Shown here one piece after another: positions 1 through 49,885 of a stretch of 49,885 bases of DNA. How positions within the stretch are numbered: position 1 is the first letter of the stretch; each line of letters opens with the position of its first letter. A program made the position numbers and the translations under genes. This stretch comes from Phycisphaerales bacterium (GTDB taxonomy: Bacteria > Planctomycetota > Phycisphaerae > WQYP01). Location: positions 1-49,885 of the forward strand of contig DAIDJN010000079.1 of the NCBI GenBank assembly GCA_027451365.1, given 5' to 3'. The notes under the pieces were generated by a model, which saw only the letters and a program-made list of their open reading frames with translations, searched no databases and was not told the DNA's origin.

Positions 1-120
1 GTTCAACCCGATGCATCGCATCCAGACGAACCCGTTCGTTAGCCGACATAATTAAGTTTTCCATTCTGTCTGGTATACCCCAGACTCGAAGGTGACACTT
101 CTATTTCGGCTAAGGGGTGA

Positions 121-483
121 CAATTCTACTTCGGTACAACAGGCGACGGATACGCAGGTAATTGCCCAAGCAAAACAAAATGCTATTTTGACCCAGACGC
201 CGGCTACGACCTCTTCACGCCAGAACAGGCGATTTGTGCATGTAAGCTAAAACCGTGCGATTTCTATCGGCTATGGTGTGAATGGGGCGTTTACCATGGC
301 CATTCAGTTGGCGGTTGGGTTCGAACCACGGGCGAGTGCGACCAATGCTACCAGCGATGCGTTGGCCAGACTGTGCACTATTGGTCATTTCGGTGTTGCC
401 CGATTGGCAAGAAAGGGGGGACGCAGATGAATTGGAATGTGGAGGACCAGGGTTGCGTGTTGCCTGATGAGGACATATCGTGA
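121..483 (+). pseudogene. Start-less, Cys-rich open frame (120 aa, 12 Cys); probable orphan C-terminal fragment of a polymorphic/Rhs-type toxin
   Basis: Own translation of frame +1, open from the TGA at 118-120 to the TGA at 481-483: QFYFGTTGDGYAGNCPSKTKCYFDPDAG...CACKLKPCDFYRLWC...CDQCYQRC...RCCPIG...GCVLPDEDIS*. The stop overlaps the GTG at 480 of the next ORF. Not in the ORF track because there is no early start codon. Confidence 0.4.
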
Positions 484-1199
484 TAGATATGAGCAAAGTA
501 AGGCGAATTGGTAACTGGACGGTCCATGTTAACGGGCCGCGGAGGCCAACTGTAAAAGGGGGGGTGCCCAAAAGCTGCGGCCCAAGCCTCGGTTCGGAAG
601 AATTGGACCGGATCATCGCAGAATCCAGATCACCGAGCATCGAGTGGAGGGAAGAATGGGGGACCAGTGGATACCTGGTCGGGGTGATCAGGCGTATGCA
701 CGCCGGGTGCCACGTTGTCATGTCGGTGCGGGTCGATCCACATCGACCTTACCGAATTTTTGCGGGAAGGAAGGCCCTTGCGGAGCGTTTGGCGACCCCG
801 GCCGAGCTGTTGGCGGCTATCGAGCGTTGCTGGAAAAGAGCCGTTGGTGTCTTGGACAAGCGGGACCTTGAACTGGGACGGCAGCTCGGCGATATCGGGC
901 TTTCCTGCTATCTTGTTGCGGCTAATTGCTTTGAAGGCGATCAGTTCCGACGCAAGCAGGAAATCCTTTGTACGGAGTTCACATCTGTGGCTGATAGCCG
1001 ATTTTCGTTTCGGCTTGAACTGGGCAGGCGAAACTGCTTCTTGCATCTTTGGAGCGGCAGGCGATATAAGGTGCGCAACAGGGAAATTCTCAGGCAGTTA
1101 ATGGTCCGAATGACCGCTGGTGCACTAGACTTACGCCGCACGCCAGCGGAACTTCCAGTCGCGATGGTAACGGCGTTTGAACTTGCAGGTGTCGAATGA
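480..1199 (+). CDS. Hypothetical protein (possible immunity protein for the upstream Cys-rich fragment)
   Basis: 239-aa ORF with a GAGGA RBS-like sequence at about 468-472; alternative ATG at 489. No recognisable family; role inferred from position only. Confidence 0.5.
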   Translation: MIDMSKVRRIGNWTVHVNGPRRPTVKGGVPKSCGPSLGSEELDRIIAESRSPSIEWREEWGTSGYLVGVIRRMHAGCHVVMSVRVDPHRPYRIFAGRKALAERLATPAELLAAIERCWKRAVGVLDKRDLELGRQLGDIGLSCYLVAANCFEGDQFRRKQEILCTEFTSVADSRFSFRLELGRRNCFLHLWSGRRYKVRNREILRQLMVRMTAGALDLRRTPAELPVAMVTAFELAGVE

Positions 1200-1388
1200 T
1201 GGGCGCCGTGATAAGACGTTAGATTTTGGCGGGGCTAGACCCGCCCGGCAGGACGATAGTTCCAGCCGGTAACAATCGGGACGGATGCGCGGGTAACAGC
1301 GCTACTGAAACGTTCGATGGAAAGGTCGCGTTCGGAAAGGCCCGGTATGCTAGGCGGTAAGCGGCAAAGTCTGAGATGCGAAGATGTT

Positions 1389-1742
1389 ATGAAAATTGCT
1401 CTTAGTTGCGGGGCCGCTGTGGTCATGGTTCTGGTTGGAGTGCGGGGATGCTGCCCGAATCACGTGCCAGCCCATTCACCCGAACCCGTACCATTTGTGC
1501 GGTTGGTTGGGCAAGAGGTTGTCGTGCATGGTGTTGTGGAGGGCCGAACAAAGGACTCCATGTTGATTGTCCGGACGGCGCGATTTGGCCTTTTGGCGGT
1601 GAAGCCGACGGCGCACGGGGAACCTCGATGGGTGGGCCGGGGGATGCGCGTCAAGGCTGCGGGCCGATTATGCCGCACGTACTCCCCCGGGCCGGAGAAA
1701 CGATTGGCGGGCGCGCAACGTCGTTATTTGCACCAGGCTTGA
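1389..1742 (+). CDS. Small exported hypothetical protein / putative lipoprotein
   Basis: From ATG 1389: MKIALSCGAAVVMVLVGVRGCC, a hydrophobic leader ending in GC. The rest is beta-rich (GQEVVVHGVV...GMRVKAAGRL), reminiscent of an OB fold. Confidence 0.4.
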   Translation: MKIALSCGAAVVMVLVGVRGCCPNHVPAHSPEPVPFVRLVGQEVVVHGVVEGRTKDSMLIVRTARFGLLAVKPTAHGEPRWVGRGMRVKAAGRLCRTYSPGPEKRLAGAQRRYLHQA

Positions 1743-2160
1743 CTCGGCAAGGCGGGAACTGACCGGGCAGTCCGACAGTATCGCGGGTGGTGTCAGGCGG
1801 CGGGCTTGTCCCGGATCACCTTTCGGTGGTGGTCGGATATGTTTTCCAATCGAAGAGCAGGCGCCTACCTAAGGTGTAAAATCTTGGTATGGGGCGACAT
1901 TTGCGAGATGCGTCTGTTTTAGATCACGTCGGACTGCGAAAAACCGCTATGCCAAAAGCGACAACACGAGCGGTCAATATTTGCGGCTTTGGAAAGTCTG
2001 AAAAAGCGACGCAATGCCAATTTTTTAAATATTCGCCCCGATATCTGAAGGGCGCGCCGGTCGGCCCTGTTGACGCAAAGTCTTCCATGATTGTATTATC
2101 CGTTTTACGGCATAATTGTAATTGGCGGTGTGTCATATTTTTTCAAATCTGAGGCGAACA

Positions 2161-5100
2161 ATGCGAATGAGATCATGGGCCGGTGCATTTACGGCAATCT
2201 GTTTTGTTCTTCTGGCCGCTGCTTCGGCCGGCGCGTACACACCGCGGAAAATGGTCGCCGGATTCGATACGGCTTCAGAAATTGCATCCATGCATATTTT
2301 TGGTCCGGGCGTGCGCATGAAATTAAATACCGCGCCTGCGTATATTCATCAGGGAACCGGCAGTCTGGAAATTATCGCCGATGAAGCAAAAAATCCGCGG
2401 AAGGGTGGTGTGCGGCCGACCTTGCGCATGATGTTTTCTCACGCGATTGATCTGAAAAAGTATCGGGAAATGACCCTATGGGTATACGTGCCAAAATCCG
2501 CGGCCGCCCATTTTTTTGGCCGATATGATGTGCGCCTCGCGGTGAATCAGGGAAATCCATATTGGTCTATGGCGGACGTTTCGCCCGGCTGGAATCATGT
2601 GGTGTGGAATTTTGCCCGCCATCCGCAGAATGCGATAGCCGGTTCTGGCTCGGGTGCAACGCGATTTCTGCCAAAAATGAGAATCCTGCAGATCAATTTC
2701 GGGCCGCTGATGAATGGATACGGATTGTCTGAAATTTATGTGGACGACCTGCGGCTGGTACCGATGCGACGCCTGGTTTCGACGACGCCTGAGGAACTGG
2801 AATCGGTTCTGGGAAATGACGATTCCTGGTCCCGCCGATATCAATCAGTGGGGCGGTTGCGAGCCATCGGCGGCTTGGGTGTGCTGCCTGCAATTATGAA
2901 TGCAACGGAAGATCACGTTCCACTGGTGCGTGGCGCGGCCCGGCGGGCCATGGACGCCATCGTGCGATCAAGCGGAAAAACCGCGTGGCCTGACCTTCTT
3001 GATGCACTGCATATCGGTACGCCGCGCCAGCGGATTGCGGTGGTGCATCTGATTGCCCGACTGGGGATTGCGGTGATGGGAAAAAGGGTTATTCCGGTAC
3101 TGCAAGGCGAACTTCTGGACAACGATTATTACACGCGCACCGCCGCCCGGCAGGGGCTGGTGAAATTGGGTGTTTCGGAAGGTCAAATTGCGACCCATTT
3201 AGCCGGCATGCTTCAATCGCATGATCGGCAAACAGTTCATGATGCGCTGCGGGAGCTGGCGGATATTGGACCGGCGGCGACGCCCGCACTGCCGGCAATT
3301 CTCAAGATTCTGCGCAATTCCGCACAGCCGCTGGTGACGCGCCAATGGGCGCTGCGGGCGGCGTGGTGGACCAACGATCATGTCCTTAAGCCGGCGGATT
3401 GGGTTGTTGGCCTGGAACACGGCGCAATGGGCGTATACCGTCATCTGCCGAACCTTGCGATGATTCGCCTGGAGGCCGGTGGCATGTCGGCGGCTCGGGT
3501 CTTAAGTCGCCAGTTGCTTGGGGCAAAAAGCCCGGTGGTGCGGGCCCGTGCGGCCGAAGCGTTTTCCCACATGCGGCCGGCTGTCATAAAAGTGGCGGCC
3601 AGTGCGCTGCAAAAGGCGCTTCACGATTCGGCATGGTATGTGGCGTGGCAGGCACGGCAGGATTTGCTCCGCGCGGGCCTTCCGGTCCGGGTATCAATCG
3701 ATCGTCCGATCCGGCCAGTTGAAGAACCGGTAACCGTAGTTCGGCATGGTCATCGGGTTATTCTTACCAACGGCATGGTGCGGATGGTGTTTGATCAAAC
3801 CGCCATTGATCCGGGACCGGTGAGCGTACAACTGGATGGGGGCACCAATATGGTTCATTCCCGCTGGGTGCATCACATTCTGGCCTTTCGCCACAGCAAG
3901 GCGAACAATATGTTTGAGCGTCAATGGCTGCAGAAAGTGGGTGGAAGTCCCATTAACAAGCACTTTGTTCAGACCGTCACACATCGCGGGCCGCAAGAAG
4001 CGGAATATGTCTACACGTTTCCCGCCGATCATAAGTCTCCCTTCCGCTGGGAAGAGCACTACGTTCTGCGGCGCGGAAATTCCGGATTTTATGTTTATTT
4101 TGTGCTGCGCAACATGACCGGCAAAGCGATGCCGAATTCCATTTATCAGGGCAGTGCGCAAAGCATCGGTTTGGAATTTAACTTTCTTGTCGCTGCGACC
4201 CGCAGCCTGTTTACCACCAAAATCCTGAGTGATAATCTGCGCGGACCGACGAGTTTCGGCTTTCCCCGGCAGAACTATCTGCAATATCCGGATATCTACC
4301 AGGCCACGTGGCGGCTTCCCAACGGTGAAGTGGACGCCAAACATGAATGGATGAATTATGAACGCATGTGCCATGTCACCGGCCTGGTCGGACCAAAATA
4401 TGGGCTTTGGCTTGTATTTCCGAGTTATTCGTTTCTGGATGGCACTGAACCATTGCTTCAAATGACCGCGTTTGTGGGACCGCTTTTTATTATTGGTATG
4501 GATAATAAATATTATGTACCTACGGCAACCTATGTGGGTGCGCATTGGAAAAAGATTTATGGTCCTATGTATTTTTATCTGGATAAAGGACCCAACCGCG
4601 AAGAAATGTGGATCGCGGCCAAGCGTGCGGCGCTGGCCCAACACCACAAGTGGCCGCTGCATTGGCTCAAAAATACATTTTATCAGAGTCGGGGCGCGGT
4701 GGAAGGAACGGTGGGTGTGTCGTCCGGAACAGAGAAAAACGCCGCACAGAAAGGCTCGCCGGTAAAAAGGGCATGGGTGATTCTTAGTTTGCCGCCCAAA
4801 AATGTACCTGCCGATCTGTATGGTGCCTGGCTGCGGAATGTTGGGTCGTTCATGTACTGGACGCGGTCAGATGCCAATGGCCATTTTCTGATTAAAAATG
4901 TCGAACCGGGCAAGTACGACTTGTTTGTCTGGAAAAGCGGTATTCTCGGCGAAGCTCGGCGGAATGGACTGGTGGTGATTGCCGACAAGACATTAAAAGA
5001 ATCCCCCCTGAATATCCACCCGCTGGAATTCGGAAAAACGGTCTGGCAGATCGGCACGCCCACACGAACGGTGACGCAGTTCCGCAATGGCGGGAATTTT

Positions 5101-5643
5101 CATATTTGGGAGAATTATTTGCGTTACGGCATGAATTTTCCGCACGGCGTCAACTATTACATCGGCAAAAGCAATCCGAAAAGCGATTGGAATTATCTTC
5201 AGCCAGCCATTGTGCAAGGGCATAAAACGCCCACCACATGGAATATTCATTTTAATCTAGCCAATGTGCCCAGCGGGTATCCGGTGTTGACACTGGTTTG
5301 TGGTGGGCGCTATGCCCGGATGAACATATTTGCCAATGGCCATAAGATAGGTTCCATCCATACCAATATTGGATTGCAACTTGTGCGCACCGCGCCTTAC
5401 GGTGAATTGATAATCCGGAATTTCGACTTTTCGCGGAGACTTCTGCATAAGGGAAAGAATATCATTTCGCTTTCTTTTGCCTCGTCGGTGCCCGGAAATG
5501 AAATTCACGGGATCTACCGTGCGACTCTTGCAGGCGGAAAAGTCGCACGAAAAGTGCGGCAGAACTGGACCAGCTTTATGGCCTATGATTGCATTCGCCT
5601 TTCCATTTCCAAATCGTCACCCCGCAGACATGGTGGGAAATGA
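2161..5643 (+). CDS. Secreted multidomain protein: N-terminal beta-sandwich/CBM-like domain + HEAT repeats + polysaccharide lyase family 4 (rhamnogalacturonan endolyase)
   Basis: Signal peptide (…LLAAASAGA); HEAT-like repeats (DHVPLVRGAARRAM, DNDYYTRTAARQGL, KSPVVRARAAEAF); PL4-type motifs (HYVLRRGNSGFYVY, YWTRSDANGHFLIKNVEPGKYDL, VWQIGTPTRT, YYIGKSNPKSDWNY, YDCIRL). GAGG precedes ATG 2161. Confidence 0.8.
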   Translation: MRMRSWAGAFTAICFVLLAAASAGAYTPRKMVAGFDTASEIASMHIFGPGVRMKLNTAPAYIHQGTGSLEIIADEAKNPRKGGVRPTLRMMFSHAIDLKKYREMTLWVYVPKSAAAHFFGRYDVRLAVNQGNPYWSMADVSPGWNHVVWNFARHPQNAIAGSGSGATRFLPKMRILQINFGPLMNGYGLSEIYVDDLRLVPMRRLVSTTPEELESVLGNDDSWSRRYQSVGRLRAIGGLGVLPAIMNATEDHVPLVRGAARRAMDAIVRSSGKTAWPDLLDALHIGTPRQRIAVVHLIARLGIAVMGKRVIPVLQGELLDNDYYTRTAARQGLVKLGVSEGQIATHLAGMLQSHDRQTVHDALRELADIGPAATPALPAILKILRNSAQPLVTRQWALRAAWWTNDHVLKPADWVVGLEHGAMGVYRHLPNLAMIRLEAGGMSAARVLSRQLLGAKSPVVRARAAEAFSHMRPAVIKVAASALQKALHDSAWYVAWQARQDLLRAGLPVRVSIDRPIRPVEEPVTVVRHGHRVILTNGMVRMVFDQTAIDPGPVSVQLDGGTNMVHSRWVHHILAFRHSKANNMFERQWLQKVGGSPINKHFVQTVTHRGPQEAEYVYTFPADHKSPFRWEEHYVLRRGNSGFYVYFVLRNMTGKAMPNSIYQGSAQSIGLEFNFLVAATRSLFTTKILSDNLRGPTSFGFPRQNYLQYPDIYQATWRLPNGEVDAKHEWMNYERMCHVTGLVGPKYGLWLVFPSYSFLDGTEPLLQMTAFVGPLFIIGMDNKYYVPTATYVGAHWKKIYGPMYFYLDKGPNREEMWIAAKRAALAQHHKWPLHWLKNTFYQSRGAVEGTVGVSSGTEKNAAQKGSPVKRAWVILSLPPKNVPADLYGAWLRNVGSFMYWTRSDANGHFLIKNVEPGKYDLFVWKSGILGEARRNGLVVIADKTLKESPLNIHPLEFGKTVWQIGTPTRTVTQFRNGGNFHIWENYLRYGMNFPHGVNYYIGKSNPKSDWNYLQPAIVQGHKTPTTWNIHFNLANVPSGYPVLTLVCGGRYARMNIFANGHKIGSIHTNIGLQLVRTAPYGELIIRNFDFSRRLLHKGKNIISLSFASSVPGNEIHGIYRATLAGGKVARKVRQNWTSFMAYDCIRLSISKSSPRRHGGK

Positions 5644-6310
5644 GGTGGCCACAAGCACAAGACCAGGTTAACGGGCGATTGGCGTTATTCGTATATATGG
5701 AAAACGCATTCTGCCCCGTTTGCTTATAACCGTTCAATTTTTCTGTTGCAGCGGTATGGCTTTTGGCGATAAACTGGCATCAGCGGTGTCGCAAGAATAC
5801 TGCGTTTTTCAATTGCGTGCCAGCGGTCGTTTCAGGCCCAAGGCGACTATCGAACTCGTTGAATTTAAAGGCGGATTGGCGGGCGATGAAATATCTTGTT
5901 TTTCTTCTGTTGAAGACTCATAATAACTGATGGATTGGCCGATAATGAGGGTGCGTCTATCGCGTACGCTTGACAGAACCGACTGGTTGATTGAATATGC
6001 GTAAGACTTGAGCCTCCCGGCCAGCAATAAATTGGATTGAAGCGGGTCGGAGTGGAACTGCGCTGTCGGCGCGAAAATCAGTCGTACCGGGCGTTTCGGA
6101 CGGTTCCATGACGGTTACATGGCGGTTACATGGCGTCGGTCATTCTGCCGGACTGGCGTATTACCAAGAGGTGTGAGGGACGGATCCGAATCGGGTGGCA
6201 CACAATATTTTTCAATGTTGACGGAGTTAAATCGCATGGCTTTCAAGAGAACAGAGATCAAAAACGCCGGCATCCAGCGGAAATTGACCAATTGTGGAGG
6301 GTCTTGGCCG

Positions 6311-7840
6311 ATGCCGCGACTGTGTCGGTTATGGAAGCCGCGCCTGATTGGAACGGTGTTGCTCGCAGCGGCGGCGGCGGGGCTTTCGGGCTGCAATTCA
6401 ATGACCAACCCCATTGATTATTTGAATCTGCGTAATTCGTTTCTGGATCCTTCGCAGGTTGGGCGCTTTGATATGGCCAATCCCGGTGGCCGCGTGCAGC
6501 CTGTCACCTGGCCGATTCTTGATTCTCTGGCCGTAAATGATCCACCGGCGCGCCCTTGGAAAGGTTCAGTGGCGCCGACGGTGGCCGATTTAAGTGTTTC
6601 ACACAAGCCATATAAACTTGGTCCCGGCGACGTGGTAACCGTATCGGTTTTTGAACTCGTGGTCCCCGGTCAGGAATCTGTCCAGACGCGGCAGGTGAAC
6701 ACACAGGGAGAAATTAATCTGGATTTCGTTGGAAGTCTGAAGGTTAAGGGCTTAACCGTTCGCCAGGTTCAGAACCGAATTGTTCAGAAGCTCATTGAGT
6801 CTGGCCAGATGTCCGCACCCGGGCCGCATCAGCCCGGACCACAGGTGAACGTGGACCTGACGGAAGCTCGCGGCCGGGTATTTTCCATATTGGGGGGTAC
6901 GGGCCATCCGGGCACTTACAACATCATGTCGCCGGACTTCCATCTGTTGGATGCGCTGGCGTTGGCGGGCGATATTTCCGATCAGCCTGGCATTCGCTGG
7001 CTTTATGTGATTCGGCCGGTTTCCCGTCAAACAGAACAGAAATCCGTGGGGATCACCAGCCATACCGGGCATCCGGCGTCGCAGTCTTCGGCGGGAATGC
7101 TGCAGTCCATTGCGAATCAGGTAAGCGGAGCAACCTCCATTACCCCATCGGCTCAGGCCAAAATAAATCAGGATCAGGGTGAACTCAACAACGCGATGAA
7201 TTCAAGCGATCAATCTGCGGCACCCCATTATGTTTACTTGAACGGCCGTTGGGTTGAGCTTGCCGCCAAGTCGCATTCTCCGAGTCAGGTGCAGAGCAAA
7301 ATGCCCAGGGAATTCAATTTTGCCACCGCGGTTGCCGGCATGAAACGCAATGCCCCGGCGATGCCGACCCATTCACTTATCATTCGCATTCCCATTCGCC
7401 AGCTGCGCGAGGGTAATCCGCGCGATAACATCATTATCCACGCTGGTGACGTGATTATGGTGCCACAACTTGATCCCCAATATTATTACATGATGGGCAC
7501 GGTCAATCGTCCGGGTGTTTATACGCTGACCGGGCAGAAGATCACCATTAAACAGGCTGTGGCGGCGGCGGGCAACCTTTCGTCGCTGGCGATCCCGCGC
7601 CGTTGCGAATTGATTCGCCGTATCGGGCACAGTCAGGAAATGATTATTCAGGTGAATTTGCAGAAAATTTTTGATGGCACTGAACCGGATATTTTCCTGA
7701 AATCCAATGATGTCGTGAATTGCGGATCCGATATGTTCGCCTATCCGCTGGCAGTCGTTCGCAGCGGGTTTTCGTCCAGCTACGGCTTTGGATTTACTTA
7801 TGATCGCAATTACTACATCCAGCCGACAATTATCCGATAG
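6311..7840 (+). CDS. Polysaccharide biosynthesis/export lipoprotein (Wza/OPX family, SLBB domains)
   Basis: Lipobox LSGC; Poly_export motif YKLGPGDVVTVSVFEL...VNTQGEINLDFVGSLKVKGLT; SLBB motifs (HPGTY...LLDALALAG; MGTVNRPGVY...QAVAAAG; IFLKSNDVV). Start uncertain (ORF is open from 6119). Confidence 0.85.
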   Translation: MPRLCRLWKPRLIGTVLLAAAAAGLSGCNSMTNPIDYLNLRNSFLDPSQVGRFDMANPGGRVQPVTWPILDSLAVNDPPARPWKGSVAPTVADLSVSHKPYKLGPGDVVTVSVFELVVPGQESVQTRQVNTQGEINLDFVGSLKVKGLTVRQVQNRIVQKLIESGQMSAPGPHQPGPQVNVDLTEARGRVFSILGGTGHPGTYNIMSPDFHLLDALALAGDISDQPGIRWLYVIRPVSRQTEQKSVGITSHTGHPASQSSAGMLQSIANQVSGATSITPSAQAKINQDQGELNNAMNSSDQSAAPHYVYLNGRWVELAAKSHSPSQVQSKMPREFNFATAVAGMKRNAPAMPTHSLIIRIPIRQLREGNPRDNIIIHAGDVIMVPQLDPQYYYMMGTVNRPGVYTLTGQKITIKQAVAAAGNLSSLAIPRRCELIRRIGHSQEMIIQVNLQKIFDGTEPDIFLKSNDVVNCGSDMFAYPLAVVRSGFSSSYGFGFTYDRNYYIQPTIIR

Positions 7841-8193
7841 GCTTTTTCGGAGGCGTTGGACGCCAGGCAAAATGAATCGGAATCAGCCCGCTCTGACGTA
7901 ATGGCTGGTTGGCTTGGCGGTTCGGTAAACCGATTCGTCTGGAGCCGTATGGATTGCAGCCGCTCTTGGCATTATTGCCCAGGTGAAATTGGGACCTGCT
8001 GAAAAGAGTCTGGATCAGCGGCAGCCCGGAGGAATTCCACTTTTCTGGAGTTATCGGACTCCGGTCGCCTGACTTCGGAATTTGTTGCCGCTGCCAACGG
8101 TCTTAATTTAAACGTATAATAGAAGACGATATCTAATTCGTCGTGACGAAGTCAGCGAGCTGGCCCGTTCAGAGAACGGGCGGATGGGTATTT

Positions 8194-9204
8194 ATGGTTG
8201 AGACTTTAAAAGCCGATACCAAGGACACAGAACAAACGCGGAATAATTCCGCAGCCGCACCCCGCTTTGACTACACGGCCGGAACGGCGGCTCCGCGTCG
8301 CCGCGCCAGCCAGATGCACGGCTCGGTACAACTTATATTACTGGGAATCGCGGCGGCCTTTTCAGCTTTGTACTATATTAATTTCACAACGCTGGTAAAA
8401 GTCTGGTCGTCTAATCCGAATTTCAGTATGGGTTTTGCCATACCGTTTATAAGTGCGTATTTCGTGTATCTGCATTGGGAAACGCTTTCGGCGCTTAAGC
8501 CCGTGCCCTCCCCAATTGGCCTGGTCATACTTCTGCTTGGAGTTATTTCGCAGGTTATATTTCTGGTGCATGGCCAGATTCAATTTTCCCATCTTAGTAT
8601 GTTTGTTGTGCTGTTCGGAGGCGTCTTATGGCTTCTGGGCTGGGAATACATGAAAATTCTCTGGTTGCCGATCTGCTATCTGATTTTCATGATTAATCCA
8701 CCGCAGGCTCTTTACGTAAAGCTGACTTCGCCGCTGCAGGAAATTTCCGCATCTTTGGGGGTGCATATCCTGCCTTTTTTTGGAATTAATGCCTTCCGAA
8801 CCGCAACGCAGGTACATGTACAATCCGGAACACACTGGTATACCCTTAATGTGGTGCGAGCCTGCAGTGGCATTCGCATGTTGACCACTTTTTTTGCTTT
8901 GTGCATCGCACTGGGTTATTCGACCACCCGTCCCACCTGGCAGAAACTGGTTCTGGCGGTCTGCGGTTTACCGATCGCGATATTGTGTAATGCGCTGCGT
9001 GTGGCGCTGTCGGGTGTCATTTATGTCACGCTTGGCTCTGAATGGGCACGCGGCAGCACCCATGCGAGTCTGGGGCTTTTGATGCTGATTCCCGCTTTTT
9101 TAATGCTGCTTGGTATCGCGTGGTTTATTGGCCTGGTGGAACGCAATCTGTTTGTATCTGATACAACCCGATCGGAAGGTTATGCCGGGAGAACTCCGGC
9201 ATGA
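8194..9204 (+). CDS. Exosortase (EpsH/exosortase A-like transpeptidase)
   Basis: About 8 TM segments with exosortase triad motifs VVRACSGIR (Cys), CNALRV (Arg) and STH (His); followed by an EpsI-like gene. Confidence 0.92.
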   Translation: MVETLKADTKDTEQTRNNSAAAPRFDYTAGTAAPRRRASQMHGSVQLILLGIAAAFSALYYINFTTLVKVWSSNPNFSMGFAIPFISAYFVYLHWETLSALKPVPSPIGLVILLLGVISQVIFLVHGQIQFSHLSMFVVLFGGVLWLLGWEYMKILWLPICYLIFMINPPQALYVKLTSPLQEISASLGVHILPFFGINAFRTATQVHVQSGTHWYTLNVVRACSGIRMLTTFFALCIALGYSTTRPTWQKLVLAVCGLPIAILCNALRVALSGVIYVTLGSEWARGSTHASLGLLMLIPAFLMLLGIAWFIGLVERNLFVSDTTRSEGYAGRTPA

Positions 9205-10067
9205 ACCATAAAACTTCCCTTCACCGTTTCGCATTACTTTCCACGCTGGTTATTCTGGCGGGGGGGGCGTTTTCCCTGGCGCTGGCCGAAAAGGCGTTTC
9301 ATGTGGTTCTCGTCAAAGAACGAACTCCGCTGCAATCGCCGCTTCGCAAAATTCCCAAGACCCTGGGCGATTTTGTGGTTCGCCATGGCTGGGTAGACCA
9401 ACACTTAAGCTCAGAAACCGTCCAGGTGCTGGGAACGCGCACCTATCTGATGCGGGAATATTGGTACAAAAAGATTCCATTCGGTGAATCCGGATCAACA
9501 ATCAAACTGAACATCAATTTTTATCCCACCAATTTTGCCACGCCGCACGTGCCCAATGTCTGCTGGAACGGCGTGGGGCTTAAACGCGTCAAAGATTCCA
9601 TTATTTCCGTCAAGGATGTACCTCACGCCTACGGCAAGCCTGGGCCGATTCCAATGCGATTTCTTTCCTTCTCCGGAGCGAGCACTGAAACCGGCGGGCT
9701 GCCGCTGTTGATCCAGCCTCATGACGGTGGCCGCTATTTAAACACCGCGTATGTGTTTCAGGTGGATGGCCGCTATGTACCCAATACACAGCAGGTCAGC
9801 GCTCTTTTCTGGCGACAATCAAGCAAATTTGGGTACGATGCCAAAATTGAAGTTGATGTGGAAGGCTTGTGCACCCGAACCCGGGCGTTGCGGGTAATCA
9901 AGGCTTTTATGCGAAGTGCCCTTCCGTCTATTGAACGTTGCCTGCCCGATTGGAAAAAATTAAATTCGCCAGCCGCGGCTGGTCCCGACCACGGAAAAAA
10001 AGCCGGTTCGGGAAGCGCGTCGGCGACCGCTTCCAGTTCGCATGATGCACCGGGAAACGCGAACTGA
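9201..10067 (+). CDS. Exosortase-associated EpsI-family protein
   Basis: ATGA overlap with the exosortase gene; N-terminal TM; motifs LSSETVQVLGTRTYLMREY and PHVPNVCWNGVG (H-x-P-x-x-C motif of EpsI). Confidence 0.82.
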   Translation: MNHKTSLHRFALLSTLVILAGGAFSLALAEKAFHVVLVKERTPLQSPLRKIPKTLGDFVVRHGWVDQHLSSETVQVLGTRTYLMREYWYKKIPFGESGSTIKLNINFYPTNFATPHVPNVCWNGVGLKRVKDSIISVKDVPHAYGKPGPIPMRFLSFSGASTETGGLPLLIQPHDGGRYLNTAYVFQVDGRYVPNTQQVSALFWRQSSKFGYDAKIEVDVEGLCTRTRALRVIKAFMRSALPSIERCLPDWKKLNSPAAAGPDHGKKAGSGSASATASSSHDAPGNAN

Positions 10068-10098
10068 TTCTCCAAAAGTGAATTACTAAGGAATAGAA

Positions 10099-13000
10099 AT
10101 GGCCAGACGAGTAAATACAAAATTTCTGATTTCCCTTGTCACTCTCCTTGTTATGGCGGTGGCGCTTTCTGGCGGTGTTTACTGGTGGATGAATGTCTAT
10201 CGGAATAACCCGACGCGGCTCATCGCATCTGCCCAACGGGCGCTGAAGGCTGGTAACGTGGACGCGGCCATTAGCTATTACCAGCGAGCGGCCATCGCGG
10301 CGGAGAAGGAACATCTGCCAACGGCGGCGCAAATGTCCATGCAGCTTGGCGATCTTTATTTTGCGAACACCGCTTCCAATCCGGAACGCTATGCCTATGC
10401 GATTTCAAACTGGGAAAACGCCGTGCAGATTAATCCGCGGCTGCTGCCGGCGCAATTGCGGCTGTTGAATGTAACTTGGAAACTCGCCAAGCTCGCGCGA
10501 CAGCGGGCGGAATGGCAAAGCCTCCAGAAAATTGCATCGACCGTTATCGAATTGGATCCCAAAAATGCCCGCGCGTGGCGTCTGCGGGCGGCGGCGGAGC
10601 TTGGTCTGCTGTCGGGACTTTCCAGCATCAGCCATTCCAACTTCAGCCAGGCGAAGCACGACCTGACGCAGGCCTGTAAACTGGCCCCGCAAAACTATAA
10701 GCCCTTTCAGGCGCTGGCGACTATTTACCTGGCCCAGGCTTCGGCGGAGCTTAAACAGAACCTGATCGGCCCCAAACGTGCCGCCAAACTCGTTGATACC
10801 GGTCTGAATCTGATGCTTGGTTTTGTTCGTACCCACCCGAAAGACGCGCTGGGCTGGATCGGTCTTGCCAATGTGTACCGCTTCCAGCCTGACGGTTTGC
10901 CCAAGGCGGAACAGGCGATGGCCACCGCGACTAAGCTCGCCCCCACGAATCGCCATGTTGTGCTGGCACGGGTCAACATGCTTCTGGCCACCAATGCCAA
11001 ACCCGCGGCCGTGATTTTAAGCCTGCAACGGCTAATTGCCGTTGAGCCAAATTCAATGCAGAATTATCTGTTGCTGGGCCAATATCAAATGAGGCTTGGC
11101 CAGGCCGCAGCCGCTGTCAAAACACTGCTGGCGGGCATGCACCATCCTTCGGCTGGTCAGGGCCTTACGCCGCTGATTAACCGGCAACGCCGTCTGGAAA
11201 TCAATCAGGAGTTGACCGATGCCTATTTACAACTGGCTGGGGCGACCGCGTCGGGTTCGGTGGAGCACAAAGCGTACGTTCTGCACGCCGCCGATTCACT
11301 GGCCTGGGTGAAGCAGCATCAACCGGTGACTCCATGGGTCATGCTTTATACCGGCCGTTTGCGGTTTCTTCAGGGACGTCCGGATGAGGCCCTTCGCTGG
11401 CTGAAAAAGGCGGCTGGGGTATTAAGTCCGGAGAACCCCGCGGATCTGCAACTCTGGTTTCGTGACCATCAATGGCAATCGCAGGTGTACGCGAGCATGA
11501 ACCAGAGCGGGGCGGCACTGGCGCAACTGGATCAGATTAACGCGGTCGTTCATGGCCAGCCTCTGGTGCTGCTGGACCGTGCCTCACTGAGTCTGGCGCA
11601 GGACCCGGCAGGCGCGCTGGCCGATGCGCAGCGGGTGCTTAAGGCGGTACCGGGCAATCTTGCCGCGATTACCATTGAAGCGAAAGCTCTGGCGGCGCTC
11701 AATCGCGTTCCGGAATTGCGCAAGCTGCTGGCCGGCGTGGATACCAGCGGGAGTCTGGAACTGGCGCTGCTTAAATCGCGGCTGGACTGGCTGGATGGGC
11801 ATTATCATCGCGTATTGACTGTCATGGCACCATGGCGCAAAGCCGCACCAGGTGACAGCCGCATTGTGCTGACGACGTATGCCGCTTTGGCGGCGCTTCA
11901 CGAACGGACAGAGGCGTCGAAATTGTTTGATGCGGCGATCAAGGCCGAGCCAAACAATGTTCAATTCCTGGTATTATCCGACCAGTTGGCCAATCCAAAA
12001 AATGTGATGCCGAAGATTAATTTCGCCGGCATCGGTTCTGATGTGCTGGGCATTGTGATGCCCGTAAGCGAATCCAAGAATGCCCAGCTTAAGGCCATCA
12101 AACGTTTACGCGACCCATTTATCCGTGACATCACGCTGTTTAATTATTATCTGGGTGCCGGACATCGGACCAAGGCCAATGCGGCACTGACGGCCGCGGC
12201 CAAATTAAAGCCAAACGACAGCCAGGTGGTGGAGGCCCAGTTTTCGCTGGCGCTGGCCGCCAAAAATTACAAACAGGCCAAGGCGGTGGAGCGTCGTGCC
12301 GTGGATGGCAATCTGGACGGGGCGAACGGGGCAACGTACAGAGCACGGCTTGCCATCGCACAAAACGATCTCGGCGCGGCGGTAAAAGTGCTGCGCTCCG
12401 CATTGCGAGACCATCCGTACAATACAACGCTAAGAACATACTATGGCGACGCATTGCTGCTTTCCGGCGACATTGATGCGGGTATCCGAGCGCTCCATAC
12501 CGCCTTGGCCAGCGCGCCAGACGATATTGCCGCCATCAAGGCTCTGGTGAAATATGATCTGGCCCGTCCATCTCAGGCATCTATTGAAAATGCCGTCGGC
12601 CTGATCAATCAGGGCTTGGCCTATCAGCCTTTGGATTCCGAATTAAATCATTGGAATAATTCTCTTGCGGACCTGTATGGACCGCCTGCGCCGGCCATCG
12701 CACGGCGGGAAAAATTGCTTAAATCAGATCCCGGCGATATTCAAAATATTATGCGGCTGGGCCTGCTTTATTCCCGCAATAACCAGCCTGATAAGGCCAT
12801 CGCCCTGCTTAAAAAGGCCTGGAAGGCGAATCCCACATCGCTGCCGCTGGCTGAAGAACTCGGTTCGCTCTATTCCAGAAATAACCATTTTTCTGCCGCG
12901 GCAAACCTTTATGGCGGTCTGGCGGAAAGCAAGAATGCGACCACCGCATTGGCGGCGCGCCTGCTGCTGGGTGACCTTTACGAAACGCAGGGAAATATTG

Positions 13001-14784
13001 CACAGGCCACCCAGCTTTACAAATCGGCACAAAAAATTGAGCCTGCCGGTACCCAGGTCGCGCAGCGCAGACTTGGTGATATGTATTTTAATATTAAGCA
13101 TTTTAACAAAGCCCTTGGCTATTACGGGCCGCTTTTCAAGGCCCGACCCAAAGATCGAACGGTGCAATTGCGTTACATTGAAACGCTCATCCGAGCCGGT
13201 CAGCCAGCCAAAGGATTGGCACTTCTGGATGCGGATGTTTTTGCCAAAAATCAAAAGGACGAAGCCGGACTGGAACTGAAGGGGCTTGCTTTCCGTCGGC
13301 AGGGACATTTGCATAAATCCATTCAAGCCTTAAATCAGGCTTTGGCGCTTAATCCAAACGATACGCGGGCTTTGGAAAGCCGCGCGGAAGACGAAATGGC
13401 TCTTCCGGGCGGTAAACTGGATCGGGCACTGGCGGATTTGGCCCTGATTAATTCCCTCGTGCCAAACGATCTGCAATCGCGCCTGCAGACCGCGGCCATT
13501 TATAATCAGCAGGGGCATTTTGCCCGCGCGGTTCAGGAATACCGTACGATATTGAATAAGGTGGCGCCCAAGAATCCGACCGTCGAACAGTTGTATGCCA
13601 ACCTGCTGTTCAATATGTCGGTGCAGTTTGTCCATCTTTCACCCAATGACATTTCGTCACATGCCGCATCCCTGCGCACGATTAATCCGGTTCAGCGACT
13701 GCATCGGTTGCTTCTGACGCTCACGGCGGCCGAGCCTCGACAGCCGGCCTGGTGGATTCTCCGTGCCCGCCTTGATCTACTCGAAGGGCGAAAGAGCCGG
13801 GCCATGACGTTGGCACGCCGTGCCTATCTTGCGGATAACCGCGGTTCGATGGGTGCGGCGGATTACGGTCAAATTCTTAATGCCGGCGGAGAATGGTCCA
13901 CCGCGTTGAAAATCAGCACCAAGGCGCTGGCTTTGGCACCTGGATTCGTACCACTTTATCTGGTGCGGGCGCAAGCGAATGTCGGATTAAAAAACTGGCC
14001 AGAGGGTACCCGAGACTATACTAAAGCGCTGGATCTGTCACTTTCCAATTCGGCGGCATTTTTGGATATAGCCTCGAATTTTATCAATGATTATCATGGG
14101 GCCGCAACGGCCGAACTGGTCCGCAAAGCCGTGGATGATTTTATCGCGAAACATCCGAGTGCGACGGCGGAAAATGGGGCGCTCGCAGCCATCCTGGCGT
14201 TCAAGCAGGCCAGATACAGCGATGCACTAACCGCTGCCAAAAGTGCTTTGGCGGCCAACCCTCCGGCGGAAATGCGAAATGAAATGTTGCGAACGGTGGC
14301 TCTGTCGGCGTATGAACTTCAGCAATATCCGATAGCGAAAAAGTATTATCGCGAAATTCTGGCGGCCACACCCGATGATGCCAGCGTGCTGAATAATCTG
14401 GCCTATCTGCTGGCCGCCAAACTAAAAGACCCGGTGGAAGCGCTTCATTACGCCGAAAAGGCCAATAAATTGCAGGCCCATGCGGAAGGCTCGGGGCTGT
14501 ACTGTAACGATCCAAATCTGCTGGATACCCTGGGATGGGCCAGATTCCTGAATAAGGATTACACTGGGGCCTATAACGCGCTTCATCATGCGTTACGGTT
14601 TAATCCGCCGGCGGCTGCATATTACCATCTAGCCCGCGTGTTGGTGGCCCAAAAGCGGGACACGGAAGCGATTCGCTTTTTGGAAAAAGCGATCGCGATG
14701 GCGGAAAAAAATCACTTGACTATTCTGGCTCGTGCCGAATTGCTACTTAAATCTATCCAATCGACCAAGGCCGTTGGAGGATGA
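10099..14784 (+). CDS. Very large membrane-anchored TPR protein (PEP-CTERM/EPS system-associated, PrsT-like)
   Basis: 1561 aa; N-terminal TM followed by many TPR units; C-terminal SVLNNLAYLLA...LDTLGWARF...YHLARVL typical of PEP-CTERM-system TPR proteins; lies in the exosortase operon. Confidence 0.85.
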   Translation: MARRVNTKFLISLVTLLVMAVALSGGVYWWMNVYRNNPTRLIASAQRALKAGNVDAAISYYQRAAIAAEKEHLPTAAQMSMQLGDLYFANTASNPERYAYAISNWENAVQINPRLLPAQLRLLNVTWKLAKLARQRAEWQSLQKIASTVIELDPKNARAWRLRAAAELGLLSGLSSISHSNFSQAKHDLTQACKLAPQNYKPFQALATIYLAQASAELKQNLIGPKRAAKLVDTGLNLMLGFVRTHPKDALGWIGLANVYRFQPDGLPKAEQAMATATKLAPTNRHVVLARVNMLLATNAKPAAVILSLQRLIAVEPNSMQNYLLLGQYQMRLGQAAAAVKTLLAGMHHPSAGQGLTPLINRQRRLEINQELTDAYLQLAGATASGSVEHKAYVLHAADSLAWVKQHQPVTPWVMLYTGRLRFLQGRPDEALRWLKKAAGVLSPENPADLQLWFRDHQWQSQVYASMNQSGAALAQLDQINAVVHGQPLVLLDRASLSLAQDPAGALADAQRVLKAVPGNLAAITIEAKALAALNRVPELRKLLAGVDTSGSLELALLKSRLDWLDGHYHRVLTVMAPWRKAAPGDSRIVLTTYAALAALHERTEASKLFDAAIKAEPNNVQFLVLSDQLANPKNVMPKINFAGIGSDVLGIVMPVSESKNAQLKAIKRLRDPFIRDITLFNYYLGAGHRTKANAALTAAAKLKPNDSQVVEAQFSLALAAKNYKQAKAVERRAVDGNLDGANGATYRARLAIAQNDLGAAVKVLRSALRDHPYNTTLRTYYGDALLLSGDIDAGIRALHTALASAPDDIAAIKALVKYDLARPSQASIENAVGLINQGLAYQPLDSELNHWNNSLADLYGPPAPAIARREKLLKSDPGDIQNIMRLGLLYSRNNQPDKAIALLKKAWKANPTSLPLAEELGSLYSRNNHFSAAANLYGGLAESKNATTALAARLLLGDLYETQGNIAQATQLYKSAQKIEPAGTQVAQRRLGDMYFNIKHFNKALGYYGPLFKARPKDRTVQLRYIETLIRAGQPAKGLALLDADVFAKNQKDEAGLELKGLAFRRQGHLHKSIQALNQALALNPNDTRALESRAEDEMALPGGKLDRALADLALINSLVPNDLQSRLQTAAIYNQQGHFARAVQEYRTILNKVAPKNPTVEQLYANLLFNMSVQFVHLSPNDISSHAASLRTINPVQRLHRLLLTLTAAEPRQPAWWILRARLDLLEGRKSRAMTLARRAYLADNRGSMGAADYGQILNAGGEWSTALKISTKALALAPGFVPLYLVRAQANVGLKNWPEGTRDYTKALDLSLSNSAAFLDIASNFINDYHGAATAELVRKAVDDFIAKHPSATAENGALAAILAFKQARYSDALTAAKSALAANPPAEMRNEMLRTVALSAYELQQYPIAKKYYREILAATPDDASVLNNLAYLLAAKLKDPVEALHYAEKANKLQAHAEGSGLYCNDPNLLDTLGWARFLNKDYTGAYNALHHALRFNPPAAAYYHLARVLVAQKRDTEAIRFLEKAIAMAEKNHLTILARAELLLKSIQSTKAVGG

Positions 14785-14799
14785 AATTTTACATGAGTG

Positions 14800-14838
14800 C
14801 TTTCACGCTTGCGTGAAAGTTTAATCGTCCCGTATAGT
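14800..14838 (+). promoter_or_regulatory. Putative sigma70 promoter for wzc with an overlapping palindromic operator
   Basis: Perfect inverted repeat CTTTCACGC-TT-GCGTGAAAG (14800-14819) overlaps TTGCGT (-35-like, 14809-14814); TATAGT (-10-like) at 14833-14838; 18-bp spacing. Confidence 0.5.
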
Positions 14839-14903
14839 AAGGGTTTGTCTGAGGGTTGTCTCTCAATAGAGATGGCTGTTTTACGAATGAATCAGGGGAA
14901 GTT

Positions 14904-17129
14904 ATGACGCAGTCCAATGCGATAGTGCCGGTTGTCCCACAATCTGGCGCCAATGAAGCGACATCCGGTCCAAAACTTGGTTTTGTACTTAAAAAGCATC
15001 GAGTCCTGATTGTCGTGGGGACCGGGCTTGGATTCCTGGTGGCATTAGGATTGTTCTTCGCGCTTCGAAAATATTTGCCATATTACCGTGCGGTGTCGGT
15101 GCTGCAGGTGCTTCCGCGTACACCCAATCCGTTGCAATCTCATACCATTAATTACGGGACCGCAAATGGCGAAATTAAGCGATTAATCAATTCCCAGATC
15201 ATTATTGTCCGAAGCCCGGTGGTACTTAACGAAGCACTTCAGACTGCGGCATTTCAACACAATTATAAATTTCCAAACGATCCGGCCCGCAAAAGCACAT
15301 GGCTGGAGGCCAATCCGGTTTCGCCTTTGCATGAGCTCAGGAAAGATCTGGTTGTGGAACCGGAGCCAGATTCCAACGACTTTACCATTTCACTGGAATG
15401 GCATGACGCCCGTGAAACCGCGGCGCTGGTCAACGCCGTCACCAACACGTATGTTCAGTACGTTCAAAATCTTGAACAGACTTCGTTAAACCGCGAAGCC
15501 CGCGCGGTCGCGGCCGCGCAGGCCCGGGTGGCTGCCAAGGTACAGGCCCAGCAGCGCGAGTTGGAACTGTATCGACGTTCGCATAATGTCCCCGGTCTTA
15601 TCGAACGCGAAGCGATTCTCGAGGCGACACTGGCGAATCTCAGTCAACTGGTGACTAAAACTCAAATTAATGCTCAGGCCGCGCAGTCAAATTATGAATC
15701 AATTAAAAAGCAGGTTCAAAACAATACGCTTCAGCTTTCGCCGCGCATGCAGGAACTGGTCAACGATGATCCGACGTTGCGAAGCCTGACGCTTAACCTG
15801 CTTGCCTTAAAGCAGGAAGTTGCGGTTTCTAAAAGTACACTTGGCGCGGACCACCGGTCTACAATTGCGCTGGAAATTCGCGAAGCCAGCGTGCAGAAGC
15901 AGATTGATCGGCTTCGACAGAAACTTAAGGTTCGCTCCCGCCTGCAGATGCAGCAGGGCGCGAAATCTGAGGCTGAGCAAGCTCTGGCAGTTGCGGTGGA
16001 AACGCGCAAGCGTCGCGATGAAAAACAACGTGAAGTCAGCGATCTTGATGATGCACTGGCCAAATTTCGCAACCAACAGGCTCTTCTGTTAACCCAGGAA
16101 AAAATGCTCGCGAGCCTGACCAAGCGGGCCGACCTTTTTAATCTGCGCAGCATGCATAACGCATCACGGGTGGAATTGCAGTATCTGGCGTCTGTTCCGG
16201 AACGATGTGCTTTTCCGCGGCTCAAGCGATTCCTTGTGCTTGGGCCGATTCTCGGTCTTCTGGCTTCATTGGCGCTGGCCTATCTGTTGGAATTGACCAA
16301 TACGCGCGTCCGCACACCGCGCGACATCAGCGGAATTATGCGGCTTCCCTTGCTAGGTTTCATCCCGGACCATGCCGACGATACCATGCTCAGTGGTAGT
16401 CCGATGACTTGTGTTCGGACCAGCCCGGCTTCCATGACGGCCGAATCGTTCCGGCAAATTCGCGGCCGGCTTGCCGTGGTGCATGGCGAAAAGCCGCTAC
16501 AGACACTGCTGGTAGCCAGTTTTTCCCCGGCGGGTGGCGCTTCAACTGTGGCCAGCAATATCGCCAATGGCATCGCCCTTAGCGAACTGCGAGTGCTGCT
16601 TGTCGATGCGAATTTCTATCGCCCGGTATTGCAGACAATTTACTCCAATATTCCATCGGTTGGCCTGGCTGATGTGCTGACCGGGCGCTGCACGCTGGAA
16701 CAGGCCGTGGTCCCCTGTGCGGACCTGCCAACACTGCACCTGATGGGTGCCGGCGCTCGGTCCAAGGCTCCCAATGAGATTACTGAACACAGGGCCTTTC
16801 CTGACCTTATTGCGCAGCTTCGCGGCCGTTATGACATGATTATTTTTGATGGCGCGCCGCTTACGTTTGTGTCAGATTCCATTAATCTGGCTTCTAAAGT
16901 CGACGGCGTGATTGCGGTCGTGCGAGCTGGCCAGATCAGTCGCGGCACCGTAGCTCGTATTCGTGATCAACTGTCCCAGGTTCGCGCCAATTTGGTGGGA
17001 ATTGTGCTGAATGCGACCCAAAGCTGGAACGCCGGCTACTTCAAGGAAAACTATCGGACGTTCTTCGAATATGCCAGCCAGCAGGGTTCCGCTGGAGCAC
17101 AGCGGAATCTGCCGCGTGGAAAATCCTGA
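14904..17129 (+). CDS. Wzc/GumC-type polysaccharide co-polymerase with a degenerate BY-kinase domain
   Basis: TM-coiled coil-TM layout, then VRTPRDI...LPLLGFIP and ESFRQIR; P-loop region ASFSPAGGAST, VLLVDANFYRP, MIIFDGAP; C-terminal GYFKENYRTFFEY. Confidence 0.88.
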   Translation: MTQSNAIVPVVPQSGANEATSGPKLGFVLKKHRVLIVVGTGLGFLVALGLFFALRKYLPYYRAVSVLQVLPRTPNPLQSHTINYGTANGEIKRLINSQIIIVRSPVVLNEALQTAAFQHNYKFPNDPARKSTWLEANPVSPLHELRKDLVVEPEPDSNDFTISLEWHDARETAALVNAVTNTYVQYVQNLEQTSLNREARAVAAAQARVAAKVQAQQRELELYRRSHNVPGLIEREAILEATLANLSQLVTKTQINAQAAQSNYESIKKQVQNNTLQLSPRMQELVNDDPTLRSLTLNLLALKQEVAVSKSTLGADHRSTIALEIREASVQKQIDRLRQKLKVRSRLQMQQGAKSEAEQALAVAVETRKRRDEKQREVSDLDDALAKFRNQQALLLTQEKMLASLTKRADLFNLRSMHNASRVELQYLASVPERCAFPRLKRFLVLGPILGLLASLALAYLLELTNTRVRTPRDISGIMRLPLLGFIPDHADDTMLSGSPMTCVRTSPASMTAESFRQIRGRLAVVHGEKPLQTLLVASFSPAGGASTVASNIANGIALSELRVLLVDANFYRPVLQTIYSNIPSVGLADVLTGRCTLEQAVVPCADLPTLHLMGAGARSKAPNEITEHRAFPDLIAQLRGRYDMIIFDGAPLTFVSDSINLASKVDGVIAVVRAGQISRGTVARIRDQLSQVRANLVGIVLNATQSWNAGYFKENYRTFFEYASQQGSAGAQRNLPRGKS

Positions 17130-17199
17130 GCGTGGCGGATTCAGCTGGACGGTCAATCAAGACCTGTTCATATCTCGCCTTGTTCGGTTGAAAGCCGTG

Positions 17200-18333
17200 T
17201 CATCGCTGATACAGCGGCAGGTAATGAAATGGAACGCACAGGGCAAGGATGGCCATGGAAGTGGCCAGCACCTTGCCGCCCTGTTGTTCAATGCCATCTT
17301 GAGAAAGCCAGCAGCCATTGCCGGTTTGCAGTTGAATCACTTGGTCGCGAATCCGCGGATAAATCTGCCGCCAGTATTTGCCGCCAAGTTGATTGGCGGC
17401 CTGGCTGCAATAATAAACCGCATAGAAATAAAACTGCTGCCCTTTTTGCAGCGGATGCACCATCAGATAATCTCCACCAGCGATTGCCTGCCGCGAATTG
17501 CGCTGCCCCAGCAGTTCCATGGCCACAATTCCTGTTCCGGTTCTTGCGCGGCCGGGAGGGCCGCCAGGCTGGTAGGAAAAGCCGCCGTTGGGACAAGCAT
17601 CACGAATTAAAAATTGAATTCCGTTGTGAATGGCCTGTTTGGGTATTGCGGCACCGGAATCCGCTGCCCCCCGAAGCGCCATTAGCTGCCAGCCCGTGCA
17701 CGAAACATCCGCGGTGGTGTCCCATGGCTGATAGCGCCAGCCTCCAGCGAACACACCGGTGGTTCTTTTCTGTGCCGCAAGAATTAGCGCCACTGCGCGC
17801 GACAGCGCTTTGCCCACGCGCTGCCGCTGGGCGTGGTTCACCATGCCGTAAACTTCCGCCAGCATCACGGTTGAAATGCCGTGGTCGTACATGGTTCCAC
17901 CCGGCGGTGCGATATATCCGTCCGGTCGCTGCTGTGACATGACCCAATTGATGGCTCGAATCATGACCTGATGATATGGACCATGTGCGGGCGTATATCC
18001 GCGGGCCAGAAACGCCATGACTGCCAGAGATGTGACCGCGGGCCGATCATTTAATTGCGGACAGGGAAAACTTCCATCAGCCCGCTGTTGATGTGAAAGC
18101 CAGAGCAGGCCACTGGTGATCGCAGCCCGCGCATTGGGCGGTACGCGCGTGGCGCTGGCACGGCTGGCCGTGCACCAGCCGGTCACGCCGGCGAGCAACA
18201 GGATAGCCGCAGCGAAGCGATAACGCGGTTTCGTTCGAGCGTTCCGTGACGGGCTAACGAGCGGTGAATGTGGCATTTTTATTCCTGCAAATTTGTGGTC
18301 TGTGCCCGGCCGGGGAGTCCGGATTAAAATCAA
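17200..18333 (-). CDS. Prenyltransferase/squalene oxidase-repeat protein (QW-repeat alpha/alpha toroid), exported
   Basis: Repeats WLSHQQRADGSF, WVMSQQRPDG, GGWRYQP...DVSCTGWQLMALRGA, GGFSYQPG, LQTGNGCW; C-terminal LPLYQR typical of the planctomycete family. Confidence 0.85.
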   Translation of the reverse strand: MILIRTPRPGTDHKFAGIKMPHSPLVSPSRNARTKPRYRFAAAILLLAGVTGWCTASRASATRVPPNARAAITSGLLWLSHQQRADGSFPCPQLNDRPAVTSLAVMAFLARGYTPAHGPYHQVMIRAINWVMSQQRPDGYIAPPGGTMYDHGISTVMLAEVYGMVNHAQRQRVGKALSRAVALILAAQKRTTGVFAGGWRYQPWDTTADVSCTGWQLMALRGAADSGAAIPKQAIHNGIQFLIRDACPNGGFSYQPGGPPGRARTGTGIVAMELLGQRNSRQAIAGGDYLMVHPLQKGQQFYFYAVYYCSQAANQLGGKYWRQIYPRIRDQVIQLQTGNGCWLSQDGIEQQGGKVLATSMAILALCVPFHYLPLYQR

Positions 18334-21300
18334 TCTGTGCCATGCATTTTAGCCAGCCGCAAATAGTAATCCCGCACCATTCGGCGATAACCCGGGGGAA
18401 TGTTCTGGCGGGCAGTATCGAGTAATTGCTTCTGCCGTAATGGGCCTAAGTTGCGCCATTCTGCCGGGCTGACGCCAAGTTGCGTGACGACTTTGGGCGG
18501 CGTTCCATTTTCTTGTGCAGTTCCGCTGGAACCGCCCGATTGCGTGGCAAATCCATCCCCTGGCACACCGGGTTGCAAACCGGCACCGGCCAAGGCCTGG
18601 CCCGGCTGGCCCGGTTGCCCCGGTTGCCCCGGTTGCCCTTGTTGCCCTTGTTGCCCTTGTTGCCCTTGCTGACCTTGACCATTCGCCTGGGCGCTTCCCT
18701 GATGTTCGCCGGAATTGTTACCTTGACCGGGTTGCGGTTGGCCCAGATTCTGAGAAGCGGCGCTTAGTGAATGCGCAGCCTGTTGAGCCGCCGCGGCATT
18801 GCCGGCCTGAGCCGCAGCCTGTGAAGCAAGGGCGTTATGCATCTGCTGGGCTGCCGCCATGAGTCGGTCATACAAACTGTTTGCATGTGGCGGCAGGGGG
18901 GGCGGTTTTGCCTGGCTTCCATTGGCTGGTTTCGGGGGAGTTGCCTGATTGGGTTGGTTGGGATTTACCTGTCCGGCGATTGCATCGTTGTATTGCGGAA
19001 TATTTCGTACTTCTGGCGAGTCAAGCAGCCCGTTAAGATCCCCCTGCGCCAGTTGCATGTGCAGCAAGGCCGACTGCTGATGTTCCTGGGCCATAGCGGA
19101 ATTGCCCGCTTTGCCCGCCTGATTCGCTTGCGTTTGGGCCTGGCGGGCGGCCTGTATCTGCTGGCGTGCCTGGGCAATGGAGCGCGCCAGGTCTGGCGCG
19201 CCATCCGCAGTCTGATGTTCAACGGCTTTGGCCAGTGCATCGGCCTTTTGCATCTGGCTGGCCATCTGCGCGCCTTGCTGGCCAATAGACTGCGTGTTTT
19301 GATTGGCCGCCCGCTGAAGCTGCTGCAATTGCTTGGCCGTTTCAGCGGCCAATTTGTTTTGTGCGTCGGCGAGTTGCCGGGCTTTGGTGGCGCTTTGGGT
19401 CATTGCTGGCGACGGCTTGGAAACAGCTTTAGCCGCAAGGTTTGCCCGGGCCGCCGCCCGCACCAATGCTCCTGCCTGGGACAGGGCGTTGCGCGTCTGC
19501 CGCGCATTGTGTTCATTGGCGGCACTTTGCGCTGCGTCCGCCTGATTCAGCGCTTTATGCAGGGCCGCGGCGGTATTTGGTGTGGGATTTTGATTAAGGA
19601 GCTGCTGCGCCAGAAAATGCAATTGCCGGGCACTGGCAATTGCATTTTTTATGGTATCCGGCGAAGGCTGGCCGTGGAGAGCGCTTTGCAGCTTACCGGC
19701 ATCGTGTTCAGCGGCCTTGGAGGCCTGGTTCAAATTTGCCGCCTGCTGCTGCTGTGCCTGTTGGGCAGCTGTCGGGGGCTGATTGCTTTTTGCGAGTTGC
19801 GCCGCGGTCTGATTCAAGTCCGATGCAATCCGTCGCTGATTTTGCCCGGCGGTGTCAAGTTCGTGCTGCTGTAAATTATTTTGCGCTGCGTTCAGGATCG
19901 ACTTTGGTGGAGCCATGGATGCGGCACCGCTCTTTTGCAGCCGATCATTCATCTGCGTTTCAAAGCGGCTGATCCGTTTATTCAAGGCCTTTTGCTTCTG
20001 GGCAAGCGATTTAAGGCGGCTCCGGACCTGCCGCTGGGCCAGCTGCGCGGCCAGCGCTTTGTTCATGGCGGTTTGACCGGAAATAATCTGGCCAACATCC
20101 TGCTTTAGCTTGTTCAGCATCGGTTGAACCGATGCGGCCGCAGGCGTCTGAAGTACCTTGTTATTCTTAATTAAATTTTTAAGTTGCTGCTGTAATTTAG
20201 CCTGACTCCGGCGGGCCGAGGCCGACTCGGGATTCATCGCCAATTGTTGCGACACATGCTGCTGCGCCTGGGCCAGACTCTGAACGGAATCCACCAGGTG
20301 CTGCTGCGTGGCCCGCTTGTTAAGGTTCCATAATAGATGCTGCAATTTCTGGCGGGCGGTGGCAATTTGCCGCTGAGCCGCGGTCAGATTCGCCTGACGG
20401 GTTTTGACCTGGGTCGGTGAATTCATCATGGCGGCCGCGACATCATTGGCGGCCGGTTCAACGGAATGTCGCGTGATCTGCTGAGCCGCGGCGGCGGTTT
20501 GGGCGTAAGGACCGCTTTTCAGGTGCGATGATTCGTTTCGCAGATTCGCCGCCGCTCTGGCCAGATCGTCCTGCAATTTGGCGGCATGGGCGGCTTGCGC
20601 GGGCGTGAACTTTTTTCCTGGAGCGACCCATCGCAGGTTGTTCATCTGCTGGCTGGCGTGGCCCAGGTGAGTGATTGCCTTGACCAGCGCTTTGTGCAGA
20701 TGATGATACGCCTTCTCGTTCATTCGTGACTGATAGTCAAGCGGAAGGTTCGCGTCCAGAATCAGTTCGTACAACCCGGTGCGGGTTGTTTGACCGGCTG
20801 GTTGGCAATTGTCGGTAGCGGAAAGGCGATAGAAAATTTTGGTTGCCCGCGGCTGGTTTGCGGCCAGCAATTGATCTGCCACGGATAATTTCCAGTTGCG
20901 ACTGATATGTGTCAGGTCTTTGGCTTCCAACGGGATGTGATAGCGCAATGACGCGGATTTATCAACAGAAACAATTGCTTCCAGCCGCGTCAGGCCAAAA
21001 TCGTCCGACGCGGTAAATGAGATGGGAATGGTATCATCCGGCCGTACGCGGATAATTTTTGCCGGGCTTGTAATATGAATGACGGGTGGCTGGTCCGCGA
21101 TGGCTTCAATCGGCCACGGGCGGTTATCGCTGTTCCGAATATTTTTCGTATTCGTCAGGTTGATGCGATAGACGCCGCTAAGCAACACATGAAACGTGGC
21201 CTGATAGGTCAGACCTGCGAGGTGTGTCAGCGGTAAAATTCTGGCGTCTACGCCTTTGCCCATTTCCAGATTGCTGGATTTTTTTAGTGGCTGACTGCTG

Positions 21301-22370
21301 TGAACCACAACCTGAACCGTCGTGCCGCGAATCGCCCGAATCGCCCCGCGCTGGCCGATTTTAACTTTGGAAGCAAGTCGGGTATAGACCGGATAGGTGT
21401 AATGAATTTCCAGGCTCTGCACCGCCGGTCGAACCAGTGCGTTTACGTGATACCAGCGGGTGACGCCGCGCGGGCAACTGATCCGATACCGAAAGCTGGA
21501 TATGACCGATGAAAAATCGTGACGGAAAGATTTTGGCCCCGAAGCGGTCATGGCAATCGTTCGGTCGCCGCCTGCCGGGTAGCGGACATCCAGATTGATG
21601 TTTCCCAGTCCTGACGCTGCGGTATCAGCGGCGGCCAGATTCCGCACGGTTACCAGAAGCCTGTCCCCGGTGGCCAGCGCGGTGTCTCCGGGCAGAACTT
21701 GAAGATTCAGATCACTTCCCGTGACCACGTTTCGCCAGGGTAGGAATGTCTGGCTTAGGCCGGAATTAATGCGCTGGGGCATGAGTGGCCAGAGAATCAT
21801 CCAGGCCAGCAAGGCCGGTGCGCAGTAAATCGCCAGCCGTTGAATCTTGGAAACCGAGAGCACCTGTCGCGGCTGCACGGCGCGGGCATCGGTTTCCGCC
21901 TGATGAATGACATGCTGAATAAGCTCTGTGGATCCCGTCTGTTCCGGATTTTCAAGTTCGGTGAATTCCACTGCACTTATAATTCTTTCATGGGAGTCGC
22001 GATGGCTGGCGTGAATGATGTTTGCGGCCTGGCGCAGCTGAATCGGCTTGAGTGCCGGCCTGAGCAGAATAAATGTGGCCGCCCCCAACGCACCCCAAGT
22101 CGCGAGTGTAAGGGCCCAGCGAATGGCGGATGGCATAGTGGGAAAGCTGCCCAACAGCAGCGCCATAGCCAGGCACAGTACCAGCGTGACCAGAACAGTC
22201 CGGAGCAGTCCGGACACAATTGCCAGTTTCTGGCTTCGCCGTACGACTGTTAGCAGAGAATCACTTATGGCTTCGGGCAATACGGCTGCGCCTTGGGTGG
22301 GCGAAGACTCAGGTAAGCCGGCCGCGCCGTTCGCCGGACGATTTGCCGAAGACGTTCCCAGAGGATCCAT
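18330..22370 (-). CDS. DUF4175-like large membrane-anchored protein (TM helices, Ig-like domains, long Gln/Ala-rich coiled coil)
   Basis: N-terminal TMs with ERIISAVEF; Ig-like P..Y motifs (YTYPVYTRL, DQPPVIHITSP, ASDDFGL); C-terminal EWRNL...IPPGYRRMVRDYYLRLA; overlaps the start of the prenyltransferase-repeat gene. Confidence 0.8.
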   Translation of the reverse strand: MDPLGTSSANRPANGAAGLPESSPTQGAAVLPEAISDSLLTVVRRSQKLAIVSGLLRTVLVTLVLCLAMALLLGSFPTMPSAIRWALTLATWGALGAATFILLRPALKPIQLRQAANIIHASHRDSHERIISAVEFTELENPEQTGSTELIQHVIHQAETDARAVQPRQVLSVSKIQRLAIYCAPALLAWMILWPLMPQRINSGLSQTFLPWRNVVTGSDLNLQVLPGDTALATGDRLLVTVRNLAAADTAASGLGNINLDVRYPAGGDRTIAMTASGPKSFRHDFSSVISSFRYRISCPRGVTRWYHVNALVRPAVQSLEIHYTYPVYTRLASKVKIGQRGAIRAIRGTTVQVVVHSSQPLKKSSNLEMGKGVDARILPLTHLAGLTYQATFHVLLSGVYRINLTNTKNIRNSDNRPWPIEAIADQPPVIHITSPAKIIRVRPDDTIPISFTASDDFGLTRLEAIVSVDKSASLRYHIPLEAKDLTHISRNWKLSVADQLLAANQPRATKIFYRLSATDNCQPAGQTTRTGLYELILDANLPLDYQSRMNEKAYHHLHKALVKAITHLGHASQQMNNLRWVAPGKKFTPAQAAHAAKLQDDLARAAANLRNESSHLKSGPYAQTAAAAQQITRHSVEPAANDVAAAMMNSPTQVKTRQANLTAAQRQIATARQKLQHLLWNLNKRATQQHLVDSVQSLAQAQQHVSQQLAMNPESASARRSQAKLQQQLKNLIKNNKVLQTPAAASVQPMLNKLKQDVGQIISGQTAMNKALAAQLAQRQVRSRLKSLAQKQKALNKRISRFETQMNDRLQKSGAASMAPPKSILNAAQNNLQQHELDTAGQNQRRIASDLNQTAAQLAKSNQPPTAAQQAQQQQAANLNQASKAAEHDAGKLQSALHGQPSPDTIKNAIASARQLHFLAQQLLNQNPTPNTAAALHKALNQADAAQSAANEHNARQTRNALSQAGALVRAAARANLAAKAVSKPSPAMTQSATKARQLADAQNKLAAETAKQLQQLQRAANQNTQSIGQQGAQMASQMQKADALAKAVEHQTADGAPDLARSIAQARQQIQAARQAQTQANQAGKAGNSAMAQEHQQSALLHMQLAQGDLNGLLDSPEVRNIPQYNDAIAGQVNPNQPNQATPPKPANGSQAKPPPLPPHANSLYDRLMAAAQQMHNALASQAAAQAGNAAAAQQAAHSLSAASQNLGQPQPGQGNNSGEHQGSAQANGQGQQGQQGQQGQQGQPGQPGQPGQPGQALAGAGLQPGVPGDGFATQSGGSSGTAQENGTPPKVVTQLGVSPAEWRNLGPLRQKQLLDTARQNIPPGYRRMVRDYYLRLAKMHGTD
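18597..18680 (-). repeat. In-frame 9-bp tandem repeats encoding (GQQ)n(GQP)n
   Basis: Plus strand shows repeated TTGCCCCGG / TTGCCCTTG units; protein reads GQGQQGQQGQQGQQGQPGQPGQPGQPGQ. Confidence 0.85.
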
Positions 22371-22578
22371 AGAATCGACTCCCAAAGTCCCGCAATGCGA
22401 GCGAAGCGGAATTGGCCAATTGGCCGAGCAAAGACTCTAGTCATTATAACACCAAAATGCCTTAAATCTTGCAAAACAGCAGTCAATTGGCCCAGTTTGC
22501 CCGTTTTTGTTGCCGTCTGTGCCCTTGCGAAGCCAGCCGAGGCCAGCCGTCAGACCAGAACCGCGCGAGACCGGGTAT

Positions 22579-24126
22579 CTATTTCAGTCGCTCAATCAGG
22601 TGGTCGCCAACGCGCAAGGCATTGGCCATGGCCGTAAGCGACGGATTAACAGCGCCGATACTGGGGAAAAAGCTGGTGTCCACCACGTAAAGGTTGTCCA
22701 GTTCATGGGCTTTGCAGAATGTGTCAAGCACTGATGTTTGCGGGTCGGTGCCGAACCGGATTGTGCCGGATTGATGGCCGACACCGCCGATGGGTATGTC
22801 CTTTTTCATATAAACGTGATTCGGGATCAGATGCGGGTGCATATCGCACTCTTTGAGCAGTGTCTCGAGCTTGGCCCGCAGCCGTCGCATCGGTTCCTGA
22901 TTGTTGAATTCATAAGTCAGTTGAATCTGTCCGCTGGACTTAAGGGTGATCCGGTTCTCTGGTCTTGGCAGGTCCTCGGTGGTCAGCCAGAAATCAACGC
23001 TATGGCGGGCCATTTCATCAAGGACGAAGCCGGGGGCGAACTTCGGCGCGTCGCCGCGGAACATTGGTCCCATCGATTTTCCGATCATCTGAATATTGCC
23101 GAGCGGGAAGGGATAGTCGTCGGCTTTGAAATAAAAATCGTTCAATGAAAGCGTTTTCTGGAATCGCGTTTCATTGGGTCGCCGGGAAAGGGCAACCACC
23201 GCATCGGAATTATGAAACATGTAATTGCGGCCCACCTGGTCTGACCCATTGGCCAGGCCGCGCGGGTGCCGGTCATTTGCGGAAAGAAGCAGAATGCGAG
23301 CGCTGTTGGCGGCACCGGCGGATACCACCACGATATCCGCCGAAAATATCAGCGTTTGTCCCTGGTGCTCCACTACTACCTCACGCACGGTCCGGCCTGA
23401 CGGGTCGGTGTCAAGCTTTTTCACTTCGGCCTGTGTCAGCAGTGTGACATTGGCATATTCCAGCGCAGGGCGCACGCAAATATTTTCCGCATCACTTTTG
23501 GCCTGCACCAGGCAGGGAAAGCCGTCGCAGGTGTTGCACTTGATACAGCGGCTTTTATGGCGCGACTGCTCGTTCAGCATGACGCCGGTGGGGGCGTGAA
23601 ATGGCTTATAACCCTTGCTCGCCAGTTGGTCGGCAAGTTCCTGTATGCGCGGCTCGTGCGCAATCGGAGGAAATGGATATGGGCCGCTGGATGGCCCTTC
23701 GGTGGGGTCTTCGCCGCGCAGCCCATGCACCTGGTACAACTGTTCGGCCTGAAGATAATACGGTTCCATATCCTGATAGCTGATAGGCCAGGCCGGTGAA
23801 ATGCCGTCCGCCTGGCGCAGTTCGCGGAAGTCTTCAGGGCGCAGACGGAAAAGAGCGGCACCGAACATCTTGGTTGCGCCGCCTACAAAATAATGGGTGC
23901 CCGGCTGAAACCCTTTTTCATTCTTATCAAGCCAGATGTCTTTGGAAACGTAGCGGTTTTCCACGAATACACTGGTTGGATTCCAGTTTTCATGTTCGCG
24001 CGGCAGCCATGATCCGCGCTCCAGAATCAGAATTTTTTTACCGGATGGGGCCAGCCGGTGAGCCAGTGTCCCGCCGCCGGCACCCGATCCGATAATGATG
24101 ATGTCATATTGCTGATGCGCGGTCAT
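22579..24126 (-). CDS. GMC family oxidoreductase (FAD-dependent)
   Basis: YDIIIIGSGAGGGT Rossmann motif; CIKCNTCDGFPC; VGRNYMFH; HQSGTIRFG; DNLYVVDTSFFPSIGAVNPSLT. AAGGAG RBS before ATG 24126. Confidence 0.93.
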   Translation of the reverse strand: MTAHQQYDIIIIGSGAGGGTLAHRLAPSGKKILILERGSWLPREHENWNPTSVFVENRYVSKDIWLDKNEKGFQPGTHYFVGGATKMFGAALFRLRPEDFRELRQADGISPAWPISYQDMEPYYLQAEQLYQVHGLRGEDPTEGPSSGPYPFPPIAHEPRIQELADQLASKGYKPFHAPTGVMLNEQSRHKSRCIKCNTCDGFPCLVQAKSDAENICVRPALEYANVTLLTQAEVKKLDTDPSGRTVREVVVEHQGQTLIFSADIVVVSAGAANSARILLLSANDRHPRGLANGSDQVGRNYMFHNSDAVVALSRRPNETRFQKTLSLNDFYFKADDYPFPLGNIQMIGKSMGPMFRGDAPKFAPGFVLDEMARHSVDFWLTTEDLPRPENRITLKSSGQIQLTYEFNNQEPMRRLRAKLETLLKECDMHPHLIPNHVYMKKDIPIGGVGHQSGTIRFGTDPQTSVLDTFCKAHELDNLYVVDTSFFPSIGAVNPSLTAMANALRVGDHLIERLK

Positions 24127-24187
24127 GATCAAGTCTCCTTTTATTGTTTCAGAACAGGACGCCCATGTTCTGCGGTGCAGGCCCGAG

Positions 24188-25090
24188 TCAGCCGTTGTTC
24201 AGATTGTCGTCCGGCACGGCATTGTTAGCAAGACAGCCGCATGGATGCAGCGAATGATGATGCCGCGAATGGTTGAGTTTTGGGCAAAGCACAACGAATT
24301 CGCCTGCAAAGATTCGATGGATTTCAATGCCGGCAAGCATCCCAAGTACCGGTGCGGTGAAATAAATCCACCAGGCTGTCCAGACATGGGCTAGAACCGC
24401 CGAACCAAAGGTGCGCGCCGGGTTCATGCTGAATCCGGAAAGGGGGGCTTCAAACATGACAAACAGCGTAATCAACATGCCGGCGAAACAGCCGGTCAGC
24501 GGAGCCAGGCGGGCAGACTGGTTGACCGCCAGCACCATGGCCATAAGCAGGAATGATATGGTGAATTCTCCCAGCCAGGCTATCCCGGTTCCCCAAACGC
24601 CGGGGATCGTGACAATAAAATTTACTTCGCTACTGGCTATGACATGGTGGCCAAGGATCAGTTGGGATATCAGAACGCCGATCCCGCCGCCCACAAACTG
24701 GCCGATCATATAGCCTAAAGCGTCCAGCCGTTGGATTTTGGCCAGCCGCAAAAAGCCCAGAGTGAACGCCGGATTCATATGCGCGCCGGAGCGTTTGCCC
24801 AGAGGGGAATATATTAAAATGACCGCGGTAAGTCCCATGGCCAGACCTATGACAGCTCGCCGCAGAAACGGCGATGTCACTAATTTAGCGGCGGGCGAAG
24901 TTGGGTATTCCAGGAGTGCCGTAAAAACACACGCCGATATCATAAAACAGGCCAGCAGAATGCCTTCATATATGTAAAGCCGCCAGTTTTTTTGGAAAGT
25001 TGCCCATTTGCCCGCAGCAGGAGTCGTGCCGGGTGCTGCTGCGTAAGTGGCTGATTGGATGGCAACCGAACTGTTCTGTGTGAAGAGCAT
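24188..25090 (-). CDS. MIP/aquaporin family channel with a Cys/His-rich C-terminal tail
   Basis: Two NPA boxes (SGAHMNPAFT, FSMNPARTFG); six TM segments; WIYFTAPVLG; tail CPKLNHSRHHHSLHPCGC. Confidence 0.92.
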   Translation of the reverse strand: MLFTQNSSVAIQSATYAAAPGTTPAAGKWATFQKNWRLYIYEGILLACFMISACVFTALLEYPTSPAAKLVTSPFLRRAVIGLAMGLTAVILIYSPLGKRSGAHMNPAFTLGFLRLAKIQRLDALGYMIGQFVGGGIGVLISQLILGHHVIASSEVNFIVTIPGVWGTGIAWLGEFTISFLLMAMVLAVNQSARLAPLTGCFAGMLITLFVMFEAPLSGFSMNPARTFGSAVLAHVWTAWWIYFTAPVLGMLAGIEIHRIFAGEFVVLCPKLNHSRHHHSLHPCGCLANNAVPDDNLNNG

Positions 25091-25367
25091 GGATTCTCTT
25101 GTCCCTTCAGTGTTATTTTAAGTAACGACCATACAGGAAACAGGACTATAGCATCGACGCTGCGCCGATTCAAAGGTCCGGTGTACCGGTACCGACAGTG
25201 GGGACGAATGGGTGGGTGTCAGGTTTAATTACGAAACAGCCTGTTCATAAGACAGAAACACCGGCGTGTGACGGCTGCCGCACCAAAGTGAATGCCGACC
25301 GGAGCCGAAATGGTTCTCTGGTCGATCCGGATGAAACTGAGTTTTGCCCGGTCAGCGGTGTCGCAGA

Positions 25368-27077
25368 TCAGCCCGCCAGTTTGGTTACGGTAACTTTTTT
25401 GATGAAATACGGCCCGGACGTAATATTAAAATTATAAGCCCAGCAGCTTACAAATTGGTCGTCCGTCATTTTCCATTTGACTGTATGCCAACCTCCACCC
25501 GCCGGAATATTGCAGGCACCGGCGTTCTTGTCTGCCCAGCCCCAGCTTGCGGGCGATTCATAATGAAGGACAATCGCAGCCGGTTGACTGGGGGCGGCGC
25601 GGCGTACGAGAGCCGTTATTTCAATTGGCTCGCGGGTATAAGACAAAAAATTAGGATCCACTTCGAAGGTAATTCCACCGGGAACATTCCCGGAGCGGGC
25701 GGAACCGCCGTATGCCGCCGTTTGTTTTATCAGGGCACGGGCGGCCACCAAATGAAGGCCCTTCTGGATAATGGCTTTACCCAGTGAGACTGAAACCGTT
25801 CTGGCATGGGTGAAATTGCCGTTCCATGGGAACTGTTTGAATTTATCAGCAATCGCCAGTTTTACCAGTCCGCCCGGAACGCCGATAATTAAAATCGGGG
25901 ATTGTGTAAGCCGGCAGCTTGTGGCCCGCGTGACATGGCCTGTTAACGGGTGCACTATTTCTACAGTTGAATCAAACGAAAGGCGGCTCGCGGCGCGATT
26001 TTGTGCCCAGGCGGACAGGACCGTGTAGCGGGCACCCTGAAATACGAATCCGTTATTATGTGCAGAAAGGGGAACCCACCCAAGATAAACAGGATGCTGC
26101 CCCAGGTACCTGATCAGTTGGGCCATAGCCGTATAGGCGGGACGCCGGTTGCCCTTTCGGGTCAGGAGTCCCATCGGGCCGCTATCGCCATCCATGCCTT
26201 CGAACCAATTGATGCATGTGGCTCCTTCGGCGATGCCCATGGTGTAAGCTTGCACCAGAGCGCGGGCCTGGATGGCTGGGTCCGGATGGGCATTGTAGCC
26301 CACTTCTGTAAACCAGATGGGCACCCCTGCTCTTGAAGGGTCTACCGCCCTTAGCATTTTCCGAACCGTTGGGATAATGTGCATATAAACAGAGTCTTCA
26401 TTATTGGTGATGGCGTTTGCCAGAACTTCGTAAGGGTGAAGAGTGATGTAATCAAAATGATTTTTGCCACCCGCGGCGATGACCTGCTGCAGATAATTTA
26501 TATCAACAGATTTTGCCGCCATTCCAATTTTGCAATTTGGATACACCTTTTTTGCCGCGCGATATGCGCTAATCAGAATTCGCGCGTAGTCGGCTGCAGT
26601 CTGATGTCTGCCGGTGCCGTTGGGCGGTTCGTTCCAAACCTCCCAGTACTTTATCCGCCCATGCATTTGCGTGACGGTTCGCGTCACATAATTGGACCAG
26701 GCTCGCAAATTATGGACGGGCAGCGTACCAGGGGCATCTTGGGTATCACCGGGAGGAATGCCGTACAGCAGGCCGCCAGGCACGATCTGGTGGCCGGCCA
26801 GATAGGAAAACTCCTTGGGATTGCAATAGCGGAGTTGGTGAATGCCGATTGCCTCCATTTGGGGGATCCACTTTGAAAGCGCGCGAATCGACACCCCGTT
26901 TTCGTGATCACTTCCGATTCCGAACGGACTGATTCCGGGAAACGTGGTGGCCGTTAAACCCGGTGGTCCGGCGGTGGCGTTTGCAGGTAAATGGCCAAAA
27001 ATCGCTGCCAGTGTCGCGCAGGCGGTCGCTATTCTTTTGGCCCGTTTAAGGAATTGCAACATCCGGTATTTTATCAT
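25368..27077 (-). CDS. Secreted clan GH-A glycoside hydrolase (GH39/GH5-like) with C-terminal beta-domains
   Basis: Signal peptide; acid/base motif YWEVWNEP, FDYITLHPY and nucleophile motif IWFTEVGY. Confidence 0.8.
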   Translation of the reverse strand: MIKYRMLQFLKRAKRIATACATLAAIFGHLPANATAGPPGLTATTFPGISPFGIGSDHENGVSIRALSKWIPQMEAIGIHQLRYCNPKEFSYLAGHQIVPGGLLYGIPPGDTQDAPGTLPVHNLRAWSNYVTRTVTQMHGRIKYWEVWNEPPNGTGRHQTAADYARILISAYRAAKKVYPNCKIGMAAKSVDINYLQQVIAAGGKNHFDYITLHPYEVLANAITNNEDSVYMHIIPTVRKMLRAVDPSRAGVPIWFTEVGYNAHPDPAIQARALVQAYTMGIAEGATCINWFEGMDGDSGPMGLLTRKGNRRPAYTAMAQLIRYLGQHPVYLGWVPLSAHNNGFVFQGARYTVLSAWAQNRAASRLSFDSTVEIVHPLTGHVTRATSCRLTQSPILIIGVPGGLVKLAIADKFKQFPWNGNFTHARTVSVSLGKAIIQKGLHLVAARALIKQTAAYGGSARSGNVPGGITFEVDPNFLSYTREPIEITALVRRAAPSQPAAIVLHYESPASWGWADKNAGACNIPAGGGWHTVKWKMTDDQFVSCWAYNFNITSGPYFIKKVTVTKLAG

Positions 27078-27159
27078 CGCTTTTCCTTTACCATTCTTTG
27101 CAACCAGCGGGCGGGTAATGATGGGGCACGATTAGAGAACGATCCGTTACCGCAGATAT

Positions 27160-27195
27160 TTCAGCATTATACATTATCCGTACATTATATTTTTG
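27160..27195 (-). promoter_or_regulatory. AT-rich divergent promoter region with tandem TATAAT boxes on the minus strand
   Basis: Minus strand reads AAAATATAATGTACGGATAATGTATAATGCTG; TACATTAT is directly repeated on the plus strand at 27170 and 27181; lies between the divergent GH and PEP-CTERM genes. Confidence 0.4.
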
Positions 27196-27289
27196 CTCAA
27201 ACGGTCTGAATATAAATCCGCGATGCTTTGCTTCCAGAGCGGTTTATGTTGAATCGCTTAAAGACGAAAAGCATTTTCAGGAGACGGGT

Positions 27290-28486
27290 ATGCGTCCACA
27301 TTCTTTCATCGCGTTGTGTGCCCTGGCTGCGGTTTCCGCCGTCGGGCTGGTTTCACCGGTAAAGGCCAATCCGACCGTGGCAGCGGGTTATAGTCTGACT
27401 GCTTTTGCATCGCCATTTGCCGATGCCGGACTTAATCAGACCAATGTAGCCGGCACCGCGCCCGTGACACCAATGGTTTCATCGCCGGATGATATTGCTA
27501 TCAGCGGCGGTAACGTATTTATTGGCTGGGGCAACAATGTTCCAGGAGATGGCGGCAATGGCGGTTTGAGCACACTTGCGGAATACAATTTGAACGGCAC
27601 GCTGGAAAAGTCGTTCAATATTCAGGGGCATCTGGAGGGCATTGCGGTGGATCCGGCAACCGGATTGGTCTACACAGATCAAAACGAAGATGGCAACTCT
27701 TCCATGACGATTGTGAACACTGTCACCGGTAGTCAGGCTCGATTTGGCTATCCGAATCCATCCGCACATGGCGGCGGCTTTGACGGTCTGCAATTGCTGA
27801 ATGGAAATCTGTATGCCAGTGCCTCAAGTCCGAATACTGTGAACGTAAGTCCAAGCAACCCCAATGGCACAAATGTCAGCCCGCTCATTTATCAGGTCAC
27901 GGCCAATACGGCCAACTACCCATATAACGCGATTCCGACGGGAATTGTAAATGGCAATGCCCAGGCCACGAATCTGAATAATGGCCAAACGGTGACCATG
28001 AACAATTTTGATCCGGATTCCCTGAACGTCACACCATCGGGCAGTCTGATTGTAACCAATGAAAGCGGTGCCCAGCTTACCATTGTGAGCAATCCGGGTG
28101 CGACCAGCCAGAGCGTGGGCGTGCTGAATCTGACCAATACCGTCACCGGTGCCGCCGCCAGTGTGGATGACACTGGTTTTGCCACCAGCGCCAACGGCTC
28201 CCTGCTTTTTGCCGATGGCAAGACGAATGTCGTTTATGCCCTGACGGCCATTGGCGGTTTTTCCGCTGATCAGGCCTTTTCATCAGACAAAACCAATCAC
28301 ACGCTGGATGCCCTTAACTTTTCCACCGGCGCGTTGACACCCATTGTGACCGGGTTGGGCAGTCCGGCGGGTATTGCGTTCAGCAATACGCCGGTCGGAA
28401 CGCCGGAACCCGCTTCGCTGCTGACATTTGCCGCGGGTGGCGCAATTCTGCTGCTGGCGCGGCGGCGAATGAACGCGGCACGATAA
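27290..28486 (+). CDS. PEP-CTERM sorting-domain surface protein (beta-propeller-like, Asn/Thr/Gly-rich)
   Basis: Signal peptide (…SPVKA); C-terminus TPEPASLLTFAAGGAILLLARRR = PEP motif, TM helix, basic cluster; AGGAG RBS. Confidence 0.92.
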   Translation: MRPHSFIALCALAAVSAVGLVSPVKANPTVAAGYSLTAFASPFADAGLNQTNVAGTAPVTPMVSSPDDIAISGGNVFIGWGNNVPGDGGNGGLSTLAEYNLNGTLEKSFNIQGHLEGIAVDPATGLVYTDQNEDGNSSMTIVNTVTGSQARFGYPNPSAHGGGFDGLQLLNGNLYASASSPNTVNVSPSNPNGTNVSPLIYQVTANTANYPYNAIPTGIVNGNAQATNLNNGQTVTMNNFDPDSLNVTPSGSLIVTNESGAQLTIVSNPGATSQSVGVLNLTNTVTGAAASVDDTGFATSANGSLLFADGKTNVVYALTAIGGFSADQAFSSDKTNHTLDALNFSTGALTPIVTGLGSPAGIAFSNTPVGTPEPASLLTFAAGGAILLLARRRMNAAR

Positions 28487-28610
28487 TCGTGCGACGATTT
28501 GATGTGTGCATCGGTATCCAGTTCCACCATTGAAATGTGGATTCTGATTGATGCACACTTTTGCGGCTATGCGGCCGCGAGATCAAGCCCGACAAGTCCA
28601 TTCAAAAACG

Positions 28611-28650
28611 AAAGGCCCCACCAATGCATTGCGCTGGTGGGGCCTTTTTC
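28611..28650. terminator. Bidirectional intrinsic terminator
   Basis: AAAGGCCCCACCA (28611-28623) / TGGTGGGGCCTTT (28635-28647), a 13-bp inverted repeat followed by Ts and preceded by As, between convergent genes. Confidence 0.85.
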
Positions 28651-28708
28651 GATTGATGTGGTCGCAAGAACGCCATCCATACATGGCAATGAACGCGGAA
28701 GAGTTCGG

Positions 28709-29725
28709 TCAGGCCGGTTTGGCCGTGTCGGCGGCTATGTTGTCAAACGCCTGACGAATGGCCGCACGTTCCGCTGGCGATAGCGTGATGGCCATGGCAC
28801 CGGCGTTGTGTTTGGCCTGTTCCGGATTGCGCGCTCCGACGATGGCGGCTGTTACGCCTGGTTCCATAAATGTCCAATTGATGACCAGTTGAGCAAAGCT
28901 TGCTTTATGCTGGTCCGCGATCGGTCGGATCGTTTCCAATGCGGCCAGAACGCGCTGCCGATTTTCCCGGGAAAAAAGTTTATGCCGCGACCGATGGTCG
29001 CCAGCCGGAAATTGCCGATCCGGTCCCACGTTACCCGTTAAAAGTCCGCGTTCCATTGGGGAATAGACAATGACGCCGATATTTTCCTTGCGACAGAAAG
29101 GCAGAATTTCAGTTTCTATGCCGCGTTGGAGAAGACTGTACGGGGGTTGCAGGCTGGCAAGCTGGCCCACCGCCTTGGCTTTGTGCATCCAAGCGACATC
29201 GTAATTGCTGACGCCAATAGCGCGGGCTTTTCCCTGTTTTCTAAGTGATTCCATGGCGCCAAAAGATTCCTCTACCGGCGTCGATACGTCCGGCCAGTGA
29301 ATCTGATAAAGGTCAATGTAGTCGGTCTTCAGTCGCTTTAAACTGTTTTCGCATTCGTAGACAATGCTGTGGGCGCGAGCGTTTTTACGGATGATCAAAT
29401 CCCGGCCATTGGTATCTTTCTGCGGCCAAGGATCGGAACCTTCCCCCTTCGGGTCATCCCAGCGCATGCCGCACTTGGTGGCAATGACTACCTTATCGCG
29501 TGATATTCCTGTCAGAGCCTTGCCCACAAGTTCCTCGCTGTAACCCATGCCATAAATCGCGGCGGTGTCCAGCGTGTTAGCGCCGGCATCGATGGATGCA
29601 CGAATTGCTGCGATTGATTCCGATTCTTCATTGCCACCCCACATCCATCCGCCAATTGCCCAAGCACCAAAAATAACAGGGGATACGGAAACCGATGAGG
29701 AACCCAGCTGACGGGATTTTATCAT
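28709..29725 (-). CDS. Aldo/keto reductase
   Basis: FGAWAIGG, LDTAAIYGMGYSEELVG, VVIATKCG, SLKRLKTDYIDLYQIHWPD, IGVSN, LQPPYSLL, YSPMERGLLTG. Confidence 0.95.
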   Translation of the reverse strand: MIKSRQLGSSSVSVSPVIFGAWAIGGWMWGGNEESESIAAIRASIDAGANTLDTAAIYGMGYSEELVGKALTGISRDKVVIATKCGMRWDDPKGEGSDPWPQKDTNGRDLIIRKNARAHSIVYECENSLKRLKTDYIDLYQIHWPDVSTPVEESFGAMESLRKQGKARAIGVSNYDVAWMHKAKAVGQLASLQPPYSLLQRGIETEILPFCRKENIGVIVYSPMERGLLTGNVGPDRQFPAGDHRSRHKLFSRENRQRVLAALETIRPIADQHKASFAQLVINWTFMEPGVTAAIVGARNPEQAKHNAGAMAITLSPAERAAIRQAFDNIAADTAKPA

Positions 29726-30013
29726 TCGTTCAACTCCTGCGTAGAAAATCTTTCAACATCGCTTAAATGGTAGGGCTGTTCTAACGGAATTTCCAAGCGG
29801 CCGCAATTATGAGTCGTATCGTATCCGCTGGTAACCACTGACCCGTGTAAAAAAGGACACCAGTAAGCCAGGCAACATCTTTGTGCGCACAATGGATGAA
29901 ACATGCGTATTGTACGCTTCACAATTTTCGGCTAATCTTTTTCAACTGCGGGCGAATGCATGGAAGTCGCCTTTGGAATAATAACGCGTATTGCATTGCG
30001 AGGAACCCAACTG

Positions 30014-31099
30014 ATGAATCCGCTGAATCTTAAACCCGCTTCCGAAAATGCGCTGGACCTTTTGAGTCTCGGCGAATGTATGATCCGCCTGTCGCCGCCG
30101 GGGCACGGTCGAATTGAGTTTTCCAATCTTTTGGAGGTCTGGGTTGGCGGTGGCGAATACAACGTCGCCTACGCGCTGTCGCGTCTGGGATTAAAAACCG
30201 GCTTTTCATCCCGCCTGGTGGATAACCCCGTTGGGCGTATTATTCTAAACCACGCGCGCAGCGCGGGAATGGATATTTCCGGAGTTGCTGTGGCGGAATA
30301 TGACGGTGTGGGCAAGCGCGACCGGATCGGCTTGAATTTTACCGAGGTCGGAACCGGGGTTCGTGCCTCGGTCACCATGTATGACCGTGGCCACTCTGCG
30401 GCCATGAATATGGCTCCCGGCATGGTGGATTTTAAGAAACTCCTGGCGCGGTCGGTGCGTTGGCTGCATACCGGCGGCATATTCACCTCTCTGTCCGACG
30501 GTACGGCCGGCGTGGTGGCCGATGCGTTAAAGGCAGCCAAAGAAGCCGGAACCTGCGTTTCCTACGACTTGAATTTTCGGGCAAAACTCTGGTCCAGCAA
30601 GCAGGCGCAGGCGGTCACAAAAAATCTGGTGCCGCATGTTGATGTGCTGATCGGCAATGAAGAGGATTTTCAAAAGGTTCTGGGATTTGAAATTCCCGGT
30701 ATAAATGAAAACCTTTCCGAACTGGATACCAGTCTGTATGAAAAAATGGTCCAGCAGGTGGTGGCCAAATTTCCGAATATAAAGGCGGTCGGTACCACCC
30801 TGCGCGAAGTGAAATCGGGCCTGATCAACAATTGGTCGGCAATTTTGTGGGTGGATGGGAAGTTTTATCACAGCCGCCGGTATGACGGCCTGGAAATTGA
30901 GGACCGCGTGGGCGGCGGTGACGGCTTCTGTTCCGGCCTCGCCTACGGCTTTTTAACCGGAATGCCGCCGCAGGATTGTGTGGACCTTGGAGCCGCACAC
31001 GGCGCACTGCTGCAAACCACCCGCGGCGATACCAGTCAGATTACCCGCGGCGAACTGATGCACGTGTTTGGCGGCGGCAGCGCCCGCATTGTGCGGTAA
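30014..31099 (+). CDS. kdgK: 2-dehydro-3-deoxygluconokinase (PfkB family sugar kinase)
   Basis: LGECMIRLSP, GGGEYNVAYALSRLG, SYDLNFRAKLW, IGNEEDFQ, DRVGGGDGF (PfkB signature 2). Confidence 0.8.
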   Translation: MNPLNLKPASENALDLLSLGECMIRLSPPGHGRIEFSNLLEVWVGGGEYNVAYALSRLGLKTGFSSRLVDNPVGRIILNHARSAGMDISGVAVAEYDGVGKRDRIGLNFTEVGTGVRASVTMYDRGHSAAMNMAPGMVDFKKLLARSVRWLHTGGIFTSLSDGTAGVVADALKAAKEAGTCVSYDLNFRAKLWSSKQAQAVTKNLVPHVDVLIGNEEDFQKVLGFEIPGINENLSELDTSLYEKMVQQVVAKFPNIKAVGTTLREVKSGLINNWSAILWVDGKFYHSRRYDGLEIEDRVGGGDGFCSGLAYGFLTGMPPQDCVDLGAAHGALLQTTRGDTSQITRGELMHVFGGGSARIVR

Positions 31100-31220
31100 T
31101 GCGACGAGATCAGGGCCGCAGCCATAGGCGATCCTCTTGGCGGGGATAGGAGATTGCGCCCTTGGCGCGATTCGATCCAACGCATCAGAGCGAGTTGGCG
31201 TTTTGCCCACCGGCACTCAA

Positions 31221-34200
31221 TTAATTTCCGAAGAGATTCTTAATCAGACTCCCGCCGGATTTTTTCAATACATTTCCGATATTTTTTCCAACATTTTTGA
31301 GCGGTTTCCCGCTTAGCTTCAGTTGCGGACTGCTGGTGGTTCCGGTAATAGCCAGCGGAATCGGCACGGTCAATCCCGCGCCCGTGATGCTTACGTCCTG
31401 ATCAATCTGATTGTTCAGTCCAACCCAGCCGGAGAAATCAAGGCCAAAAGAGGTCAGCACCATCTTCATGTGCTGGTAGTAAATTTTGCCCTGCTTAAGA
31501 TTAAAATCCGTCGGTCGGATGCCGCTATCCGCCATTTTCATGTTTCCGGCACCGAGGAACCCCAGCGGTGAAGCCATATTGCTGATCATGCCCAGCAATG
31601 GGGAATTGGAAGTCAGGTGAATCACACTGATTGTGCCAGAGAAGGTCCCGGTTTTCTGCAGCGCGCTGTATTCCAACGGCAGATCAGCGTTTTTGAGTGT
31701 CAGGTTGAATTGCCCCGCCAGCGTCATAAGGCCGGTTCCGTTGGCACCACCGCCCCACGCGATAGGCAGAAATTTCAGCAGTGTCCCGCCCATTGGCGCG
31801 TTGATGTTGATGCCATTGGCCAATTGCAGATCGTTGGCGGTATAGTCAGGAATTGACTTATTCAGATTAATAATACCGCCAAGGTTGAGCGTTCCTTTGT
31901 TGGCAGGAATGGCGCTGTTGGCAATGGCAATCATTCCCTTGCTTTCACTGAATCCGACGGATCCAGGTCCAAGGGTCAGCCCGTCAATGGAAATGGTGTT
32001 AAACTTCAGCGCGGTGGGCGCTATGACCAGATTTCTGACTTTGCGCAGGCCGCTGTCAGGTGTCAGACTGCCTGTAATGGCCAGAACCATGGAATGTTTG
32101 CCGGTCATCATAAGGCCCGCAGGCAAAAACGGACCGAGCAGTGAATTAAGACGCGCCAGATCGTAATTGACAGTCAGTTGCAGATTTTCAGGCTGCTTAT
32201 CGGACCAGCAGGCGACATTTTTATCGGCAAGTTCGACGGAGTCCGAACCGCTTCCGGAAACTGCGGTTTCAGAAATCACGCAGTCCTGCGTGGCCGTAAA
32301 CGTGTCGGCATCAAGGTCGGCGACGCCGCCAATGGCCGCTGCAATGTTGGTTGCCGGCAGGGCCGAAGTATTGCCTTTGGTGGCAAGTTGGTAACCAGCA
32401 ACTTTGGCCTGAAGGTGAAGTGTGATGTCCCGGCCCGCGGTGGCAATCGCACTTTGCAGTGAAAGTTTGCCGGCCAGCGTTTTATCTGTCGGCAGACGGC
32501 CAACGGCAACCAGCAGCGGACGCAGCTTGGTCAGATCAGCGGTCAAATTTAAACCCGGACAATCCACCGTCGGAGCCATCCCCGCAGCCAGGTTAATGGT
32601 GACCGGCTTGCTTATGGCAAGGTCGGCCGCATGGTCAGTTGTGGACAATAGCAGACTTTGCACGTCAACGTGTGTGCTTGCACCCATGATGAGTGACGCG
32701 CTGGTATCCAGACTAGCCTGGCGCAGAGTAAAAACACCCGATTGAACGGCTGGACCGACACCGGCCACTTTCAGATTGGCTGCCACAAGATGGCAGAGCG
32801 AAATTGTGACTTTGCCCGGTGCCCAAGCGGCGTTGATTTTCGAGCCAGCAAGATTCCCGGCGATGCTATATTTTTTTAAACTCGGACTGAATTGTGCCGC
32901 AAGTTGTTCCAGTGCTGCCAAAGACCCATTTTTAATTGCAATTCGGGCAACTGGAACAGTCCAGCCACTCCCGTGCGGGTTGGAGGCTTGAATCCGACCG
33001 TTGAAATTTATCTCCGGTGTGGCCATCACCAGACGCGAATCGATTGCGGAAATGCCGGTGGCGGATTTTGCCACCGCACCCGTCGCGGAAAGATCAAGCG
33101 ATGTTTCTGAAGCTTCCGCCGCCGCTGCGCTGGATTTGAAATGAAACGCAGTCAGATGTAGCGATGTGTCATATAAAATGTTGCTGGTAAAAGCATGTTG
33201 GACGGCCAAACTGATTTTTAACGTTCCGTTAGTGGAAAGGCCATGCAAATTCACCAGTTCGCCGGCTTGGGCGGCCAAGGCGGAGAGTTTCAACATTACG
33301 GTGGCGTTAAACGCGCCTGGGCGGCCCTTCAGCCGCTGAACTTGAATGGCGATATTCGGTTCAGTGCGAGTCGCGCCCTGAATCAGTCGGATGTGATCCG
33401 CATTCCATTTGTTTTCCGTGCGGTCCGCCAGAGCGGTAAGCTCAAGGGGTGCAATTTGGAATTTCCGATCCTGAATTCTGCCCGCCAGGTCGGAAACCCC
33501 CAAATTAGCTGAAACACTGGAATTGTTTCCTTGGCTGGTGAGGCTGGCCGTCAGGTGGATGGACCCGGTTTTCAGATGCAGACCTTTGCCATTGAGTTTC
33601 AACATGTGGGGCAAATTTGCCGCGATAAGTGGCGCGTTGAGTGTCATTTGTGTTTGCAGTCCGGTCGTGCCCCAATTTGTGCTGCCAGATCGTATGGCAT
33701 CAATCGCTTTCAGCGTTGTATGGCCCTTGGCACTGAAACGAAAGGGGGCTGCGGTGATTGAAAAGTTACGCACGTTCAATTTTCCAGCCGCCAGCGCGCC
33801 GTCCATTGCCACGGTGCAGGTGCCGAGTTGCGGGCTGTCACCATGCAGCAGGGATCCACCCAGAGAGAGTTGTTTCACCACCAGGTTGCCAGCCAGGGTA
33901 CCTTCGCCTGGTTTGGTTATTGTGGCCAGAATCTTGCCATGCAGTACGCCATCCACGGTGATCGGCGCGTTGACGCGGCGTAATATTTCACGGAAATATG
34001 CAAATTGGCGGGCCTTGACTTCGACAGTGCCGGTCATTGCCGCAATTGGAAGCAGTGACCTGTTCTTTAATGCATGAATGTTCGCGGTTATGGCGAGCAT
34101 CGCGGGCAGTCCGCGGCCATGGGTGACGGTCATATCCACTGCCGCGGTAAGGGGCTTGCCCATTGTGTCAAAGCCAATATTCGCCCCAACACTTAAAACA

Positions 34201-35627
34201 TGCGGACGTTTATGACCGGCCGCGACAAGGGTCAGCGGCGAGAGCTGGAATGTTACTGTGCCATCGGCTGCCGGCAATCTGGCGGATTGACCGTTCGGAC
34301 CAGATGGTGTGGTGCCGCTTTGGAGCGGGCCTCGCAGCGTGACGTTGGCGGCGAACGACGTCTGACCGCCACTGACGTTCATACCCGCTGGAATCTGGCA
34401 CGTATGACGCAACTCGGTCATGATTTTTGCCAGCGGTGCCGCAGCGGTAACTTTTAACGACGCGCCGCCGACTTTTTCGGTGGTGGATTGACTCGGGAGT
34501 ATTGCTCCGATCTCTCCACCACCGGTTACCGCCAGATTTCCCATATCGGAAGTCAAGCCAAGTTGCTGAATGTGGAAGGCGGTCTGGTCCCAGGTAAAAT
34601 CAACAGGCAGTTGAACATGGCCGAGATTGGCGCGATCCCCTTTTAATGCCGCCCCAGCAAGCATGCAGTGGTCGATGGTCAGATTCCCATGAATCTTTCC
34701 TGCCATGCCGGAAAGCGATGCATACGCCAGCGTCAGATTCAAATCACCCGTCGGGCTGATTTTAATGCCCGCAGAGTCCAGCACTGGTTGCAGGGCGGCC
34801 AAGTCGAGTCCAAAGACCGCCAGATTGGTTTGACCACTGATCTTATTAATCGGCCGCATCCGCCGATTCGCGAAAAGATACAACGCGGCATCCGCAGTAA
34901 TTTTAGCGGATGGTTTACCCGCCAGACCAACCCGCGTGGCGAATGTTATTTTGACCGGCTGATGATTTTTCTTCAGATTCAGTGCCAGTGTCATAAGGGT
35001 GTCTTCAGCTTGCACCTGTGGCCCGGCGGGAGACCGAAAGGTCAGGTGATTGATTGCAGCCGTTAAATTCAATTCAATGGCTGGAAGTTGCGAACCGGCG
35101 GCTTGCGGCGCGGGCGAACCTGCCGGTGCTGTTGCGGTGGCAGGCGTTGCGGCCGTCGCAGGCGTTGCGGCCGTCGCAGGCGTCCGACTGGCAAAAGCCT
35201 GGGCCAAATTTAATCCGGCGGCACTTTGCCCAAGTGTGGCGTTCTGAACCGTGAGCTTGACTGTGCCAAGATTTTTCCAGTTGGCAGCCAGGTGGATCAG
35301 GCTTAGCCCCGTTTTCACATTGACTCCGGTCAGAACCACGTTGCCCGCCGGATCGCGAACCGTCAGGCCCTGAATTCCGGCAGGACTAAACCAGCCCAGG
35401 GACAATTGACCTATGGTGACATTCCCGCGAATTCGGCTGTTGATCTCCGATTGAATGATGGCCACGCCCGGTCCGGTACACAGGAGGCTTGGCAAGGCAA
35501 GCAGCAGGAGGATCAGCAGGATAAAAACGCCGCCCAAAATTAGCGGCCAGCGCCGCCGCCGGGACGAGGAAGATTTCGGCGCTAAAGGGGCCGTGCCGCC
35601 GGAATTGGTGCTGGTGATATTCGACAT
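31221..35627 (-). CDS. AsmA/TamB-like large periplasm-spanning beta-rich protein
   Basis: 1468 aa; N-terminal RRRR plus TM anchor; GNVTIGQLSLGWFSPAGIQGLTVRDPAG; alternating beta pattern throughout; AsmA_2-like C-terminus (FSGWVGLNNQID...IPLAITGTTSSPQL). Confidence 0.75.
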   Translation of the reverse strand: MSNITSTNSGGTAPLAPKSSSSRRRRWPLILGGVFILLILLLLALPSLLCTGPGVAIIQSEINSRIRGNVTIGQLSLGWFSPAGIQGLTVRDPAGNVVLTGVNVKTGLSLIHLAANWKNLGTVKLTVQNATLGQSAAGLNLAQAFASRTPATAATPATAATPATATAPAGSPAPQAAGSQLPAIELNLTAAINHLTFRSPAGPQVQAEDTLMTLALNLKKNHQPVKITFATRVGLAGKPSAKITADAALYLFANRRMRPINKISGQTNLAVFGLDLAALQPVLDSAGIKISPTGDLNLTLAYASLSGMAGKIHGNLTIDHCMLAGAALKGDRANLGHVQLPVDFTWDQTAFHIQQLGLTSDMGNLAVTGGGEIGAILPSQSTTEKVGGASLKVTAAAPLAKIMTELRHTCQIPAGMNVSGGQTSFAANVTLRGPLQSGTTPSGPNGQSARLPAADGTVTFQLSPLTLVAAGHKRPHVLSVGANIGFDTMGKPLTAAVDMTVTHGRGLPAMLAITANIHALKNRSLLPIAAMTGTVEVKARQFAYFREILRRVNAPITVDGVLHGKILATITKPGEGTLAGNLVVKQLSLGGSLLHGDSPQLGTCTVAMDGALAAGKLNVRNFSITAAPFRFSAKGHTTLKAIDAIRSGSTNWGTTGLQTQMTLNAPLIAANLPHMLKLNGKGLHLKTGSIHLTASLTSQGNNSSVSANLGVSDLAGRIQDRKFQIAPLELTALADRTENKWNADHIRLIQGATRTEPNIAIQVQRLKGRPGAFNATVMLKLSALAAQAGELVNLHGLSTNGTLKISLAVQHAFTSNILYDTSLHLTAFHFKSSAAAAEASETSLDLSATGAVAKSATGISAIDSRLVMATPEINFNGRIQASNPHGSGWTVPVARIAIKNGSLAALEQLAAQFSPSLKKYSIAGNLAGSKINAAWAPGKVTISLCHLVAANLKVAGVGPAVQSGVFTLRQASLDTSASLIMGASTHVDVQSLLLSTTDHAADLAISKPVTINLAAGMAPTVDCPGLNLTADLTKLRPLLVAVGRLPTDKTLAGKLSLQSAIATAGRDITLHLQAKVAGYQLATKGNTSALPATNIAAAIGGVADLDADTFTATQDCVISETAVSGSGSDSVELADKNVACWSDKQPENLQLTVNYDLARLNSLLGPFLPAGLMMTGKHSMVLAITGSLTPDSGLRKVRNLVIAPTALKFNTISIDGLTLGPGSVGFSESKGMIAIANSAIPANKGTLNLGGIINLNKSIPDYTANDLQLANGININAPMGGTLLKFLPIAWGGGANGTGLMTLAGQFNLTLKNADLPLEYSALQKTGTFSGTISVIHLTSNSPLLGMISNMASPLGFLGAGNMKMADSGIRPTDFNLKQGKIYYQHMKMVLTSFGLDFSGWVGLNNQIDQDVSITGAGLTVPIPLAITGTTSSPQLKLSGKPLKNVGKNIGNVLKKSGGSLIKNLFGN
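35140..35183 (-). repeat. 18-bp in-frame tandem repeat encoding (TPATAA)n linker
   Basis: GCAGGCGTTGCGGCCGTC occurs twice exactly (35140-35175), plus a partial third copy. Confidence 0.85.
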
Positions 35628-35850
35628 CTTTCAGGCTCCGTTGGGTAAAAAGAAGACCACAAGGTCATCTGCCGGTGTGCGGTGGCCGCCGGGCCTAGTC
35701 TTACATAGATGGCCTTGGTAACCGCAGTAGTATCTTGCCTATCAGTATACGCACTTATTGGGGCTTGCAAGAGGCCTTGGGTGGATACTATGATGAAGGA
35801 AAGCTCGCAAATGTTTCAAATATTTGTGAAAGCAGAGGAAATCGTTCATC

Positions 35851-37215
35851 ATGCCGACAGAAACTTCACCCGCTGGTTCGCCCATTCCTATTCCTGCGCC
35901 CGCAGGTAAGCGCTATCGTCCGAGTTTTGACATCAATGCGGTGGTTGCGGGTCAGATACGTCTGACCGATACGCAGTTCCTGGAACTTTACCATCATGCG
36001 GACCTTACGGACCTGGGGCGTTGGGCGTTTGGCGTTGTCCAGCGGTTGCATCCAGAGGACTACCGCACCTATGTCATAGACCGCAATATTAATTACACGA
36101 ATATCTGTACCGCCCGTTGCACCTTTTGTGCTTTTAAGCGCAATGATCCAAAGGCCGCGGACGCTTACACACTTGGTTACGATGAAATTTATCAGAAAAT
36201 TGCGGAACTCACCGCCATTGGCGGAACGCAGATTCTGATGCAGGGCGGCATGAACCCGGATCTGCCGATCGAATATTATGAGAATTTATTGCGTGGAATT
36301 CGGGAAAAATTCCCCAATGTTCACATACATGCCTTCAGCCCGCCCGAGTTTGTGGAATTTTCACGATTTTTCAAACTGCCGGTGGCGGAAATTCTAAGGC
36401 GTTTTAAAGATTGCGGACTGGCAACGGTTCCCGGTGGCGGCGGGGAAATTTTTTCCGATCGTGTGCGGTCACGTATTGGCCCGGGCAAATGCACCGGCGA
36501 AGCGTGGCTGGACGTGATGTCCGAAGCGCATAAGCTGGGTATGGCCACAAGTGCCACCATGCTAATCGGCCATATAGAAACCATTGATGACCGCCTGGAT
36601 CATTTATCGCGCATTCGCCTGCGTCAGGATTGGGCGCTGGCCAACGCACCGGCAAGCTATACGGCGTTTATTCATTGGACTTATCAGCCCGATAACACAC
36701 CGCTGGATCGCAAACGCAAATGGAACCCGGATGCGGGCGTTCCCTTTGAATTTGATGACGGACGTACCGTTCGACTGGCAGACGCCAATGAATACCTGCG
36801 TATGCTGGCGCTGGCGCGGCTGTATCTGGATAACATTTTGAATCTGCAAAGCAGTTGGGTAACCATGGGGCCGAAAATAGGTCAGTTGGCGCTGTTTTTT
36901 GGTGCCAACGACATGGGCAGCGTGATGATGGAAGAAAACGTGGTCAGCAGTGCGGGCACCACCTATAAACTCTCCGAAGAAATGATCTGCCGCCTGATTC
37001 GCGACAGCGGCTGGATTCCCGCCCAGCGAAACCAGTATTATCAGGTTCTGGCCCGGCATGACGGGCCAACTTCCCCGGATATCAAGCCGGCCGTTCCCGG
37101 CACCTTTGCGCGGCGGCAGCATCAGATAACCCCGGCAGAAGCCGCTGTCTATAAAAATCTGCAGCTCACTATTTCGGCAAAGCCCCGCCCGGTGGCGCTG
37201 GAAAATGGCGCGTGA
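35851..37215 (+). CDS. mqnC: Cyclic dehypoxanthinyl futalosine synthase (radical SAM, menaquinone futalosine pathway)
   Basis: TYVIDRNINYTNICTARCTFCAF (CxxxCxxC), QILMQGG, HIHAFSPPE, PGGGGEIF, NLQSSWVTMGPKIGQLALFFGANDMGSVMMEENVV. Confidence 0.88.
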   Translation: MPTETSPAGSPIPIPAPAGKRYRPSFDINAVVAGQIRLTDTQFLELYHHADLTDLGRWAFGVVQRLHPEDYRTYVIDRNINYTNICTARCTFCAFKRNDPKAADAYTLGYDEIYQKIAELTAIGGTQILMQGGMNPDLPIEYYENLLRGIREKFPNVHIHAFSPPEFVEFSRFFKLPVAEILRRFKDCGLATVPGGGGEIFSDRVRSRIGPGKCTGEAWLDVMSEAHKLGMATSATMLIGHIETIDDRLDHLSRIRLRQDWALANAPASYTAFIHWTYQPDNTPLDRKRKWNPDAGVPFEFDDGRTVRLADANEYLRMLALARLYLDNILNLQSSWVTMGPKIGQLALFFGANDMGSVMMEENVVSSAGTTYKLSEEMICRLIRDSGWIPAQRNQYYQVLARHDGPTSPDIKPAVPGTFARRQHQITPAEAAVYKNLQLTISAKPRPVALENGA

Positions 37216-37382
37216 CTAATCAAGCCATGACCGGGATGCTCGATTTATGCGGGTTTTGGGGATTTCCGTATTGAATTGTCGGGAACAGAGGCGGTTGCCC
37301 GGATGCGGAATTTCTGGATAGAATGAAGTGAATCAGGCGTCTAGTCCGCTGGTTTGGCACTGATCGTTTTGGAGTCCGCTGC

Positions 37383-37715
37383 TTGGCCGATACACATACG
37401 ATAATCGAGATTTTCGCCGCATGTGTGGGACTGATTCTGCTGGCGATAATCGGCTGGGTAATCACGATGCGCGTGCGCAAGTCATTTATGGGCGGCAATG
37501 AATCGAATGAGGGTGTCGGATTTTCACTTATCGACCTTGAAAAAATGTACCTAAACGGCGAATTGACGGAGGCGGAATTCAAAAATATTAAGCGAAAGAG
37601 GGCACTAAGGGCGGCGGGTTATACGGAAGATATTCCGCCGCCGCGCATTTCCAAACCGCCGGAAGCCCCGAAGGAGCCGCCCTCTGGTCCGCCTCCGATT
37701 CCACCTCTGTCCTGA
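37383..37715 (+). CDS. Small membrane protein with a SHOCT domain and Pro-rich tail
   Basis: One TM, then FSLIDLEKMYLNGELTEAEFKNIKR (SHOCT pattern); TTG start preceded by GGAG. Confidence 0.7.
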   Translation: MADTHTIIEIFAACVGLILLAIIGWVITMRVRKSFMGGNESNEGVGFSLIDLEKMYLNGELTEAEFKNIKRKRALRAAGYTEDIPPPRISKPPEAPKEPPSGPPPIPPLS

Positions 37716-37943
37716 ACCGGCCATTGCCATGCCCAACTCACCACGGTGCTGCGCATTTCCCAGACTTGGGTGGTTATCTGTGGCCTGGGCAATTTTAAAA
37801 AGGTTTCCCGGCACAGATGATTGGCCTTGGCATAACAGCGGTTTTAAGCTTTCTCGTCTGACAGTTTTCGGGCAAGCGCGCGGCCTTTGGGCAGCCTTTT
37901 CCCGCTCGTTTGCCCAACTCAATTTCTTTTGGATTCAAAATCG

Positions 37944-38894
37944 TTAGGGTCCATGGGGAGCATTGGTTTTGACTGATGTGGTGACTGGCCGCACATTGCC
38001 GTCCAATGGACTGATCATGCCACCAGGTGGAAATCGGCGTTCTAGTCGAATATCCGCGGCAAAAAATTCCGGACGCTGTTCAGGCAGTGGGGCCAGTCGA
38101 CGCATGGCGCTGGTGGCAATGAACTCGGTGATCCAGTTTGGTTCGCTGGTAGCCGCGACTGGGTTTGGTTTAGCGTTGGCGGGTGCAATGGCATGGGGCG
38201 CGTCTGATGTGGATGCGGGCATCGGTAACAGTGTGCAGCGAAGCGCTCCGCCGGTCGGGTTTTCGCCACTGAGTGGTGATGCCGGCTCTACGGAATAAAC
38301 TACCCGGACAGAATGCATGGCCCCGGCTGCTTCCAGGGCGACAAACGCATCGCGAATCTGGCCGACGGCGGCGTCGTCGGCGGCAGTGCGGTTCACCAGA
38401 ACACAAAGCATTTCCGCAAGCCCGCGCGCTGCGGCCCGAAGATTTTTGATGTCAATTAGAAATTCGCCATTGGGTGGCCGTTGAATTGTCTGTTGCCGCC
38501 AGCGGGCGGCCTCTTCAATCTGGCGAGCCACATTGCGCGGTTCAAACGGTTTGCCCATTTGTGCCCATGCTCCGGCCCGCCAGCCTTCACCGGCACGTTC
38601 ATCGCGGCACATACAACTGAGAATCAGTATTGGAATATCACAGGTAGATCGGGAAGCTTTAAGTTTCCGACAGACTTCATAACCGTCAATGCCGGGCATC
38701 ATCAGATCCAGTACCACTACATCCGGGTGCAGGTTGCGCGCCAGCGTAAGTCCCTCTTCCCCGGAAAACGCCTGCCGGCAGACAAATTTATCTAACGCCA
38801 GATGGGAAAAAACCAGATCGTTAAGGTCCACATCATCTTCAATGATCAGCACGTTCACGGACATGTCGCCTCTATCCACCAATGCCATTCCCAT
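37944..38894 (-). CDS. Response regulator (REC domain) with a divergent C-terminal domain
   Basis: VLIIEDD, PDVVVLDLMMPGIDGYEVCRKLK, IPILILS, KPF. Start may be ATG 38864. Confidence 0.85.
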   Translation of the reverse strand: MGMALVDRGDMSVNVLIIEDDVDLNDLVFSHLALDKFVCRQAFSGEEGLTLARNLHPDVVVLDLMMPGIDGYEVCRKLKASRSTCDIPILILSCMCRDERAGEGWRAGAWAQMGKPFEPRNVARQIEEAARWRQQTIQRPPNGEFLIDIKNLRAAARGLAEMLCVLVNRTAADDAAVGQIRDAFVALEAAGAMHSVRVVYSVEPASPLSGENPTGGALRCTLLPMPASTSDAPHAIAPANAKPNPVAATSEPNWITEFIATSAMRRLAPLPEQRPEFFAADIRLERRFPPGGMISPLDGNVRPVTTSVKTNAPHGP

Positions 38895-39195
38895 TCCCGG
38901 CCGCAGTTTTATTGGTCGGACCGCCCTTTTTTTCAGCGAAGCCTCGGGACGCCAACCCGTTTAACGTCCTTTATTATCATCGGTCATTAGCCCGGTGATT
39001 GAAAAGGAATCGCGTCGCCTTGGGCATTATATGGGCAATCCGACAAATAACTCAAGAAATTTCGCACGGTTTGGTCAATATTTTGCTAATTGCGAAGCGA
39101 AGGGCTTGTCTTTTGTAACAATGTGGTAAAATACGTTGCTTCATCCCGTCCTGCCTGTGGGTCTTAACGGCGGCCGGTGCCATGCGGAGTGATTT

Positions 39196-39675
39196 ATGTC
39201 TGGTAAACCTTCCATTCCCCTTCCGAGTGCCGGTGAGTTGAAACGTGCAATGAGTATTTATTTGGCGCTGGCCTATCCGTCCGGGAATCTGCCGGAAGTG
39301 GTTCGTCAAAGGCAGAAGCCGGTCCTTGCCGCACCGGATGAAATGCCGATCATGCCCGAATGGTTTGAGGTAAGCCAATGCGATGAGGGCGCGATGTATC
39401 GGCTACGTCTGGGACAGGAAAAATATCCGCACATGAAAATTTCTCTGATGCCATCACCCGATGGCACCGGATACCTTTACTTTGCCGATGCACATGACAG
39501 CCACCTGCACGCCCCGACGGATTCGCCGGATTACCCGCTTCTGGTTTCGTTGCGAAAATCGAATTCAGCACTCGCCTCCGCCATTGAGAAGGCCTGGACT
39601 GCCGAAGGCCTGCCGACTTTTCTGGGATTTTTGCGCAATTCATTAAATGCGCGGCGCGGCTGTGACACGGCCTGA
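39196..39675 (+). CDS. Hypothetical protein
   Basis: 159-aa ORF with GGAG RBS and protein-like composition (YRLRLGQEKYPHMKISL...FADAHD...IEKAWTAEGLPTF); divergent from the response regulator. Confidence 0.7.
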   Translation: MSGKPSIPLPSAGELKRAMSIYLALAYPSGNLPEVVRQRQKPVLAAPDEMPIMPEWFEVSQCDEGAMYRLRLGQEKYPHMKISLMPSPDGTGYLYFADAHDSHLHAPTDSPDYPLLVSLRKSNSALASAIEKAWTAEGLPTFLGFLRNSLNARRGCDTA

Positions 39676-40696
39676 CCCTGCCAGATGGAATGCCACGGCT
39701 AAATCAGGAAAATGGCCGGTAATTAACGCTGGTAGAAGACGGCCGGTCCACATTGCGGGATTTGACACTTGAGACCTGCTTGACGACAAGCGCATTTGCG
39801 TCCGCGTTTTGAAGAATAAATTGCACCCCGCCGCCACTGCGAACAATATCTGCCATCCCTGGCTGCGTAAAGCGGATTCCCGCCGCCGTGCTTTGCAAAG
39901 CGCGGACTATCCTCATGACTTTAAATTCGCGGAAACGAGATACTGGAAAACTGGTTCCGGTTTGCAGCGGCGAAACCCCCGGCTTTGTAAAGAAAATAAA
40001 TGGCTTCCTGAAGGTCGGAAAGTGATCTTTCAAATCACAATTTGAAGGGCGTTTCATAGCCTCGTCAGGTTGCCATTCATGACGCGAAAGCAGCGTACTG
40101 GGCTTTAATGTGGTGACAATAACCGTTGAAGGAGTGTAAACATTATCATAAAAGTGACAAGCGTAAGATTTCAGCGTTTGCTCTGGTCTGAACATTACAT
40201 ATGCTGATCAAGGCAGGGGCTAAGTAGGTCCGGTCCGCGTGTCTGGCCAGCCCGTCAATCACGCGTCGGTGAACTGTAAGCGAAGACTGGTCAGATAGAA
40301 TCGCGTCTTGCGGTATAGATTGTGGGTTTGTAAAAATGCCGCACAGACTGCGTGGAATATTTCGCCTTATTGCCGGGGGTTGCGATTCCTTCCTGCATTG
40401 ACTGTGTAACAGGCTTCATTTCGGCTATTGCCGTCCGGGCCATCCGGTGTTTTTCACTGCCGCCGGGACACATCGCCGCGCCGATCAGAGGTGGCCAGCA
40501 TGCCGGCCGTATTCCGAAAGCCAAGGGCGGCCAATTTGCCTATACAGGCATTTATTCGTACAAAATTTGTAGTCATAGTCATAACCCTGCGGCGCACTTT
40601 CAATTTTAACCGTTTGCCCGCACAATACGCTTGCAAAATCAATCGCGGGATTTGTCCGATGTGGCGGGGTGCCGTTGCGTCTTTCGAAGGCGGTAT

Positions 40697-41626
40697 ATGT
40701 CTGGCCCTGATGTTCCAGTACTGTTTGAGCTTGCCGGGGTGACCAAAACCTACGGCAGTGTAACCGCCTTGGATAATCTTTCCATTCGCGTGCCGCCGGG
40801 CGCAACTGGCCTGCTTGGCCCCAACGGATCGGGCAAAACCACCATGATCCGCACACTGCTAGGCCTTATTCGACCGGACAAAGGCGGCGGAACAGTGTTC
40901 GGCATGGATATTCTGCGCCGCCAACTCGATATTCGCCGCCAGATCGGATTCTCGCCGGAAGATGAGTGTTTGTTTCCCGGAGTACAGGGAATTGAATTTG
41001 TGGCGTATGCCGGGGAACTTGTTGGTATGCCCTCCACCGATGCCATGCAGCGCGCCCATGAAGTGCTGGACTACGCCGGGTTAGGTGAGGTGCGCTACCG
41101 CAAAGTTGAGTCCTATTCCTCCGGCATGAAACAGAGGCTTAAACTTGCGGCGGCAATCGTGCATGACCCTAAACTGCTGATTCTGGATGAGCCGACCAAC
41201 GGCATGGATCCCGCCGGTCGAGAAGACATGCTGCGACTGGCCTGTGATCTGGCTAATAACAAAGGTATGAGCGTGCTGTTTTCCAGCCATCTTTTGCCGG
41301 ATGTGGAAGCTGTTTGCGGGCATATAGTGGTGCTGGCCGGCGGCCGGCTGCTGGTGCAGGGGGGTATTCGCGAACTAAAACAGGCACATGCCGGCAGTTT
41401 TGAATTGCGGCTCAAATCCGAGGATGAAGATTTCGCTCGGCGCATTTCCGGCCTGGGCTGTGACGTGCAAATACGCGGCGATATGCTGCTGGTAAAGATT
41501 CCGCCGGGGCAAACCGCTGCGCTTTTGTGGCGGCAGGCCGCCGCGGCCAACTATCAGATTCGACATTTGCGGCCGCAGCGCAGCACGCTGGAAGAAGTGT
41601 TCCTGAAAGCCGTGGAGCAAACCTGA
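40697..41626 (+). CDS. ABC transporter ATP-binding protein (ABC-2/exporter type)
   Basis: Walker A GPNGSGKTT, signature YSSGMKQR, Walker B LLILDEP, H-loop SSH. Confidence 0.93.
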   Translation: MSGPDVPVLFELAGVTKTYGSVTALDNLSIRVPPGATGLLGPNGSGKTTMIRTLLGLIRPDKGGGTVFGMDILRRQLDIRRQIGFSPEDECLFPGVQGIEFVAYAGELVGMPSTDAMQRAHEVLDYAGLGEVRYRKVESYSSGMKQRLKLAAAIVHDPKLLILDEPTNGMDPAGREDMLRLACDLANNKGMSVLFSSHLLPDVEAVCGHIVVLAGGRLLVQGGIRELKQAHAGSFELRLKSEDEDFARRISGLGCDVQIRGDMLLVKIPPGQTAALLWRQAAAANYQIRHLRPQRSTLEEVFLKAVEQT

Positions 41627-42786
41627 TGCCGATCATGGAACAGGGATATCAACATTGGTCCGGTCGTCTTTCGGGCCATTCGTGGCGCTGGCTGGCGATT
41701 ACGCGGCATGGTGTGCGCATTCAGTTGCGTAACCGGTTTTTACGCTACGTGCTGTTTGCTGCCTGGACACCGGCGCTTTTGCTGGTGGGAATGCTGTCAA
41801 TCTGGGGGTTGCTGGAGCGGAAATCCAATCTGGTCGCCACCTTTGTGGAATTCATGCGATTTATGAATCCAAATGTCATCGCAGACCCGCGTTATTACCG
41901 GGTGGAAATCTGGCGACTTTCCTACGGCTATTTCATGCACGTGGAACTTTTCTTTTCCATGATTCTCATTCTGCTGGTTGGGCCGGGACTGATCAGTCAG
42001 GATCTGCGGGTCAATGCGCTGCCTCTTTATTTTTCGCGACCGCTGCGCCGTGTGGATTACTTTCTGGGCAAGCTGGGGGTCATAAGCTTTTTTCTTGGTA
42101 TGGTCACTATTTTGCCGACACTTATCGCCTACCTGTTCGGACTGCTATTTAGTCTGAATCTGCATGTTGCGGTGCAAACGTTTGGTATTCTCGTCGGCAC
42201 GCTGCTTTATGGTTTGATTATCTGCCTGTCCGCAGGCACCCTGATGCTGGCGCTTTCCGCCCTGTCGCGCAATTCGCGCTATGTCGCGTTGTTCTGGCTG
42301 GGACTTTGGTTTGTTAGCAGTGTCATAAGCTCGGTACTCGCGGGAGTGCACCATGAGGAAATCCGCCATGCTTATTTTTATAATCGGCCTCCGGCGCAAA
42401 TCGGCGCTGCGAATCCGCAAGGTGTCGCAACAGAGCCTGGCGATCGCATGGCCTCCGGTCTTCCACAGGATGGAATGGCCAATGCCCGACAATATTGGCG
42501 GAATTTTCAACTTCAGCGGCTGCGTGATTCACAAACGGACTGGCGGCCAATGGTATCCTATACGGCTAATTTATTGCGAATTGGTGCCCATTTGCTCGGC
42601 ACGAATCAGGCTTGGGAAAAGCTGGCAAAACTGGAACCGGATACATGGCGAAGGGAGCGGTTGCTGACCCGGTATGCCGGGCCGCGCTATCCATGGTATT
42701 GGTCAGCCGCGGTATTGGCTGGTCTTTTTGGACTTTCATTATGTGTTCTCAAATGGTCAATACGGTCGCTGGATCGGCTGAAGTAA
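41626..42786 (+). CDS. ABC-2 type transporter permease
   Basis: TGATG coupling to the ATPase gene; multiple TMs; GPGLISQDLRVNALPLYFSRPLRRVDYFLGK motif. Confidence 0.88.
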   Translation: MPIMEQGYQHWSGRLSGHSWRWLAITRHGVRIQLRNRFLRYVLFAAWTPALLLVGMLSIWGLLERKSNLVATFVEFMRFMNPNVIADPRYYRVEIWRLSYGYFMHVELFFSMILILLVGPGLISQDLRVNALPLYFSRPLRRVDYFLGKLGVISFFLGMVTILPTLIAYLFGLLFSLNLHVAVQTFGILVGTLLYGLIICLSAGTLMLALSALSRNSRYVALFWLGLWFVSSVISSVLAGVHHEEIRHAYFYNRPPAQIGAANPQGVATEPGDRMASGLPQDGMANARQYWRNFQLQRLRDSQTDWRPMVSYTANLLRIGAHLLGTNQAWEKLAKLEPDTWRRERLLTRYAGPRYPWYWSAAVLAGLFGLSLCVLKWSIRSLDRLK

Positions 42787-43709
42787 AACCAATCGTCGCC
42801 TTCCATGACGCAAGTAAATGGTATGGCAATGTCATTGGTATCAACAAGCTGACGCTGCGCATCATGCCGGGAATAACCGGCCTGCTTGGCCCCAATGGCG
42901 CTGGAAAGTCCACTCTTTTGCAGATGGCGACCGGCCAGCTTCGCCCGAGTCAGGGAAAAGTCGAAGTGCTTGGACAGCGCGTCTGGAACAATCCGCCGTT
43001 GAATCAGCGAATCGGTCTTTGTCCAGAGCAGGATGCCCTGTACGAATGGATGACCGGAAAAGATTTTGTCGCCACTTGCGCCCGTCTGGCCGGATGGAGT
43101 CGCCCCGATGCGGCGCGCAAGGCCGATGACACACTTGAAGCTGTCGGTATGACACGCCACAAAAGCCGACCTGTCCGCGGATATTCCAAGGGCATGCGCC
43201 AGCGCACCAAATTGGCGCAGGCCCTGGTCAATGATCCGGATGTGCTTTTTCTGGATGAACCGATGACCGGCACCGACCCGGTGGCGAGGCGCGATCTGAT
43301 GGACATTGTTCAACAACTTGCCGCGCAGGGGAAAAGTGTGGTCGTTTCCAGCCATGTGCTGTATGAAGTCCAGGCCCTGACGCCCAATATTATTCTGCTT
43401 AACCGTGGCCGCCTGCTGGCCCAGGGCCATATCCGCCAGATTCGTGACCTTATGGATCAGCATCCGCATCATATTGTGCTGGTTTCCAATAATTGCCGGG
43501 CGCTGGCGGCGGAACTTTTTACCCATCCAGACGTGGACGGCATCCGACTTATCCCCAAGGATTCATCCCTGGTGGTCGAAACCCGTTTGCCCGACGCGTT
43601 TTACGCCCGCCTGCCGCAACTGGCGGCGCAGGGAGACTGGACCATTGATGAGGTCTATTCACAGGATGACAACCTTGACGCTGTATTCCATTACCTGGTG
43701 AATTCATGA
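42753..43709 (+). CDS. ABC transporter ATP-binding protein
   Basis: GPNGAGKST, YSKGMRQR, VLFLDEP, SSH. Start approximate. Confidence 0.92.
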   Translation: MVNTVAGSAEVKPIVAFHDASKWYGNVIGINKLTLRIMPGITGLLGPNGAGKSTLLQMATGQLRPSQGKVEVLGQRVWNNPPLNQRIGLCPEQDALYEWMTGKDFVATCARLAGWSRPDAARKADDTLEAVGMTRHKSRPVRGYSKGMRQRTKLAQALVNDPDVLFLDEPMTGTDPVARRDLMDIVQQLAAQGKSVVVSSHVLYEVQALTPNIILLNRGRLLAQGHIRQIRDLMDQHPHHIVLVSNNCRALAAELFTHPDVDGIRLIPKDSSLVVETRLPDAFYARLPQLAAQGDWTIDEVYSQDDNLDAVFHYLVNS

Positions 43710-44608
43710 CTTTCCAATCTTCAGAGCCTGTGTCCGCGCATACGGAAATTGCAAGCCCCGCCGCGCGGTACCCTGTTACAAAATTCCGGCCGGCCCTGGC
43801 GTTGTATGCGCTTAGCCTTCGGCAGCATCGGCACGGTAAACGCTGGCTGATCATGCTTGTCCTTATGCTGACACCGGCCCTTATCGCCATTCTATCCCGC
43901 CTGACGGATTCCGGTGTCTCGCCAACAGTGCTGGAATTTAACCTGGCGTTTATGTTCATTCCCCAGGGGCTTCTGCCGCTGCTGGCGCTGGTATACGCGT
44001 CAGGTATTCTGCACGATGAACAGGAAGAGCAAACAATTACATATCTATTAATGCGTCCGCTGGCCAGATGGACGATCTATCTGGCAAAACTTTTGGCCGC
44101 CATCACCGTGGCCATAATTTTGGCGGTGTTTTCAATTCTGGTGACGTATGCGGCCATTTTCGCTGGTACCGCCAGCCATGGCGTCGTTATGCGGTGCCTG
44201 GATGCCTGCCTTATTCACGCTTTGGCGGTTGTTGCGTATTGCTGCCTGTTCGGATTAATGGGTTTGCTGACCCGCCGGGTATTAATCGCCGGTATCATTT
44301 ATATCGCGCTGGTAGAAGGACTTCTGGCCAATATTCCATTTGCCATTCGGCTGATTACAGTCATCTATTACACGCGGTTGATCGCGTACCGCACGCTGCC
44401 TTTTGTGGCAAATACCGGTTATAGGGTCCACGATTTGGCTGCTGACACATGGCAGTTCAATACGCTAGGTGATCCAAAACTGCAAAACTATCCGCATTCC
44501 TGGTTGTGTGTCCTGATCCTTGCAAGTGGGGCGGTGGTTTGCAGTGTCCTGGCCGCATTCATGTGTGCCGGCCGCGAATTTTACGTAAAAACACCAGAAA
44601 AAACCTGA
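43706..44608 (+). CDS. ABC-2 type transporter permease
   Basis: ATGA overlap; TMs; DEQEEQTITYLLMRPLARWTIYLAK motif. Confidence 0.88.
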   Translation: MTFQSSEPVSAHTEIASPAARYPVTKFRPALALYALSLRQHRHGKRWLIMLVLMLTPALIAILSRLTDSGVSPTVLEFNLAFMFIPQGLLPLLALVYASGILHDEQEEQTITYLLMRPLARWTIYLAKLLAAITVAIILAVFSILVTYAAIFAGTASHGVVMRCLDACLIHALAVVAYCCLFGLMGLLTRRVLIAGIIYIALVEGLLANIPFAIRLITVIYYTRLIAYRTLPFVANTGYRVHDLAADTWQFNTLGDPKLQNYPHSWLCVLILASGAVVCSVLAAFMCAGREFYVKTPEKT

Positions 44609-45094
44609 TCCGCCAAACCGGACAACGGCCGAAATCCGGATGCGGCAGGGCCTGCATGTGATTGTATAATGTACATATATTGGCAATTAAAGTAGTAGAC
44701 CGTAGTTCCCGGCACGAAAAGTGGAAAACCCCTGTATTTACGGTGGTGTCCTTTGCCTTTGCCATTCACCCTGACTGTGCCATTTGCATTTTCACTGTCA
44801 TATCCGGTGATGGGTAATGAAATTTCAGTCCATTTGTTTTCCAGGCCTGAGCTTCGATCAGATGAATCGCACTGGCTGGTTTGGAAAGGTGGATAACGGC
44901 GGTATGCGTTGGAATAAATTTACGGAAGTTTAAATCGTGGTCAGAATATTGATACTTGGATGCGTGAAAGACCCGATCCCCGGCCACCGTCGCAATACCA
45001 GCGGCCTCTTAAAGAACAGAGTATCTGCGTATTTCGCACAACCAGACACGGCCTGCTGACGAACCAAAGTGAACGCGGCGTGTCGGGATTGACC

Positions 45095-45282
45095 AAGGAA
45101 GGTCGCCACGCAATGGAATACCAACCACCAAATGGATTGGACTTTTCACGCCGGACCAATGCGGCCACGGTTAATCCGCTCTCCGGCAAAAGCGACAGGA
45201 CATGATGCCAAAATGCGCGACGATTTTCATTGGATAACCCTTCCCGCTGTTTTGCTTTTGACTCCGTGAAATTGCTCAACAA
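45095..45282 (-). pseudogene. Probable IS66-family TnpA (HTH accessory protein) remnant
   Basis: RRAFWHHVLSLLPESGLTVAALVRRE...AWRPSL resembles the TnpA pattern W...SGL(S/T)...(F/Y)CRRE...WR..L. No TnpB/TnpC or terminal repeats seen. Confidence 0.45.
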
Positions 45283-45384
45283 TCACAGACTCAGAATATT
45301 CGCCACCAGAAAAATCCCGCCAGATGGGATTCGCGGGACGTTTGCGCGATACGTGGTGACGACCCATCAACGAAATATTTCCCC

Positions 45385-46074
45385 ATGTCGGTACCATCGG
45401 TTAAACTTTTGTGCATGTCAGCGGCTGAAGAAAAAATAATACTTTCCCGGATCAGGGCGGGCCTTGCCTGGCTGACGCCGCTGCTTTTTATTTTAGCGGC
45501 TTTGGTCGCCCTGGCTTCTGGCCTGGCTGGTCTGTCCAGCGCGTCGGCGAAAACGCTCGGCGTCCCGCAAAACCGTGCCTGGGGAAATTCCGCAGGAATG
45601 CTCCAATCACGTCCGGTTCAGACGCCGCAAAGCCTTGAATTGCAACGGGAAAACTCCATTGGCCGGTACGATTTGGCGCTGGATGATACTCTTGCCGCAG
45701 AGAGTACAGCAGTTCGAACGAACGCGGACTTGGTACAGGAAATCGGCACGCGTGCTGACGCTTGGGCTACGCGGCAGGGCCTGACCGGCACACCCCAACA
45801 GCTCGGGACGTGGGAGCATACTTACGCCAGAGACCTCCTGGAACGATACCAAAGCCTGTTTGGCGACCGAGGGTTGGTGACTGAGCGTTCGTGGCTTGGT
45901 AAGAATCCCGCTGCCTACGGAACCCCCGCTAGCGTTCGATTGGACGTTTTCGAGCCTAACACAGGCACCGTATGGGACTACAAGTTTGGCGTAACGTCGA
46001 TGAGCGCAGCACAACGGGCGCGAATCATGGCGAATGTACCCGGCGTGACTTCAATCACGGAGGTGCGCCCATGA
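45385..46074 (+). CDS. Short polymorphic toxin A: shared signal-peptide-like leader + C-terminal PD-(D/E)xK (restriction endonuclease-like) toxin domain
   Basis: Leader LTPLLFILAALVALASGLAGLSSASA|KT...QNRAW...RYDLALDDTLAAES; C-terminal GTWEH...TERSW.G...YGTPASVRLDV......VWDYKFG...Q, a pattern seen in Rhs-type toxin tips. Start is 45385 or 45415. Confidence 0.72.
   Translation: MSVPSVKLLCMSAAEEKIILSRIRAGLAWLTPLLFILAALVALASGLAGLSSASAKTLGVPQNRAWGNSAGMLQSRPVQTPQSLELQRENSIGRYDLALDDTLAAESTAVRTNADLVQEIGTRADAWATRQGLTGTPQQLGTWEHTYARDLLERYQSLFGDRGLVTERSWLGKNPAAYGTPASVRLDVFEPNTGTVWDYKFGVTSMSAAQRARIMANVPGVTSITEVRP
45470..45589 (+). repeat. Toxin-leader repeat, copy 1 (120 bp; 107/120 identical to 48047-48166)
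   Basis: Manual ungapped alignment from GGCTGACGCCGCTGCTTTTT to CCGTGCCTGGG.AAATT gives 13 mismatches. Confidence 0.95.
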
Positions 46075-46775
46075 AGAATGCCGTTGTTCTCACAAAATCG
46101 AACGAGAAGCGGATCACGGATGACTGGCAGCAGCAGATTCCGAGCCTTGGCGACTACCGGCCGAGGCGTCTGCTCAGGCGAGTTGGGCCGCTATTGGTTG
46201 GCGTCTGCCTGGAGCGCGATTCGAGCGGCAATAAGTACAAACCGACTTTCCATGTGCACTGCCTGGCGAAGGACGCTCCGGCCGTATTTCTTACCCTTCT
46301 GACGCAGCTTCGTTCGGAACATTCCGGCGGTCCTGATTTTATTCAAGTGCGATTTCACGAAGAGAGATACAAGGAAGCTGCCGCGCGGATGATCCACCAG
46401 TCGCTATTGTCACTTTCAGGCGACCTTCGACTGGAGCAGGTGATGGATGCTTACCGTCACTATATGGCTACGCCGATGGGCAAGCTGCAGGCAACGACCC
46501 TTTACCGCGACATGATTCTTTTATCGGCCTGGGCGGGTGATCAAGCCGGTGCGCTTAAGTTGTTGGATGCATGCCTTCACATCCGTAGTGACACTGAGTT
46601 CCAGCACCTAGGCGGCCGCGCTGCGTTTGGAGCCGAATGCCAGAAATTGATCGAGCACCCGGATTTGGTCCAACAGATGGTGGATTCACAGATTGCGGCC
46701 TTGGGCGTCGAAAATTTGCCGACAGCTAATCTTATCTGGAAGAATTCCGATACTGGCGGGCTCATGGCAAGGTAA
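46071..46775 (+). CDS. Putative cognate immunity protein for toxin A
   Basis: ATGA overlap with the toxin stop; GGAGG RBS at about 46059; 234-aa cytoplasmic protein; classic toxin-immunity gene order. Confidence 0.68.
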   Translation: MKNAVVLTKSNEKRITDDWQQQIPSLGDYRPRRLLRRVGPLLVGVCLERDSSGNKYKPTFHVHCLAKDAPAVFLTLLTQLRSEHSGGPDFIQVRFHEERYKEAAARMIHQSLLSLSGDLRLEQVMDAYRHYMATPMGKLQATTLYRDMILLSAWAGDQAGALKLLDACLHIRSDTEFQHLGGRAAFGAECQKLIEHPDLVQQMVDSQIAALGVENLPTANLIWKNSDTGGLMAR

Positions 46776-46818
46776 ATAGAGTTGGCATCCCGTTTTTTTG
46801 TATCCGCTTGTTTCACCC

Positions 46819-46905
46819 TTACTTCGGTGGCATCCTGTCATTCCCAGGCTCACGCAATGCGTACGCTGCGATCCGGGGCATGTTCGCATCAATAAGAAAA
46901 CGCAT
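46819..46905 (-). pseudogene. Truncated DUF5615 (PIN-like/Mut7-C-type) toxin N-terminus
   Basis: Own translation: MRFLIDANMPRIAAYALREPGND then a stop after 28 aa, matching the MRFLxDxNxP...LR..G.D start of DUF5615 proteins; GAGG RBS upstream. Confidence 0.55.
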
Positions 46906-47319
46906 CGGGCCTCGTCGTAAAATGTGTCACACGGGTAACGGGTGAAACTGTTCTTGTTCAACAAGCTTGCCGATGCTGCGATATCACCGATCCCAGTCTT
47001 CATGGCGCGATGACCCTTTGTCATTGCGGCCAATCGCATGGTAAAATGTCCGCCAATGAATGGCATTGAAGAAAAAGTCCGTTCCAGGTTGTCTGACCAC
47101 GGATATGCGATGTTGGAGGCCGTAATGGTAACGTGGCGGATCGTGGTGGCTGGCATGCTGGCTGCGTCCGTTGGTGGCTTGGCGGGTGTCGCCAGGGCGA
47201 GGCCACATCCGGTCCGCCCCCGGCCGGAATAGAGTCGCGTAAAGTGTCACGCACCGGTTCGATAGTTCGGGCAGGGCGTGGCCACCGGGGTTGCCATGGA
47301 TGTGGTAGAATAACTTTGT

Positions 47320-47793
47320 ATGAAGAGATCGGTTTACATTGAGACTACGATCCCGAGCTTTTACTATGAAGTTCGATCCGAGCCGGAGATGATCGCCCGG
47401 CGGGAAAGCACTCGGCGGTGGTGGCGCAAAGAGCGCCCGCGCTACAGTTTGCACAGTTCGGCATTCGTAATCGGTGAGTTGCAGGAAGGCCAGTACCCGG
47501 CGCGATCCGAAGCCTTGGCCATGGCCGAGTCCCTGAGCCTTCTTGAAATCGTCCCGGCGATCGAGGAGATCGTGTCTGTTTATTTACGGCGGAAACTCAT
47601 GCCGCTGGGGGATGCGTATCACTTGGCCATAGCGTCCTATTACGGAATGCACTTCGTGCTGACATGGAACTGCCGGCACCTGGCCAATGCCAATAAAGTC
47701 CGGCATTTGCAACTTGTCAACACCGAACTTGGTCTGGCGGCACCAATTGTGACAACACCGGACCTTTTGCTTACGGAGACTGACCATGACTGA
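47320..47793 (+). CDS. PIN-domain (VapC-like) toxin
   Basis: SVYIETTIPSFYY, SAFVIGEL, DAYHLAIAS, FVLTWNCRHLANANK, PIVTTPDLL. Confidence 0.88.
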   Translation: MKRSVYIETTIPSFYYEVRSEPEMIARRESTRRWWRKERPRYSLHSSAFVIGELQEGQYPARSEALAMAESLSLLEIVPAIEEIVSVYLRRKLMPLGDAYHLAIASYYGMHFVLTWNCRHLANANKVRHLQLVNTELGLAAPIVTTPDLLLTETDHD

Positions 47794-47962
47794 ATCCGAA
47801 GATGACGTGGTGGTGGAACGGGTTCGCGCCTCGCGGCGGCGGATCGTTAAACGCTGCGGGGGGGACAAGCATCGGATGTTTCGCTGGGCGAAACGGTTGG
47901 AAGCGGCGCATAAAGCCCGCGTGATCGGGTTTGAAACCTCCGGCGGCAGTCGTGGTGAATAA
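47786..47962 (+). CDS. Small putative antitoxin downstream of the PIN toxin (58 aa; not in ORF track)
   Basis: Own translation: MTESEDDVVVERVRASRRRIVKRCGGDKHRMFRWAKRLEAAHKARVIGFETSGGSRGE*. GGAG RBS; overlaps the PIN gene end; D.VVE.VR..R..I...CG.D pattern seen in partners of this PIN subfamily. Confidence 0.7.
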   Translation: MTESEDDVVVERVRASRRRIVKRCGGDKHRMFRWAKRLEAAHKARVIGFETSGGSRGE

Positions 47963-48000
47963 GCCACTGAAGATGCGGTTGGGAAAGCAGGATTTCAGCT

Positions 48001-48801
48001 ATGCATGGCACCGAACATCGGACTTTTTCTTTACGCCTTATCGCCGGGCTGACGCCGCTGCTTTTTCTTTTAGCCGCTTTAATCGCCCTGGCTTCTGGCC
48101 TGGTTGGTCCGTCCAGCGCGTCGGCCAAAACGCCTTGCACCCCGCAAAACCGTGCCTGGGAAAATTGCGGCAGTGCCGCCCGGCAAAAACTCCGCAACAC
48201 AGTTCGCCCGGCCCAACAGGAACACCTGACGTTAATTGGCCAAATACAGTGGCAGGCGACCACCAAAACCCATAAAACCTCCGGCTCCGCCGGTGGTGCA
48301 ACGGCAATACCCGCGCCTCACGCCGGAATTCCAAGCACGTTCCAGCAGTTGGTCATCTACCCCATCCACCCTACCGTCAGCCATTTTGGCCGCGACCCAC
48401 CGGTACGATTCCGGCGGACCATCCGATACGACCGCAGCGCCCGGTACGGCGTCGCCGTCAGTGTTTTCGTTGCCGCAGAGAGTGCAGGGACGTTGCGCGA
48501 AGGGTCATTCTCGATAGGGGATTGGTCTGGATATCCTCAGGGCGCTCCTCAGCCACAAGGGCCATTCAGGCTTCTTGAGGGGGAGGAGTTTGAAACAGCC
48601 AGAGATACGGCCAATGCTGCCAACAAGGCTATCCATGACGCCGACCCCTCGCTGGCCGGACAACACATACACGAGGTTCAGCCGGTGAAGTTTGGCGGCA
48701 GCCCAACCGATCCTGCCAACAAAATCCCGCTATCGCCACAGGCTCATCAGCCGTTTACGAATTGGTGGAACGCCCTAATGAGGAACATCAGAGGTGGTTG
48801 A
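48001..48801 (+). CDS. Short polymorphic toxin B: shared leader + C-terminal HNH-like nuclease toxin domain
   Basis: Leader LTPLLFLLAALIALASGLVGPSSASA|KT...QNRAW...RYGVAVSVFVAAES; toxin GSFSIGDWSGYP...GPFRLLEGEE...HIHEVQPVKFGGSPTDPANKIPL...H...WW (H-N-H-type pattern); followed by SMI1/KNR4. Confidence 0.78.
   Translation: MHGTEHRTFSLRLIAGLTPLLFLLAALIALASGLVGPSSASAKTPCTPQNRAWENCGSAARQKLRNTVRPAQQEHLTLIGQIQWQATTKTHKTSGSAGGATAIPAPHAGIPSTFQQLVIYPIHPTVSHFGRDPPVRFRRTIRYDRSARYGVAVSVFVAAESAGTLREGSFSIGDWSGYPQGAPQPQGPFRLLEGEEFETARDTANAANKAIHDADPSLAGQHIHEVQPVKFGGSPTDPANKIPLSPQAHQPFTNWWNALMRNIRGG
48047..48166 (+). repeat. Toxin-leader repeat, copy 2
   Basis: See 45470-45589. Confidence 0.95.
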
Positions 48802-49198
48802 TATGCGCCGATTTTTAGACCGTTTGAACCGTCGCCCCGGCGCGACCGACGCCGCGATCGCCGAGACCGAGAAGCAATTGGACGCGAAGCTTCCGACGGA
48901 GTACGTGGAGTTCCTGAATCTCACTAACGGGGGCGAGGGCTTCATTGGCAAGGAGTACATGATCCTCTGGAGTATCGAAGAATTGGTCTCGATGAATCGG
49001 TCGTACGAAGTTCAGAAGTATGTGCCGGGGATTTTGATCTTTGGATCGAACGGCGGCGGCGAAGCCTACGGATTCGACACCCGAACCCCGCAATGGCCGA
49101 TTGTCCAAGTACCTTTTGTGGGGATGGAGTGGCGCTATGCGAGGCCAATAGGTGAGTCGTATAGCGCGTTCTTGGGACGCCTGCATGAGACTGAGTAA
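48794..49198 (+). CDS. SMI1/KNR4 (SUKH superfamily) immunity protein
   Basis: PGATDAAIAETEKQLDAKLPTEYVEFLNLTNGGEG...LWSIEEL...IFGSNGGGEAYGFD; overlaps the end of toxin B. Confidence 0.9.
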   Translation: MVDMRRFLDRLNRRPGATDAAIAETEKQLDAKLPTEYVEFLNLTNGGEGFIGKEYMILWSIEELVSMNRSYEVQKYVPGILIFGSNGGGEAYGFDTRTPQWPIVQVPFVGMEWRYARPIGESYSAFLGRLHETE

Positions 49199-49438
49199 AT
49201 GAACGAATCAAATCGACAACGACGGCTGGCTGCCCCAGGTTATGAGGGAAAGGAGATATTCGAGATCACGCCGGTGATGCTCGGCGGTAGTCCGACCGAC
49301 CCTGCGAACAAGACGCTGTTGAGCAGGGAGGACCACATCAAAGCCGTGGTTTACTGGAACAAGATTATTGCGGACCTCCGCGCAACCGGAAGCAAACCCG
49401 GGCTCATGGCATCCATGAAGAGAAGTCAAGTGTGGTGA
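49199..49438 (+). CDS. Small protein homologous to the C-terminal half of toxin B, lacking the first putative catalytic His
   Basis: KEIFEITPVMLGGSPTDPANKTLLSREDH...YWN aligns with toxin QHIHEVQPVKFGGSPTDPANKIPLSPQAH...WWN. ATG immediately follows the SMI1 TAA. Confidence 0.75.
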   Translation: MNESNRQRRLAAPGYEGKEIFEITPVMLGGSPTDPANKTLLSREDHIKAVVYWNKIIADLRATGSKPGLMASMKRSQVW

Positions 49439-49788
49439 CAATATTTTTTTTGTGGCCGCATCGGCGGCCATTGTCTCAAATTGAATCAAAGCCCGGGGCA
49501 AGGGCCTGCGGCGGCGGCGAGGAATATGGACGATCACGGGGTATGCCAAGCATCCATTCGGCGTCAATCCGGGTTTGCCGGGATCGCGTCACTTCTTTTA
49601 TTTCGAGGCCGGCCCCATTCAGGATGGCGAGGTCGATCAAGTCGCCTCACGCCTTGCCAGGGGCCCAAGGACTTTTTGTGGGTTCTTCTGGGTTCCACGC
49701 GGCTGCCGTCCCGACACGTCGGGATTGCGCATTGACGCACAATTGGTCAGTGGTGAGGCTTTTCTTTTTAGCCGCCCGTTGTCCGGAA

Positions 49789-49885
49789 TTATTCCGTGCG
49801 TTGAGTTGTGACCTTGAGCGTTTCGGCGAGTTGGCCGGGAGTGAGGATGGTCAGGTTGGGGGCCAGTCGCCGCAGGCGTTTGGCT
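49789..49885 (-). CDS. 3' end of a gene running off the window; possibly another PIN-family TA toxin
   Basis: Own translation: ...AKRLRRLAPNLTILTPGQLAETLKVTTQRTE*; the (I/L)LTP-helix ending is typical of PIN proteins, but only 31 aa are visible. Confidence 0.35.
   Translation of the reverse strand, partial: AKRLRRLAPNLTILTPGQLAETLKVTTQRTE

Follow-up and report, generated by a model that had tools for sequence, protein, structure and literature searches.

Small toxins with one predicted export leader and many C-terminal domains in an uncultured Phycisphaerales bacterium

An uncultured Phycisphaerales bacterium encodes very small toxins, predicted to be secreted, in which one export leader is joined to many killing domains, each with an antidote gene. 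In the window, a 49,885-nucleotide stretch of its DNA, we confirmed two leader-sharing toxin ORFs (45385-46074, 229 aa; 48001-48801, 266 aa) coupled with downstream genes (Table 1). The same architecture recurs with diverse C-terminal domains (tips) and is restricted to a single lineage. Quite probably, these cassettes constitute a lineage-specific polymorphic toxin-immunity family that relies on Sec export, delivery directed by a short module behind the signal peptide, immunity of kin and diversification driven by recombination.

Two leader-sharing cassettes

A repeat search found one long direct repeat in the window (45466-45592 versus 48043-48169, 127 nt, 88% identity), slightly longer than the 120-bp shared segment reported in the initial annotation, and BLASTP aligned the N-termini of the two ORFs with 33 identities in 58 positions (E 1e-4). 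The translated copies of this core differ at 8 of 39 residues and therefore imply modest pairwise constraint, but chance is excluded because the core recurs, in frame, in eight ORFs on five contigs of the bacterium's own 4.06-Mb genome. The second patch, RY...AAES, at which the ORFs were said to re-converge, is not significant in the pairwise comparison alone (8/20, E 0.30); it is convincing because the AA of the AAE junction is at least 90% conserved in family alignments A1 and A4.

The first ORF exists as described, but its start at 45385 is probably not the true one. Alignment of ten DNA copies of the cassette revealed a conserved block that closes with an invariant ATG (10/10), and the corresponding Met11 is invariant in all 17 aligned proteins, which points to ATG 45415. 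The downstream genes, described as overlapping, do overlap in cassette 1, where ATG 46071 and the toxin 1 stop codon (46072-46074) form ATGA, while in cassette 2 the outcome depends on the start: GTG 48794 gives an 8-nt overlap and ATG 48803 lies 1 nt past the toxin 2 stop.

Table 1. Positions of cassette features and neighbouring elements in the window
Feature	Position	Strand	Details
Conserved 5' region of cassette 1, immediately before the probable start	45346..45414	+	BLASTN identity to other cassettes begins 45346-45368
Toxin 1 signal peptide, predicted cleavage after A-S-A	45415..45549	+	Met11-Ala55 of the 229-aa ORF
Toxin 1 post-signal module	45550..45702	+	K56-E106; P-Q-N-R-A-W-G-N, 41-residue spacing, GRYD..DTLAAE junction
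Tip 1, toxin domain, candidate PD-(D/E)xK nuclease	45703..46074	+	S107-P229 plus stop
Immunity candidate 1, 234 aa	46071..46775	+	ATGA overlap with toxin 1 stop
Remnant of the upstream region and first 16 codons of another cassette	46840..47086	+	MVKCPPM.GIEEKVRS type, ATG 47038; 94% to C9:5227-5473
PIN-like ORF (47320-47793) and overlapping 58-aa ORF (47786-47962)	47320..47962	+	Between remnant leader start and toxin 2
Toxin 2 signal peptide (predicted), ...SSASA/KT	48001..48126	+	M1-A42; in the 127-nt shared core, aligns with other leaders
Toxin 2 long-linker variant	48127..48480	+	K43-E160; ends ..RYDRSARYGVAVSVFVAAE
Tip 2, probable HNH/EndoVII nuclease	48481..48801	+	S161-G266 plus stop
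Immunity 2, SMI1/KNR4 (SUKH-1) protein	48794..49198	+	PF09346 E 9e-17
79-aa partial HNH-like ORF	49199..49438	+	Related to C-terminal 63 residues of tip 2
Repeat to contig end, probably upstream region of a further cassette	49402..49885	+	BLASTN identity to C45, C62

The 247-nt counterpart of the remnant on contig C9 leads into the start of C9 cassette B. The PIN-like ORF (Pfam PIN at E 7.5e-4, under the curated cut-off) and the 58-aa ORF are not assigned to the toxin system; the corresponding locus in G038:C316 has no PIN part. The repeat at the contig end is 98% identical to C45:1-483 (reverse complement) and 93% identical to C62:170-424, and in protein P0011 its sequence runs on in frame into a leader. 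Contigs of this genome break at leader-cassette repeats.

The leader and the module behind it

Judged by its sequence, the leader is probably a Sec-type signal peptide, with signal peptidase I cutting behind A-x-A. The Ala at -1 is the sole invariant column across all 31 aligned leaders, and a small residue at this position of the A-x-A motif is the hallmark of cleavage by signal peptidase I. A strongly hydrophobic core (12-residue window, mean Kyte-Doolittle at least 2.19) was seen in 95 of the 106 proteins of the family, the remaining 11 being fragments or bearing a long N-extension, and residues 3-34 of toxin 1 form a helix in the AF2 model. The h-region is about 18-20 residues long in many copies, and such a segment might instead stay uncleaved as a signal anchor, holding the toxin in the inner membrane or feeding some surface display route, with the AAE junction as a processing site that frees the tip on contact. 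Surface tethering of this kind would agree with the persistence of the junction across three unrelated linkers and with our finding no outer-membrane export partner in the islands examined. We nevertheless consider it unlikely, since the one invariant leader residue is the small -1 residue of A-x-A and a 174-residue mature protein in the inner membrane would be unable to span the envelope.

Behind the signal peptide, the family carries the motif K-T-x-x-x-P-Q-N-R-x-W-E-N (short form N-R-x-W-E-N) and a linker, most often of a fixed 41 residues and sometimes a ~105-residue or Ala-rich variant, that ends in ..RYD..AAE. Of 100 profile matches 63 have both motifs, and in 49 of these the junction lies exactly 41 residues past the N. 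In toxin 1, the invariant residues are N63, N68, G93, R94 and Y95, and conservation is at least 90% at A104 and A105. The long linker of toxin 2 shares 88-89% DNA identity over ~440 nt with cassettes on C45 and C9 (cassette B) and is also found in G038, P0009 and P0061. The pLDDT of both the toxin 1 module and the toxin 2 linker is below 50; the 41-residue module is apparently non-globular in the models, which therefore offer no structure in support of a binding function. The parts recur in different combinations: the Tox-REase-7 tip is fused at the identical point (AAEN/P.TGTALARQLG) to three different linkers (P0020, C9 cassette B, G012), and the n-regions MHGTEHR, MVKCPPMKG and MSAAEEKI each occur with short and long linkers.

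Family range, tips and immunity

Against 1.84 billion proteins, the leader profile retrieved 100 cluster representatives at E<=1e-3 (57 at E<=1e-10), so the leader is far from limited to the two copies in the window. In the sampled genomes it is confined to one Phycisphaerales family, where 11 of 44 other genomes have it (12 of 45 including its own); elsewhere in the class, 356 genomes gave one weak match. No Pfam or NCBIfam model matched the leader, and thus no described trafficking domain was recognized in it. Pfam searches found no RHS, CdiA, LXG/WXG100, PAAR or Hint domain in any family member and all 100 representatives are 78-352 aa long, so that the initial picture of small toxins devoid of such domains holds for the whole family. 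Far from lying out of frame or on non-toxin genes, the leader is in frame, and a Pfam toxin-type domain of nuclease, NADase or deaminase type follows it in 17 of the 100 matches (TNT, AHH, LHH, WHH/Colicin-DNase, Tox-HNH-HHH, TreTu_C, Ntox43, Ntox46, MsddA-like deaminase and others), with no non-toxin Pfam domain among the 100. BLAST clustering of the tips from 73 proteins gave 57 clusters, of which 47 have a single member; the own genome contributes Tox-REase-7 (4e-18), an EndoU fragment and an orphan TNT (9e-32). Profile, frame, toxin-domain and Pfam tests together support the proposed distinct, leader-defined polymorphic toxin family. Several copies are degenerate, among them an ORF of G038 in which half a leader is fused to a protein of 834 aa that matched no Pfam model.

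Tip 1 has no Pfam match and is a candidate PD-(D/E)xK nuclease, its relatives retaining the pattern ..E..RLDV..WDYK... Its model (pLDDT 70-89) gave VIA fold matches to chimallin (Z 5.5, the best), R.SwaI (4.7) and EcoRV (3.9). Immunity candidate 1 belongs to no Pfam family and has 53 homologues, two of which (P0111, P0120) are on contigs of the same size (10014, 24499) as two Rhs carriers of tip 1 (P0024, P0025). Modelling predicts that tip 1 is bound by this downstream protein: the complex scored 0.92 against 0.05 for the best control, a mark that 116 out of 157 solved complexes attain, as do 2 out of 215 mismatched pairs, with at least 97% of contacts shared between runs and partner pLDDT of at least 91.

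Tip 2 is probably an HNH nuclease. A profile of its relatives matched six PDB sequences, all HNH nucleases, at marginal E values (0.013-0.41), and relative L051 matches PF01844, also marginally (E 0.0059). In VIA it comes closest to an HNH endonuclease from a phage (76 residues aligned, Z 4.7, rmsd 5.2), the Atlas lead is 0.91 and pLDDT is 78-89. The gene that follows toxin 2 encodes an SMI1/KNR4 protein (62.3 bits against PF09346, cut-off 25.4), and a SUKH gene also follows the other tip 2 carriers in G162 and G198. The 79-aa ORF is 40% identical to tip 2 residues 202-264 and is without the His-x-His, having I-F-E where tip 2 has H-I-H-E; its counterpart follows SUKH in G198:C88, from a different Planctomycetota family. 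Translations of both immunity proteins lack an N-terminal hydrophobic segment.

Such small, overlapping toxin-antidote pairs recall addiction or defence modules that act inside the cell or periplasm and not as weapons against other cells, and toxin-antitoxin-like genes do share the islands, for example the PIN-like ORF and the ORFs upstream of the L020 cassette, which may be HicAB-type. This explanation is highly improbable. Classical toxin-antitoxin toxins have, to our knowledge, no signal peptide, unlike the leader toxins, and TNT, Tox-REase-7, AHH/LHH/WHH, Ntox43/46 and TreTu_C are domains of secreted polymorphic toxins. SUKH likewise is an immunity family of secreted polymorphic toxin systems (PMC3113570).

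Origins of the cassettes and relation to known systems

The initial annotation alternatively suggested that Rhs-type tips are re-armed with an export signal, and this, too, is supported. The tip 1 domain forms the C-terminus of the RHS-repeat proteins P0024 (73% identity) and P0025 (65%); in other Planctomycetota, Rhs and Hint carriers bear tip 2 together with its SUKH gene and the small ORF; and leader cassettes adjoin Rhs C-terminal cassettes in the same islands (C9:1246-1641; G038:C316:753-2609). Leaderless orphan tips exist as well (49199-49438; TNT on C45). The cassettes might then be mostly silent spare parts of Rhs islands, with the core chiefly a recombination handle and not an export signal, and the shared tips, the adjoining Rhs cassettes, the contig breaks and the truncated copies (C9 cassette C, of 139 aa; C76, an EndoU fragment joined to non-coding-looking sequence) would all suit this. 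It is very unlikely, however: Rhs proteins of the own genome have neither leader nor AAE junction ahead of their tips, and the handle would therefore have no partner on Rhs genes. Moreover, no cassette has lost its start codon or its open frame, 26 of 27 leader places across the 45 genomes are free of internal stops, and signal-peptide features are kept across leader subfamilies that are only ~30-50% identical.

We thus favour a family of exported toxins. Each toxin gene would comprise a signal peptide, a conserved motif at the new N-terminus, an AAE-ended linker and a variable tip acting in the cytoplasm, and would be followed by a translationally coupled, signal-less immunity gene whose product may block the tip in the cytoplasm of kin. 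Export would proceed by Sec, and the 50-residue post-signal module, as the sole constant mature part, may encode how the toxin leaves the producer, how it enters the target cell, or both. Two conserved stretches, the ~127-nt core of the signal peptide and the AAE junction, could serve as recombination handles at which n-regions, linkers and tips are shuffled and tips are swapped with Rhs and Hint carriers. A Sec signal in a diderm delivers to the periplasm only; in the islands examined, whose flanks differ, we identified neither an outer-membrane export step nor a partner gene or a receptor.

The novelty of this kind of system was overstated in the initial annotation. A class of Sec/T2SS polymorphic toxins in which the signal peptide precedes a lineage-specific N-terminal domain has been on record since 2012 and includes MafB (MAFB-N/DUF1020) of Neisseria, Microscilla-N and APD1/APD2 (Zhang et al. 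2012, PMC3482391). The class shares with our cassettes a constant, clade-restricted region after the signal peptide, highly variable C-terminal toxin domains with a downstream immunity gene, and several paralogues per genome. The kind is already known and the leader family is new. Unlike MafB, the leader matches neither DUF1020 nor any other Pfam model, the constant part of the mature protein measures ~50 residues and is modelled as non-globular instead of a globular domain, no mafA-like conserved partner gene was seen beside cassettes in the islands inspected, and the hosts are Planctomycetota.

Another parallel is SitA of Myxococcus, lipoprotein toxins delivered by outer membrane exchange (PMC5562445, PMC8546572). 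SitA are likewise small Sec-dependent toxins with a family-defining N-terminal region, polymorphic C-terminal nucleases destined for the cytoplasm, a cognate immunity gene downstream and many copies per genome in one order only; the N-terminal 'escort' and not the tip sets the entry route, as we propose for the N-R..AAE module, but the signal is type II with a lipobox Cys (PMC5562445, PMC8546572), whereas our leaders end in A-S-A/K-T and have no conserved Cys. Leader cassettes also lack a sitB-like upstream gene. We know of no TraAB-type exchange, the SitA route, in the Phycisphaerales lineage.

Nuclease colicins and S-type pyocins are free secreted nucleases with a tightly bound immunity protein, as proposed here, and the colicin N-terminal region is partly disordered, with short motifs that recruit target envelope proteins. 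Unlike leader toxins, colicins have large receptor-binding and translocation domains, no Sec signal and release by lysis proteins, and no homology to them was found beyond the HNH core of tip 2. Rhs/YD-repeat toxins with orphan tip-immunity arrays use the same tip-immunity cassettes, P0024 and P0025 having tip 1 and G198 having tip 2 with SUKH and the small ORF. Both kinds of toxin occupy the same islands, and leaderless orphan tips accompany the leader cassettes too. They differ from the leader toxins in their RHS repeats, DPxGL core and shell and in their size, hundreds to thousands of residues versus 78-352 aa, whereas each leader cassette brings a start codon and a signal peptide of its own.

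The shared leader and its distribution

The two open reading frames of the initial annotation are present in the window as it described them, and the DNA segment that they share was recovered as a direct repeat of 88% identity, which is 127 nt long and not 120 nt as had been stated. The encoded N-termini have 33 identities in 58 positions (BLASTP, E 1e-4). The re-convergence at RY..AAES that had been proposed before the variable C-terminal toxin domains (tips) is not significant in a pairwise comparison (E 0.30), but G-R-Y-D..AAE recurs in the alignments of the family. Of the two tightly coupled downstream genes claimed there, the first indeed starts with an ATG (46071) that overlaps the ORF 1 stop codon as ATGA, whereas the second overlaps ORF 2 if it starts from GTG 48794 and does not if it starts from ATG 48803, the stop codon being located at 48799-48801. 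Neither Pfam nor NCBIfam returned a match for the two toxins and the gene after ORF 1, and NCBIfam gave nothing meaningful for the eight window proteins tested.

The leader, i.e., the shared N-terminus composed of a signal peptide, an N-R-x-W-E-N motif and a linker ending in an AAE junction, exists in more than these two copies. In the genome to which the window belongs (4.06 Mb, 88 contigs, 93% complete), its N-terminus heads eight open frames on five contigs: two in the window, which constitutes the entire contig C79, three on C9 and one each on C40, C45 and C76. A search with residues 1-110 against an index of 5.8 billion proteins yielded 23 proteins of 143-338 aa. A profile built from 31 leaders and run against 1.84 billion cluster representatives had 100 matches with E<=1e-3, 57 of them with E<=1e-10; all are proteins of 78-352 aa, with no long carrier protein among them. 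Among 44 further genomes sampled from the family to which this genome belongs, 11, spanning 5 of 17 genera, carry the leader, as does one of 356 genomes from other families of the class; this single out-of-family match is weak, involves the hydrophobic part and lies on a frame of 1056 aa. Only two further leader loci were recovered from 185,579 species genomes. Within the genomes sampled, the N-terminal region is confined to one lineage. The best score of the leader against the ESM Atlas (0.75) is within noise, and literature searches on polymorphic toxins of Phycisphaerae and Planctomycetes yielded no description of it.

The leader opens with a charged and variable n-region, of which the alignments reveal at least four types (MSAAEEKIILSRIRAGLAW.., MVKCPPMKGIEEKVRS.., MHGTEHRTFSLR.. 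and MSAAEE.AILSGKP..). The invariant Met corresponds to residue 11 of ORF 1, and the real start of this ORF is therefore probably at 45415. A hydrophobic core follows and then G-P-S/T-S-A-S-A, next to K-T, with Ala at position -1 being the sole invariant column across all 31 leaders. A 12-residue window with a mean hydropathy of >=2.19 is present in 95 of 106 family proteins, and the remaining 11 are N-terminal fragments or proteins with long extensions. From these features, which are those of an N-terminal Sec signal peptide, we infer cleavage by signal peptidase I. A Tat signal was rejected because there is no conserved twin-arginine motif, and a lipoprotein signal because there is no conserved lipobox: the leader ends in A-S-A before K-T, and only some copies have a Cys, three residues further on.

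The predicted new N-terminus carries P-Q-N-R-x-W-E-N, and the linker ends in ..G-R-Y-D-x-A-x-x-D-T-L-A-A-E, after which the tip begins. A distant subfamily has the same plan with other residues (..A-S-A-S/L-T-P-G-A-x-E-N-R-V-W-Q/E-K .. G-Y-D-Y-A-V-D-x-L-L-A-A-E). An N-R-x-[WGR]-x-[NKHI] core is found in 78 of the 100 profile matches, and in 49 of these 78 the A-[AS]-[EK] junction is located exactly 41 residues past the Asn; 15 have no junction, being short fragments or having linkers of another kind, and the remaining 14 are spaced differently. What had been taken for a short linker is thus a fixed-length module and not a loose spacer. Two longer or otherwise different types exist as well: a linker of ~105 residues, also ending in AAE, in toxin 2, the C45 copy, cassette B of C9, two copies of another genome (G038) and the related proteins P0009 and P0061, and an Ala-rich linker with the same AAE end in genome G012. 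In the AlphaFold models, both linker types have a pLDDT of <50, and the two window tips have one of 70-89.

Coordinates of features in the window, elsewhere in its genome (G000) and in other genomes
Feature	Contig	Position	Remark
Exosortase locus	window	6119-17129	
Exosortase EpsH	window	8143-9204	E 9e-53
ABC ATPase and ABC-2 permease gene pairs	window	40631-44608	two consecutive pairs
75-nt repeat unit	window	44696-44770	~82% identical on C48, C84, C78, C13
Repeat	window	45183-45346	73-85% identical to sites on C43, C31, C25
ORF 1 (toxin 1)	window	45385-46074	
Direct repeat	window	45466-45592, 48043-48169	
Tip 1	window	45703-46071	
Immunity 1	window	46071-46775	
Region with truncated leader	window	46840-47962	leader ATG 47038
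PIN-like ORF	window	47320-47793	
ORF 2 (toxin 2)	window	48001-48801	
Tip 2	window	48481-48798	
Immunity 2 (SUKH)	window	48794-49198	
Small HNH-like ORF	window	49199-49438	79 aa
Rhs C-terminal cassette	C9	1246-1641	
Tpt1/KptA gene	C9	3259-3831	L003:2501-3070; E 1.5e-34
Direct repeats	C40	24277-24540, 27300-27563	
T6SS sheath (VipB/TssC)	C41	79537-80445	E 9e-135
Immunity candidate	C45	1131-1544	L011:1066-1476, minus strand
Secretin	C71	42799-43368	
Rhs-repeat open frame	C82	79292-94276	4994 aa
Rhs C-terminal cassettes	G038:C316 (L063)	753-2609, 9269-9643	
Place homologous to that of the PIN-like ORF	G038:C316	about 3660-4100	
Half-leader fusion	G038:C316 (L063)	12439-14943	
Orphan tip of tip 1 family	G038:C316	17473-17781	
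Small HNH-like ORF	G198:C88 (L050/L052)	537-680	

Tips and their predicted immunity partners

Tip 1 recurs at the C-termini of the RHS-repeat proteins P0024 (73% identity) and P0025 (65%) and on P0026, where a signal peptide is joined straight to the end of an Rhs core; in P0024, the same junction, ..AAAES, stands directly before the tip. The residues E..R-L-D-V..W-D-Y-K are kept in tip 1 relatives, and in the model the strand with R-L-D-V lies beside that with W-D-Y-K. Sequence and model together suggest that tip 1 is a candidate PD-(D/E)xK nuclease. A fold search (VIA) with tip 1 returned R.SwaI (Z 4.7, rmsd 4.0, 105 aligned) and EcoRV (Z 3.9) below an unrelated protein (Z 5.5), and the top row for toxin 2 was a phage HNH endonuclease (Z 4.7, rmsd 5.2, 76 aligned), these best values of 5.5 and 4.7 being too low for fold assignment. 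Foldseek found no PDB match at E<=0.001 for the model of either toxin.

The product of the gene that follows toxin 1 has 53 homologues of ~223 aa and no Pfam family. Two of these homologues are encoded on contigs whose lengths equal those of the two Rhs carriers of tip 1, a hint that tip and homologue may be neighbours there. Complex prediction gave 0.92 for tip 1 with this protein versus 0.05 for the best control, a mark that 116 of 157 solved complexes attain, as do 2 of 215 mismatched pairs. The contacts agree between runs by at least 97%, with partner pLDDT of at least 91, and the modelling supports the binding of tip 1 by immunity 1. The comparison of immunity 1 with the protein encoded downstream of the C40 cassette is not significant by BLASTP (E 0.097) and has an hhalign probability of 44% (E 2.4e-4); remote homology between the two sequences is possible.

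Tip 2 contains the motif H-I-H-E..G-G-S-P-T-D..N-K..H..W-W-N. All six matches of a profile of its relatives among PDB sequences are HNH nucleases, at marginal E-values of 0.013-0.41, one relative matches PF01844 (E 0.0059), and the ESM Atlas score of 0.91 to HNH-named clusters is a lead only. Tip 2 is likely an HNH/EndoVII nuclease. The following gene belongs to the SMI1/KNR4 (SUKH-1) family: it matches PF09346 at 62.3 bits (cut-off 25.4, E 9e-17) over profile positions 1-124 of 125. SUKH-1 is a recognised immunity family (PMC3113570). A SUKH gene follows tip 2 also in two further families of Planctomycetota, once on a Hint-domain carrier (G162) and once on an Rhs-core carrier (G198). The small ORF after the SUKH gene of the window is akin to the C-terminal part of tip 2, with I-F-E in place of H-I-H-E and no His-x-His. 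Since the same small HNH-like ORF occupies this place in G198, i.e., in a different family, its conserved position suggests that it is functional rather than a decaying orphan.

The leader heads toxin genes, as had been proposed: 17 of the 100 profile matches carry a toxin-type Pfam domain and none carries a non-toxin one. Among these 17, TNT, Tox-REase-7 and Tox-HNH-HHH occur twice each, AHH, LHH, Colicin-DNase/WHH, TreTu_C, Ntox43, Ntox46 and an MsddA-like deaminase once each, and DUF4258 (twice), ParB_N and GIY-YIG are weak matches. In the genome of the window, Pfam identified a Tox-REase-7 tip in cassette B of C9 (4e-18), followed by a gene for a HEAT-repeat protein, and an EndoU fragment in the C76 copy. 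On C45, an immunity candidate comes after the cassette, and then a leaderless tip of the NAD-glycohydrolase family TNT (9e-32) and a small ORF of 84 aa. When 73 proteins in which the junction is recognisable were clustered by their tips with BLAST, 57 clusters resulted, 47 of them singletons, a diversity that is somewhat inflated by the pre-clustering of the underlying library at 50% identity. The C45 immunity candidate matches EF-G domain IV just above the cut-off (PF03764, E 2.2e-5), a hint that the translation apparatus may be the target of the C45 tip.

Relation to known systems and possible delivery

The family has the hallmarks of a polymorphic toxin system (Zhang/Aravind 2012): a constant N-terminus with variable tips among paralogues and orthologues, recognised toxin families among its C-termini (the two window tips being without a Pfam match), downstream immunity genes (SUKH-1 and, for tip 1, a partner by modelled binding) and orphan tips nearby. 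Zhang et al. 2012 (PMC3482391) list a Sec/T2SS class of such toxins, name lineage-specific N-terminal domains that follow the signal peptide (MAFB-N, Microscilla-N, APD1/2) and predict that further domains of this kind will be found. SitA adds small Sec-dependent toxins whose escort families are restricted to clades (PMC5562445), and its escort domains decide the entry route (PMC8546572). Unlike MafB, the leader family has no MAFB-N/DUF1020 in any leader (Pfam), and its upstream genes differ between islands, in contrast to the mafA arrangement. Unlike SitA, it has neither a type II signal nor a lipobox Cys at +1. The initial annotation was right that Rhs, CdiA, LXG-WXG100, PAAR-VgrG and Hint domains are absent from both window toxins by Pfam; they are equally absent from the six other copies in the same genome, 12 relatives and the 100 profile matches, in a family whose largest member has 352 aa. 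By sequence, the family fits the known Sec/T2SS kind yet stands outside MafB, SitA and Rhs, and it is distinguished by its very small size, a 50-residue, fixed-length and apparently non-globular constant part, modular linkers and its Planctomycetota host.

To our knowledge, interbacterial toxins in Planctomycetota are almost unstudied. The combination of signal peptide, N-R-x-W-E-N and AAE provides a compact marker for toxin-immunity pairs in Phycisphaerales metagenomes, and most tips (the singleton clusters) and immunity proteins, e.g., the 53-member immunity 1 family, are outside any described family.

The toxin would be exported by Sec and cleaved after A-x-A. The tips (nucleases, NADases, a deaminase) would act in the cytoplasm, where the signal-less immunity proteins would also reside, and in that case the mature toxin must cross the envelope of the target cell. 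The N-R..AAE module is the best candidate for a release or entry element because it is the only constant mature part, and it may direct release or entry as SitA escort domains do. We consider it rather improbable that this ~50-residue module is by itself a sufficient escort that, by analogy, would take a free, Sec-secreted nuclease of ~19 kDa out of the producer and through the two membranes of a planctomycete target cell. In such an arrangement, which is modelled on the disordered translocation regions of colicins and on SitA escort domains, the aromatic-centred N-R-x-W-E-N and G-R-Y-D elements, disordered alone, would bind envelope proteins, and any orphan Rhs-type tip could be re-armed by recombination at AAE. 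If true, this would be the smallest delivery module known for polymorphic toxins and a means of studying how proteins are imported through the unusual envelope of Planctomycetota. If the module is a mere spacer, the family adds one more lineage-specific leader to the known Sec/T2SS class; a minimal delivery signal would be of greater interest, and the short mature constant part is tractable for defining the minimal information needed to exit one diderm cell and enter another.

Toxin islands, shuffling and neighbouring genes

Three n-region types are each found with short and with long linkers, and three different linkers precede the Tox-REase-7 tip, all fused to it at an identical point, between AAEN and P-x-T-G-T-A-L-A-R-Q-L-G. 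The most constant DNA is the ~127-nt core (84-93% identity among copies of the same genome), which together with the AAE junction would offer two handles for exchanging n-regions, linkers and tips. Tip cassettes move from one type of carrier to another (Rhs, Hint, signal peptide). The idea that AAE is the usual junction of Rhs proteins was rejected, AAE being absent before the tips of all three Rhs ORFs in the genome of the window, whose Rhs proteins carry neither the leader nor this junction.

Leader cassettes share islands with Rhs C-terminal cassettes on C9 and on a contig of G038, where five leader ORFs lie within 13 kb. Four contigs of the window's genome end within ~2.3 kb of a leader cassette, and the assembly of the islands is interrupted at repeats that terminate C79, C45, C76 and C9. 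Over its last 484 nt, the window matches the beginning of C45 with 98% identity, and in the related protein P0011 the sequence matching the window end continues into a further leader. Orphan tips are represented by the small HNH-like ORF of the window, the TNT tip on C45 and a tip 1 relative in the G038 island. The Rhs-type cassettes of C9 and G038 share a second N-terminus, MVA.AE.I...RRFL..G.R.FRA, which may be another constant handle. The G038 island also contains the first half of a leader, without A-S-A, fused in frame to an 834-aa ORF that has no Pfam match, probably a recombination product. Between the two window cassettes, a leader of another type (MVKCPPMNGIEEKVRS) is truncated to its first 16 codons, and a PIN-like ORF with an overlapping 58-aa ORF lies between it and toxin 2; the PIN part is missing from the homologous place in G038.

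Directly upstream of the window island are four transporter genes, arranged as two consecutive pairs of an ABC ATPase and an ABC-2 permease. They were rejected as a dedicated exporter because other islands have different neighbours and there is no C39 peptidase domain; no conserved partner gene flanks the islands compared. The same genome encodes a giant Rhs-repeat frame, a T6SS sheath protein and one secretin, and nothing ties its secretin, T6SS sheath and Rhs genes to the leader toxins.

The Rfam scan of 40000-49885 gave no match at E<=1, and thus the conserved 5' regions contain no known RNA element; ARAGORN found no tRNA in the window. A promoter and terminator scan of 44600-49885 was uninformative, since its 2 promoter-like and 7 terminator-like sites are at or below the shuffled expectation of 3.1 and 6.5. 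Among the sequencing runs there is none of RNA, and four DNA runs contain just 5-8% of the sequence words sampled. Two dispersed repeats precede ORF 1, the one closer to it having its counterparts beside unrelated genes and the 75-nt one being ruled out as a tRNA. On either side of the C40 cassette is a copy of a direct repeat, whose ORFs may be fragments of IS3-type transposase OrfA, and similar repeats adjoin the C45 cassette. Inside the C9 toxin island, a Tpt1/KptA RNA 2'-phosphotransferase gene overlaps the end of the cassette A immunity candidate. In its first half, the window contains an exosortase locus, which encodes, in addition to EpsH, a polysaccharide export protein, a DUF3485 protein, a 1561-aa TPR protein and an AAA-domain protein.

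Follow-up and report, generated by a model that had tools for sequence, protein, structure and literature searches.

The repeat TTGCCGCAGAGAGT, found at the boundary between the constant and the variable part of two toxin genes in the window (the whole stretch of 49,885 nt analysed here), probably forms the core of a site for site-specific recombination, served by the XerC-like recombinase of a primase-encoding mobile element. The repeat stands exactly where unrelated toxin ends meet a shared leader, and this reading is drawn from comparisons of sequences.

The two toxin genes of the window

Exact copies of TTGCCGCAGAGAGT lie at 45692-45705 and 48470-48483, and CCGGTACG starts 29 nt upstream of both, at 45663 and 48441, in agreement with the original prediction. 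The match of 17/18 positions upon extension was also found (the next four nucleotides are ACAG and GCAG), and the linkers preceding the two copies differ, as had been reported. Both copies are read in frame as [L/V]-A-A-E-S, within the ORFs 45385-46074 and 48001-48801, and the N-terminal 127 nt of these two ORFs are 88% identical.

The first leader (45385..45693, forward strand, as for all the features given here) is of the short-linker type; its hydrophobic stretch (17-residue hydropathy 2.48) and ASA-K make it apparently similar to a signal peptide, and it has no Pfam or NCBIfam match. Its 3' end forms the left half of junction site 1 (45685..45708), which consists of the left arm GATACTCTT, the centre GCCGCA (45694-45699), and the right arm GAGAGTACA, the arms being inverted in part. 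Conserved boxes, CCGGTACG and one of the GCG(C/T)NGG type (45663..45683), lie 18 nt ahead of the hexamer, and other XerC-primase elements have a similar box, equally spaced. Toxin tip 1 (126 aa, 45694..46074) has a paralogous tip at C40 and no family or PDB match; its predicted structure (pLDDT 53) was too poor for use, and its acidic pattern bears a tentative resemblance to restriction endonucleases. It is followed by a probable immunity gene (46071..46775), so called by its position, with a start overlapping the toxin stop and no Pfam match, and by a conserved non-coding box (46763..46842) of the kind that follows the last immunity gene of arrays.

Between the two toxin genes there are the truncated start of a third leader (47038..47086) and a PIN-like gene with a small partner ORF (47320..47962), likely a toxin-antitoxin cargo (PIN E value 7.5e-4, short of the cut-off). 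The segment 47772-48060 is also present in the array of a relative. The second leader (48001..48471) is of the long-linker type, in which the left arm of the junction site (site 2, 48463..48486, centre GCCGCA at 48472-48477) is poorly inverted. Toxin tip 2 (109 aa, 48472..48801) is likely an HNH/EndoVII nuclease: it has no Pfam match, and the HNH and Tox-GHH clusters at 0.91-0.95 are a lead without an alignment. An SMI1/KNR4 (SUKH) immunity gene (48803..49198; E value 8.5e-17, above the cut-off) and a degenerate copy of the tip-2 domain (49199..49438; 41% identity), which ends inside a repeat, complete the locus.

A family of short-leader toxins

The layout is that of polymorphic toxins. Indeed, homologous leaders carry tips of varied kinds, among them DddA-like, TNT, AHH, Tox-REase-7, and Tox-HNH-HHH domains, and a cognate immunity gene is adjacent (SMI1/KNR4 behind tip 2, by position only behind tip 1). 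Neither window toxin matched the Rhs family (YD-repeat core, DPxG), and no haemagglutinin repeats, VENN, or cdiB were found among the 29 window ORFs scanned.

We collected 53 leader proteins carrying the junction, a family of short-leader toxins that is apparently unannotated, since those scanned matched no Pfam or NCBIfam model. No leader was found in the viral contig scans or in the Atlas, and a profile for distant leaders matched the source genome (G000) only, among 401 genomes of the phylum. The signal-like hydrophobic stretch is the only hint of a possible export; the leader codons vary to an equal extent at their three positions (23/25/22 of 48), which leaves a functional secreted product in doubt.

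The junction in the source genome and its relatives

The 4.06-Mb genome contains five exact copies of the 14-mer, where base composition predicts 0.035, and the pattern TYGCCGCARAGRRT has nine matches in G000 against two for its reversed control. The original prediction would have the motif recur at toxin boundaries, and all nine matches stand at toxin-tip starts, seven behind a short signal-peptide-like leader and two as orphans. Among the relatives, 42/56 pattern matches lie away from toxin tips on reading of their context. The invariant part of the junction is the hexamer GCCGCA, with variable TT and GAGAGT on its sides and conservation reaching about +14.

The units have the order leader, GCCGCA, toxin tip, immunity gene, cargo. 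Tips are also found behind Rhs-type N-termini or as orphans just after an immunity stop, and the context always changes at GCCGCA. In particular, 12 orphan tips (11 obtained from the DNA pattern and one from protein homology) begin at the hexamer, 0-66 nt past the immunity stop codon, with unrelated DNA upstream. When junctions were collected from protein homology to the tips alone, GCC GCA was present in 4/6 and the hexamer was missing in 2/6, the background rate being 78/1242 AA[EK] (6.3%). In four pairs sharing a tip, nucleotide identity begins at 0, 0, -1, and -4 relative to GCC, and upstream of the junction only 5-12 of 38 positions are identical. Reverse-complementing the leader left arm TGTACTCT gives AGAGTRCA, the consensus of the right arm at non-leader junctions. 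Short-linker sites show the inverted arms clearly, L023 having perfect 8-bp arms, and the inversion is poor in the left arms of long-linker sites and orphans.

Metagenome contigs (four runs, two studies) diverge into different tips at 45696-45710. No contig connects junction 1 directly to junction 2, and contigs drop rare forms. Two circular plasmid records are made up only of such units, with tips that begin within the Rhs core and not at GCCGCA; these records may be collapsed tandem repeats.

We also considered a site general to the Rhs toxins of the family. This was rejected: among 17 AA[EK] from 34 Rhs C-termini found by regular expression, GCC GCA occurred in 2 (p=0.29, against the 6.3% background). 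Since generic Rhs C-termini of the family lack this enrichment, GCC GCA is not a codon habit. The same result counts against the reading in which the identity has no function and is left over from a recent duplication or from gene conversion between paralogues. The leaders are about 80% identical on average, as such a relic would have it, but this reading gives no account of the orphans, of the Rhs-type contexts, or of the conserved positions on the tip side, where the tips are unrelated to one another; it is very improbable and largely refuted.

DNA site or protein motif

The original prediction offered two readings, a crossover point for tip exchange or a proteolytic release motif, and was supported in part. 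The former gained support from the orphan junctions, the tips common to unrelated N-termini, the codon families, and the XerC-primase link. In the 53 leader proteins, position +3 is E/K in 48 and position +4 is S/N/G/D in 47, residues that correspond to the RAG and RRY codon families, and five leaders lack Ala-Ala.

As a cause of the conservation, the proteolytic motif is not supported. In its full form, this alternative takes Ala-Ala-Glu-Ser as a protein processing or release motif and the DNA identity as the result of descent, with tips exchanged where the conserved region ends, through homologous or illegitimate recombination of the kind put forward for Rhs/CDI. Peptidase sites are similar to Ala-Ala with a small residue after it, 48/53 leaders retain the LAA[EK] frame, and the codons upstream of the junction are mostly invariant as well (9/13 and 13/18 columns in leader-fused copies). 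Because most of these upstream codons are invariant by descent, the proposed check on third codon positions is weak alone and not diagnostic among leader-fused copies. Also in favour of the processing motif, CDI orphans can likewise have only VENN-coding sequence in common, according to the cited sections of PMC3150448. On the other hand, E and K interchange at +3, the hexamer is retained in orphans that cannot be translated and next to unrelated N-termini, and in the related element of G763 a different frame turns the equivalent hexamer into H-K; moreover, RecA needs more than 6 to 14 bp. Overall, we regard the processing motif as an unlikely explanation, and we infer that Ala-Ala-Glu-Ser is mainly the translation of a DNA site, though the residues may have a secondary role in cleavage.

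Probable link to primase-XerC elements

The direct link between the leader and a recombinase comes from L027, a single 1.8-kb contig in which a PRK01287 XerC-like recombinase (453.7 bits, cut-off 371) ends just ahead of the leader. In addition, a primase fragment lies within the L029 orphan array, and the DNA upstream of leaders in G000 C9, G028, and G020 is 76-78% identical to a small module of two genes from the intact G763 element. Intact primase-XerC elements were found in another planctomycete family and in Proteobacteria. In those of G763, L093, L094, and L095, one hexamer is common to the element end, the full-length toxin, and the orphans, 18 nt behind a similar box, and the tips start at the element's own hexamer, at equal spacing and in two reading frames. 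The non-coding end of L095, for example, is GCGTCGGG TGATACTG TT GGTGCA.

A universal site profile failed in 21/22 element loci: only in L095 did the family-leader profile put the true junction at the top for the coding strand, where a reverse-strand hit scored above it, and so the cross-lineage alignment of the end box was made by hand. Strong PRK01287 hits were obtained in 11 planctomycete genomes among the 401 searched, several of them having the order toxin-immunity-primase-XerC, and no leader or GCCGCA junction was seen in the 11 regions read, of 12 in all.

A close recombinase is present in only 1/44 genomes of the family, and in G000 (assembly 93% complete) neither an over-cut-off PRK01287 gene nor a primase remnant was found. 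The cassettes of this genome, lacking such a recombinase, are likely non-autonomous, either relics or mobilised in trans. A resident enzyme of the host, chromosomal XerC/D or another integrase, could recombine the DNA site instead of the element XerC: G000 has nine junctions without a PRK01287 gene and seven tyrosine-recombinase matches (two XerC/D-like), and a 6-bp centre is a Xer-like geometry. However, the hexamers differ by element lineage, each lying next to its own xerC, the junction site appears unlike dif, and repeats may be missing from the incomplete assembly. A host enzyme is improbable.

Proposed mechanism

In the mechanism that we favour, the leader would be the end of a mobile element, and the element's recombinase would bind the inverted arms (TGTACTCTY / RAGAGTRCA) flanking the 6-bp centre GCCGCA. 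Units of a tip plus its immunity gene would be integrated or excised, with or without the primase-XerC machinery, the incoming tip joining the N-terminus in frame and the old tip being displaced downstream. Since the element end is here an open frame with a signal-like stretch, the displaced tip would stay a short toxin, possibly secreted.

Comparison with known systems

In public records, primase (CHC2/toprim)-XerC (NCBIfam NF002331, PRK01287) units are annotated beside haemagglutinin and Rhs genes, and we found no paper describing the unit. The window's system resembles these units in recombinase family and in tips changing at a hexamer, and apparently also in cargo and in the end box with its spacing (as aligned by hand). 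It differs in that primase and xerC are absent from the window's genome (xerC is in cis on L027 and the primase fragment on L029), and in that the element end is an open signal-like frame, whereas it is non-coding or stop-bounded in G763 and L095.

The cited sections on Rhs C-terminal displacement (Jackson 2009, PMC2935791) and CDI orphan modules (Poole 2011, PMC3150448) postulate a circular intermediate. The constant N-terminus, the variable toxin tip with its immunity gene, and the downstream orphans are common to those systems and ours; here, however, the crossover would be fixed at a hexamer and linked to a recombinase, and the scaffold is a leader of 100-160 aa without Rhs core, haemagglutinin repeats, or VENN. 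Sequential displacement yields arrays also in the Vibrio cholerae T6SS, for which homology-facilitated illegitimate recombination was proposed and no integrase evidence is reported in the cited sections (PMC5361080). In the rAID systems of Bacteroidales, as described in the cited part of bioRxiv 10.1101/471110, genes of interbacterial conflict likewise form an array next to a recombinase of the Xer family (XerD-like), but the array holds only orphan immunity genes, with intergenic repeats, whereas the units here carry toxin tips, fused in frame.

Integrons share with this system a tyrosine recombinase, ordered arrays, a short conserved unit start, and old units pushed back. The L027 enzyme is not IntI (116.5 bits against a cut-off of 265, TIGR02249), there is no GTTRRRY core (the core here is GCCGCA), and the site is located within a reading frame, where it generates fusions. 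There was no support for a conserved attC-like hairpin, the folds of 13 junctions being weak (-2.8 to -8.0 kcal/mol) and inconsistent.

Meaning for toxin exchange

To account for the exchange of toxin ends in Rhs, CDI, and related weapons, homologous or illegitimate recombination has been invoked, and no integrase was known for tip displacement, according to the cited sections of PMC2935791 and PMC5361080, and our literature search found no description of a recombinase site that swaps toxin tips. A likely recombinase target at the junction would give toxin swapping, hitherto credited to general recombination, a dedicated enzyme. With a named recombinase family, a site of ~30 bp, and candidate circular forms, the mechanism is testable by a simple reporter assay, and an enzyme able to join coding sequences in frame at a short site might find use as a tool.

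More broadly, and tentatively, small primase-XerC elements across phyla might carry and swap polymorphic-toxin tips site-specifically at lineage-specific hexamers inside toxin genes, and might provide both the circular intermediate and the integrase that the Rhs/CDI models lack. Here the element end would have turned into a signal-peptide leader and each displaced tip into a stand-alone secreted toxin, as in an in-frame toxin integron.

Array organization and the repeat at its junctions

The window, which is the entire contig C79 of a 4.06-Mb assembly (G000), holds two leader-tip units. In unit 1, the leader (45385-45693) is joined to tip 1 (45694-46074), for which neither family search nor structure search gave a match, followed by a probable immunity gene (46071-46775) and a conserved non-coding box (46763-46842). 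Between this box and unit 2 lie the truncated start of a third leader and a PIN-like pair. Unit 2 is composed of a leader (48001-48471), a tip (48472-48801) whose likeness to HNH nucleases in the Atlas is a lead, and an SMI1/KNR4 immunity gene (48803-49198). Immediately 3' of the latter lies a degenerate copy of the tip 2 HNH-like domain, with key histidines missing (49199-49438). Repeats also found on several other contigs bound the array on both sides (45200-45345 and 49402-49885); a reverse-strand frame at 44941-45282, which gave no Pfam match, resembles a transposase helper fragment. Elsewhere, the window carries a cluster for exopolysaccharide export that includes exosortase, DUF3485 and a 1,561-aa TPR protein (6119-17129), and three ORFs with no Pfam match (25368-27077, 569 aa; 27290-28486, 398 aa; 31221-35627, 1,468 aa).

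Further copies of the non-coding box occur in G000 (C9 at 2038 and 6889; C82 at 72592, preceding a gene that we take to be relaxase-like) and in the loci L020, L023, L047, L062, and L068. The last immunity gene of an array is followed by the box and internal ones by the junction hexamer GCCGCA; AAGAGT within the box is the inverse of the leader-end ACTCTT.

Both junction copies of the 14-mer have the coordinates and sequences of the original prediction. The exact 14-mer occurs five times in G000 (0.035 expected), and a looser pattern nine times, against two for the reversed control. All nine matches begin a toxin tip.

The junction as a probable DNA site

The repeat had been proposed to be either a recombination site or a proteolytic release motif, separable by synonymous variation. 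This comparison is usable with orphan tips and other contexts and not with leader-fused copies alone, because the upstream codons of the latter are mostly invariant too (9/13 and 13/18). Twelve orphan tips, two of them in G000 and the other ten spread over five relatives, have neither leader nor in-frame start; the hexamer at which each begins lies 0-66 nt past the upstream stop. Eleven of them were recovered by DNA pattern and are thus a biased set; the remaining one (L071), found by protein homology, reads TAA followed by GCCGCA. Homology searches with tip proteins, unbiased relative to the DNA-pattern finds, gave six further tip starts: GCC GCA is present with unrelated upstream sequence in four and absent in two, compared with a long-ORF background of 78/1242 AA[EK]. 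In the family's generic Rhs C-termini, GCC GCA was not enriched (2/17, p = 0.29).

Nine junction pairs were compared for shared-tip identity. In four pairs with differing upstream contexts (5-12/38 upstream matches), identity begins 0, 0, -1, and -4 nt from GCC; among the other five, two begin slightly inside the tip past a small indel and one has a common leader. For two of the nine, no nucleotide alignment was obtained. At the protein level, a scorable junction was present in 53 of 57 proteins, with Ala-Ala in 48, then E/K in 48, then S/N/G/D in 47; these sets correspond more closely to the RAG and RRY codon families than to any chemical grouping.

In four metagenome runs from two studies, contigs that derive from relatives and not from the window organism match the leader end and then, at 45696-45710, diverge into different sequences. 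Two begin at the junction and run into tip-1-like sequence, one with unrelated upstream DNA, and one links 45710 to 46764 with other DNA in between. No direct join of junction 1 to junction 2 was seen among them. Overall, we consider it highly likely that the repeat acts as a DNA site.

Among 18 aligned junctions without a leader or with a divergent one, GCCGCA is invariant in the 17 whose register is correct; the row of the remaining one was displaced. The consensus to the right of the hexamer is RAGAGTRCA. Leaders with short linkers terminate in TGTACTCTT, GATACTCTT or TTTACTCTT, which match this consensus in inverted orientation, perfectly across 8 bp in the case of L023. In long-linker leaders and orphans, left arms are degenerate. 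No consistent hairpin was found at the junctions. Tyrosine recombinases use a 6-bp centre flanked by inverted arms.

The leader family and its tips

Seven leader-tip fusions with two linker types occur in G000 (contigs C9, C40, C45, C76, and C79). Elsewhere, DddA-like, TNT, AHH, Tox-REase-7, and Tox-HNH-HHH domains lie behind homologous leaders; most of the 34 proteins scanned gave no match. Leader-tip proteins are a polymorphic toxin family whose N-terminus is very short. ASA-K and a hydrophobic segment make the leader a predicted signal peptide. Leader columns vary to an equal degree at every position of the codon (23/25/22 of 48), and therefore the leader is weakly constrained as a protein and the putative secreted product is uncertain.

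A leader start is joined to an 839-aa frame unlike a toxin tip (L020:12424-14943); in a nested orphan array (L029:8000-13530), a repeated segment of ~65 aa starts at one hexamer and a second junction precedes each tip; and a G000 orphan tip (C65:963-1051) is broken after 29 codons by a repeat present on at least six other contigs. Rhs-core matches number 39 in G000, many of them within short frames, and 20-64 in several relatives. Some of them open, past a stop, with a peptide resembling MV(A/V)AA(E/D), which suggests a possible second swapping module.

A candidate recombinase and primase-XerC elements

In L027, the sole metagenome locus found, a tyrosine recombinase gene ends just 5' of the leader. 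With 453.7 bits against a cut-off of 371, the enzyme falls in NF002331/PRK01287, and family scoring rejected an integron integrase. Close recombinases occur in only 1 of 44 family genomes, and G000 has neither a PRK01287 gene above cut-off nor a primase remnant.

In a genome of another family (G763), four close copies lie in tandem units ordered as toxin tip, immunity, small two-gene module (presumably HicAB-like), primase (CHC2 plus toprim), XerC, end sequence, and next tip. In G000 C9, G028, and G020, leaders are preceded by DNA with 76-78% identity to the small module, and the L029 array includes a primase fragment. Among 24 plasmid records matching the recombinase, 11 were examined; the annotated order toxin-immunity-HTH-primase-XerC appears in Janthinobacterium, Paraburkholderia, Pseudomonas, Enterobacter, and Lonsdalea records. 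Such units are the sole content of two circular records (11.3 and 8.8 kb), which could be collapsed repeats. The deposited records L102 and L103, small circular plasmids from Lonsdalea and Shigella, contain nothing but Rhs tip-immunity-SymE-HTH-primase-XerC units.

A profile trained on 14 junctions of the family gave the true junction the top rank at only 1 of 22 element loci, so the cross-lineage site alignment was made by hand. Each of four elements examined closely has a single hexamer (GGTGCA, TCGGCA, TCCACA, and ACTGCG) common to its end, its full-length toxin and any orphans, with a GCGTCRGG-like box 18 nt ahead, as in G000-family leaders. The non-coding end of the Pseudomonas element nearly matches the short linker of window-type leaders. 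In G763, GGTACG lies at the same distance as the CCGGTACG of the original prediction, and the hexamer is read in another frame. Three Janthinobacterium tips adjoin the preceding gene's end at the hexamer, resembling the window-lineage orphans. Other planctomycete elements appear to switch within the Rhs core, without a leader.

Mechanism and relation to known systems

These comparisons show that tips switch context at GCCGCA and that the cassettes have parts in common with primase-XerC elements. A XerC-like enzyme would recombine these sites and so insert or remove units of tip plus immunity gene; compact arrays like that of the window would be left once the machinery is lost. We regard the full statement, a DNA site recombined by a XerC-like enzyme, as probable.

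Full-text literature searches, with most subscription journals outside their coverage, found no description of this element. Passages of Poole 2011 (PMC3150448) describe CDI orphans with only VENN-coding sequence in common. For C-terminal displacement in Rhs, Jackson 2009 (PMC2935791) states that no integrase was known, and for T6SS displacement Kirchberger 2017 (PMC5361080) likewise reports no evidence of one. The junction is a real feature: a variant of tip displacement in polymorphic toxins that has a defined site and, as a candidate, its own dedicated recombinase.
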